The translations under genes and the position numbers were made by a program. Shown one piece after another: positions 1 to 64,000 of a DNA stretch of 64,000 bases. Below the pieces are notes generated by a model that was not told the origin of the DNA, made no database searches, and saw only the letters and a program-made list of their open reading frames with translations. How positions within the stretch are numbered: position 1 is the first letter of the stretch; each line of letters opens with the position of its first letter. The stretch comes from Okamejei kenojei (taxonomy: Eukaryota). Location: the NCBI GenBank assembly GCA_035221665.1, contig CM069142.1:34658001-34722000 (forward strand). The letters are read 5' to 3'.

Positions 1-417
1 TGTATCCATTTCCAGCAAAGTTTGATGTCTTGCAATCACATCAGCTTTACAAACTGGGATCCTGTCAACTATCAAACAATTCAACCAGTAAATAAATGTC
101 TCCCTTGAAGGCTGTGTGTGCGTATTCAATGAGTAGCTATCTGCACTGCACATGCCAGCTAGCCTTGTGTTCCGAGCTAACAACACTGTGCTGGAGTAAC
201 TCAGCGGATCAGGCAGCATCTCTGGAGACCATGGACAGATGATGATTCAGGTCGGGATCCTTCTTCATGCCAAGCTTGTGTTTTTGTGCTGTCCTTTGGG
301 GCAGGAGTAAGGGTCAAGAGAAAAGAGTGTGTAATTGTCATATGTACCAACAATGATACCATGACATTTGTACTTGCAGCAGCCTAACAGGCCCGTAAAC
401 ACATTGCACATAGATAA

Positions 418-735
418 GTTAGTTTGGTTTAGAGATCCAGCAGGGAAACAGGCCCTTCGGCCCATCGAGTCCATGCCGACCATCGATCACCCGTTCACAC
501 TATTTCTACGTTATTCAGCTTTCTCATCCTCTGCACACTAGGGACAATTTAAAGAGGCCAATTTACTGACAAACCCACACATCTTGGGGATGGGGAGAAA
601 ACCGGAGTACCTGGAGGAAACCCATGCGGTCTCAGGAAAATGTGCAAACTCCACATAGACAGCACCCAAGGTCAGTATCGAACCTGGGGGGCTGGCACTG
701 TGAAGCAGCAACTCCACCAGCTGTAACCATCGTGT
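418..735 (-). mobile_element. V-SINE (HE1-like)
   Basis: tRNA-like head with B-box GGTTCGAT, V-domain GGAGTTTGCAC.TT..CC..GGGTTTCCTCC.GG..CTCCGGTTT, CR1-like tail (TAAAC)n. Confidence 0.85.
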
Positions 736-1174
736 CGCCATATTTTCCCACATTTGGCCCATATCCTTTTAAATCTCTCCTATCCATGAATCTGTTCAGT
801 GTCTTTTAATTACAGTAGCTGCCTCAACTACCTCCTCCGGCAGCTCGTTCTGTATACCCACCACTCTCTCAGTGGAAACGTTGTCCCTCAGGTTCCTATT
901 AAATATTTCCCCTCTCCCACCTCTGGTACATGAGCTTTCTTTCCTTTGTGATTCTGAAGAGACTAATTAAAACTTTGCTTTACCAGATTGTTGCTACCAT
1001 TTACTGATACCTTTATCACATTAATGTCACAGGTTTTCCAGAGTTAGCATCTCCAATATAATAACCCATCATCCAAAACATAATTTCTAGTTGCTGAGTT
1101 ATCCAGCAATCTGTGTCCTTTTTTTTGTAAACCAGCATCTATTGTTCCTTGTTTCCACATTTTACTCTCAGTGG

Positions 1175-1445
1175 GAGGCACATGGTTCAGTGGTAGAATC
1201 GCTGCCTCACAGCACCAGACCGGGTTTGTACATCCTCCCTGTGACCGCGTGGGTTTTCTCCGAGTGCTCTGGTCTCTTCCCACATCCCAGAGACGTGCAG
1301 GTTTGTAGATTAATTTGTAGGTTAATTGTCTTCTGTAAATTGTCCCTAGTGTGCAGGATAGAACTAATGTATGGGGTGATCGCTGGTTGGCACAGACTCA
1401 GTGGGCTGAAGGGCCTGTTTCCGCGCTGCATCTCTAAACTAACAA
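1175..1445 (+). mobile_element. V-SINE (HE1-like)
   Basis: Same consensus, with an internal deletion. Confidence 0.8.
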
Positions 1446-1899
1446 AAATGAATAAGTGAGGTTTCTTTGCATAACTGGGTCAAAGATGGTCTACGACAAG
1501 CTCAACTTTGACCAGTTGATTTCTTGACACGTGCGAACAATTATGAATTATTCTTCCAGAATATTTCATAAGCCTGTAATAGCAGCAGCGATCTTTGATG
1601 TTCAATCTAATTTGACTATCGGTAGGCAATGAAATAAAGGGTGCAGTTAGATATTTGGACATTCGAGATGAGCTTCAAAGTGCTGGTGTGCATCACCAGA
1701 TGAGAGAGAATGTTAAATGTGGGATGTTGTGACAGGAATCGCTCCGTCTTTGGAGAAATATATCTCCTTTGATCCTTCAATGATACCAAACCTCAACACA
1801 GCACAGTAGGTGATGAATTTTCCCTGAGGCTGACAGCAGAGGTGGTCTGCTGGCTCTGGCTCATGTCCTCTCACTGCCCGGCTCAGTTTATTGGGCAAT

Positions 1900-2210
1900 T
1901 GCCCAGAGTAGGGGATTCGAGAACCAGAGGGCATAGGTTTAAGGTGAGGGAGGGAAGATTTTATAGGTATCTGAGGGGAAGCTTTTTCACACAAAAGGTG
2001 GTAGATGTATGGGACAAGCTGCCAGAGGAGGTAGTTGAGGCAGGGACTATCATAATGTTTAAGAAGCAATTAGACAGGTACATGGATAGAACAGGTTTAG
2101 AGGGATTTGGGCCCAATGCAGGCAAGTGGGACTGGTGTAGATGGGACCCATTGGTCAGTGTGGGCAAGTTGGGCCGAAGGGCCCGTTTCCACACTGTATG
2201 ACTCTACTAT
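1900..2210 (+). mobile_element. CR1 (HER1-like) 3' end
   Basis: SRTRGHRFKV..FFTQKVVDVWDKLP; 3' tail GGGCCGAAGGGCC..CTGTATGACTCTA shared with the V-SINEs. Confidence 0.85.
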
Positions 2211-2304
2211 AATTGCATGACATAGGTTTTGGTTTATTATTGTCACGTGAACCGGTGTTTTGTATGTTTCCAATCAGATCGGATAATACCATACGTAGAT
2301 TTGG

Positions 2305-2605
2305 AAGGGCGCAGTGGTAGAGTCGCTGCCTCACAGTGCAAGAGGCCCAGGTTCAATCCTGACCCTGGGTGCGGTCTGCACGTTCTCCCTGTGACCATGT
2401 GGGTTTCCTCTGGGTGCTCTGGTTCCCTCCCACACTCCAAAGATGTGCAGATTTGTTGGTTAATGGGCTTCTGTAAATTGCCCCTAGTGTGTAGGATGTG
2501 AAACTGGGACAACATCGAACTAGTGTCCGGGTGATTGTTGGTCAGCACAGACAAGGTAGGCTGAAGCCCTGTTTACACACTGTACCCTAAACTAAACTAA
2601 ACTAA
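2305..2605 (+). mobile_element. V-SINE (HE1-like)
   Basis: Same consensus; (TAAAC)n tail. Confidence 0.85.
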
Positions 2606-4186
2606 AGATGCAATCAAGTCAAAATGTCGACAAACCAGCCACACTTTGTCTTGTCGCTCCTTTCTCCCAGCTTTATTTCCTTCCCCCCTCCTCCCCCCCC
2701 CCCCCCCCCCCCCATTACAATAAATCTGAAGATGTGTCCCAACCTAAAACATCACCAATCCATGTTCTCCAGAGATGCTGATTGAAGCACTGAGTTACTC
2801 CAGCAATTTGTGGCCCTTTTTTTACAATCAGGTCAAACTCGAGTATAATAGAAGGGGAAGGTACAGAGTGCAGAATGTAGTTCTCGGCATCGTAACGCAC
2901 CAGTTCCAGAGACAAAGTCCAATGTCCGCAATGAGGCAGAGGTGAATCAGACAGTGCCGAGCTTATGGAAGGGCCGTTCCGAAGCCTGATAACAGAGGGG
3001 AAGAAGCTGATAGTTCTTGGTATGGTAGAGAGGTCTTTAGTTTATGCATTTTCACTCTCTTCCAAGGGTCGTGAGAAGTTGCTAAAACAATGCGCCATGC
3101 TCTGCACTGTACCTACACCCCCACCTCTCTTCCAGCTTTCTCCCCCCAACCAAAATTAGTCTGAAGAACGGTCCCACTTGAAATGACGCCTATCCATGTT
3201 CTCCAGAGATGCTGCCTGACCTGCTGAGTTTGCCAGCACGTTGTGTCTCTTTTTGTGTAAACCAGCATATACTGCTCCAGTGCGAAATCTCCTCAAGGTA
3301 TGGATACTTTGAAGTTCTCCTCCTCCCTCCGACGGCTTCTGTGAGACCCTGTCATTCCTTCTACTCTTTGACCGTGTTCAGCTCCAGACTTTGTCCTCCC
3401 ATTTGCCAATCAAACCCACCCCCTCAGGTGTACGCACCAATCACTTGCCAGGCTTTGCCCTGTCCCTTCCTCTCATCCAGCTTTCCCCCCTATCCCCACC
3501 ACCATAATCAACTTGAAGAAGGGTCTCGATCCAAAACGTCACCTAACCATATACTCCACAGTTTTATGTTTCGTCTATTGTCAGGTACATTGAAAAGCTT
3601 TTGTTGTTGCGTGCGATCCAATCAGCGGAAAGTCTACACAAGATTATAATCGAGCCTCCACACTGTACAGATACAGGATAAGGGGAAATAGCGTTTCGTG
3701 CAAGATAATGTCCAGTAAAGTTTGATTAAAGATAGTCCGAGGGTCTCCATTGAGATAGATGGGAGGTCAGGACCGCTCTCTAGTTGGTGAGAGAATGGTT
3801 CAATTGCCTGATTGCTACCCCATCAGGTATGTGGGTATATGAATGCTAGATATATTGATCTAAATTTCTCAATTTTAAAGGGAAGGTGTTGATATCTCTG
3901 CTAATAGATTTATGCATTAATGGATCGATGTTCATGCTGTGGTTTTTAAAGCCTTTCAAATGAAGAGTGGTGTGCACAGAAACAGCTCTGTGGGCTGTTT
4001 TTCCTCGGGGTAATGCAAAATTCCATCTCATCTTTATTTTCCATGTGTTTTTCTCGCTTGTTTTCCAAGCCTGCTGTGTGGATCTTTAATCCTAGAACAT
4101 CGTGTTGGCAGTCTCTATAATAAGGATCAATATGTCTCAAAACCATCTCGTGGAATTAAACATATTTACAAGCACAGAACCGTTTT

Positions 4187-4485
4187 GGGTGACACAGTGG
4201 CACAGAGGTACTGCCTTACAGTGTCAGAGACCTGGGTTCGGCCCTGACTATGGGTGCTGTCTGGTATGGAGTTTGCACGTTCTCCTTGTGACTGCATGGG
4301 TTCTCTCCGGAAGCTCCAGTTTCCTCCCACATTCCAAAAATGTGCAGTTTTTTACATGAATTTGCTTCTGTAAATTGTCCCTGGTGTTTAGGGTAGAACT
4401 AGTGTACAGGATAATTGTTGGTCGGCGCGACCTCGGTAGGCCGAAGGGCCTGGTTCCACACTGTATCTCTAAGCTAAACTAAACT
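4187..4485 (+). mobile_element. V-SINE (HE1-like), part of the inverted duplication with 35021-35463
   Basis: Same consensus, with private variants shared with the 35174-35463 copy. Confidence 0.85.
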
Positions 4486-5751
4486 TGAGCAGCAGCGCCC
4501 TTCAGACACTCAAACGGGCACGTCTTGCCAGCATAATGTGACATCCTGTGTAAAATCCGCATTGAAATGGAGTTATTAAATAATCCGCTGCCGACCCCTC
4601 AGTGCCACACAGTATGTGTCAGGAGGTCACAGAGAGGTTAAGATGGGCTAGTGTGTTGGATAGAACTGGTGTACAGATGAGTGCTGGTTGGTGGGGACAT
4701 GGTGGGCTGGAGGTCCTGTTTCTGCACTGTATCTCTGAACTCTAAACTAAAAGGTGCAGCACAGGAACAGGCCTTCAGCCCACAATGTCTGGGCCAAGAC
4801 AAACTAATCAGCTTTATGATGGCAGTTCAGTGAGTCTATAAAGAGCCGTCCACATCATCTACACATTTAAACCATTTGGAACATGGAACAGTACAGCACT
4901 AGAACGGGCCATTCAGCCCACAATGTCTGCACTGTACATGATGTCAAGACCGTTACATATTTACCTGCGCAAGAGCCATATCACTCCATTCCCTGCATGC
5001 CCATGTACCTATCCAAACGCCACTATCTCATCAGCCTCCACCACCACCTCTAGCAACGCGTTCCAAGCACCCACCACCGTCTGCGTAAAAAAACCTTGCC
5101 CAGCACATCTCCTTTAAACTCTGCCCCTCACACCTTAAAGCTCTTTCCCTAGTATTTGAGTTAAACATCCTAGGAAAAAGATTCAGTCTGCCCAATCTCT
5201 GCTTCTCATCATTTTCTATTACTTTTTGAGTCACAGTGATAAAGAGATACAGGACGAAACAGGCCCTTCGGCCCATCGAGTCCACACCCGACCATTGCCC
5301 ACCCAGTTACACTAATTCTATATTAAACTCCTTGTTTTATTCTCCCCATATTTTCATCAACTCCCCCCCGAGATTTTATCACTCATCTACACACTCTTGG
5401 CATTTTATTGTGGTCAGTTAACCCATCAACTTGAATGTCTTTGGGATAATAGGAATATCCGGACAACCATTAGGTCACAGGGACAAATGTGCAAACGTCC
5501 ACATAGGCGGCATCCAAGATCAGGATTGAACCCTGGTCCCCTGGTGCTGTGAGGCAGCAGCTCTATTAGGATGAGTTTATTATTGTCACATGTACTGAGA
5601 TTCAGTGAAAAGCTTTTGTTTGTGTGCTTCCAATTAAATCAGAGTTTGGACAAACTTGGATTGTTTTCTCTGAAACAGGAGGTTGAGGAGAGACCCGATA
5701 GAAGTATCTAAAATTATGAGAGGCATTGGTAAAGCAGACAGCCAGAACCTT

Positions 5752-5995
5752 TTTCGATCCTGACCACGGGTGCTGTCTTTACAGAGATTGCACGTTCTCC
5801 CTTTAACGGCACTTGTTTTTCTCCGGGTGCTCCAATAAATTCTCTCACATCCCAAAGACGTGCAGGTCTGCGGGTTAATTGGCTTTTGTAAATTGTCCCT
5901 AATGTGTAAGATAGAACTGGTGTGAACGGGTGATAGATGGTTGGTGCAGACTCGGTGGGCCGATAGGCCTGTTTCCACGCTGTATCTCTAAACTG
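5752..5995 (+). mobile_element. V-SINE (HE1-like), 5'-truncated, abutting the Gypsy 5' LTR
   Basis: Consensus from the B-box to the tail. Confidence 0.8.
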
Positions 5996-6001
5996 ATACA
6001 C

Positions 6002-6217
6002 TGTGGCGGCACCTGGTGGCAACCCAAGGGCACAACGAACCATCGGCTCTGGAGGGCCGGTGTCTTGGTGTGGGAGGTGCTAGTCACTGGATCGGTACCT
6101 GAGTTGGTATTTAAGGCCGGACAACGCCCGTGACCTCGGGGGAGTAGGCAGCTGTATTGGAGAGAATAAACATGCCTAGTGCATGTATTGGCTGGACTCC
6201 TGCGAGTCCCCGCTACA
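6002..6217 (+). repeat. 5' LTR (216 bp)
   Basis: TGTGGCGG...CCGCTACA; TATTTAA box; AATAAA at 6165-6170; direct repeat of 7772-8005. Confidence 0.92.
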
Positions 6218-6219
6218 CT

Positions 6220-7682
6220 AGTCGGCTGTTGGCGGCCTCTCGCCTTCTTTAGCCGTCACCTGCAGCGCTACAGCACTTTCGACTGGGAGTTGCTCACCTT
6301 ACACCTCGCAGTGCAACACTTCCGGTACTTCCTCGAGGGCCGTTCCTTCGTAGCCTTCACAGACCACAAGCCCCTTTGCTTTCGCAAAGGTTTCAGATCC
6401 TTGGTCAGCAGCGCCAGCTGGCGGCTATTTCGGAGTATACAACGGACGTCCGACACATCGCCGGGAAATGCAAACTAGTGGCGGATACTATGTCCCGTTC
6501 GGCAATTGCAGCCGTGCATAACACGTCCTCGGGAATGGATTATTCCGCCTTGGTGGGCGGACGATGAGATGTCGGCTTATCGCACCACGTTCTCTGGCTT
6601 GGTGCTTGAAGACGTGCCGTTGGATCCCTCGCGTTCCATCCTCTGCGACGTATCCACGGGTCAGCCGAGGCCTATGGTCCCGGCAGCCTGGCGCAGTCTT
6701 GTCTTTGAGGTGATCCATGGACTGGCCCACCCATCCATCTGGCACGGACCTCGGAAGCAGATCCCTTGCTGGGCCTGAGCGTGCATGCCGTGCCAGACTT
6801 CGAAGGTGCAACAACACGTCCGGGCGCCCGTTCAAGACTTCACAGTGCCACGCTGGCGGTTCGATCACGTGGCTATGCCTCCATCCCAGGGTGTTGCGCA
6901 CCTGCTTACAGTGGTGGACCGTTTTATGCGGTGGCCGGAGGCCATCCCGCTCGTGGACAATTCAACGTGCTCGTGCACTCGTGGCAACTTGGATTGCCTG
7001 CTTTGGGGTTCCACTTCACATCACGTCCGACCAGGGCGCCCAGTTCACACCTGGCCCGCCTGTTGGGGACGCAGCTCCACCACTCGACAGCGTGCCATCC
7101 CCAGTCAAATGGGTTGGTGGAGCGGTTCCACCGCTGTCTGGAAACCACCCTGAAGGCTCGTCTCACGGGCCCTGGGTGGATGGACGAGTTGCCATGGGTC
7201 CTGTTGGGGATTCGGACGGCCCCCAAGGAGGATCTGCTGTTGTCCTCCGCGGAGTTGGTATATGGTGCTCCGCTCACCGTCCCCGAGGGTTTGTCCCTGA
7301 TGCTGATGGGTCTCAGGAACCCCTGTCGTCGGTGCTGATCCGCTTGTGGGAGAGGGTCGGCGCCCTGTCTCCCATCCCAACGTCGCGTCATGGAGTGGCC
7401 CCTTCCCATGTGCCACTGCCACTGATGGGCTGCCCGTACGTTTTTCTTCGCCGTGACTCCAACAGGTCGCCCTTGCAGCGCCTGTTTGAATGTCCCTTTC
7501 TCATGCTGCAGCATGGGCCTACTACATTCAATTTGGACATGGGAGGCTGGCGTGAAACAGTGTCTATGGCTCGTTTGAAACCGGCCCACTTGGACCTGAG
7601 CGAGCCAGTCCATGTGGCTCAACCTCTCTGTCGCGGGCGTCCGCCGTCCCGGGCTCCCAGAGATTCTTCCGAACCGAGCTAG
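6220..7682 (+). pseudogene. Frameshifted Gypsy pol remnant: RNase H and integrase
   Basis: RNase H motifs WRPLAFFSR..YSTFDWELL..FTDHKPL; integrase HGLAHPS..PCQTSK, VVDRFMRWPEAIP, ITSDQGAQF, HPQSNGLVERFHR, and a GPY/F-like tail VSMARLKPAH, spread over several frames. Confidence 0.9.
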
Positions 7683-7771
7683 CCCCTGGAGCGTGGGATT
7701 GTATCTGCGCGTGCGGGCCGCCTCGTTCGGCATCCCGTCCGGTTCGGTGCCTCTGGTTCTGGGGAGGTTCA

Positions 7772-8005
7772 TGTGGCAGCACCTGGTGGCACCCCAAAGG
7801 CACAACGAACCATCGGCTCTAGAGGGCGGTGTCTTGGTGTGGGAGGCACTAGTCACTGGGTCGGTACCTGAGTTGGTATTTAAGGCCGGGCAATGCCCGT
7901 GACCACGGGGGAGTAGGGAGCTGTGTTGGAGAGAATAAACATGCCTAGTGCACACAACTCGTGTCCGACTAGTTTTTGGCTGCACTAGTGCGAGTCACCG
8001 CTACA
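7772..8005 (+). repeat. 3' LTR (234 bp)
   Basis: TGTGGCAG...CCGCTACA; AATAAA at 7934-7939. About 12 substitutions plus 1 indel versus the 5' LTR over the first ~180 bp, and an ~18-19 bp indel in U5. Confidence 0.92.
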
Positions 8006-8478
8006 ACGCAAGTGAATTGCCTTTATTAAATCTACAACATTGTGACAAATATCTGAAAATAATGTTATAAATATTGGCTTTTCTGAAATTGACACATCTC
8101 TAAACTAAACTAAATCTCTATGCATTGGAAGGAACTGTTGATGCTGGTTTATACTGAAGATAGACACAAAGTGCTGGAGTTACTCAGCAGGTCAGGCAGC
8201 ATCTTTGGAAAAAAAGAACAGACTGGGTCTGAACTGGGTCAGACTTCAGTATGAAGAAGGGGTCCGATACAAAACACCACCTATTCTTTTTCTCCATGGA
8301 TGCTGCCTGACCCACTGAGTTACTCCAGCTCTGTGTGTCCAAACTAAATCTCTACCACCAATGTCACTGTGCTGCCCAAAGTTGAGCTATCATTGAATCT
8401 CGTACAATCTCTGTTGAATAAATAATTGTTTATAATATGTTCTTTTGACCATTCCTGTCCTGTTCTGTTCTCTCCCAG

Positions 8479-8886
8479 TTATTCCAGATACTCTCCGTGC
8501 AACATCTGTCGCCCAGGAGCTGAATAAAGTGGAGGGAGATTCGCTGGAGCTGGTGTGCGAGGTCTCTGAGCAGACGCCGTACCACACACACGTGGCCGTC
8601 ACGTGGTATCTCCAGAAGGCAGATCAGAGTCTCAAGGTCATCTCGCTGACCCGGGATTTCATCCTACGTCCCGGAGAGTCGTACAGGCAGAGGCAGACAT
8701 CGGGCGACGTCCGACTGGACAAAACTGGGGCTACGTCCTACAGACTCACCATCTACAGACTTCAACCGTTTGACCAGGGGACCTTCTATTGCGAGGCCAG
8801 AGAGTGGATCCAAGACCCAGATAAATCCTGGTACACCATAGCCACCAAGCCCTCCGATAGGACCACCGTCAATGTAAAAGCCACGG
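8479..8886 (+). CDS. IGSF3: IGSF3 exon encoding V-set Ig domain 2 (first exon visible; 408 nt, phase 1-1)
   Basis: Acceptor tctcccag|TT, donor ACGG|gtaagg. Translates VIPDTLRAT..LELVCEV..VTWY..DQGTFYCEAREWIQDPDKSWY, with the EWI motif and close match to my recollection of human IGSF3 Ig2 (VIPDSLQTT..EWIQDPDGSWY). Confidence 0.95.
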
Positions 8887-10123
8887 GTAAGGCATTGATT
8901 TAGAATGATTACTCCTCAACAAGGTACATCAAAATCACTATTGCCAAAGTCTGAAAGAATAGGGTATTGAGAAGGGTCCCAACCTGAAATCAGATATAAA
9001 TGGATCGAAGAGTATGGGTGTCAGAGGTTATGGGGAGAAGGCAGGAGAATGGGGTTGAGAGGGAAAGATAGATCAGCCGTGAATGACTGGCGGAATAGAC
9101 TCAATGGACTGAATGGCCCAATTCTGCTCCTATAACTTATGAAGAGTTGCTAATTATGAAGCTAGAAGAGGAAATGTAGGTGGAAGGGGAGAGAAAGAGG
9201 TGCGGGTCCAATCAATCATTTTGTCTCACACCTTCTGTATTTTTATCTCTGGTCTTTATCCTACTGTCTGCCTATCACAAAATCCTCCACACCTGTATCC
9301 AACTGTTACCTACCGGGCCTTGTCCCGACCCAAAACATCACCTCCTTTGCTCCAGAGATGCTGCCTAACCTGCTGAATTATTGCAACACTTTGTGTCCTT
9401 TTGTGCAAACCAGCATGTACAGTTCCTTGCTTCTACATTTTGAATGTTCAAGTAAGTCTTGGACAATCACAGGCTTCATTTTTAGAGTCTTACAACATGG
9501 AAACGGGCCCTTCAGCCCATCTTGCCCATGACAACCAAGGTGTCTCCATTAGTGTAGGAAGGAACTGCGATTGCTAGTATATACTGAAGATAGACACAAA
9601 ATGCTGGGCAGGCAGCAACCCTGGAGAAAAGGAGCAGGTGATGTTTCGGGTCTGAACCTTTCTTCAGACTAAAAGTAGAGCAGTGGGATCTGGAGATAGG
9701 ATAAGGCGGGAACAAATCAAGGCTGGTAACAAGATGACCAAGGAAGGGTGGAGCCCATACTGGTCCATTTGTTGGCTGGGGAAGAGGTGATAACGTCTGC
9801 CTCCACTCGTCCCAGCTACCTGCATTTGGTCTGTATAGAAACATAGAAACATAGAAAACAGGTGCAGGAGGAGGCCATTTGGCCCATCGAGCCAGCACCG
9901 CCATTCATTGTGATCATGGCTGATCATCCCCAATCAATAACCCGTGCTTGCCTTCTCCCCATATCCCTTGATTCCACTAGCCCCTAGAGCTCTATCTAAC
10001 TATCCTTCTAAACTCTATCCTTGTAAACTTTTCCTATTCATGTTTCCTGCCTTTTAGTTGTAAATCCTGAACCTAGGATTCTCAAGCAGTCACCGATAAA
10101 TGTATGTCCGTGTTTTGTTACAG

Positions 10124-10513
10124 ATAAGAACTTCAGTGTTCATTTGGAGAATGAAAGGAAAGTCTTCACGGTGGGAGAGAGCTTGGAGTTGAGGTGTGTC
10201 ATTGTGGCTCAGAATATACAGGACCGATATTTCTCAGTGTTGTGGATCTATAACGGCACGCAAATCGTCAATATTGGCCGCAACGCAGTGCCAACGGTCC
10301 ATGCAGACTACACAACGAGAGAGCGTTTGGGATATATAAGGTTTGCAAAAGAGACTGATACAACATATCTGCTGAAGATCTACCACCTTCAGGTGAAAGA
10401 TAGTGGCAAGTATCACTGTCGGGCCACTGAGCACGAGAGGACGGTGACAGGAGATTTCATCGGCAGAGACACGAACAAATCTACGAAACATTTAATAATT
10501 GTTCTGCCTGTCA
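10124..10513 (+). CDS. IGSF3: IGSF3 exon, Ig domain 3 (390 nt, phase 1-1)
   Basis: gttacag|AT acceptor, GTCA|gtaagt donor. DKNFSVHLENERKVFTVGESLELRC..DRYFSVLW..DSGKYHCRATEHERTVTGDFI..IIVLPV, in frame with flanking exons. Confidence 0.95.
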
Positions 10514-10544
10514 GTAAGTAACTGTTCAAAATTGTTAATCCACC

Positions 10545-11345
10545 CTTGCAGAATTTCCCCTGCAACCTGCCACTATAACTCCTTCCTCAACTCCATTCAG
10601 GGACCCCTTTCAGGTGAGGCAGGGGTTCACTTGCACCTCTTCCAACCTCATCTACTATATTCGCTATTCCAGCTGAAGGCTCCTATATATCGGCGAGACC
10701 AAGCACGGACTGGGTGATGGTTTCGCTTAACACTAATGCTCAGTCTGCCTTTACCTACGTGTCTCCCGTTTGCCAAACATTTTAACTCCCCTTCCCGTTC
10801 CCACACTGACTTTTCTATCCTGGGCCTCCTCCATTGTCAGAATGAGGCCACATGGAAAATGGAGGAACAGCACCTCATTTTTCGCTTTGGCAGCTTACAC
10901 TGGAGCAGTATGAAAATTGACTTCTCTAATTTCAAGTAACCCTTGCATTCCCTCTCTCCCCATCCCTCCCTCACCCTAGTCGAGCTGCTATGTTTACTGT
11001 TCATATCCCTTCATTATCAACCCTTCCACAGCCAACAATGGACCATTGTGAGCTCCGCTTTTCCTTGGTCATGGGTGCCGGCTCTGATTCCTTCTGAACC
11101 ATTTCATACCCCTAGTTTACCTCTCCCCTTCTTCTTCTTTCATGTGGCCTGCACAACCTAAAGTTGTTGGACAACTTGTTCTATTTGATCTTCCGTTTGT
11201 GCATGTCGAGTTGATTGCATTAGTCGAAACAGGGTTGTAATCTTCCACCCCACCTCTCCCCTGAAGAAGGGTCTCGACCCAAATCGTCACCTATTTCCTT
11301 TCTCCAAAGATGCTGCCTGACCCGCTGAGTTATTCCAGCATTTTG
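10545..11345 (+). mobile_element. Penelope-like element 3' fragment (GIY-YIG endonuclease end plus pLTR with hammerhead-like motif)
   Basis: Translates FTCTSSNLIYYIR..LLYIGETK.. then PFAKHFNSPS..LGLLHCQNE..EEQHLIFRFGSL..MKIDFSNFK* with internal stops; followed by CTGAAGAAGGGTCTCGACCC at 11261. Starts about 30 bp after the Ig3 donor. Confidence 0.85.
11130..11251 (-). mobile_element. Short (GAA)n-tailed retroposon (122 bp)
   Basis: TSD ACCTCTCCCCT at 11119-11129 and 11252-11262; inserted in the Penelope pLTR. Confidence 0.85.
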
Positions 11346-12240
11346 CAAGAGCAGAATTAGGCATTTCAGCCCATCAAGTCTACTCCACAATTAAATCAAT
11401 CATGGGTGATCCATCTTTCCCTCTCAACCCCATTCTCCTGCCTTCTCCCCATAACCCCTGACACCCGTATTAATCAAGAATCTGTCAATCTACACCATTA
11501 AAATTCCATTGACCTGCCCTCCACAGCCTTCCGTGGCAATGAATTCTACAAGTTTAGAGGTACACAGGTCCTGCGGCCCACTGTGTCCTCGCTGACCATC
11601 GATCACCCATTCACACTAGTCCTATGTTATCCCACTTTCTCATCCACTCCCTACACACTAGGGGGCAATTTTCAGAGGCCAATTAACCTACAAACCCACA
11701 CGTCTTTGGGTTGTAGGAGGAAACTGGAGCACCCGGAATAACAACAAACAATCCAGTACTTTATTTTTTGTTTAAAGAGGGAATTGATAGTGAAATGTCC
11801 CTGTGGGGAGATAGGCCCAAAGGACAGTGTTCACCCATCCGCAACAACAATATATTCTTTCCAACTGTAATTATTCACGGTCAGTGCAAAAGTCAGTTTC
11901 TATAGGTAACTCTGCGTTTGCGTGCGATAACCTGACACTTAATCTTCGAGAGGAAATAATTGGGGTTGGGTTCGCCACAGGGTCAAACTGGAGTTCTCTA
12001 ACGTTGGAAATCATGTGGGCTGACCCATCATATCAGGACTCCAGGCAATACAAAGTGCACACAATGTAGCTGGAACGATGAAGCATTTTATCTCCAGTAA
12101 GAGCCTGTGTTTCACGATCAAATCAGACAATTTTGAAACAGAATTATCATCCTCAAAATGGCGTCTTTTCAATATACATGTGCAGAAATGGGTAATATTT
12201 AGACTAGTCCCGTTGTAGTTACCACGGACTTAGTGAAATA

Positions 12241-14580
12241 GAAACATAGAAACATAGAAAATAGGTGCAGGAGGAGGCCATTCGGCCCTTCGAGCCAGCA
12301 CCGCCATTCATTGTGATCATGCTGATTGTCCCCTATCAATAACCCGTGCCTGCCTTCTCCCCATATCCCTTGACTCCACTAGCCCCTCTTAAATCTCTCT
12401 TAAATCCATCCAGTGACTTGGCCTCCACTGCCCTCTGTGGCAGGTAATTTCATAAATTCACAACTCTCTGATGGAAAAAGTTTTTTCTCACCTCAGTCTT
12501 AAATGACCTCCCCTTTATTCTAAGACTGTGGCCCCTGGTTCTGGACTCGCCCAACATTGGGAACATTTTTCCAGCAGCTAGCTTGTCCAGTCCATTTATA
12601 ATTTTATATGTTTCTAAATCCCCCCTCATCCTTCTAAACTCCAGTGAATACAAGCCTAGTCTTGTCAATTTTTCCTCACAGTCCCGCCATCTACGCTGCA
12701 CTGATCACAAGATGTCTTCCTCAAATTAGGAGACCAAAACTATACACAATATCCAGATGTGGTCTCACCAGAGCCCTATACAACTTTACCTGTCCCTGGA
12801 AGGATTCTCAATGCCCTCTTGTTTGAATCTTCCCTACCCTCCGACTCAACTCTGAGCCCTACCATCCTTCTACATGCGATTCCAAACTATCAGATCTCTC
12901 TGTTCCACAGCATTCCACAATTCCTACCATTACCATGTACGTCCTCCATCTGCCATCTTTCAGCCAAATGGCCCAAATCTCTCTGTAGACTCTACTTCAT
13001 TATCCTATCTTAGTATCATCTGCATATTCATCCTCATTGATGTACATGACAAACAACAGTGGACCCAACACAGATCCCGCACCCCACTGGTCCCGGCTTC
13101 CAACCTCAGATCCACCATTACTCTCTGACATCTCCCATTCAGCCACTGTTGAATCCATCTTGCTACCCGACATTAACACCCAAAGATTGCCATGGGGAAC
13201 CTTGTCAAAGCCTTACTGAAATCCCTATAGACAACATCCACTGCTTTACCCTCATCAATTTCCCTAACCGCAAGAAGGTTTGTCAAACATGACCTTCCAG
13301 GCACAAATCCATGTTGACTGTTCCTGATCAGACCCAATCCAGATGCTTATATATATCTCTAAGTATCCTTTCCATTAACACCACTGGAGGTCTATAATTG
13401 CTAGGTTTATTCTTTCCCCTCAAATCAATGTCCTAGGAGACTTTTATATTTTTCCAACTTCCTCCTCTTTGAATCTCATAGTTTTAGCTACTCTACTTTT
13501 TCCCCTTACCTCACAGACACAATACTCTCAGCCTGCGAAATAAGTTGAGAAACCATGGCCTCCAATTTTACTTTTTCCAACATAAAGATTCTGTTTCCCT
13601 TTAAATGCAAACCCCTTTAGCCTTTCTCCTGTATATTTACTGAAATCCTCTTGTTATGAAGGCCAACATTCCATTAGCTTTCTTCACTGCCTGCTGTATC
13701 TGTAAGCCAACTTTCAGTCCAGGTCTCGCTGCACCTCCCCCTTACCTAACCTAACCCCATTGAGATAATAATGTGCCCCCTTGTTTTTGCCGCCAAAGTG
13801 GATAACCTCACATTTATCTATATTATACTGCATCTGCCATGCATCTGCCCACTCACTCAACCTGTCCAGGTCACCCTGCAACCTCCTAACATCCTCTTCA
13901 CAGTTCACACTGCCACCCAGCTTTGTGTCATTCGCAAACTTGCTAGTGTTGCTCCTAATTCCCTCTTCCATATCATTAATATATATGGTAAACAGTTGCG
14001 GCCCCAACACCGAGCCTTGCAGCACTCCACTCGCCACTGCCTGCCATTCTGAAAAGGACCCGTTCACTCCTACTCTTTGCTTCCGGTCTGCCAACCAATT
14101 TTCTATCCATGCCAACACCCTACCCCCAATACCATGTGCTCTCATTTTAGTCACCAGTCTCCCGTGCGGGACCTTATCAAAGGTTTTCTGAAAGTCTAGA
14201 TACACTACATCCACTGGCACCCCTTCATCCATTTTACTAGTCACATCCTCAAAAAATTCCAGAAGATTAGTCAAGCATGATTTCCCTTTCATAAGTCCAT
14301 GTTGACTTGGACTAATCTTTTTACTGCTATCCAAATGCCCCATTATTACCTCTTTAATAATTGACTCCAGCATCTTTCCCACCACCGAAGTTAGGCTAAC
14401 TGGTCTGTAATTCCTCGTTTTCTCTCTCGCTCCTTTCTTGAAAAGTGGGATAACATTAGCTATCCTCCAAACCACAGGAACTGATCCTGAATCTATTGAA
14501 CATTGGGAAAATGATCACCAATGCGTCCTCTATTTCTAGAGCCACCTCCCTGAGGATCCTGGGATGCAGACCATCAGGCC
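12241..14580 (-). mobile_element. CR1 LINE composite (3' end, deletion-riddled middle, RT block 13650-14580)
   Basis: ORF 13714-14475 has NYRPVSLTS..YLDFQKTFDKVPH..LQGSVLGP..FANDTKL; GAAACATAG tail at 12241. Confidence 0.9.
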
Positions 14581-15982
14581 ACAGGAACTGATCCTGCATC
14601 TTATCTGAAATAGCATTATATTTACCTTTTTGGCAGTTCTTGGTTTTATCTGACATCAGTTTTCTTTATCTCCCATCTCCCATCGTCAAGACCCCCAGTC
14701 CCTTTTACCCCTCCTCTTCCCGCAAATAGCGTCATAGAGCCATGCAGCGTGGAATCGGGCCCAACATGTCCTATCTACATTGATCCCACCTGCCTGCATT
14801 TGGCCCATATCCCACTAAACCTATCCTATCCATGTACCTGTCGAAATGTTTCTAAAATGTTGCCTGCCTCAACTACTTCCTCTGGCAGCTTGTTCCATAC
14901 AACCACCACCCTTTGTGTAAAAAAGTTAATTTACATTTGTCAGTCTCCCTCTTCCCCTGTCCCCTTCCACCAATATCCCTGCCTCCAGCTTTACATTTCA
15001 CTCTGCTTATTTGGCACCCCCTTGTCTCCATTAAACCTCCGGCCGTTTACTCCACTCATATGCCAATTAATGTCCCTCTCACCTGTATCCATCTGTCACT
15101 TTCCAGGCTTTGTCCTGCCCCCACCTCTCTTTTCCGTGCTTTCTCCTCCTCCCCACTCTGAAGAAGGGTCCTGACCTGATATGCCATCCGTCCATTCCCT
15201 CCACAGATGCTGCCTGACCCGCTGAGTTCCTCCAGCACTTTGTGCTTTGCTCCAAAATAAAGCAAGATGATATGTATTTCGTGTTCATTAACAATGGCAG
15301 AAAAATCAAGCTGGACGGATCTTGAAAAAGAAACACATTGTTTCAGACACTTTGGAAAAGTAATGGCATTTCTTCAAATTGGCACCTTGCCAACTAATGA
15401 AGATCCAATCATAGAAACATTATTTTAAGAACAATAAGACTAATTAAATCAATCATTCTGCTTTCCACTGCCACAATTAAACAAATCTTTCAAGCAGTAT
15501 TAGTAGTAAAATTAATTAATTACTATCAGATTTAAAACTACGCTCGTAAAAATCTATGCTGTTGCTTATTTTGCAAAAATAGATACAGATCTCACCCAGA
15601 AAACTCATTTTTAAGTAATTAGTGGATTTACTTGGCTACAATTCCCATAAAATCCAAAACATTGGTTCTTACGATGTTGCCCCATCCCTGCTATTCCTTA
15701 CATATCCATTTACCTATCTAAAATCCTCTAAAATACCACAATCGTACCTGCCCCTACCACCACGCATGGCAGCACGTTCCAGGCATCCACCACTCTCTTT
15801 GTTTAAAAATAACAATCCCCGCACATCTCAGAGACCCAGGTTCAATCCTGACAACAGGTGCTGTCTCTACAGTTTGTACGCTCTCTACGTCCGAGTGGGT
15901 TTTCTCCGGACGCTTCGGTTTCCTCCCACATTCGTACAGGTTTGGAGTTTAATTGCCTTTGGCAAAGATTATATATTTTATA

Positions 15983-16370
15983 ATAGTCTGATGGTTATTG
16001 GGACGAAGCTATTATTGAACCTGGTAATCACGGTTTTCATGCTCCTGTACCTTCTTCCTGATGGCAGGATTGACATGTGAGAGTGTCCAGGGTGGTGTGG
16101 CTCTCTGATGATGCTGGCTGCCTTTTTGAGCTAGCGACTCCTATAGATCCCTTCGATGGTGGGGAGGTCAGTACCCGCGATGGACAAGGCGGTGTCCGTC
16201 ACTTTTTGCAATCTCCTTCAGCATTGAGCGTGGGAGGTAGACATTTTCAAACTTCTGTACATTTTGCCTGATGGGAGAGGGGAGCGGAGGGAGTGTCCGG
16301 GGTGCGACTGGTGCGTGAATATGGCGGTGGCTTTGCCGAGGCAGCGTGTTGTAGATGGACTCTACCAAAG
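15983..16370 (-). mobile_element. Rex1/Babar-type LINE 3' fragments just upstream of the Ig4 exon
   Basis: Nucleotide match to the 43970-44170 block (CTCCTGTACCTTCTTCCTGATGG..TAGATCCCTT..GATGG); LPLVESIYNT motif. Confidence 0.65.
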
Positions 16371-16475
16371 GGAGAATGATGGAAGGGAATTGGGGAGCAG
16401 GCTGGTGGGTCTTGAAGGCTTGTTTCTGCTTTGCCAATGCTACCAGTTGTACTAATGGTGTTCTGTATTCTCCAG

Positions 16476-16877
16476 AGAGTAGTTTGAACGTGACAGTCAC
16501 CAGTAACACCACCAAGGTTTTGGAGGGCGGCGTGCTTCAGTTTGTGTGCAATGTTCATTTGCCGATCGGCAACCGCAATCGCCTCTCCATCGCCTGGCAG
16601 ATGATCAACAAGCGGGGTCAGGCCAGTGACGTTATCAGCCGGGAGCAGGACGGGACCCAAGTCATTGCCACATCCTACCACAAGCGGGGGTCCAGCGGAG
16701 ACCTCAGGCTGGTCAAACAAGGGCCAGGCTCCTTTGTGTTGCAGCTCCACAATGCAGCGGTGTCGGATGACGGAGAGTATATCTGCACCATGGCCGAGTG
16801 GGTCTTCAGCGCGGCCAGAGATTGGCAGCGGGTCGGGAAGCAATCGGCCCGCATCAGCGCAGTGGTCACTCCACTTG
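16476..16877 (+). CDS. IGSF3: IGSF3 exon, Ig domain 4 (402 nt, phase 1-1)
   Basis: ttctccag|AG acceptor, CTTG|gtaagt donor. KSSLNVTVTSN..LEGGVLQFVC..IAWQ..DDGEYICTMAEWV..VTPL. Confidence 0.95.
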
Positions 16878-17006
16878 GTAAGTGTCAGCACCAAAGACCT
16901 GAGATCTGAAAATATCTGTGATATGATATGATATGAAATGAAAATATCTAGCATGGTATGAACATCGACTTCTCCAGTTTTAGGTAACCTCTAACAACTT
17001 AACAAA

Positions 17007-17265
17007 GGGGTGGCGCAGCGGTAGAGTTGCTGCCTTGCAGCGCCAGAGGCCTGGGTTTGATCCTGACTACGGGTGCTGGCTGTATGGTGTTTATACGTTC
17101 TCCCTGTGACTGCGTGGGTTTTCCCCTGGTGCTCAGGTTTCCTCCCACACTCCAAAGACATGTGATCTTTGACCAAAAAGGTTTGTAGGTTAATTGTCCT
17201 TGGTAATAATTGTAAATTGTCCCTAGTGTGTAGGATAGGGATAGTATACTTGGGTGATCAATGGT
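17007..17265 (+). mobile_element. V-SINE (HE1-like)
   Basis: GGTGGCGCAGCGGTAGAGTTGCTGCC head; V-domain. Confidence 0.85.
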
Positions 17266-17629
17266 CGGGTTTGGGTTGGGACCTTTCTACAAACTCATGT
17301 TAAAGCTGGCGCTGGATGGGAGAGGTGCTTTGTAAAGGCAGCAATAGATTTGGGGAAAAGTAGAGACAAGGAACAGCAGATGGTAGTATACAACAAAAGG
17401 CACAAAGTGCTGAAGTAACTCAACGGGTCAGGCAGCATCTCTGGAGAACATGGGTAGGTGATATTTGTAGTCTTCTGAAGAAGAGTCCCGAGCCAAAACA
17501 TCACCTATCCATGTTCTCCAGTGATCCTGCCTGACCTGCTGAGTTACACCAGCACTTTGTTGTTTAACTGAAACTATCTTGCGTTTTAGTCTGGTGAATA
17601 CATGATTATCCAAAATAAGTGTTGGGATA

Positions 17630-18245
17630 TGTAGGCACAAGAGATTGCAGATGCCCGTTTACAAAAAAATAGACACAAAGTGCAGGAATGAGTGCTGGAT
17701 CTGACAGTATCTGTGGAGGATATGGAAAGGTGATGTTTTGGGTTGGGACCCTTCTTCAGACTGATGAAGTACAGGGAAAAAGCTGGAAGAGGGGTGGGGC
17801 AGGACAAAGCCTGGCAAGTGATAATAGACACAAAAAGCTGGAGTAGCTCAGCGGGACAGGCAGCGTCTCTGGAGAGAAGGAATAGGTGATGTTTCGGCTT
17901 GTGACCCTTCTTCAGACGAGTGGATGCAGTTGAGGTGGGGGGGGGGGGGGGTGGGGGGGGGTTGATTGACAAATGGTTGTCAAAGGCTAGAGATGAAGAG
18001 ACAAAAGGTAGTGAGATAAGGAGAGAAGGATAGAAGAGGCGTGAAATGTGTCGCCAGAGAAAAGGATACAGATGAAAGGGGGTGATGGGTGGGAGATGGA
18101 AAGGGGAGCAAGGTAGTGGGAGAAATGTGTGCACTTCCAGTTGGGGCACAGGGAAGAGGGCAGGGGGGGTATGTTTGTTGGTTATTATTAACCTAAAACT
18201 GGAGAATTTAATGTTCATCCTATTGGGTTGTGAGCGCCCTAAATA
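17630..18245 (-). mobile_element. Penelope-like element 3' fragment with tandem pLTR units
   Basis: Minus strand reads LGRSQPNRMNIKFSSFR (GIY-YIG ORF end), then two CTGAAGAAGGGTC..AAACATCACC units. Confidence 0.7.
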
Positions 18246-19230
18246 TGTCAATATTTGTAATATGCCACTGATATTGTTCAATATGGCTAGATTTTCCAGG
18301 TCCATATGTTGACTTGGGAACGGACATTTTTGGTGTTTTACAAAGAGAGTGATTTAATTGACAATTATGTCATTTAGCTGGCTTTAGAAAAGAGTAACCA
18401 TCCATGATAGAATTTTATGAAAAGATTGAAAATGATTTTGTTCAATCATAAATGTAATCAAAGCAAATTATGAAGCTGGCTGCAGAGATTGGGGAACTAC
18501 ACTACAAGGGATGGTGATGAAACACACAAAGACCAACATTTTATCAATTGATGCAGTTTATCGCAAAAATGCATCTCTTTGTTATGCAAAAACCCAACTG
18601 GAAAGATTGGCCGAGAATGACAAACAAGAGAATAATGTTAGACAAAAGGAAAAAGCTAATAACCCGCCAAAAGGCTCAGCAACCCCATGTTATGAAAAGC
18701 ATAAAGGAGGTTTTTTTTTATAAAGGAAAGTAAATTAGAATATGAAAGAATATAGGAACAGATTTCAGATGCCCATTGGTTCAGAGGTATTTTATTGTCA
18801 CATGGAACTAGGTACAGTGAAATTCTTTTTTTGTACACAGTTCAGTAAAAATCTTGCCACAGGTCCACCACCGAGTTTCCAGTACCCTTGGTTCCAGAGC
18901 CTAGACGTATTACCTATCCCGCAAAGTGGACTATGAGAACAGATCTGTTGGTTCCAGAGCCCCGACCGCATGGGGCAAATTCAACCTGCTGATCGGCAGC
19001 GGAAATTGACGATGGGAACGGATCCGCCTGTCCATTCCCTCCACAGATTCTGCCTGGCCCGCAGAATTGGTTTTCTTTAGGTTGGTTTACTTTTAAGACA
19101 CAGCGTAGAAACAGGCTGAGTTACTTCTGCACCTAGCGTCTTTTTTAAATATCTTCCCACTGACTGACTAGATATTGAAATTATTGGACTTTGGCACCAA
19201 CACCTTTTTTATTTGTTGATGACTTTACAG

Positions 19231-19629
19231 AGAGTGGTTTCAGCGTAACAGCAATAACACGGACACCCTCGGTGACGTACGGTAACGCGTTTGAACTCCA
19301 GTGCTTCATCAGACCAAACTATCCTTCCTGGGTGTCCGTATCGTGGAGGTGGAAATTCCAGTCATCCCAATCAGGCAACATCTACGACATGGTCACGTTT
19401 GCCCGCGACACGTCAATCATTTGGGAAGATAAGGTCACAAATTTTAAGAGCAAGACGATGATTACAAAGACGCCCAATAACGTCCGGCTAACCGTCTCCA
19501 AGGCTAGTGATTTGGAGGCGGGGAGATACCAGTGCATTGCAGAGCTTTGGCATCAGAATCAGATGGAGCAGTGGGTGAGGAAAGCTGAAAAATCGTCAAA
19601 CATCCTGGAGGTCAAGGTCAAACCGCCAG
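19231..19629 (+). CDS. IGSF3: IGSF3 exon, Ig domain 5 (399 nt, phase 1-1)
   Basis: tttacag|AG acceptor, CCAG|gtaagt donor. ESGFSVTAITRTPSVTYGNAFELQCFIRPNYPSWV..ASDLEAGRYQCIAELW..SNILEVKVKPP. Confidence 0.95.
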
Positions 19630-19960
19630 GTAAGTGTCTGAGATTCTCTTTCAGTCAGATAGCGATGCACTTGCCTCGGTTTAATACATCAATAAGTCTG
19701 CAGTCTAGCCTTGCAGGCACCTGAAAACAGTATTGTTGTACATTACAAGCCATTTAAGCTTCTAAATCTGTTTGCTGCCTTATTAACATTCTGCAGCCCA
19801 TATTTCAATTGTCTAAATGTTTGTAATACACTAATTCGTATTACCGTTTGGACAGCACATTTCCTGTTAATGACGTTAAATTCTGCATACTGCTCCAATT
19901 GTTTTCCATATATTCGCGTTTGCTGAATGCATCATGTTTAGTAAAATACATTTAGAATAG

Positions 19961-20050
19961 CTGCGGGTACAAGACCCGAAACGTCAACTATTTCCTTCGC
20001 TCCATTGATGCTGCCTCACCCGCTGAGTTTCTCCAGCAGTCTTGTCTACC
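19961..20050 (+). mobile_element. 90-bp Penelope-derived unit with 10-bp TSD
   Basis: TTTAGAATAG at 19951-19960 and 20051-20060 flanks GGGTACAAGACCCGAAACGTC..GATGCTGCCTCACCCGCTGAG. Confidence 0.8.
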
Positions 20051-20445
20051 TTTAGAATAGGTGCTGCTCAATTCTCAGTGTAGAAGCAAGGAAATGCAAA
20101 TGCTAGTTTAGCAAGGAAAGCGGTAACCAGTCTGAAGAAGGGGCCTGACTCGAAATGTCACCTATCCATGCTCTCCAAGGATTCTGCCTGACCCGCTCAG
20201 TTACTCCAGCACTTTGTGCCTTTCCCTGTTCAATTCTAATTTTTTGAATGAAAGGTTCAGTGTGGGGACAGGACCTTTGGTCCACCGGGTCCACCTGTTC
20301 ACACGAGTTCTATGTCGTCCCACTTTCACATCCACTGCCTGCACACTAGCGGCTATTTACAGAGGCCAATTAACCTACAAACCCACATGTCTCTGTGATG
20401 TGGGGAGAAACCGGAGCACCCAGAGGAAACCCACGCAGTCACAGG

Positions 20446-20751
20446 NNNNNNNNNNNNNNNNNNNNNNNNNNNNNNNNNNNNNNNNNNNNNNNNNNNNNNN
20501 NNNNNNNNNNNNNNNNNNNNNNNNNNNNNNNNNNNNNNNNNNNNNNNNNNNNNNNNNNNNNNNNNNNNNNNNNNNNNNNNNNNNNNNNNNNNNNNNNNNN
20601 NNNNNNNNNNNNNNNNNNNNNNNNNNNNNNNNNNNNNNNNNNNNNNNNNNNNNNNNNNNNNNNNNNNNNNNNNNNNNNNNNNNNNNNNNNNNNNNNNNNN
20701 NNNNNNNNNNNNNNNNNNNNNNNNNNNNNNNNNNNNNNNNNNNNNNNNNNN
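20446..20751. other. Assembly gap (306 N) inside a V-SINE
   Basis: Run of N; both flanks are minus-strand SINE sequence. Confidence 1.
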
Positions 20752-21043
20752 ACCCAGGTCTCTGGCATTGAGAGGCAATATTTTAATTGTCTAATGCATG
20801 AACCAATCATTCTTATTACTGTTTAGGCACCACATTTCCTGGTAATTACTTAAAACTCTGCATTATGCTCCAATTTATTTCTATATACCCGTACTTGTGT
20901 TTATTGATACATCCTGGTTGGCAACATACATTTTAAATAGGTACTGTTTAATTTTCATTTCAAACCCCTTTTTTCTCTCTGGAAGATACTGATTACTCGC
21001 TTACTTTAATAGACATTGGGTCGCTTGTGCAGGGACACCATTA

Positions 21044-21366
21044 AGGGGTGGCCCAGTGGCGCAGCTGGTAGAGGTGCTGTCTCACAGAACAGAGACCTGG
21101 GTTTTGATCCAGACCTTGGGTCTGTCTGTGTGTGGAATTGGCACGTTCTCCCTGTGACCGTGTGGCTTTCCTCCAGGTGCTCCGATTTCCTCCCACATCC
21201 CAAAGACGAGCGGGTCTGTAGGTTAATAGGCCTCTGTAAATTGCCCCCTAGTGTGTAGAGAGTGGATGGGATAGTGGGATAACTTGGAACTGGTGTAAAC
21301 GGGTGATCAATTGTCGACGTGGGAACGGTGGGCCGACGGGCTTGTTTCCATGCTGCATCTCTAAAC
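21044..21366 (+). mobile_element. V-SINE (HE1-like), full length
   Basis: Head, V-domain and tail all present. Confidence 0.85.
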
Positions 21367-22609
21367 TCGAAACATTACGTGAAACTCTTGCTAAAAATAA
21401 ACACACAACGCTGGAGTAACTCAGTGGGTCAGTCAGCATCTCTGGAGAAAATGGATTGGTGACGTTTCACTTCCCAACATGAGTCAATTGGTCCCGAAAC
21501 ATGACTCCATCACACTGCTGGCGCTATCCGTCTCACTTTCCCTGTATCACCTCATGAGGCTTCTTACTAAAATCTACAGCACCTAATGAACTTAGTCGCT
21601 ATCAGTCGTAGTCTCTCTCCCTTTTCTAAGTCCATTGTTTAAACTTGATCTTTATCTTCCTCGCTCTTTCAATCTCTGTCGTCTCTTCATCTTAAACATC
21701 CCTTGATGTGAGAGTTAGCTTTATTCAGATACCTTGTGAGAAGAATTGAATGGTGCTTGTAGCCAGTAGTGTTCTTGCTGTAGACTTCCAGCAGCAGTCA
21801 CTGTGCCTGTGTGTCAGTAGTAATGAATGTTCAGCTTCGAGCCATCTGTCAGAACAAGTGGGAATACAAGATTTCACTCTTACCTCCTTCTCTCGAATTA
21901 TTCATTGGAATATCCGAGAGCTGCCTCAGATCATCTCAAATCCTCTTTAACATGCGGTATGCTTTTTTAAAACATAAATTTAATGCTGAAAAGTGATTAT
22001 TATCAGTTGTGGTGAGCATTTTCGTCAGAAGCCCTTCACAACATCAGATATCACATAGAAATATAAATAAAGAAGAAGGTACTTAAACATTGTGTTATGG
22101 GAGCACTTCCTATCTAACATAAATACCTCAAAATCTGATGGATGTGCTCCTGTATAAAATAGGCGCCAACTTTTAATTGGCTTCCGGCATACATGTGTTT
22201 TGCATAAGATGCCAGTATCTGCAGCTCCTTGTGTCTCTAATACTATTTCAATATTAATTTTTTAATATTAGTTTTTTAAATACTAGTTTAAAAGGATGGA
22301 TTTTAAGCCATGTTCAGGACTGCTTTTAACTCTGGGCCTTTAAATTGTAACAAATAATAATTAATTACATGGCAAGGTGCGTAAAAAGAGACAAAACATA
22401 ATGAAACACGTATAGCTAAAAAATAATTAGTAGGATTGTTATGTACTAGCAAGTTCAGTATGTTCATTCAGGTGAGAATTGTGATCGGCAGAAATGGAAA
22501 ATTGAACTCAAAACTGAATTGTTCCTGAACCATAGTGCAAAACAGAAAACCCCACGACTGCTTATACACACGCATATCGATAAAAGGACCAATGAAAATT
22601 CATCTGACA

Positions 22610-24220
22610 GATCATATACAGCATGGAAACAAGCCATTTGGCCCAACTCGTCCATGCCGACCAAGATGCCCCAGTTAGTCCTATTTGCCTGCATATCCTT
22701 CTAAACCTTTCTACCCATATACCTGCCAAAATGTGTCTTATACGTGCCCTTAACTATCTTTGCCCTTAAGCTTTCCTACCCATATACCTGCCTTAACTAT
22801 CTCCTTTGGCAGCTTTTTCCATGTACTCACCACCCTCTGTGTGAAAAAAGTTGCTCTTCTCACAATAGACAATAGACAATAGGTGCAGGAGTAGGCCATT
22901 TGGCCCTTCGAGCCAGCACCGCCATTCAATGTGATCATGGCTGATCATCCCCAATCAGTACCCCGTTCCTGCCTTCGCCCCATATCCCCTGTCTCCGCTA
23001 TTTTTAAGAGCCCTATCTAGCTCTCTCTTGAAAGCATCAAGAGAACCGGCCTCCACCGCCCTCTGAGGCAGAGAATTCCACAGACTCACCACTCTCTGTG
23101 AGAAAAAGTGTTTCCTCTTCTCCGTTCTAAATTCTTACTCCTTATTCCTAATCTGTGGCCCCTGGTTCTGGACTCCCCCAACATCAGGAACATGTTTCCT
23201 GCCTCTATTGTGTCCAAACCCTTAACAATCTTACCTTAAACCTGTGTCCTGTGATTCTTGATTCGCCTACTCTGGGTAACAGACTCTGTGCATTCACCCT
23301 ATCTATTCCCCTCATGATTTTATACACCTCCACAAGACCTCCTCTCAGCCTCCTGCGCTCCAAGAAATAAAATTCTATCGTGCCCGACCTCTCATTAGAA
23401 ACATAGAAATATAGAAACTAGGTGCAGGAGTAGGCCATTCGGCCCTTCGAGCCTGCACCGCCATTCAATATGATCATGGCTGATCATCCAACTCAATATC
23501 CCATACCTGCCTTCTCTCCATACCCTCTGCTCCATACACTCATACCCATACCTAGCCACAAGGGCCACATCTAACTCCCTCTTAAATATAGCCAATTAAC
23601 TGGCCTCCACTACCCTCTGTGGCAGAGAGTTCCAGAGACCCACCACTCTCTGTGTGAAAAAAGTCCTTCTCATCTCGGTCCTAAAGGATTTCACCCTTAT
23701 CCCTAAGCTGTGACCCCTTGTCCTGGACTTCCCCAACATCGGGAACAATCTTCCTGCATCTAGCCTGTCCAACCCCTTAAGAATTTTGTACGTTTCTATA
23801 AGATCCCCTCTCAATCTCGTAAATTCTAGAGAGTATAAACCGAGTCTATCCAGTCTTTCTTCATAAGACAGTCCTGACATCCCAGGAATCAGTCTGGTGA
23901 ACCTTCTCTGCACTCCCTCTATGGCAATAATGTCCTTCCTCAGATTTGGAGACCAGAACTGTACGCAATACTCCAGGTGTGGTCTCACCAAGACCCTATA
24001 CAACTGAAGTAGAACCTCCCTGCGCCTATACTCAAAATATACTCCTATGCTCCCTATACTCAGAACCTCCCTATGCTCCTATACTCAGAATCTCCCTATA
24101 GCTCAGGCCCTCGACTCCTGGCAATATCCTTGTCAATTTTCACTACGCTCTTTCCTATTTAATGGCATGCTTCCGATGACCGGCTGATCAGAAATGAACA
24201 CAATTCTCCAATTGTGGAGT
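22610..24220 (-). mobile_element. Nest of three CR1 fragments (host plus inserts at ~22863-23230 and ~23396-24035)
   Basis: Host sequence resumes after each insert; ORF 23596-24003 has VRPHLEYCVQFWSP..RTRGHSL; distinct microsatellite tails. Confidence 0.85.
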
Positions 24221-26319
24221 GCTCCTTGATCGTTCCAACTAAAGCTTTATGCTTCCCTTTCCAACAGACTAAATCCACCCTTGATATATTCCTTCATCTT
24301 TGATTTCTCTCTTGCCATTTCTTCTAATAGCTAGTACCTGACTGACTGAGAGTTTCTTATATTTTCTGTTTGAAATTGATGAGATTTTTTTAAAAATAAA
24401 CCTGAATTAATTTAAATTATATTTTCACATCTAACAAATTATTTAGATATCCATTAATATTACATGTTTAATTTACATGCACTTCATCATCCTACCCAAG
24501 ATCAGATTGCTTGATATTTAACTGAGGAAATTGATAGCTGGTAAGTTTTGCTTTAGTTTGAGACGCAGCATGGCAACAGGCCATTCAGCCCACCGGGTCC
24601 ATGCTGACCATAGATCACCCGTTCAAACTAGTTCTAGATTCTCCCATTTTCTCATTCACTTCCCTACACACTAGGAGCAATTTTACAACAGTCAATTAGC
24701 CTTTTGTAGGTTAATTATCTTCTGCGAATTGCCCTTAACGTGAATGAAGTGGATGCAAAAGTGGGATAGGATAGAACGGGTGCGTGAGCGGGTGATTGAT
24801 GGTTGGCATGGATTTGGTGATCAAAAACTACAACCCGCTAAACCTGCACGTCTTTGGGGTGTGGGAGGAAACCGGAGCACCAGTCACAGGGAGAACGTGC
24901 AAACTCCACACATGGACAGCACCCGAGGTTAGGATCAAACCCGGGTCTCTGGTGCTGTGAGGCAGCAGCTCTACCGCACAGTGGAACGGTACTGAGAATA
25001 CAAATTTGTATCTGACCCTCGAGCATTTTGTGTCTATCTTTGGTATAAATCAGCAACTGCAGTCCCTTGTTATTACATTTTGATTCATTTTTTTTGTGCT
25101 GTTTCTCTCCGGTTCTGTAGCATTATCTTATATTGGCCTTAACCTTACAAATTGCTGCTGTTTCTGGTATATATTGTTTGTTGACTGTTTTTTGAATTGA
25201 CCCCTGAAGATTCCACAGAAGCGCGGTTAGGCTGAATACTAATGGAGTTTGAGCTTTGGTGGGAAGTTAACTTTACATCATCTTCCGAAAAGGATGTTAA
25301 GAAACATTGCTTTTCACTTTTTTTTCCAATTGGTAGAGTTAAATATTGTTGTTTTCTGTGTTTTATAGTGTCGAGATTATTTATGACTATGTTGCCAGGA
25401 CTTGAGGGTCTGAGCTGCAGGGAGAGGTTGGGCAGACCAGGATTCTGTTCCTTGGAGCACAGGAGGATGCGGAGTGATCTTCCAGAAGTGTATAAAATCA
25501 TGAGAGGAATAGATAGGGTGAATGCCTAGAGTCTTATACACAGGGTCGGGGAAATAAACAACCAGAAGTAGGTTTAAGGTGAGAGGGGAAAGATTTAATA
25601 GGAACCTGAGAGGCAACCTTTTCACACAGAGGGTGGTGGGTATATGGAAAGAGCTGCCAGAAGGTTCCTTCAGCACTGTGTTTTGTTCAAGGTTCCAGCA
25701 CCTGCAATTCCTTGCGTGTCTCTATATGTCCACACGTGGGCATCACTGGGTTCCTGCCAATTCCGGTAAATAGCAGCAGACGCTCGAGTCCTGGCAACAT
25801 CCTCATAAAACATCTCCGCATTCTTTCCACCTTAGTCAATTCCACCGTATTTCTTTATCAATATGTATTGATAACGGGACAATCAAATGTATATGTGGTG
25901 CAGCTTTACAGGCCCACAAACACAATAACAGACACATAATGTACAATAATAGTAATACAATAAATGAATGATCAGTAAAACTGGGACATAGAGTCAGTGA
26001 GTCATAGCCATGGAGTCATACAGTGTGCAAACAGGCCCTTCGGCCCAACTTGCCCACACCTGCCAACATGTCCCATTTACACTAGTCCCACCTGCCTGTG
26101 TATGGTCCATATCCCTCTAAACCTGTCCTATCCATGTGCCTGTCTAACATTTCTTAAATCTTTAGATAGTTCCAGCCTCAATTACCTCCGCTGGCAGCTC
26201 GTTCCATACACCCACCACCTTTTGTGTGAAAAAGTTGCCACTCAGATTCCTATTAAATCTTTCCCCCTTCACTTTAAACCAATGTCCTCTGGATTCATCT
26301 ACTCTGGGCAAGAGACTAT

Positions 26320-26900
26320 GTAGCAATGTTACAAAATTTTGAGATTTTAAAAATCAAGTCTGCAATTTAACCCATCAGATAAAGCATAAAAAAAAGTTTA
26401 ATGTGATACCTAATTCACTTTCATATCTTCAGTATTAAAAACATTATGGCCATTTTCATATTCAGAAATTAGCATTGTGTTCCCTATTGCTTTTCCATTC
26501 TTAACACAAAAGCTGTGTTCAAGGACAGTCAAAAGCCCATAACTTTCTTAAAAATTAAGAGAACTGAATGAAATTTTCAGTTATTATAGATTGAAGCATT
26601 CTGAAACAAATATGAAACAATCTTACTTGGATGACCTGAAATTAAAACATATAATTAGTTAGTTACCTAATTGTAGCTAATTACAAAATTCAATTTCTAG
26701 ATCTAAACATATATCCATTTCTTAAGAAAAGGTTAACATTTTTAAAAAGCTTAAGTGTCCAAATTCACACAATAATTTACAATATAACATGATTTTTAAA
26801 TCTCATTGTCATGAATTTATAGGCCAATTTGAAGGAATTTAGTGTTTAATTCCCGTAATTTAATGGCCATTTAAATCATCTTGCGAGTGGGTTTTTGTGA
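26320..26900. mobile_element. AT-rich insertion, probable DNA transposon fragment (unclassified)
   Basis: Abrupt composition change between two CR1 3' fragments; no ORF; no TIR pair found. Confidence 0.35.
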
Positions 26901-27307
26901 CCGACCAAGATGTCCCATCTACACCAGTCCCACCTGCCCGCACTTGGTCCGTATCACTCTAAACCTGTCCTATCCATGTCTAATTGTTTCTTAAACAGTG
27001 CGATAGTACACGGCTCAATTACCTCCTCAGGCAGCTCGTTCAATCACCCACCACCCTTTGTGTGAAAAAGTTACCCTTCAGGTTCTTCAGGTACACTCCC
27101 CTCCCCTCACCTGTATTCACCTATTACCTGCCAGGGGTTGCCCTGCCCTTCCTCCCCCCCCCCCTCCCCACACAATCATGCTGAAGAAGGGTCTTGATGC
27201 GAAACATCACCTATCCATGTTCTCCAGAGATGCTGCCTGACCCGCTGAGTTACTCCAGCACTCTGTGAAACGTCACCTATCCAAGTTCCATGATGAAAGA
27301 ATGGGTC

Positions 27308-27735
27308 GACTGGGCTTGTCTTCACTGAAATTTAGGATGAGAGGGGATCTTATTGTAGACACATAAAATTCTTAAAAGATTGGACAGGCTAGATGCAGGA
27401 AAAATATTCCCAATGTTGGGGGAGTTAAGAACCAGGGGTCGCAGTTTAAGAATACGGGGTTGGCCATTTAGGACTGAGATGAGGAAAAACCTTTTCACCC
27501 AGAGAGTTGTAAATCCGTGGAATTCTCTGCCACAGAAGGCAGTGGAGGCCAATTCACCAGATGTTTTCAAGAGAGAGTTAGATTTAGCTCTTAGGCCTAA
27601 AGGGATCAAGGGATAAAGGGAAAAAGCAGGAACAGGGTACTGATTTTAGATGATCAGCCTTGATCATATTGAATGGCGGTGCTGACTCAAAGGGCCGAAT
27701 GGCCTACTCCTGCACCTATTTTTCTATGTTTCTAA
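27308..27735 (+). mobile_element. CR1 3' fragment
   Basis: DRLDAGKIFP..RTRGRSLRI..FTQRVVN; CTATGTTTCTA tail. Confidence 0.85.
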
Positions 27736-28204
27736 GAGGTTGCTGAGCCAGGTACAATTTTCAAGTCTACTTATTGAAATGTTAAAAAGACATTTGGACA
27801 TGTACATGGATACCACCCTGATTATGCATCAACATGGCAAAATATATGGAGACAAATCTGCAGTTTCCTAATTGATCTTCCACAACTTTGTTGTTTAATA
27901 TAATTGGAAGGAGAAAACCGAGTTTTGCAGGTTAATTTCTCTTGATTTCCTACAAATCTTTAGCAAAATTTGCCCCTTGCCTCATTTACTGACAGCATTA
28001 TGGAGCTCCAATCATCATAAAGACCTTAGACCTTTCTGGCTACTGAAAATTAAAATTAATTTAATTAAAAGTCCAATTTCGGCCTTTAATTGCCTCATTT
28101 GCTTTTGGACTCGAGTGTCTGTCAGTTGTACATTTATTTACAAGAAGTTAATATTTTTACAAGAGCAAGCATAAATCAGAACAGTTTACAAACAGTTTTA
28201 CAAA

Positions 28205-28333
28205 TCAGTCCGAAGAAGGGTCTCGACCCGAAACGTCACCTATTCCTTCTCTCCATAGATGCTGCCTCACCCGCTGAGATCCTCCAGCATTTTTGTCTAC
28301 CTTCGATTTTTCCAGCATCTGCAGTTCTTTCTT
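28205..28333 (+). mobile_element. Short Penelope-derived unit with the best-preserved hammerhead-like stem II/GAAACGTC
   Basis: TCAGTCCGAAGAAGGGTCTCGACCCGAAACGTCACC..GATGCTGCC..CCAGCA, flanked by an AAACAGTTTT direct repeat. Confidence 0.75.
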
Positions 28334-29506
28334 AAACAGTTTTCAAACCAATGTCAGAGGACAGATTATACACTGGGACGGGAGAGCGAGAAGGCGCAGT
28401 GATGCAGCATGTAGAGCCACTGCCTCGGCACCAGGGACCCAGGTTTGATCCTAACCTTGGGTGCTGTCTGTACGGAGTTTGCACATTGTCACATTTGCAC
28501 TTTGTATCACTTTTGTAAACCAACAACTGCAGTTCCATGTTTCTACAGTTTGTCCCCATCCTCCCCCCCCCCCCCCCCCCAATACAATCAGTCCGAAAAA
28601 GGGTTTTGACCTAAAACATCACCTATCCATGTTCTCCATACATGCTGCCGGATCCACTATGTTACATCAGCACTTTGTGTCATTTTCTTGTAAGCCAGCA
28701 TCTGCAGTTCCTTGTTTCTGCAGATAATCGGGTTGTTTTGATGCATCTCTGAATGCTGTATCTGACTTTATCATTTTGTGTATAAACAAGATGTGTCAAA
28801 TCTCGAGAACAGCTCACTCTAAATCAAAGGACCTGATTGTAATGAGTCCAATCTACACTGATAAATGCCAATTCAACACGAGGCAGCTCTTCTGAGTTTG
28901 TAGAGGCAGAGTCATATCGCTCTAAACCTGTCCTATCCTGTCTAAACGTTTCTTAAACATTGCAATAGTACCAGCCTCAACTACCACTGGCAGCTCGTAC
29001 CATACGCCCACCACCCTTGGTGTAAAAAAAGTTACCCTCAGGTTCCTATTAAATCTCCCCCCCTTTACCTTAAACCTATGTCCTTTGGTTCTAGATTTCC
29101 CTACTCTGGGAAAGAGACTCTGTGCGTTTACCCAATCTATTCTCTCATGATTTTATACACCTCTATAAGATCATCCCTTATCCTCCTGCGCTCCAAGGAA
29201 TAGAACCCTAGCCTGCTCTACCACTCCCTCTCGGGCCCTCGAGTTCTAACAACATCTTTCCAATTAGAATGGTGGCTGTACAAGATGAATTTGTAATGTT
29301 GTTAAAACCTTAGCGATGTGTTAGAGGCCACGATCTACTGTCAAGATGAAAGCGAGACTCTGAGCATTCACTGCTTCTGTCGCAGAAATGGTACAAACCC
29401 TTCAGGCAAGATTTATGTGTGAGCATCCAGAGGTTGATATCTGAGCAGCGCTGCTCTATGTTTAGTTTCATGGGGAGTGCATCTTGCTGACTGGCTAATT
29501 GTGGAT

Positions 29507-30270
29507 ATGCACTGAGTGGCGATGGCAGCCTCGCCAACGGTCTGCCTGTCTTCGTCTTCTTTGTTATTTTTTAGTGTGGTTTAAAAGTGTGTGTTAACAT
29601 TCTCTGGTTTGTTTTATGTGAAGGGGGTGGGGGGGGGGGGGGGGAAATTTTTTTCAATCTCTCACCTTGCCGGAGATGCGATTGTTTTCCGGACCGTATC
29701 TCTGGTCGCTCTGCGGCCTGACGTCATGGAGCTGGCGGCCTTGCTCGAGACTGACTTTGAGCCCCACCGCAGGGCCGTGAAGTTATCATCGGAGCGTGCG
29801 ATCCCTCGCCTGGGATCGACGCTCCAACCACGGCCTGCGGATTTCAACATCGAGGAGCTCGCAGTCTCGGGTAGAGACCATGTCGGGAAGCTCTAAAGTC
29901 GTAGGAAGTTCGACTAGCCCCGACCCGGGGTCCGATTGCCCGGCACGGGGGAGCTAAGATCCCCCCCCCCACCGATGCGAGAGCCTGATCGCCCCAACGT
30001 GGATTGCTCGACCGCCGGCTGCGGGAGCCAAGATCGCCCCGACAACGGAAGGTTCAAGTGCCCCGACCGCGGGAGAACAAAGAAGGGAAGAAGATTTAAC
30101 TTTTTTTGCCCTCCATCACAGTGAAGAGTGTGGGGGAGTCGCTGTGGTGGATGTTCATGTTAGATATGTGTTTGGGTGTATTGTTACTCTTTATTGGTAT
30201 GACTATGAGAAATCAAATTTCTCGTATGTTGCAAAACATACATGACTAATACTGTTCTTATGATTATGAT
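29507..30270 (+). mobile_element. GC/CpG-rich non-coding retroposon, longest copy
   Basis: Shares its 3' ~200 bp (CCATCACAGTGA..GTGGTGGATGTT..CGTATGTTGCAAAACATAC) with 30660-31050 and 37827-38200. Confidence 0.7.
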
Positions 30271-30659
30271 GAAAGCTGTGCAGGTCGAGAGTGTTTAATT
30301 GTTGTATTCACTGAAAAGAGATCAATGAAACTCGTACTTACTGGAGCTTTACAGGCCTGTATATGCAATCGCACACAGATAAATATAAAACAATCGATAA
30401 TGTAACAGATTATTAACATGGATAGGTGACGTTTTGGAATCGAAGAAGGGTGCCACAGTGGCGCAGCAGTAGAATTGCTGCCTTACAACACCAGAGACCT
30501 GGGTTCGATCCTGACTACGGGTGCTATCTGTACAGAGTTTGTACATTCTCCCTGTGTCCGCATGGGTTATCTCCGGGTGCTCCAGTTTCCTCCCACATTC
30601 GAAAGATGTACAGATTTGTATGTCAATTGGCTTCAATAAAAATTGTAAATTGTCCCTAA

Positions 30660-31050
30660 ATCATAATCATACTTTATTAACCAAGTATGTTTTGCAACGT
30701 ACAAGGAAGTTGATTTGCCGTACAGCCATACCAATAAAAATCAGCAAGACATACAAAATACATTTTAACATAAACATCCACCACAGTGACTCCTCCACAC
30801 TTCTCACTGTGATGATGGAAGGCGAAAAAAAAGTTAAATCTCTCCCTTCTTGTGGTCGGGGGCCTCGGGCCTTCTGTCGTCAGGGCGATCTTGGCTCCCG
30901 TAGTCGGCGGTCGAGCCTTCTGCATTGGGGCGATCACGCTTCCGCATCGGGGGGATCTCAGGTCCCCCACGCCGGGCGATCGGACCGCGGGTCGGGACAA
31001 GTCGAACCTCTTAAGACTTTGGAGCTTCCCGACATCAGTCTCTACCCGAG
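30660..31050 (-). mobile_element. GC-rich retroposon, 5'-truncated copy
   Basis: Reverse complement of the same 3' end, with AATAAAG(TATGAT)n tail. Confidence 0.7.
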
Positions 31051-34000
31051 ACTGTTAAATTGTAAATTATTAAAGCAGAGATTGACAGATTCTTGATTAA
31101 TAAGAGTGTCAAAGGTTACAGGGTGAAGGCAGGAGGATGGGTTTGAGAGATAGATCACCCATCATTGAAGGCAGAGTAGACTTGATGGGCCGAATGGCCT
31201 AATCCTGCTCCTGTGACTTATGAACTTACTCCAGCACTTTATGTATTAGCCAGTATCTACAGATCTTTATTTCTAAATTATTAACAGTATCACTAGGCAA
31301 CAAAAGCTTTTCACTGTACCTTGGTGTACGAGACAATACACTAAACTTATAATTCAAAAGCCGAAGTCCAGGGCACATTTCTTTACACAGAGGGTGGTGA
31401 GTGCCTGGTACGCACTGCCAAGGATGGTTATGGCTATCTAGAAGCCTTTTAAAGACCACTAACGTATCTGCTTCAACCATCATCCCTGGTTTTCTCCTAC
31501 ATCCCACAGACACAGACATTAATTGGGCCTCTGTAAATTGCCCCTAGTGTGTAGGGAGTGGATGAAAGGAAGCAGAATAACATAGAATTAGTGTGAGCGG
31601 GTTGTCAATTGGCAGCAAGGACTCGTTTGGCCTAAGTGCCTGCTTCTATGTTGTATTTTGCAATCAATCAATCCTGAATTGCAAAGGAAAGTCTTGAGTG
31701 GGCCAGTCTTCTCCCACCCCTACAATCAGTCAAAAGAAGGTCCTGACTCGAACCGTCACTTATCCATGTTGTCCAGAGATGCTGCCTGACTATCTGAGTT
31801 ACACCAGCACTTTATGTTTTTTTTTTGACTGGGCCAAAGATAGACACAAAGTGCTGGAGTAACTCAGCAGGTCAGGCAGCATCTCTGGAGAAAAGGAATA
31901 GGGGATGTTTAGGGTTGGGACCCTTCTTCCGACTAAAAGATTGAGGTGGAGGGAGGCGGACTGGAGGCGAGAAAAGGCCAGAAACAGAGCCGGCTACACA
32001 TGACCTCAGGAAGGGTGGAGTCCATAATGGCCCATTTTTGGCTGGGGAAGATGTGCGGTCTACAAGGGTGCGAACAGTGGAATTTGTAGACTGGTTTGTC
32101 AAAAAATAATCAGAAATTGGTGCGAATGAAAATTTGACTGAAACGCTGAACCAATCATTCTGAATAGATAAATCACCTAGATTTTGGACTACTACAAATT
32201 GTAGCAACCGTCAAAAACAAATAATAACCCTTTAATCAAAATGTTGGATTGTTTACTGGCCCTCATTAAGTCAAACTAGAAAGATGCATAGTCTCAGAAG
32301 TAGAAGCTGTAGTTTGGGTAATAACTCTCCTGCTTTTGTGTGTACTAATGAAACTATCGGCCAGATTTAGCTTCTGGGGAAAGTGATTATGCAAATTGTG
32401 TTGTCTTTCGTAATAAAGCAGCAAGCCTCTCAACGCCTTCATTAGCAAGGTTCCAAGAAGCTGAAGGAAGTAGCATAATATCCATCTACTCCCAGGCAAA
32501 GAGTACCAATTATTGTTCACTATCACTAACTACGTGTGATCAGTCGAGAATTTAGACGTTAAAGCTTTTCCAAAATGAAGCCATTTCTTTTCTCCTTAAA
32601 TGTGCTTTCAGTTTCTCACATGGCAACCCGCCCTTATCAACCTAAATCACCTCCAATTCACTTAAACTTTAGAGACACAGCATGGAAACAGGCCCTTCGG
32701 TTCCAAACTGACCAGCAATCACCCTACATGATCCATTATGCATTATAGCGTCACCTATCCATGTTCTCCAGAGATGCTGCCTGACCTGCTGAGCTACTGC
32801 TGCACTTTGTGTCCATATTTAATCTATTCTGCTCTAAATCTTTCCATGAAGGTATGAAAGTAATTATCTAATAAATAACCATATTGTTACATTGCAATAT
32901 AATGTAATCATATTGACTTGTCCATAATGCCAGCAGCAATTTCTACTTCAGAATTTGAATGCTTTCATTTAATGTCTTTGCCCAGCTCGGTTTGCCAAAA
33001 AAAAAACCTTATTTCATGCCTGTGCTATTATTGTTATATTAATCGGCTGTATTTCCACAAACTAACAGGGAGTTATAATTGGGATTACAGATTAGCCTAT
33101 TAATAGCTAAATCTCAAAGATCACAAATCTTTTCACTGTTCCGATAATTAAGGACTGCTCAGGATTGTACTTGGATCTAAATGCTGGGGAGTTATTGCTG
33201 AGATTATCCTTAAAATTATCCTTAAAAATTCGATGCATATAATTTGCAGAGTTGATGCACAATTGCGATTAGAACAAAATATTAAAGGCCCGGCAAATTA
33301 AAGAAGCATCTAGTGTAATTGTGAATTTAAAGCACTTTATTCAAAACAGCATTTAAGAAAATTAAAGTTTTGTTTGGTTTAGAGATACAGCATGGAAACA
33401 GGCCTTTAAAGTTAAGTCCACACCGAGCATCTAGAACCCATTCACACGAGTTCTATGTTATCCCACTTTCGCAAGTCTTTGGGATCTGTGAGGAAACCAG
33501 AACACCCAGAGGAAACCCACATGGTCGCAGGGAGAACGTGCAAACTCCACACAGCAGCACCCGGGGTCAGGATCGATCTTCGGTCTCTGGCACCGTGAGG
33601 CAGCGTCGTTACCTCGTTGGTAGGGAAACTAACAAGAAGGAGTTCCAGTTCTGGTGAAAAGACACAAAGTGCTGGAATAACTCAGCGGGTCAGGCAGCAT
33701 CCTTGGAGAACATGGACTTTTCAGGTCGGGACCATTAGATGGGTCGTGACCCAAAAGATGACCTATCCATGTTCTCCAGGGAAGTTGCCTGACCCGCTGA
33801 GTTATTCTAGCATTTTGTGTCTTTCCTTGATAAACCAGCATCTGTAGTTTCTCGTTTCTGCATATTAAAGTAGTTAGTTGTGGTAGAAGGAATGCTGCAC
33901 AGTATTTGCATAATTCTGTCAATGACTGTCTATGTGTTTTTCACCTGTGACTGCCTGTCTGGCAATCTTTCCATCTTCATCCTTGTGTACGTGACAGCCT

Positions 34001-34683
34001 GTGTGGTTATATCTTTGTTACCATTCGTGTTTTATGTGTTGTTTGAGTTCTTCTTCGTATGTGGAGCAAGTTATATGTGCAGCTAGTTATTCTGTGGCTC
34101 AGAAATACTTTTAATAAACAAATGGAGATTATATCTATTGTTCTCCGTCCTTTCTTTACACACCCCGCAAGTTTCTGTAGCGTATGGCGATCAAAGCACA
34201 GATGTGCCACTCTCTAACTTCCTTCTTTGTCCTCTCCACCTCGTTCTTTCGTAAATGTACCCAAATGTATTCACCCTGATGAAATACTCACTTTTGTTTA
34301 TGAAATGAGCCATAAAATTAAACATTATATGTGGAGAATGCATTGTAAATTGGGTAGACATCTTCGAGTGTTGATCTGCATTTGAGACATTCTTTAAAGG
34401 CGTACTTGCAGAAATTACAAGTCGAAGGTTGTCGTGAGAGGATTAAAGGTATTGTTTAATAAAAAATTAAAACTTGATCCTCATTCCAAATAATTTGTGG
34501 TTAGACAGCAGATCTGTGATAAAGGCACAGGCTAGATGAACAGCATGAACCTTTGTTACATAAACATCAGGGTAGCACAGTAACACGTTATCCATTTATA
34601 CATGCCTGCTCCGTTGGCTTCTATTAATCAATGTGTATAGCAGATGCATTGTGTGGCTTCAAAATCCCCTGAGTGCCACATAG

Positions 34684-34685
<2 letters not shown>

Positions 34686-34727
<42 letters not shown>
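34686..34727. repeat. (CT)n microsatellite
   Basis: About 21 CT units. Confidence 0.95.
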
Positions 34728-34732
<5 letters not shown>

Positions 34733-35173
34733 CATTTGTCTGAGAACTGTCATCTGTGCAGTCCCTGGTTTTAATTGCAACGTGATGTACAACACTGTGG
34801 AATGTAGTCAGCACTCAGCTGGTTTGAAGTGGGCGACAACCCTGTGGCATTATCAGTAATGTTCTTCCAAAAAACGTCAGATCAGCATCCACTCTCCACA
34901 AATGCTGCGCTTGGAGCGGCTATTTCTGGTTGCATTGTGAAATCTCTTTTAGAATGTCTGGTACCGGCTGAGGAGTCCCATGGTGTAGAGGGCCTGGAAG
35001 CCCACCAGCCCAGTAATTGTCTCTCTGTGACCTCCTGACATAAACTGTGTGGCACTGAGGGGTTGGCAGCGGGTTATTTGATCACTATATTTCAATGCGG
35101 ATTTTACACAAGATGTCACGTTATGCTGGCAAGACGTGCCCCTGTTTGAGTATCTGAAGGGACTGCTCCCCAA

Positions 35174-35463
35174 GTTTAGTTTAGTTTAGAGATACAGCGT
35201 GGAATCAGGCCCTTTGGCCCACCGAGGTTGCGCCGACTAATAATTATCCTGTACACCAGTCCTATCCTAAACACTAGGGACAGAATTTACAGAAGTCATT
35301 TAACCTAAAAAAATGCACATTTTTGGAATGTAGGAGGAAACCGGAGCACCCTAGAGAATCCATGCAGTCACACGAAGAACGTGCAAACTCCATACAGACA
35401 GCACTCGTAGTCAGGATCAAACCCGGTCTCTGGCGCTGTAAGGCAATAACTTTACCACTGCGC
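35174..35463 (-). mobile_element. V-SINE (HE1-like)
   Basis: Consensus on the minus strand. Confidence 0.85.
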
Positions 35464-35859
35464 AAGTGTCCGCCTCAGTACTGACTGCATTTTAGACCCC
35501 GCTCCTGATCTTTGGTCACTCAATACAGAGGGGGAAGAGTCCGTCAGTCGGCGAGGGTTGGGAAGCCCCTGTTGGTTGGCTCCTGGGCCTGGCCAACATG
35601 GCCATTGACGGGTCCGGGCAGTCGGGGTTCCTGCCCGAGTCGACTGCCTGCCCTTCTTCCCGGCCCATGCCTGTGCTCGCGTGTCCCTGGGGAAGGAACG
35701 CACGGTGTCCACGGTGCCTTCCGTGAAGGCTGGTTGCCGGGTGGGGGGGCGGGGGGGGGGGGGTCGAGTGGGTCGAGGATAAGGCTGATAATGGTGTGAT
35801 CATGGTTGAATGATTGATGTTCACAAACTGCTGGGGCAGTTTTGATATTTCCAGTTCTT

Positions 35860-35972
35860 CTTCTTCCTGCGTATGGCGTGCACAGCCTAAAGTTGTAGGT
35901 CAACTTGTTCTATTTGATCTTGTTTGTGGACGTCGGGTCGATCACATTGGTCGAAACAGGGTGCACCACCCC
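35860..35972 (-). mobile_element. Short (GAA)n-tailed retroposon (113 bp)
   Basis: TSD TTTCCAGTTCTT at 35848-35859 and 35973-35984. Confidence 0.85.
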
Positions 35973-36076
35973 TTTCCAGTTCTTGTGAGTGTGATTATTT
36001 TGAATAAAAGCTCCTTGTTCAGGAACAACAAAATGTTGTCAAGACTGGGTCCTAGCTGCCTATATTGGGAGACTAA

Positions 36077-36304
36077 AGGGCCCGTCCCAATTGGCGATTT
36101 ATTTTGGCGATTGCCGGCGTCATATCAGTGTCACCAAAAGATTTTGAACATTTCAAAATCCAGCGGCGACCAAAAAAAATGTTGCGACACTTGAAAAAAC
36201 GCCGCGCGTCAAAACGGCATCGCGCCGCAGATTGTTCGCTGACCTGATATGTCAGTCAATGATGCCGGTAGTCGCTGAAATAATCGCCAAGTGGGACAGG
36301 CCCT
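36077..36304. mobile_element. PIF/Harbinger-type MITE (228 bp)
   Basis: ~45-bp imperfect TIRs (AGGGCCCGTCCCAATTGGCGATT.. / ..AATCGCCAAGTGGGACAGGCCCT) flanked by TAA on both sides (36074-76, 36305-07). Confidence 0.85.
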
Positions 36305-36964
36305 TAAGAAGACCTGATGGAGCAAGAAAGCTGTGACCAGCGCCACAAAGAACCTTTGAGGAGCTGGAGAAATGTATGTGAAATCCAGACTTTGACACAC
36401 CACAAAAAGGCACAAAGTGCTGGAGTAGCTCAGTGGGTCAGGCAGCATCTCTGGACAACATGGATGTTTTCGGGTCAGGACCCTTCTTCAGACTGACCTC
36501 AATCTGACACTCATCTCCTATCCCCGAGTCCCACCTTCCCTTTTATTCCCCCCCCCCCATTCCTCCTCATCTCTCCTATCTGATGCCCTTTGGTCTCATT
36601 TTCATCTCTGGCCTTTGTCAGACTCCACCAATCTCCCAGTCCACCAATTTCCCCCCGGGTGCCCCTCGCCTGTATCCACCCGTCATTTCCCAGGCTTTGT
36701 CCAGCGCCATCTCTTCCAGCATTTCCCCCCTACTCCATCAACCTGATATAAAATGTAATCTGTCCATCCCCTCCATAGATGCTGCCTGACCCACTTGGTC
36801 CTGCCAGCATATGTTTTTTTTGCTCCAATTCTGAACTCCCGATCAGCCAAACACCTTCAGATCTTCTGCTAATCAAGCCAAACTCAAGTACAATAGATAG
36901 AGTAAAGGGGAAGATAGAGTGCTGAACATAGTTCTCAGCTTTGTAGCGCATCAGTTCCATAGAC

Positions 36965-38345
36965 ATAGATACAGAGACAATAGGTGCAGGAGTAGGCCAT
37001 TTCTGCGCCTCCAGCCAGCACCCCATTCAATGTGATCATGGCTGATCAACCCAATAACTCATTCAATGTGATCATGGCTGATCATCCACAATCAGTACCC
37101 TGTTCCTGCGTTCTCCCCATACCCTTTGATTTCACTAGCACTAAGAGCTCTATCTAACTCTCTTTTGAATGCATTCAGTGAATCGGCCTCCACTGCCTTC
37201 TGAGGCAGAGAATTCCGCAAATTCATAACCCTCTGTGTGAAAAAGTTTTTCCTCATCTCAGTTCTAAATCGCCTACCCCTTAGTCTTAATCTGTGGCCCC
37301 TGTTTCTGGACACCCCCAACATCAGGAACATGTTTCCTGCATCTAACTTGTCCAATCCCTTAATAATTTTGTATGTTTCTATAACATCCCCTCTCATCTT
37401 TCTAAATTCCAGTGAATGCAAGCCCAGTCGCTCCATTCTTTCATCATATGACAGTTCCGCCATCCCAGGAATTAACCTTGTAAACCTACGCTGCACTCCC
37501 TCAATAGCAAGAACGTCCTTCCTCGAATTAGGGGACCAAAACTACACACAATACTCCAGGTGTGGTCTCACCAGGGCCCTGTACAACTGCAGAAGGACCT
37601 CTTTGCTCCATACTCAACTCCTCTCGTTATGAAGGCCAACATGCCATTAGCTTTCTTCACTGCCTGTTGTACCTGTATGCTTCCTTTCAGTGACTGATGT
37701 ACTAGGGCACCCAGGTCTCGTTGTACTTCCCCTGTTCTGAACCTGACAACATTCCAATAATTATCTGCCCTCCCGTTCGTACCTCCAAAGTGGATAACCT
37801 CACATTTATCCACATTATACTGCATACAGGTTCGACCAGCCCCGACGCGAGGTTCGATCGCCCGGCGCGGGGGAGCTGACATCCCCCCGATGCAGGAGCT
37901 TGATCGCCTCGACGCAGAGGGCCCGAACGCCGCCAGCTACGGGAGTCAAGATCGTCCTGTCAACGGAGGTTCGAGGCCCACGACCGAGGAAGAACAGAAG
38001 GAAGAGACTTGAACTTTATTTCGCCTTCCATCACAGTGAGGAATGTGTAGGAGTCACTGTGGTGGATGTTCATGTTAAAATGTGTTTTTGACTGATCTGT
38101 TACTTTTTATTGTATGACTGAGCTGGTCAATGAAATTCCTCGTATGTTGCAAAACATACTTGGCTAATAAAGTGTGATTCTGATTCTGATTCTGATTCTG
38201 ATCTGCCATGCATCTGCCCTCTCACCCAACCTGTCCAAACACTCTGCATCCTCGTAGCATCCTCTTCACAGTTCACACTGCTACACAGCTTTGTGTCATC
38301 TGCAAATTTGCTAATGTTACTTTTAATTCCTTCATCTAAATCCAT
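36965..38345 (-). mobile_element. CR1 LINE 3' portion interrupted by a GC-rich retroposon
   Basis: [39 protein letters not shown]. Confidence 0.88.
37827..38200 (+). mobile_element. GC-rich retroposon, 5'-truncated copy inserted in CR1
   Basis: Splits CR1 ACTGCAT|CTGCCATG; ends AATAAAGTGTG(ATTCTG)4. Confidence 0.8.
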
Positions 38346-38349
38346 TAGA

Positions 38350-38870
38350 TTAAGTGCAATGTCCGCAATGGGGTAGAGGTGAGTAGAACAGTGCCCTAGT
38401 TTATGGATAGATTTTGCAAAAACCTGACAACAGAGGGGAAGAATCTATTCCTAGTCTGGTGGTGCGAGTTTTCAAGCTTCTGTACCTTCTGCCAGACAGG
38501 AGCAGGAAGAAGAAGGAGTAATCAGGATGAGACAAGTCTTTGATTATGTTGTCCACTCTTCAGAGGCAGTGTGAAGTGTAGATGGAGTCATCCGGTCTGT
38601 GTGATGGACTGAACTACATCTAAAACTCTATGCAATTTCTCATGGTCTTGGGTAGAGCTGTTCCCAAACTAAGCTGTGATGCAACCCGACAATATGCTTT
38701 CTATGGTGCATCTTTTTAAGCGTATTCGGGGACATACTGGAAATCCTGAGTCTCCTGATAATATTAACACCCTGGAACTTGAAGCGCTCAACCATGTCCA
38801 CTTCGGCTCCATAGTTGCTGATTGAGGCCTGTACTCCACCATGCGTCCTGAAGTCGATAGCTCCAATGTT
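38350..38870 (-). mobile_element. Rex1/Babar-type LINE fragment
   Basis: RCTIESILSGCITA motif; homologous to 2830-3010, 36860-36965 and 58850-59180. Confidence 0.7.
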
Positions 38871-40744
38871 CTAGTGTTAGGCCCTTGAACAAAATGTCAC
38901 CTGGTCACTGCGTCTAACTGTTAGCTCCAAATTTCTGAGCATCTATTCCACGCAGTAATTTGTTCCCAGAAACCAACTTACAAAGAGGAATTGTTTGATT
39001 ACATGGCCACTTGTCACCGTGCAGCCTGAGGAACCTGCAGTCCATCAGTAACTTTTAAATGGCCAGCAGGAGTAACATTACATTTGGCATGATAATGTGT
39101 GAGTGCTTTGATTAATTATTAATTTGGTGCACATTTGCACGAGAAAGATGCAAACGCAGCAACTACACAGCAGCCTTTTGGATATAAAACCTGTTGTACA
39201 TCACATTGATGACCTCAATGAATATTGCAAGGAAGAGAGAGCGTCAGCGCTGAATTGCTCAAGGGAACGTTAAAAGCAGGAACCGGGGGAAATATTTTTT
39301 TGTTTATCACCTATGTTTCATACCATCTAGGGAGCTTTCTAGATAAAGTAAAGTTTAATGTAGAAACAAGGAAGTGCAGAATCTGGCTTATATCAAAGAT
39401 AGACACAAAGTGCTGGAGTAACTCAATGGGTCAGGCAGCATCTCTAGAGAGAAAGAATGGATGGCGTTTCGGGTTGGAGTCCGAAGAAGGGTCCTGACCT
39501 GTAACGTCATCCACCCTTTTTCTCCAGAGATGCTGCCTGACCCGATGAGTTACTTCAGCAATTTGTGTCTGTCTAAAGTTTAGTATCTTTTACTAAACTG
39601 CGCAGCATATGTTTGAATAGGAACCCAAATTTATCCATTGGCAAAACAAGTCTGAAGAAGGGTCCTGATGTGAAACATCACCAGTCCATGTTCCCCAGGG
39701 ATGCTGCCTGACCCAGCGAGTTACTTCAGCATTTTGTGTCTATCTTTGGTATAAACCAGCATCTGCAGGTCTTTTTTATTATATTTTAAAAACAAGTTTT
39801 TGTTGATTGAAAGATACAGCTTTGAAAGAGGCCCTTCGGCCCACCGAGTCGACGCCAACCATCGATGACACGTTCACACTAGTTCTATGTTATCCCACTT
39901 TCTCAAGCTGTCCCTACACACTAAGGGCAATTTTACAGTGGCCAATTAACCTACATCCATGCACGTCTTTGGAATGTGGGAGGAAACCCACAAGGTCACA
40001 GCGCCACTGTTTTTCAAATAATTTACACTCTGTGCAATTACTTCATTGACTGGGGAAGATTAATTTGTTATATGTTCTTGAGGCAGTGTAGCTTCAAATT
40101 TGATTCTCCGTGTTAACTGTTGATTCCAAGCAACAGTGGTGAAATGTTTATTAGATGGTGAGTCCCTGGAGACCTGGAACTCAGTGGGTGAAGAGTGCAG
40201 GAGTAGATGAAAGTGGTACAGTGGTGTACCGCCAGAGACCCGGATTTAATTTTGACCTCTGGTCCTGTGTGTGTGGAGTTTGCACGTTTTCCCTGTGACT
40301 ACATGGGTTTCCTCCGAGTGCCAAAGACGTGCAGGTTTGTAGGTTAATTGGCCTCTGTAAATTAACCCTGGTTTCCCCTAGAGTGGATGAGAAATAGGGT
40401 TAATATAGAACTAGTGTGAACAGGTGATCAATGGTCAGTGTGAACTCAGTGGGCCGAGAGCATAGAATGTTTGTGCCGAGCATGATGCCATGTTAAGCCG
40501 ATCTCGTCTGCCTATATATGATCTATATCCCTTTATTACTTGTTGTGGACATCCAGAACCGCACTCAGTACTCCAAAGGCAGCCTAATCAAGGTCCTTGA
40601 TTTTGTTTCTGTGCTGTGTTTTTCAATCAATCATTGAGTATCTTGCTAATAGTCCAATAGTCTCGGTGCTGATTGGGGTAAAAGGTGTCCTCTTTATGGT
40701 TAGTGAGCCTGAGAGAGAGAAAAAATGAGGATGTTTTGACTTAG

Positions 40745-41108
40745 GCGTTAGACATGCAGTGCGGAAACAGGCCCTTCGGCCCACTGAGTCCGCACCGACC
40801 AGTGATCACCCCGCACACTAACACTTTCCTGCACATTAGGGACAATTAGAATTTTAGAAGCCAATTAACCTGCAAACCTGTATGTGGTAGCCACTTAGCT
40901 TAACCCGGTCTTCAATCATAGTGACTAAAGGAAAGATTCCTTGAACGATATGAAAATCCTGTACATCTTTGGAGTGTGAGAGGAAATCGGAGCCCCCGGA
41001 GAAAACCCATGCAGTCACAGGGAGGCGGTACAGACAGCACCTGCAGTCAGGATCGAACCCGGGTTTCTGGTGTAAAACAGCAATTCTACCACTGCGCCAC
41101 CGTACTGC
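40745..41108 (-). mobile_element. V-SINE (HE1-like) ending ~70 bp before the Ig6 acceptor
   Basis: Consensus on the minus strand, with an internal ~80-bp insertion. Confidence 0.8.
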
Positions 41109-41179
41109 CCCAATTTATTATTCATAAAATGTGTTCACTTTTGTCATGCCAGTGACCAGTGCATTGTTTGTCTTCACAG

Positions 41180-41587
41180 ATGCAAGACTAGAAGTCAGCC
41201 AACTAAAGCGAAACTTGGTGGTGACGGAGAATGACAATATTCGCCTGAGCTGTGTCATCACAAACCAAACTGGCTCCGACTCTCAATTTTCTGTCCAGTG
41301 GTATGTTCAACGCTCCCAAGAGGAAGCGGACAGGCTGATTCTGAGATCAAACCGGGATTGCATGTTCGAATACGGCAACGAGTTGTTAGGGCACGAGAGG
41401 AAGGAGAGACTGCAGCCAGCAAAGCCTTCCAGTGGCCATTACACCTTGGTCATACACAAGGCTGACGTCGATGACAGTGGCAAATACTACTGCCTGGTGC
41501 AGGAATGGCTGCTGAGTCCCAACAACAATTGGTATAAAGTTGGAATCAACATGTCGGGAATGACATACGTCACCGTACAGCGACCAG
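41180..41587 (+). CDS. IGSF3: IGSF3 exon, Ig domain 6 (408 nt, phase 1-1)
   Basis: cttcacag|AT acceptor, CCAG|gtactc donor. DARLEVSQLKRNL..IRLSC..QWYV..FEYG..DDSGKYYCLVQEWLLSPN..VTVQRP. Confidence 0.93.
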
Positions 41588-42377
41588 GTACTCAATCTTT
41601 CATCCCCTTCCTCTCTTTCCTGGGCCCCACCTGGACGTTCACTATCTCGACCCCCCCCCCCCCCCCGGCTCCTGTCACCTACCCAGCTTCCCTTCCACCT
41701 TGATCCCTTCCTCTGGCTTCACATCTCACTCCTCATCTCTACTTTAGTTTGGAGATACAACGTGGAAACAGGCCCTTTGGAGATACAACGTGGAAACAGG
41801 CCCTTTGGACCACAGCGATCCCTGTACACTAACGTTATCCTACACACATTCGGGACAATTTTTACAATTTTACCGAGCCAATTAACCTGCAACCCTGTAC
41901 GACTTTGGAATGTGGGAGGAAACCTGGAGCATCCGGAGGAAGCCGAAGCAGGTCACAGGGAGAACGTCCAAACTCCCATACAGACAGCACCTGTAGTCAG
42001 AATCAAATCAGAAACAGGCATGTGTCAATTAACCCCCCCCCCCCCCACCAGTTTCCACCTATCGTTTGCCAGGCTTTGTTCTGCCCCCACCCCTCCACCA
42101 GCTTTCTGACACCCCCCCCCCCCCCCCCCTCCTCACTACAATCGGTCTAAAGAAGGGTCCTGAACCGAAACATCACCGACCCATGTTCTCCAGCGATGCT
42201 GCCCGAGTTACATTTTGTGACGTTTTTGTAAACCAGCAACTGCAGTTCCTTGTGTTCCCCCCTGCAATTTTCCTTTATTTCTTCCATTAAATTCTGAATC
42301 ATGCATACTTGTGAATAACACTTTGAAGTATTATCTATAGAGTAATATCTAAAATGTGAAGTAATATTGAAACAGTG

Positions 42378-42650
42378 TTATCTGAGGGGTGGAGTATTAT
42401 CTGAGGGGTGGAATATTTTTCTGAAGGTTGGAGTATTTTTCTGAGGGGTGGAGTATTATCTGAGGGGTGGAGTATTATCTGAGAGGTGGAGTATTATCTG
42501 AGGGGTGAAGTATTATCTGAGGGGTGATTATATGAGGGGTGGAGTATTACGTGAGGGCTGGAGTATTACGTGAGGGCGGGAGTATTCTCTGAGGGCTGGA
42601 GTATTCTCTGAGAACTGGAGTATTCTCTGAGGGCTGGAGTATTGTCCGAG
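42378..42650 (+). repeat. 19-bp minisatellite, ~14.5 copies (TTATCTGAGGGGTGGAGTA)
   Basis: Head-to-tail units with no spacers. Confidence 0.95.
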
Positions 42651-43766
42651 ATGCTCCCACTCATCTACCTTGATAATCCAACAAGAAAATACAAACTGCT
42701 GGAGTAAGTCAATGGGTCGGGCAGCATCTGCAGGGGGAATTGGACAGGCGATGATTCAGTCGGACCAAAGATCCCGATCTGAAACTTCATCTGTCCATTC
42801 CCTCCACAGATGCTGCCTGACCCACTGAGTTCTTACTGCACTTGCCGTTAATCTGCACAATTAATTTCTGATGGCTCTGCTCGTATTGAGAAATGAGCAG
42901 AGAGTGTTGTGCACTTGTCTTGCTTTGCCTTGTTCCATGATGGGTGGTGGTCTATATCATCCTTCTGAAATTGTCCTTTTTTCTTGCCTTAAATGAAGAT
43001 TCAAAAGCTATTGCAGATCTTGTTTCCTGGCAGAAGACATCAGATTAATCCGACTAATTACAATTTAAGTCCAAGTTATTATCATCTCCTAAGGATTTCA
43101 GAGTTATTTGCAGTTTTAATGGAATTGTAATATCCCACAAAATGCTCTGGTGCTCAATTTCAATTTTGTGGCCATTACACCCGAGTGGAACTAGCCGTGA
43201 GCAGTTGCCTCTTTTGATTTGCATGTCAACTAAACTGAATGATTTGGGGTGATTATACTCTGTCTTTAGCTTAGTTTAGTTTAAAGACACAACTTGCAAA
43301 CGGCCCACTGAGTCAATGCTGACCATCGATCACCCATTCACACGAGTTCTATTCCCTCCCTCAAAACTCTCTCCACTCCCTAAAAACTCGGGGCAATTTG
43401 CAGAGGCCATTTAACCTCCAAACCCGCAGGTCTTGCGTCAGCCTTCCACACCCCTTTCATTGAGTAGCTGCCAGATTCTCTTGCTCTTGACCCAACCTCA
43501 TTCCGCTATTGCAAGTTTGTTTTGTTTAATTTTATTTTGTCATTTTATTTATTGTTGTTTCTATCCTTACTATTTTTACTGTGAACTTAATGAGCTTCAT
43601 GCAAGCAAGGAATTACATTGTACTCTGGTGTGTATGACAATACATTTATATATTTCCATCTGAACCAAGAACCAACATCCACTTTTGTTCGGTCCCCAAA
43701 GTGAGAACATTGAGTATAACAATGAATACTGGTGGTCAGCTCGGCTATAAACTAATACAACACCTT

Positions 43767-44310
43767 AATAGTCAAGAGTGTTTTATTGTTATATGTCCCA
43801 AAACGGAACAATGGCATTCTTACTTGCAGCAGCTCAAATACTGCTCAGTGGATACCATACTAAACAACAAAAAGATCAGTAAATTAAGACAAAACAATAT
43901 AGGACAAAAACAAAGCCTGAAGTTCCCAGTGCAATAAGGCAGTTTGTAGTTTAGTTGGCGTTTGCAGTGCTCAAGAGCCTGATGGTTGCTGTAAAGAAGA
44001 TGTTCCTGAACCTGGAGGTCATGGTTTTCAGGCTCCAGTACCTTCTTCCTGATGGTTGTAGTGAAACGAGAGTAGGGCCTTTTTGAAGCAGCCCCTCCTA
44101 TAGATCCCTTTGATGGTGTGGAGGTCAGTACCCGTGATGGACAAGGCACTGTCCACCACTTTTTGTAACCTCTTTCGTACCTGGGCGTTCGAATTGCTGA
44201 AACAGGCTGTGACACAATCAGTCAATATGCTCCCTACTGTACACCTTAGAAGTTCAAGAACGCACTCATCGACATACCAAAGCTCCACAAACCAGATGCG
44301 TTGATGGGAT
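43767..44310 (-). mobile_element. Rex1/Babar-type LINE 3' fragment
   Basis: RCTVGSILTDCVTACFSN..RKRLQKVVDSALSITGTDLHTIKGIYRRGC, the typical RT C-terminus of this clade. Confidence 0.75.
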
Positions 44311-44483
44311 TCACCTAAACCAAACACAACTAATCCAAACCTAGCTGGATGCTGAGGAAGTCTGATTTTTCACTTAGCCTGCCCAGCATCATTTGCAGAA
44401 TTTCCCACCAGATTGAATAATAATAATACTTGAGCAATTAAACTTCCTATTAATTAAATTAAAAATTTCTGTAACCTCCACAG

Positions 44484-44894
44484 ATAACAATTTGCAGACA
44501 GTGATGACGGAAAGGGCTATTTCCGTGCCAGAGAACGGTCAGATTCGATTGGATTGCAAGATCAGCAACCGAACCAACTTGGACTCCCAACTCTCAGTGG
44601 TGTGGTTTGCACAGAATTCCTTGGATACAAACGGATATCCCATTTTCAGCCTGAACCGGAATTCTGTTTTTCAGTATGGTAGCTCAATGGACAACAGGAT
44701 GAGACTGAGGAATAGACTGCAGTATGAGAAACCTACCAACGATTTGTACAGTTTGATACTTCAGAAGGCCACCATCTCTGACACTGGCAGCTACTACTGT
44801 TATGTGGAGGAGTGGACAGTCGATCCCAATAATATGTGGTACAAACTAGGAGATGATCGGTCTGGATTAACAACTGTCACCGTACAGCAACCAG
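44484..44894 (+). CDS. IGSF3: IGSF3 exon, Ig domain 7 (411 nt, phase 1-1)
   Basis: ctccacag|AT acceptor, CCAG|gtacag donor. DNNLQTV..IRLDCKISNRT..SQLSVVWF..DTGSYYCYVEEWTVDPNNMWYK..VTVQQP. Confidence 0.93.
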
Positions 44895-45419
44895 GTACAG
44901 TAGAGTTGTTTCAGTGTGGGGAAATGTGAGCTTCCCATTACCATGAGATGCTAAAACATCAAGTCACCACTTTGGAAAAACATTTAACTCATAGTTGTAT
45001 GGTTCAATTAGCTTTTACTAACAAATAGTCATGGAATCGTAGTCATACAGCACCGAAACAAGCCCAACTCGTCCACACTGGTCTATATGCCCCATCCAAG
45101 TGAGTTCCTAATTGCCCTCATTTGGCCCATATTCCTCTCAACCTTTCCTGTCCATGTAACTGTCCAGGTGTCTAATAAATGTTGTTACAGTATCTGCCTC
45201 AATTACCTCCCCTGGCAGCTTGCTTAGATTTCCTATTAAATCTTCCCTCTCTTACCTCAAACCTATGCTCTCTTGTTTTTGATTCCCCTGCTCTGGGTAA
45301 ATGACTGTGCAATCACCCTATCTATTGTTATCTACTTAGTGGGAAATGTTTCTCATTATTGACTCAATCATAGATTCATATAGCATACAATCAGGTCCTT
45401 TGGCACAACTTTGGTATAA

Positions 45420-45690
45420 CGGGAGCCTCACAGCGCCTGAGACCTGGGTTCGATCCTGACCTCGGGTGCTGTCTGTACGGAATTTGAACGTTCTTCCTGT
45501 GACCGTGTGAGTTTTCTCCGGGTGCTCTGGTTTCCTCCCACACTTCAAGGATGTACAGGTTTGTAGGTTTAATTGTCTTTGGTAATTTGTCCCAAGTGGT
45601 GGGAGACTGGTAGTGTATGGGGATTGCTGGCCGGTGCGGACTCGATGGGCCAAAGAGCCTATTTCTGCGCTGTATCACTAAATTATACTA
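45420..45690 (+). mobile_element. V-SINE (HE1-like)
   Basis: Consensus match. Confidence 0.85.
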
Positions 45691-46492
45691 AACAAATGGT
45701 TTACTTTGTCTGTGAACATACACACAAGAGTGAGGTGGGGTGTCGATAAAGTATAAGACAGCAGTGTGGCCAGCCAGCTGTCTACAGTAAATTTGGCATC
45801 AGCTACAGGGGTCATCTTGCAAAGCACAGATGATATTAAATGTACAAAGCCAAGCAATCAAATCAAATGTTTTAGTGTTGTCCTGCCAGAGGCAATCTCT
45901 TTAAATACTCATTAACACTACCGATGTTAATATTGACTGAATCAGAATCTATTTGGTTTTTTTTTTAAAGTAATTAAATTGAAAAATCACACAAGCACTG
46001 TAACATTTAATGATTCTATAACAACATTTAAAAGACATTTGGACAGGTACATGGAAAGGAAAGTTTGGAGGGATATGGGCCAAACGCAGGCTGGTGGGAC
46101 TAGTGGCATGTTGGTCGGCATGCGCATGTAGGGCCGAAAGGACCCATCTTCATATTCAAAGAAGGGCCCCCAATCAAAACATTACCTATCCACACCCTTC
46201 AGAAGTACTGCCTGACCCGTTGAGATACATCACCACTTTATACTCTACGTAAGATTCCAGCATCTGCAGGTCTAGAGTGGACCTTTGCAAACTGCACCTG
46301 TGCATCTGAACCAGAATGGCCCAACATCCTTGTGGTGAGTCTGCCACTGCAGATTGGACGGGTTTACACATTTCTGACAGGAGACTGGGACGCGGATGTA
46401 TACCTGGAAGGGAAGGTTATCGTAGACATTGCTCGTTTGGGTGCAATGAGGCACGAGAGGAATAGATTACTTAACTGCAATATTCTCTAATG

Positions 46493-48950
46493 AAACATAG
46501 GAACATAGAAAATAGGTGCAGGAGTAGGCCATTCAGCCCTTCGAGCCTGCACCGCCATTCAATATGATCATGGCTGATCATCCAACTCAGTATCCTGTAC
46601 CTGCCTTCTCTTCATACCCCCTGATCCCTTTAGCCACAAGGGCCACATCTAACTCCCTCTTAAATATAGCCAACGAACTGGCCCACAACTACCTTCTGTG
46701 GCAGAGAATTCAAAAGATTCACCACTCTCTGTGTGAAAAATGATTTTCTCATCTCGGTCCTAAAAGACTTCCCCCTTATCCTTAAACTGTGACCCCTTGT
46801 CCTGGACTTCCCCAGCATCGGGAACAAACTTCCTGCATCTAGCCTGTCCAACCCCTTAAGAATTTTGTAAGTCTCTATGAGATCCCCCCTCAATCTTCTA
46901 AATTCCAGCGAGTACAAGCCGAGTCTATCCAGTCTTTCTTCTTATGGAAGTCCTGTCATCCCAGGAATCACTCTGGTGAACCTTCTCTGTACTCCCTCTA
47001 TGGCAAGAATGTCTTTCCTCAGATTAGGAGACCAAAACTCTAATGTACTCAAATCCTTTTGCTATGAATGCCAACATACCATTCGCTTTCTTCACAGCCT
47101 GCTGTACCTGCATGCCTACTTTCAATGACTGGTGTACCATGACACCCAGGTCTCGTTGCATCTCCCCTTTCGGTCACCATTCAAATAATAGTCTACTTTC
47201 CTATTTTTGCCACCAAATATTTATCGACATTATACTGCATCTGCCATGCATTTGCCCACTCACCCAGCCTATCCAAGTCATCTTGCAGCCTCCTAGCATC
47301 CACCTCTCAGCTAACACTGCCCCCCAGCTTTGTGTCATCCGCAAACTTCGAGATGTTGCATTTAATTCCCTTGTCCAAATCATTAATATATATTGTAAAT
47401 AGCTGGGGTCCCATCATTGAGCCTTGCGGCACCACACTAGTCACTGCCTGCCATTCTGAAAAGGACCCGTTTACTCCTACTCTTTGCTTCCTGTCTGCCA
47501 GCCAGTTCTCTATCCACATCAATGCTGAACCGCCAATACCGTGTGCTTTACGTTTGTATTCTTATCTCTTGTGTGGGACCTTGTCGAAAGCCTTCTGAAC
47601 GTCCAGATATAACACATGCACTGCTTCTCGCTCATCCACTGTACTAGTTACATCCTCAAAAAATCAATAAGATTCGTCAGACATGATTTACCTTTCGTAA
47701 ATCCATGCTGACTTTGTCCAATGATTTCACCACTTTCCAAATGCGCTGCTATCCCATCTTTAATAACTGACTAGCAGTTTCCCCACTACCAATGTTAGAC
47801 TAACTGGTCTGTAATTCCCTTTTTTCTCCCTTTTTAAAAAGTGGGGTTACATTAGCTACCCTCCCTCCAATCCTCAGGAACTACTCCAGAAGCGTTTTGA
47901 AAAATTATCACTAAGGCATCCATTATTTCTGGGGCTACTTCCTTAAGTACCCTGGGATGCAGCCTATCTGGCCCTGGGGATTTATCGACCTTTAATCCAT
48001 TCAATTTACCTAACACCACTTTACGGCTAACCTGGATTTCACTCAGTTCCTCCATCTCATTTGACCCACGATCCCCTGCTATTTCCGGCAAATTATTTAT
48101 GTCTTCCTTAGTGAAGACAGAACCAAAGTAGTTATTCAATTGGTCTGCCATGTCCTTGTTCCCCATGATCAATTCCCCCGTTTCTGACTGCAAGGGACCT
48201 GCATTTGTTTTAACTAATCTTTTTCGCTTCACATATCAATAAAATCTTTTGCAGTCAGTTTTTATGTTTCCTGCCAGTTTTCTTTCATAATCCATTTTCC
48301 CTTTCCTGATTAAGCCCTTTGTCCTCCTCTTTGGACTCTGTATTTCTCCCAGTCCTCTGGTAGGCTACTTTCTCTGGCTAATTAGTACACTTCATCTTTT
48401 GCTTTGATACTATCCCTGATTTCCCTTGCTTTCCACGGATGCACTACCTTCCCTGATTTATTCTTTTGCTATATCCGGGATGAACAATTGTTGTAGTTCA
48501 TCCATGCAGTCTTTAAATGCCTTCCATTGCATATCCGCCGTCAACCCTTCAAGAATCAATTGCCAGTCTATCTTGGCCGATTCACGTCTCATACCCTCAA
48601 AGTTACCTTTCTTTAAGTTCAGGACCCGTGTTTCTGAATTAACTATGTCACTCTCCATCCTAATGAAGAACTCAACCATATTATGGTCACTCTTGCCCAA
48701 GGGGCCACGCACAACAAGGCTGCTAACTAACCCTTCCTCATCACACAATACCCAGTCTAGAATAGCCTGCTCTCTCATTGGTTCCTCTACATGTTGGTTT
48801 AGAAAACTATCCCGCATATATTCCAAGAAATCCTCTTCCTCAGCACCCCTGCCAATTTGATTCACCCAATTTATATGTAGATTGAAGTCACCCATTATAA
48901 CGGTTTTACCTTTGTTGCACACATTTCTAATTTCCTGTTTGATGCACATT
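46493..48950 (-). mobile_element. CR1 LINE, ~2.45 kb decayed ORF2 (APE endonuclease end, RT, 3' UTR)
   Basis: VIMGDFN..LDWVLC..SDH (endonuclease); KSPGPD; [20 protein letters not shown] (RT); RTRGHSL..FFTQRVVN; (AAACATAG)n tail; multiple frameshifts. Confidence 0.92.
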
Positions 48951-49907
48951 CAACTCATTGAAGGCAAGTGGGAATAGCTTGGTTAGGTAACACGGAGAAG
49001 TTGGGCCGAAGGGCCTAATCCCATGCTGTATTAATTATTCTTTGATTCTACGTCAGGGATAGTGACTGAGATTATCAATGTTAAATACAATTTGCTCACT
49101 TAAGTCGAGAAGCTTGTCCTTAAGAAAGGCAAAATATTGGCTATCTGAAGAAGGGCCCCGGCCTGAAATGTCACATATCCATATTCTGCAGAGGCTGCCT
49201 GATCCGCTGTTATTCCAGCACTTTATGTCTCCATTTGTCCCAACTTCTATACTCGGTACCCTGACTGATGAAGGCAAATGCATCAAAAGCTTTCTTTAAC
49301 ACCTCATCCACTTGTTACGCCACTTTGAGGGAACTATGTATCTGCACTCTGAGACCCCTCTGCTCTACAACACTCCCCATGGTCTTACCATTCACTGTTA
49401 AAATTCTGAGCCGCTTTGACTTCCCACTGATCTGCAATAAACTTAATTCGCCATTCCTCTGCACACTTGCCCAGCTGATAAAGATCTTGTTGTAATTTCT
49501 GACAACCATCTTTTGATAGGCATTACATTAATAAGTATACTAATTGTCTAGGACACCTAGGATCCACAACAAGAGTCCTCGGTGCCTTTGGTACATCAGT
49601 CGTTTTTTTATCCTTGGTTGCTTGACGTGGCCAGAGCTGTTTGATATGATGGGACTTGTTTCAGTCTTTGCTTGAGGGAGACGATGTCAACGTTAGAGTG
49701 AATTCAATGAGCCTTTACTCACAGTGGGAAGCCGGATTCAGAAGTCAGAGCACCACAGTAATGTGACCTTAGGACATGACTTTCGCGAGGCAGCTCAAGA
49801 TTGGTCGTATTATTTTAAAGATGGATAGAGGGCAAACTGTCTTTTGCAGCTTTCCAAATATTGAACATTAAAATATGCTGTCTCTTTATTTTTGATTTCA
49901 CAAACAG

Positions 49908-50330
49908 AATTTAAAATGCAATTGGATAAAACAGAATTGAATATTACTGTCTCAGAGAAGGACCTGTTCCAGCTCAACTGTAATGTGACCCAACAAACTC
50001 AAGATAACTCTCGATTTGCTGTAAACTGGTTTGCTTGGAAGGTCAAAGAGGACATTGATGGGATCGTCAAGGAGACGATTCTGAAAGTTGATCACAATTC
50101 GGTATTTGGTTTTGATGCCTTGACGGACAGGGCTAAAAGCATGAAGGACAGATTGCAGTTCGAGAGGCCATCCAACGGATTGTACACTCTGACGATACAT
50201 AATTCAGGCAGAGGTGACACAGGGAATTACTACTGCAACGTGGAGGAGTGGATTCAAAATGCCAACAACATCTGGTACAAACTCGGAGAGGATGAGTCTG
50301 GGCTGCTTACTGTCACTGTTCAAAGCAAAG
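49908..50330 (+). CDS. IGSF3: IGSF3 exon, Ig domain 8 (423 nt, phase 1-1)
   Basis: caaacag|AA acceptor, AAAG|gtaatt donor. EFKMQLD..TVSEKDLFQLNC..SRFAVNWF..DTGNYYCNVEEWIQ..VTVQSK. Confidence 0.93.
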
Positions 50331-50599
50331 GTAATTTATCATAGAAATATAGAATGATCACAGGTGGCTATTTGGCCCATTGTGTCCAGTGCAGCTCATA
50401 CAGAATATGATTCCAGCCACGCACTGTGTTAAGAGATTTTCTCAACACTGTTCTTAATTAATGGAATATGAAAAATAGAACATGGAACATAGAACGGTAC
50501 CGTCCACAATGTCCATGCCAAACATGATGTCAAAATTAACTAATCTCCTCTACCCACATGATCCATATCCCAGAAAATCAACTTACTTATCTTGGGGCA

Positions 50600-51050
50600 A
50601 CACATTGGTACAGTGTTAGAGTTGCTGCCTTACAGCATCAGAGACCCGGGTTCGATCCTGATTGCAGGTGCTGTCTGTACGGAGTTTGTTCGTTCTCCCT
50701 GTGACTGCGTGGGTTTTTTTCCCGATGCCCTGGTTTCTTCCCACTCTCAAAGACGTACAGGTTTGTAAGTTAATTGGCTTCGGTAAAATTGTAAACTTTC
50801 TGACCTTTAGTTCTGTGACATTTGCATATGCTCCCTGTGACCATGTGGGTTTCCTCCGGGTGTTCCGCTTTCCTCCCACATTCCTAAGGCATGCGGGTTT
50901 GTAGATTAATTGTCTTCTGTAAATTGCCCCACATGTGTAGATGGGATAATGTGAAAATGGGATAACATAGAACTGGTGTAGGGGGTGATTGGTGGTCGGC
51001 ACAGACTCGGTGAGCCAAAGACCCTGTTTCCACGCTGCATCTCAAAAACT
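50600..51050 (+). mobile_element. Two tandem/partial V-SINEs
   Basis: V-domain present twice. Confidence 0.8.
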
Positions 51051-51592
51051 AAATTATGACCCTTAAAGATTTATGGGGAACATGAAAAGATTTAGACATT
51101 TAAAAGGTCATTGAACACCTGCTTCTTCCATGTGTGAGTGACTGACTTGCTGATTTTGAAATGCTCTCTGGAAATAACCCATCAGCGTTTCCTTAGAGCC
51201 GCAGTGAAGTGTCAGCTGCATTATGCGACCAGGGTCCTTGGAGTGGGGTTTGAAAATCACAATCATCTGGCCGAGAGATAAGGGAGCTATTATAGAGCTA
51301 CAACACGATAGAATGGAATCCAATGAAATCCTGGCTGCAAAATAAATAATATATTTTATATTACTTCTGAATTTGTCTCGTTATATCTGAACTTGTCCCG
51401 TTGGTGCATAAAAAATGACTTAATCTGAGAGTCAAAAGTTTATTTTAGCATTCTGTACCACCAAGGCATAATGAATTCTAACCAAATATCTGTTTTTTAT
51501 GTTTAAAAATAAATGTGATTTACATTAAATTTATCTTGGATCAATATTGGTATGCGAGTTCAGACACATCTTGTAACTTTGGCACACTTTTA

Positions 51593-52605
51593 TAGAACAT
51601 AGAACAGTGCAGAAACAGGCGCCTCAGCCCACAATGTCCATGCCAAACAGGGTGTGAAGTTGAACTAAACTCCTCTGCTTGCATCAGGTCCAACCCCTTA
51701 ATTCTCTGCACATCCATGTTCCTATCTAAAAGTACCTTAAACATCACTATCTTATCTGCCTCCACCACCACCCCTGGTAGTGTTCCTGATACCCACCACT
51801 CTGAAAAAAAAATGCTTGCCCCATACATCTCCTTTAAACTTTGCTCCTCTCACCTTAAAGCTATGCCCTCTAGTCTTTGACAACCATCCAACTTCTCCAT
51901 ATAACTCCATATAACTAAGGTACTCACCCAAGAAGCATTCTGGTAAATCTCTTCTGCTCCCTCTCCAAAGACCCCACATGCTTTCTATAATGGGCGAACA
52001 CAACTACACACAATACTCCAAACGCAGCCTAACCTTTATAATCACAGGTCAGACCGCATTTGGAGTATTGTGAGCAGTTTTGTGCCCCATATCTGAGGAA
52101 GGATGTGCTGGCATTGGAAAGGGTCCAGAGGTTAAGAGAATGATCCCAGGAATGATTTGTTTAACATATGATAAGCATTTATGGCACTGGGCCTGTACTC
52201 GCTGGAACTTAAAGGATGAGGGGAAAATCGTATTGAAATTTACCGAATAGTGAAAGGCCTGGATAGAGTGAATGTGCAGAGGATGTTTCCACTAGTGGGA
52301 GAGTCTAGGACCAGAGGTCGTACACACAGAATAAAAACATGCACCTTTGGAATGGAGATGGAATAGAATGTCTTTAGTCAGAGAGTGGTGAATCTGTGGA
52401 ATCCATCGCCACAGAAGGCTGTGGAGACCAAGTCAATTAATATTTTTAAGGCGGAGATTGATATATTTTTGTTTATAAGCGTGTTAGGGGTTATGTGGAG
52501 AAGGTAGGAGAAAAGAGTTGCGAGGGAAAGATAGATCAGCCATGATTGAATGGTGGAATAGACTTGATGTGCCGAATGACCTAATTCTGATCCTATAACC
52601 TGAAC
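51593..52605. mobile_element. Two CR1 3' fragments joined back-to-back (minus 51593-52035, plus 52045-52605)
   Basis: Both read into the VR.(H/R)LEYC RT motif at the junction and each ends in its own 3' tail. Confidence 0.8.
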
Positions 52606-53134
52606 GAACCAAAGTCCTATAAAGCTATATACACCAACATTATACTTCTGTGACATTCCTCAGGGCAACTTTCAGCGTTTGAGGTGCTAGATAAATGCAA
52701 GTTACAGCAGGTGACAGATGTGCAGCTATTGCAGTTGGCAGTTCTACAGCAATTCTAATGCTTTTTTGTGGGGGGGGGAAGTGCCCCAGGGCAGTTCATA
52801 GAGGTGTGCAATTTAAAACCAGTACTTCAGTTTCACATTTCTTTTGGTCATCAAAAAATGAAACCATTCTTTGTCGAGTACAAAACCCAGTAGCGTGGGA
52901 TTCAATAACAGCTACTTTTGATACTCTTTTGCCTGTTTGTTCTGCAACACCATGGCATCAATCACCGTACATTCTCTCAACCACCCAAGACAAAGTGACT
53001 TGAAAGTGTACCCGATATTGAGCCATACACTGCATGAAAATTGTGTATTCATCAGCTCTTACATTTTATTCATCATAAGATCATAAGACACAGGAACAGA
53101 ATTAGGCCATTTGGCCCATTGAGTCTGCTCTGCT

Positions 53135-53272
53135 TCTTCTCCTTGCGTATGGCGTGCACAGCCTAAAGTTGCAAGTCAACTTGTTCTATTTGATCTATTT
53201 GTTTGTGCACGTCGGGTTGATTGCATTAGTCGAAACAGGGTGGACCACGTGAAGGTTGCAATCTTCCACCCC
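53135..53272 (-). mobile_element. Short (GAA)n-tailed retroposon, most complete copy (138 bp)
   Basis: TSD TCTGCTCTGCT at 53124-53134 and 53273-53283; removing it restores a CR1 3' end. Confidence 0.85.
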
Positions 53273-54381
53273 TCTGCTCTGCTATTCAATCATGACTGAT
53301 CTATTTTTCGCTCTCAACCACATTCTCCTGCCTTCTCCCCGTAACCTTTGACACCCTTACTAATCAAGAATCTGCCAATCTCCGCTTTTAAAATATCCAA
53401 TAACTTTGACTTGCTTCCGCCGCCATCTGTGGCAATGAATTCCACAGATTCACAACCCTCTGGCTAAAGAAATTCCTCTTCATCTCCATTCTAAAGGTAC
53501 ATCATTTTATTCTAAGGCTACGCCCTCTGGTTCTAGACTCTTATTTGCATCATATTATCCTGGTTTAGATTTATTATTGTCACGCGTACAGTGAAAAACT
53601 GTTTTGCATGCTACCCAATCAAACCAGATAATAGCATGCATAAATGCACTCAAACCGCACTCAAGTACAATAGGTAGAGTGAAATGAAAGAGAGTGTAGA
53701 ATATAAATACTAAGTTTATTTTGGGAACATGAGCCTTGTTACCATTTTGGATTTTGTTTCAATAAAGGCATTTTTGTGCGGCTGCTGGGAGAGAAAGCCT
53801 AAAAGACTGCGTCTGAAACGAAAGCAGAAAATGCTAGAAATAAATAAGATGTCTCGTTAAACAGTGTAAGAAAATTGACAATGCCATTTCTGTGGGGATA
53901 ATCCTTCTTCACAATTAGAAAGGGTGTACTCATAATTGTAACCCAGTTTCTTGTGAGTTGTTAGGGCAGCTAAACCAGAATAACGTGGTTTATGTCAAAG
54001 GGTAGAACATTATGGTAACTCTACCCTTTTTAAATGCCAGCTGCCGATGACATGTATCTTCTGTTCCTGGAGGAAACTCAAATTAAAGATAATAATTATT
54101 CAGGAGCTCTTCACCAATTTCAGAATAACATTTGCCTTCTTGATTATTTTCCCCCCCAATTGGATCACAAAGTAATAACAACAGATTCATTTCCAGAATC
54201 TTTCATATGCCTTGGATGAAAGACATGCCGAGGCGGCAGTGTGCTGTTCTCAGTGTGTCTTTTAGTTAGAACAAAGGAGTTGTCTTAGGCACAGTGTGTG
54301 CCTCACAATTTAGTGACGGGAAATAAATATCAACTAGCATAACGACAATGACAGGAAATAAATTGGAAATTGATTTTTGTG

Positions 54382-54672
54382 TGGCTGGTAGAGTCTCTAG
54401 CGCTGCCTCACAGCGCTGGAGACCTCAGTTCAATCCTCTCCTTTGGTGCTGTCTGTGTAAAGTTTGCACGTTCTCCATGTGCCAGTTCCCTCCCACATCC
54501 CAAAGACATGCAGATTTGTAGGTTAATCGGCCTCTAGATTGCCCCTAATATGTAGGGTGTGGATGAGAGAGTGGGATAACATTAAGGTTGTGTGAACGGG
54601 TGATCAATGGTCGACGTGGATTTGGTAAACTGAAGGGTGTGTTTCCATGCTGTATTTCTAAACTAATCTAAA
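54382..54672 (+). mobile_element. V-SINE (HE1-like) ending ~40 bp before the terminal exon acceptor
   Basis: Consensus match. Confidence 0.8.
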
Positions 54673-54711
54673 ATCAAGTTTCTGATCTTTTTTGGTATTT
54701 GTTTTCTGCAG

Positions 54712-54962
54712 GTTCTTCCCTTCATCAAGCAATTTGTTCAAACGATGCTCTGTTTTACTTCATATTCTTTTATCCCTTTCCAATTTTTGGAGTCCTACTT
54801 ATTGCCATTTTACTTACACGCTACAAGACTCTAAACTCGCAGAAAAAGTCTGATGCAAAGAATGGTGTTCCGCTACTCTGGATTAAAGAGCCTGCGGTGA
54901 CTTATTCCCCAACAAGTCTTGAGCCACCGGATTTCAGAATAGGACCAGGAAGCATCGCGTAA
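54712..54962 (+). CDS. IGSF3: IGSF3 terminal coding exon: transmembrane helix and cytoplasmic tail, stop TAA
   Basis: ttttctgcag|GT acceptor. GSSLHQAICSNDALFYFIFFYPFPIFGVLLIAILL..KNGVPLLWIKEP..YSPTSLEPP is the diagnostic IGSF3 C-terminus, unlike CD101, PTGFRN or IGSF8. Confidence 0.96.
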
Positions 54963-55097
54963 CAAAGGAAAAAGAGAAAATAATTTTGGACAAATAAATT
55001 GATGTTCAACTGAGGTAATATTGAACTAGAGGTGAATATTCGCCCCAAAAAAGATGATCAAAATTTGAAAGCAACATCCTCCATCCCTTGTATCATG

Positions 55098-55103
55098 AAT
55101 AAA
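55098..55103 (+). terminator. Candidate proximal polyadenylation signal AATAAA
   Basis: Hexamer about 136 nt after the stop in repeat-free UTR-like sequence; motif only. Confidence 0.25.
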
Positions 55104-56389
55104 GATCCTGAGGGTCAATTGATTGAGAAATGGGGGAAGAAATGGTACTTTTATCGTTAAAATGTTTGGCTCAATTGGCCTCCTTCCCAATACACCTAGA
55201 AGACTTACTTTGTGTAGCTGGTATATTTTGTTTCACACTAATGTGTTTATCTTTAAATGGAAGTTCATTCTTGATTGTATAGCACTGACTGCAGCACACA
55301 TCAGCAACATTGTGCTGCGTTTGCCTCTGAAATTCCAGACTGAACGCAATGTACCATTGCTGCTGTTTGGCTTGGTTAGTGCCTCGGACTGTCGATGAAT
55401 TTCTAGTCCTAATTTGCCAACTATTTTCACTGCATGAGCACTCTGCGTATTACATTAGTCTGCTATGTGTAATAGGTCTGATGTCATTTAAAACCAGATA
55501 ATCTTCTAAATGTTAAGAATACACAACTGTACGATGGTAGAAAAGGATTGAACTATGAAGGAGGATATTTTTTCTTTTAATTGCCCAATCAGTTTGGTCA
55601 ATGAACCGAAGAGTCAATGTAATATCCAAAGCAAGTCGCAACTGGATGGACTGTTATCCAGTCAGATCCCTGGTAACCAGCACAACTTGAATACTGAACA
55701 ATGGAAGGCATGGAAAAAGAGTGGGATATTCATGGAAACCAAGTAAAAGCCATGGGACTGAAGGCTCATCGATATTGTGTCAGGCGAAACTCCACATTTG
55801 ATCAATGGGGTGTGCAATGGAGAAGCCAAGGATGACATTTTGTGTAGGCAGTGATGTTCCTTAATGTTGTAATTGCATTCTGACCTAAACTGAGACAACT
55901 TACCCAAATGCTGAATGTGGGACAACAAAATTCTATTCCTTCCAGTGAGTACAGATGAAGATTAAGCAGATTATTAGCAAGTACAGCCAATCTTTCTTGT
56001 TTATGAATTTTTTATACGGATGTCTGATCAAGCTGCAACTTTATAGAATGGAGTTTTCATGCAGTTTTTTTAATACTTTTTTTTGCACTTTTTGAAATAA
56101 CTTTTTATTCCGTGTTTGAAAATATTTCATTATATTTGCCTATTTTGTTTCAATAGTGTTCTTTGAAAGAGTGCTGTTTGATCAAGAGAAAGGATCTGAA
56201 CAAATCTAATGCCCTACAAAGTTCAAGTTGTTATCAGGATGCTAGACTTTGCTGTAAAATCTGCCAAACTAAATCACGTAATCCTTGCCTCAGCTTACTT
56301 ACTGTGAAGAATCTTCAAAGAAACTCTCATGTACTCCAACAAAGCAACTCCCATTTTAAATTACTAAGTCAAACTTAAAAACACAAATG

Positions 56390-56660
56390 GGGTGGCACAG
56401 CTGCTGCCTCAGGCATTGAAGACCCGGGCTCGATCCTGACTATGGGTGCTGTCTGTGTGGAGTTTGCACATTCTCCTTGTGACTGCATGGGTTTCCTCCC
56501 ATATCCCAAAGACGTGCGAGTTTGTAAGTTAATTGGCCTCTGTTAAATTACCACTAGTGTGAAGGGAGTGGATGAGAAAGTGGGATAACATGGTGTGAAT
56601 GAGTGATCGATGGTCGGCGTGGACTCTGTAAGCCAATGGTCCTGTTTCCAAGCTGATGCT
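56390..56660 (+). mobile_element. V-SINE (HE1-like), first repeat downstream of the stop codon
   Basis: Consensus match. Confidence 0.8.
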
Positions 56661-59600
56661 TTTATTGCAGTAACCAGATGGTTTTAATTAATAGTTGATT
56701 ATTTGATACAGCCTTTGATGATTTCATAGTTGATCACATCAAGCAAGCTGATCAGATCTGCAGCAGCTATTTTTATAGTTAGTTAGTCCATGTGAAGAAT
56801 ACTCCTATTGTATCGCATATAATCTCTATATAATGAATCTTAGACCAACATACTTGACATAAGTCCATGGTAAATCACTGCAAACTTAAACAGTTTTAGC
56901 TTCTGCACTATTGATCTCATTCAGTGGTCCAATGGTGCTTTATTGTCACACGTACCTAAATATTGTGAAATTCTTTGTTGTGCAGACAGTTCAGTAGAAT
57001 CATACTATACACAAGCACAATCATACAAGTACAAGAATGGCACCATTTTAGTGCAAGGATAGTAGATTACGCTGAGGCAGTACGCAAAGTGTCGCCACGT
57101 TTTGGCACCCTGATTTCAAGTTCTTAAAATAGAGTTTTATCTTGGCCTTAAAGGCCCATAACCCTGGCAACAACAGATCCTGTCATTAACAGAACTAATG
57201 AACAAAAGAGCTGGTGGTTCTGGTAAGATCCTTACGATTTCTGTTTTTTTTTCTTAGATGTTCCTTCTAGACAAAACTAATAAGAGGTTCAGACGGCATT
57301 TTGTTCCTTGAAGTGTTGAATGTTTTCAAGTTTTGGTGTCTGTACTTTACGAGCAGAAATGATTCATGGCTAACAACAGGGTAACCAGCTGGTCTGAAGT
57401 TTCTTTGAAGCATGCGTTTAGACTATGTTTATTGATCATGAGTTGTTTCAAGAGATGGTATGTCATCTAAGTCTGAATTTAGATATCGGATTCATTGTCA
57501 GGCTAACTATGTAGCCCAAAGATCTTCAAGTGAATACGGTATGTGCTCAATGTAACATGATATCTTTATTACCAAAACAGCAAAGACATTTAACCACTGA
57601 CCTTTAGTAGGCAGTCTCTCAGAACAGAATGTGACGTGCTTCCACCATGGTCTTGAGATGGACATGTGTAATGTGAGCTGGTCTTTGTGAGCCACATGAT
57701 CTTGATAGAGTAGTGTTCTGGTCCAATGGTAAGGAGATCCAAGGCAACAGGAGACCTAGCTTTGCTAAAAAATACACAACGTGATGGAGTAACTCAGCGG
57801 GTCAGGCAACCTCTGTGGAAGACACAGATAGGTGGCACTTCAGGTTGGGACCCGTCATCAGATTGATTGCAGTGTAGGAGTGCGGGAAGGACAAAGCCTG
57901 GCAAGTGATAGGTGGATACAGGTGAGGTGGGTGGTGAGGGGTTGGTTGACAGATTAGTGGACAAAGGCCAGAGATGAAAAGAAGACAAAAGGATCTGAGA
58001 TAAAAGGGGAGAAGAGGAGTGAAATGTGAAGCTAGAGGGATGGATATGGGTGGAAGAGGAAGAAGGTTGGGGGGGGGGGGGGGGAGATAGTGGGAGAAAT
58101 GGATGAACGTCTGGGTTGGGTACAGGGAAGAGAGCAAGAAAAAAGCGAGGGGTAGGGATTGGGTCTGGGTACCAAGCTTTGGTGCACCAACTTAACATGC
58201 ACGCACATAATCTTGCCCCCATCCTTTTCCTTGGCCCATCTTGCAGGTACCACCTGCTCTCGCCGTCCACCCCTTCACTCTTTCCTCCAGCAGTTTCCCT
58301 TGCATGGTCTTCCAATCGTTCTCTCCCTCCCCCTAACTGGCTTCTACGGTCTCTCCTGTGTGCAAGTTATCTGTTGATTCCCTCTCCCTTCACTCACCTC
58401 TTTCATTTTTAATCCCTTTCCTCTTCCATACCTTCTCAAGTCCTCCACTATCATCTCGCAGCTCCTTGCTGTCTCCAACAGTGAGGCTTTTAAACCAGCA
58501 CTGCTACTTGCTCTCTTGGTGGACTGAGATACCACGAGAAGCTAATAGTTTAGATTAGTTTAGAGATACAACGTGGAAACAGGTCCTTCGTCCCATCGAG
58601 TCCGTGCCAACCAGCGATAACCTGCTCACACTAGCTCTTTCCTATACACTAGGATTATTTACAGAAGCCAATTAACCTGCAATCCTGCATGTCTTTGGAA
58701 TGTGGGATGAAAGTGGAGCACCGGAGAAAACCTACATGATAACAGAGAAAGTTCAAACTTCATACACACACTACCTGTAGGTCTCTGGCGCTTTAAAGCA
58801 GCAACTCGACCACTGCGCCACTGTGCTGCTCTGCATTCAGATCGTACCATACAAGAATACAATCAAGCCATGCACAGTATAACAGGTAGAGCTAACAGAG
58901 AATACCAGAGTGCAGAATATAGTTTTACAGCATTGTAGCATTACAGTTCCAGACAAAAAGTCCAATATTTGCAATGAGGTTGGTTGGAGGATTGGGACTG
59001 TCCCCTAGCCTATGGGAGAATCTTTCAGAAGTCTGATAACAGAAAGGAAAATGTCTGGTGGTACGTGCTTTTATATCTTTTGTCTGACGGGAGCGGGAAG
59101 AAGAAGGAATGACCGGGTTGGGGAAAGATCCTTGAATATGTTGGCTGCCTTCCTGAGGCAAATGGAGTTGATGGTGGGGAGTGTTTGGCCCAACTCGTTC
59201 ATGCGACCAAGGTACTAAATCTAAACTAGTTCAGCTTCATCACTGTAACTAGGTCAAGACAACAAATTCTAACTTTCTTGGAATTGACCTGCTGAGTTGT
59301 CTTACAGAATGAAATGATCCTGATATTTATGAACTGCAACATTTGGCACCATGGTAGCAATGCAGGAATAAGGGGGCAATTACAGGTATATACCAATTAA
59401 GTCTAGGCAGATTAAGCTGAGAAAGACATAACCCATTCAGCGCTAGACTTTAGAGCTTGAAAGACCATAGCAACTTCAAAAAGCAAATATAATTGGATCT
59501 CCTCTGGAGCTTGAGTGAATGCACAAATGCTTTGCAGACGATTGAATAATTGAAAAGGAATATGAAACACTCGGCATTTAAAAGTTTGTCTTTGGCACTT

Positions 59601-61067
59601 CATTGCACGCTGTAGAAAAATTCCTATGTTCAGCATTATTTTGGCAATACATGTCATGCAAGCATACTCCTTCATTAATATTTAAATGGATGTATAATGA
59701 CATGAATGATGTACAGTATTCTCATCATACCCTCCAGGGTTATGAAGGAACAATTGCAAATGCTGCAATTTTCCGTGGGTAATAATTATGAACATATTTT
59801 TTATGCTTTCACTATCTACTTGAGATAAAAGCAGTTTTCTATAAATTGGAAATACAGACCAACATCCTCCATTCAAATCGGGTTCTGCATATAAAATCCA
59901 ATTGAAATTCTTCGTTGTCATCAATGTATCTGGATGGAAATAAACTCTAACAAAAAAAGAGGAAGAGACAGTCCTGACCCCCCCCCATCTACCTCATTGG
60001 AGATCTTCAAACTACCTTTAGTCAGACTTTATCTTGCACCCTTTATCCTGTGTCTGCACAGCGGTCTGCTTGATTGTAATCATGTATAGTCTTCTCGCTG
60101 ACTGGATAGTTCGTAACAAAAAAGCTTTTTACTGTATCTCGGTACAGGTGACAATAATAATAATAATATATTGTAAACTAATAAAAAAGAAAATTTAATT
60201 TCTCAAAATAAAAATTAACATCTCAAGTTTTTCTTCACAATCTGTGAAGAAATATAATTCATAATTTATTTCTACTTTGAATTAAAGCATTTAATCAAAG
60301 TGAGTATTTTTTAATCTTCAATTTTTAAAGTCTGAAGCAGAATTGCAAATCGAGTATAATTGAATCGAAAATGATGACCAGACTATGATGACCACTTGAT
60401 ATTCTAAAGTTTTAACTCTTCTTATTTTCTTCAATATGTTAATTTCTCAATTCTCCTAATCTCAGTGGAATCCCATTGGAATATGAACAACTTTTCAATG
60501 CTTAAATCCATTCAAATGCCCAATTTTAAGTCTGACAGTGATTTTCAATATGGTATTCGATTATGTCTGGCATAAAAGCATTGCCTGATTATCTTTTTCA
60601 TTGAAATGTTCACGTCGTGCTTTAATCTGTTCCTGCCTGGTTTTACCAATTTGACTCTTTGGAACAAACTATGGATTTAATTGCTGCCAGTCAGGAAGGA
60701 ATAATTGAAGGCATGCCAGTATTCCAACCAGGGAGTCTCTTTGCCTGCTTCATTGCTTCTCCCGGCCCAGGTTTGCTTATTACTTTAGACAAGCTGTCAT
60801 TCACAGAATCGTACACTTTAACCATCAATCATTTGTTAGCTCTTTTTTTCCTTAAAAAAATGCAGCTCGCTACTTTGTCCCAAAATATACCTCCCCATTA
60901 TTTTGCAAGATACAATTCACTGTTAAAAGTTACCATTTAAAATAAAATCTCATCTCTCAATTTTGCTTAAATCTATGCATTTTGGTTATCCACTTGGTGG
61001 GAAATGTTTCTCATTTTTGATTCAATCATAGACTCATCCAGCAAGGAATTATGCACTTTGGCACAAT

Positions 61068-61390
61068 GGGTAGCGCAGTGGAGCAGTGGTAGACTTGCCA
61101 CCTTACAGCGCCAGAGACCTGGGTTCGATCTTGACCTCGGGTACTGTCTAAATGGAGTTTGTACGTTCTCCCTGTGATCACATGGGTTTTGTCCGGGTGC
61201 TCCAGTTTCATCCCACATCCCAAAGACATGAGGGTTTATTGTTTAATTGGCCTCTGTAAATTGCCCGTACTGTGTAGGGAGTGGATGAGAAAGTGGGATA
61301 ATTAGAACTAGTGTGAACGGGTGATCAATAGACAACGTGGGCTCATGGGGCCGAAGGGCCTGTTTTCATGTTGTATCTTTCAATCAATCA
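61068..61390 (+). mobile_element. V-SINE (HE1-like), full length, (CAAT)n tail
   Basis: Consensus match. Confidence 0.85.
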
Positions 61391-62234
61391 AACTGAGGTC
61401 TCAGTCTTCCAGTTCTTTCATCAGCTGAAACGCAAGCTCTGGGATTAGCTTGCCTGTTTGTCTGGGGAAAGTAGAGAGAAGGACGATCAGCTATGATCTT
61501 GGAACAGAGCAGATTTGAATAGGCAAATTATCTCCTCCTGATCGTATGATGTTCTGAGGGACAGGACAAATCCCCCTCCAATCCTGCGTATATTTGAATT
61601 TCAAAGAGGCAAGAGGTTGTATGTTCATACCCTTGCTAAATAATAATTAAATGCATCTTTAAGTCAAAATCAAATTTGACACAGTGCTTCATGAATACAT
61701 AATTTTGCATTACTTACCCATCATAGTTAATTCATTAAATACTTAAATAAAACAGCATCTTTCCATCAGCATACTGGAGTGCATTTAAAATTGAATGATC
61801 ATAGGGTATTTGGTTGGGATGAATGTTTCTGCTGAAAGGTAAATATGAGTGAAATTAAGCTACGTTAAACTTTCCATCTAATTTACAGTTATCAAATTTA
61901 TTTCCCAGAACTACACTAACTCCATCGTTAATGGCATTCATCCTAATCTTGCACAGTCACAATCTGAAATGTCCATGCCATTTGTTGCTGCACCTTGGAT
62001 TGTGGGGTTAAACAGGCTATACATGAACAATAAAAGACACAAAGTGCTGGAGTAACTCGGCATCACTTGAGAATATGGATAGGTGACATTTTGGGTTGAG
62101 CTCTTCTGGCTGGAGATGGGTTACGTGAATGGTACCTGATCTGCTGAGTTGTTCCAGCACTTTGCGTCTTTTTTGTGATCCAGCAGCTGCAATCTCTTGT
62201 GTCTCTTTTACAAGAACAATCATTTGTCACTAAA

Positions 62235-62540
62235 GGCGGCAGGCATAGTGACGCGGCGACAGAGGTGCTGCCTCACAGCGCCACAGATCCAGATTCGATC
62301 CTGACCACGGATGTTGTCTGTGTGGAGTTTGCAAATTTTCCCTGACCACGTGGGTTTTTCCAGGAGCTCCCAGATCCCAAAGATGTGCGGGTTTGTAGGT
62401 TAAATGGCCTCTGTAAATTGTCCCCAGAGTATAGGGAGTGGATGCGAAAGTGGGATAACATGGAACTAGTGTGCCGCTGATCAATGGTCGGCATGGACTC
62501 AGTGGGCCGAAGGGTGTCTTTCCACACAGTATCTCTAAAC
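62235..62540 (+). mobile_element. V-SINE (HE1-like), full length
   Basis: Consensus match. Further partial copies at ~5240, 11555, 15828, 20258, 24555-24980, 28395, 30448, 33370, 39805, 40215, 41745, 43265 and 58548. Confidence 0.85.
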
Positions 62541-63531
62541 ATCCGCCTAAACTCTAAATTCTACGGGCCGTATGGCCTACTACTGCACCTATTGTCTAAA
62601 GTTAGATCCAATTGGATCCAGAGTTTCTTCAGAAATGAATTTTGTTTCATTCACGATTTTTCAAATCTTTACAAGTTTGACCAGTCAGAAGGTTCTGCTT
62701 TGGCCAAGTTGCATTTAATCAATTCTAGTCAATTTGTATTGTTGTCACTAAACAAAACTGTTGCACTTTGTAACTATAGTGATGGCATGTTTCATCATAA
62801 ATTTAGACTCCCTGCACTGCCTTCAAGGAGAGGTATTATATATTAAAAAAGGACACAAATTGCTGGAGTAACTCAGCAGGTCAGGCAGTATTTCTGAAGA
62901 ACATGGATAGATGATGTTTAGGGTTCTCGATCTTAAACATCACCTATCCATGTTCTCCAGGGATGCTTCCTGACCTGAGTTTCTCTGGCAATGTGTCCTT
63001 TTTTGTGTATTAACCGGAATCTGCAGTTCCTTGATTCTACGAGGTGTTATACATAACACGGCCATCCTGGTTTGAAGTCTTATAGTCAACATGTTTAACG
63101 AGCTTTGCAATATTAAAATTAACCTATGGGTCATAAGTGTCACACACCAGCCTGATGCACAAGCTTCTTGCTGGGCAGGCAATTATTTAGGCGTGTCCTG
63201 TTACTCAGTTATCGCGGTGTTAAATTTTTTATTGTGAGGTGGAAGCCTTTACTGCAAACCATAACCACAAAATCTTCGTACTGTTTGCACTGTAATATGT
63301 ACTCTAATCTAAAACTCCTATATTCAATGGGCACTTCAGTTGGAATGTAAACATAGCTTAACTTGTTGGGATATTCCCAATTTCACATTGTTTGGATGGA
63401 CATCCTATTTTAGAAATTTTCTATGTATCAATAGTGCATGATACGGCTGAATTTACTTTGTGATACAAATGTTTAATGTGAATTTTACATTGTGATGCGC
63501 TTTGTTTGAATCCTCGTGTAATTTAGTTGTT

Positions 63532-63537
63532 AATAAA
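63532..63537 (+). terminator. Candidate distal polyadenylation signal AATAAA
   Basis: Ends a repeat-free, U/UG-rich block (63050-63540) typical of distal 3' UTR ends; motif and context only. Confidence 0.35.
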
Positions 63538-64000
63538 ATGTTGGATCTTGAAAAAAAATTGTAATGGATTCAGCCCAGTCTAAACAGCTGTGATTGTGAA
63601 ACTAAATGTTTCTATTTAAAGACCTGCTGGCTCGTTGACGTCTCTTCTCTTACCCCAGTGATTGATTTTGCTTTTATAGTTGACGAATGGTATCAAGGTA
63701 AACAACCTGAGAAGCTGCATTGCTGGCATAAATTGGGTGAATTATGTGTTAGCCACAACATTGGAACAATTCCTCGCTCGTCTTCCAGTAGAGAATTATA
63801 CTTTCTTGTGTCCACCTGAAAGAGCCAAAATTTCATCTGAAAACTAATTTTTCTCACGCTGCTGTATTCTGGTGTTGGGCAGAAGGATCTTTTCCATGTT
63901 GTATGGCTCCAAGACTCTCCCTGTCTGGTAAATGGGAAACTAATCACATGGGCTGTTTTATTCTTTAATGTGATGTTGATGTTGCTTTATCCTTCCAGTC

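Follow-up and report, generated by a model that had tools for sequence, protein, structure and literature searches.

Minimal hammerhead ribozymes (min-HHR) are known from the pseudo-LTRs (pLTRs) of metazoan Penelope-like elements (PLEs), and have been reported, with low activity, in fish Neptune, Poseidon and Xena elements (Cervera and De la Pena 2014, PMC4209133). As described in the accessible parts of that paper, they share with the motif analysed here CUGANGA, the extra base before stem II, G10.1-C11.1, the palindromic 15.2-16.2 and the lack of stem III, and they lie mostly in solitary truncated copies. Stem I is 2-3 bp here, a length of 2 bp being described there for D. virilis alone, and the copy number is far above the 4,000-9,000 reported there for coelacanth and Xenopus; no chondrichthyan was found named in the available portions of the paper or its supplements. 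Neptune-clade EN+ PLEs, as outlined by Craig et al. (2021, PMC8557442), share RT, a C-terminal GIY-YIG and a CX2-5CxxC linker, a layout given for Neptune and Nematis elements, together with 5' truncation, partial tandems, an inverted 5' copy and a 30-40 bp tail. The Anolis Poseidon element PAc (Frangieh et al. 2024, PMC11167929) shares two internal initiation sites downstream of the hammerhead that define the tail, and its main substrate in vitro, in the results available from that study, is uncut RNA with no reads at the cut site, as appears here too. Unlike PAc, whose ORF starts within stem II, the present element begins its ORF about 130 nt past the cut site, and stubs read here as run-off products dominate. 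Penelope of D. virilis, in the portions seen of Schostak et al. (2008, PMC2377424), shares a TATA-less internal pLTR promoter with Inr and a downstream element; an intron separates its start from the hammerhead, whereas the putative start here lies 3 nt before C3. Animal non-LTR retrozymes (PMC7229834; Li et al. 2026, bioRxiv 10.64898/2026.07.22.740005) are, in the available text, pLTR-derived and non-coding, as are the present units; unlike them, the stubs described below are not tandem, and a 66-nt family that is retrozyme-like in being tandem, dispersed and stably folded as a predicted circle lacks a complete hammerhead. Scattered truncated PLE hammerheads are thus of an already known kind, and the 66-nt tandem unit is the new part of the finding.

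The window, by which the whole 64-kb stretch of skate DNA analysed is meant, contains an IGSF3-like host gene with 96% identity to a skate protein; its nearest protein, P0001, bears source labels recording low quality. A sequence-only reading had listed 21 copies of a hammerhead-like motif and placed them inside IGSF3. The motif is present at all 21 positions to within 30 nt (22-30 of 31 matches, and 16 in one copy with a 1-nt deletion), the host gene is as supposed, and the copies past about 55,000 lie beyond its last coding exon. The caution that no copy is perfect also held, since all 13 core positions are intact in none of the 21. The features of the window are as follows.

28205..28338, + strand: young pLTR stub with full tail; C3 at 28210, C in place of U4; cleavage predicted after 28237
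28190..28204, + strand: left TSD of the 28205 unit; the right copy, 28334-28347, overlaps the element's last bases
19965..20050, + strand: TSD-flanked stub starting at stem II, without CUGANGA; TSDs at 19951-19964 and 20051-20064
10600..11345, + strand: 5'-truncated copy of the putative Neptune element; decayed GIY-YIG ORF end, stop at 10937-10939, 324-nt 3'UTR
17631..18240, - strand: ORF end (about 17 codons), 3'UTR and two decayed hammerheads; antisense to the gene
27176..27283, + strand: decayed hammerhead head, C3 at 27181, plus a member of the 66-nt tandem family
8112..8350, both strands: head-to-head stub pair
17361..17562, both strands: head-to-head stub pair
33656..33868, both strands: head-to-head stub pair
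39351..39787, both strands: head-to-head pair plus an extra sense stub; C3 at 39481 and 39652, both broken
42135..42255, + strand: stub with 5-bp stem I and mutated core, C3 at 42147
42675..42859, both strands: head-to-head stub pair
49143..49249, + strand: sole window copy passing the loose test of core, stem II and palindrome; stem I fails
57744..57875, - strand: stub with CTGATGA, broken GAAA and palindrome; past the last coding exon
62019..63046, both strands: two more head-to-head pairs, past the gene
129..36814, both strands: remaining single stubs and partial copies, C3 at 268 (-), 2726, 3161, 3513, 9667 (-), 15158, 20132, 28593 and 36491 (-)
8469..54959, + strand: host gene, IGSF3-like, eight coding exons (amino acids 137-1169 of P0001)

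The TSDs proposed for the units at 19961 and 28205 are real, the former being 14 bp long with 1 mismatch and the latter 14-15 bp with 1 indel. The 5-bp stem I with a mutated core at 42135-42255 is real as well. The 28205 unit has relatives 94-97% identical on many contigs and departs from its subfamily at U4. At 10545-11345 the decayed GIY-YIG ORF end is there; the motif, said to follow it directly, lies 324 nt past the stop codon, and this hammerhead, at 11261, is broken. The ORF end supposed at 17630-18245 was likewise found, reduced to its last 17 codons or so (DNA score 70 against a shuffle maximum of 30); protein comparison of this remnant gave no match, and its two hammerheads, with C3 at 17915 and 17759, are 156 nt apart. 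The copy at 57835 does carry CTGATGA, with GAAG in place of GAAA and a broken palindrome. The window also holds two tail-to-tail stub pairs (31719-31939 and 9322-9680), the reverse of the usual head-to-head arrangement, the former giving spurious Rfam miRNA matches; a LINE-type RT fragment at 13714-14514 (-; RVT_1, E 8e-28) unrelated to the hammerhead stubs; and a 19-nt minisatellite of 14 copies at 42374-42643, flanked by two stubs.

The motif is abundant well beyond this gene. Window copies served to build a profile, whose refinement drew on 60 stretches of 10 kb each, placed at round coordinates on 31 contigs and not strictly random as a sample. With each arm of an inverted pair counted, the profile gives 44 fragments for the window and 255 for these 600 kb of other sequence; the 600 kb reversed give 0. 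Scaled to the 2.76-Gb genome, this corresponds to an estimated 1.2 million fragments, so IGSF3 is not special; at 0.69 per kb, the IGSF3-like gene is about as densely populated as the interiors of ion-channel genes (0.62). A structure descriptor gives 66 matches in 1 Mb, nearly all from one superfamily, against 0 in each of 10 shuffles. Of the 255 fragments, 19-24 pass the descriptor, from which 90,000-110,000 passing copies are estimated genome-wide.

In anatomy the motif follows the minimal type closely. CUGANGA, GAAA and a NUH triplet occur in order and are invariant across six subfamily consensuses; the extra base before stem II, the G10.1-C11.1 pair and the palindromic 15.2-16.2 are all present, with stem II of 4-5 bp and stem I of 2-3 bp. 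The subfamilies were clustered on downstream sequence alone (381 of 567 copies), and their consensuses agree at all but one of the 28 hammerhead positions, the exception lying in loop II, while 20 of 61 downstream positions vary (p 0.002), which points to selection on active elements, for the ribozyme, the promoter or both. Excess conservation of the core, which the sequence-only reading expected, is therefore seen between subfamily consensuses, and among the copies there is no clear excess: in inserted copies, 6.8% of cells at non-CpG core positions are changed against 8.1% downstream, a small gap open to ascertainment. G12 and the palindrome lie in CpGs, and core CpG positions are changed in 27% of cells. 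Stem covariation, the absence of which the same reading had counted against itself, came out negative, compensatory double changes not exceeding the shuffle level among subfamilies too close to give much power; the only stem or site variants seen are one-sided U-A to U-G and GUC to GUU. Rfam scans of the window and of one intact copy gave no hammerhead match. The predicted hammerhead fold lies 3-5 kcal/mol above the minimum, the minimum-energy folds of the leader mostly do without the hammerhead, and four of five leaders are predicted to fold no better than shuffles. The hammerhead is predicted from its sequence to cut solely as a dimer, and it is broken in every window copy.

The units are very probably short end pieces (pLTR plus tail) of an autonomous Neptune-type PLE of about 4 kb carrying a dimer-type minimal hammerhead, in agreement with the earlier identification of the motif as the minimal dimer-type hammerhead of a PLE. 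The same sequence of about 130 nt stands at both ends of full-length elements, continuing at the 5' end into the ORF start and coming at the 3' end after a stop codon and 3'UTR. Loci were gathered with the decayed GIY-YIG ORF end before the 11261 copy as the starting query, and in such GIY-YIG loci the distance from the stop codon to the motif after it is most often about 90-115 or 180-240 nt. Walking upstream led to 20 long loci, picked for holding the 5' part of the ORF: motif and tail are contiguous with the ORF start in 17, the motif stands at both ends, 3.9-4.0 kb apart, in 15, and four are tandem. The single ORF encodes RT followed by a C-terminal GIY-YIG, with a DKG motif and a C-X4-C-X2-C linker (translations of L151-L170). 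Its Pfam matches, RVT_1 at E 2e-5 and a weak GIY-YIG at E 0.03-0.05, are both below curated cut-offs, PDB and NCBIfam searches with the ORF gave no match, and every ORF copy examined carries stops or frameshifts. The element has pLTRs, partial tandems, an inverted 5' copy and a tail, and by motifs alone its clade would be Neptune-type, Nematis having the same linker. A selenoprotein, suggested by a recurring in-frame TGA, was ruled out, the TGAs being a frameshift artefact in the query. Three full-length copies (L259, L260 and L269) lack the same 15 nt immediately ahead of the start codon and share their 5' end, and are probably segmental duplicates or one sub-lineage.

The ends of young copies bear on how the stubs were made. 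Sixty young copies, retrieved with queries from downstream of the cut site, end on the 3' side at either about +69 or about +100 relative to it, positions that match the known PLE tail, although one of the two queries held the tail and biases its 3' ends. The TSD score is at least 10 in 29 of the 60, against 2 of 300 mismatched pairs, with TSDs of 10-18 bp, and an inverted partner accompanies 26 of the 60 and 60 of 174 in a larger non-redundant set. The 5' ends vary widely, some lying within the motif and others over 800 nt before it, in the ORF. Among 114 non-inverted young copies, 33 begin at least 40 nt upstream of C3, 8 at -39..-9, 42 at -8..0, 24 inside the motif, 3 at +25..+31 and 4 beyond; the pile-up is spread over -7..0, is located identically in both 3'-end classes, and peaks with 13, 11 and 8 copies at -3, -2 and -1, so that 32 of 114 start 1-3 nt before C3. 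No pile-up occurs at the cut site, where exactly one of 174 young copies starts (+28), which argues that the templates were uncut.

Judged from these positions, a transcript start at the A three bases before C3, with stubs arising by run-off copying of the uncut leader, is a reasonably probable account. Transcription would begin at that A; RT would start inside the 5' leader, at its tail sites, and run off the uncut RNA end, giving a mass of stubs of about 100-135 bp, while initiation at the 3' copy would give ordinary 5'-truncated or full-length copies. After insertion the copies would decay neutrally, and decay at CpG is observed. A start at -3 would also explain a stem I of only 2-3 bp. The A at -3 is the A+1 of an initiator match; counted from it, +18..+27 agree with the MTE consensus at 8 of 10 positions, the highest score among 13 registers (nominal p 0.003); this agreement is post hoc and partly forced by the hammerhead's own letters. 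Positions +18..+22 fit the revised motif fully and +28..+32 fit DPE weakly, in 3-4 of 5 positions (consensus from the available text of PMC5580651). That an Inr-MTE core promoter within the hammerhead DNA fixes the 5' end of the stubs and limits stem I to 3 bp is put forward tentatively. Full-length elements starting near C3 are few (2 of 17, at +2 and +4) and most have longer upstream pLTRs, so read-through or circular templates are needed besides the -3 start. Five copies starting at -3/-2 (L092, L107, L080, L280 and L088) have 3-6 extra, often G/A-rich bases between TSD and element, a pattern that could come from non-templated addition where a template ends. Together the copies form a very large fossil record of PLE replication, a process still being worked out, and this record points to copying from uncut RNA, to initiation at two sites and to a fixed start immediately ahead of the ribozyme.

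The preferred 5' end could instead be a stop or switch point of RT, or a splice acceptor as in Penelope of Drosophila virilis, whose intron ends at helix I in the available account (Cervera 2014, PMC4209133). A polypyrimidine tract followed by CAG before -1, present in most master 3'UTRs, does look like a splice acceptor, the near-palindrome around C3 could favour fold-back in inverted pairs, and full-length copies mostly read past the preferred end. However, the mode is at -3 rather than -1, the pile-up remains when copies with an inverted partner are set aside, and the gap between a clean TSD and the element is 0-6 nt in most non-inverted cases, so no exon was captured; these points make such an origin rather unlikely. 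Neither a GT-AG joint nor a circle joint at the cut site was found among 15 of 39 joint rows from assembled RNA contigs, a result that speaks neither for nor against these readings. The same end data weigh on the earlier proposal of a ribozyme-bearing non-autonomous family, in which retrozyme- or SINE-like stubs would be copied from a short RNA of their own. Very high copy number, a preferred 5' end, two fixed 3' ends and the units' own TSDs would suit it. TSDs are expected around any truncated copy, so those of the window units lend it no support, and the two TSD-flanked units, at 19961 and 28205, differ at both ends, the former having been inserted without CUGANGA. Against it, 5' ends are variable, 33 of the 114 young copies extending at least 40 nt into the 3'UTR or ORF; start at the cut site is seen in just the one copy; within each subfamily the stub sequence equals the full-length pLTR sequence, so that the same sequence flanks full-length elements; and nowhere in the window are hammerhead units arrayed in tandem. 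Among 64 near-intact copies in 1 Mb, one has a neighbour on the same strand at most 400 nt away, and tandem units each with a complete hammerhead, the mark of non-LTR retrozymes, were found neither in the window nor in the 66-nt family. A separate family is very unlikely, and origin as end pieces of the full-length element is preferred.

The proposal that sense copies in the pre-mRNA dimerise and cut introns, affecting IGSF3, is extremely improbable, although the palindromic stem III permits trans dimers and the 90,000-110,000 genomic copies estimated above still pass the descriptor. Of the 38 copies that lie before the last exon, none satisfies core, stem II, palindrome and stem I at once; a single copy does so when stem I is disregarded. 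Depletion of sense copies was found neither in the IGSF3-like gene nor in 400 kb of ion-channel gene interiors: 26 sense stand against 12 antisense copies in window positions 1-54636 (p 0.03), the opposite of what intron cutting predicts, and 137 against 111 (p 0.11), or 22 against 19 for intact copies, in 40 ten-kilobase stretches, assumed intronic, from 14 ion-channel gene regions whose orientation was taken from Pfam exon matches. Published minimal hammerheads are, in the accessible results, weak even as dimers or active only with the element's protein (PMC4209133, PMC11167929). The stubs likely have no effect on IGSF3 RNA.

The 66-nt offshoot is visible in the window at 27176..27283, where the copy at 27181 ends by going back to G12 of the motif, forming the junction of a 66-nt unit; one unit (27201-27266) is followed by 17 nt of a second. 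A pattern search for the exact junction counted 14,533 in the genome against 0 for the control; they form numerous short arrays in both orientations, and 92 of the first 100 junction places listed for contig C1 fall in 188-192 Mb of its 201 Mb. The family also occurs at L157:6278-8001, L135, L049, L199, L015, L304 and L311-L338. The unit runs from G12 to the tail hairpin and keeps the cleavage triplet; being without CUGANGA and stem II, it falls short of a complete hammerhead in every unit. As a circle it has a predicted fold of -10.7 kcal/mol, equalled by 2 of 300 shuffles. The unit was not found in the literature searched; the preprint 10.64898/2026.07.22.740005 lists chondrichthyan families, and its supplements may bear on the unit.

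Young 66-nt units appear, from their sequences, to have entered older stubs by homology and in register. Of 34 arrays examined, 13 have a head and internal units that can be recognised; in these, heads differ by 17% from a young hammerhead, and first and internal units by 5.6% and 1.2% from the modal unit (p 0.0005), and there is a change to other subfamilies in some of the first and last units. In 19 of 33 arrays the end is in register with the ordinary tail, and others start and stop at arbitrary phase. Old heads, young internal units and in-register ends together point to later entry of units into old stubs. This pattern fits ectopic gene conversion in regions at chromosome ends as well as rolling reverse transcription of a small circle; the 33 arrays show no convincing TSD, and this, with the clustering, leans towards gene conversion. 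The alternative joins two propositions, that the unit is a substrate-only satellite parasitising a ribozyme and that hammerhead DNA doubles as an Inr-MTE core promoter, and jointly they are distinctly unlikely. Having kept the cleavage site and tail hairpin and dropped the catalytic half, such a unit would depend for its cutting on a Neptune hammerhead nearby or in trans, by way of the palindromic stem III; it would circularise and be rolled by Neptune RT into thousands of old stubs in register. If the offshoot spread via RNA, it would be a far smaller retrozyme-like unit borrowing ribozyme and RT, and evidence that the PLE hammerhead cuts in vivo; if it spread by gene conversion, it would still clearly show a minisatellite invading a million homologous repeats.

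At two further loci (L174 and L186) the hammerhead itself is repeated in stutters of 46-49 nt, with 2-3 copies, an arrangement that could put complete cores in tandem.
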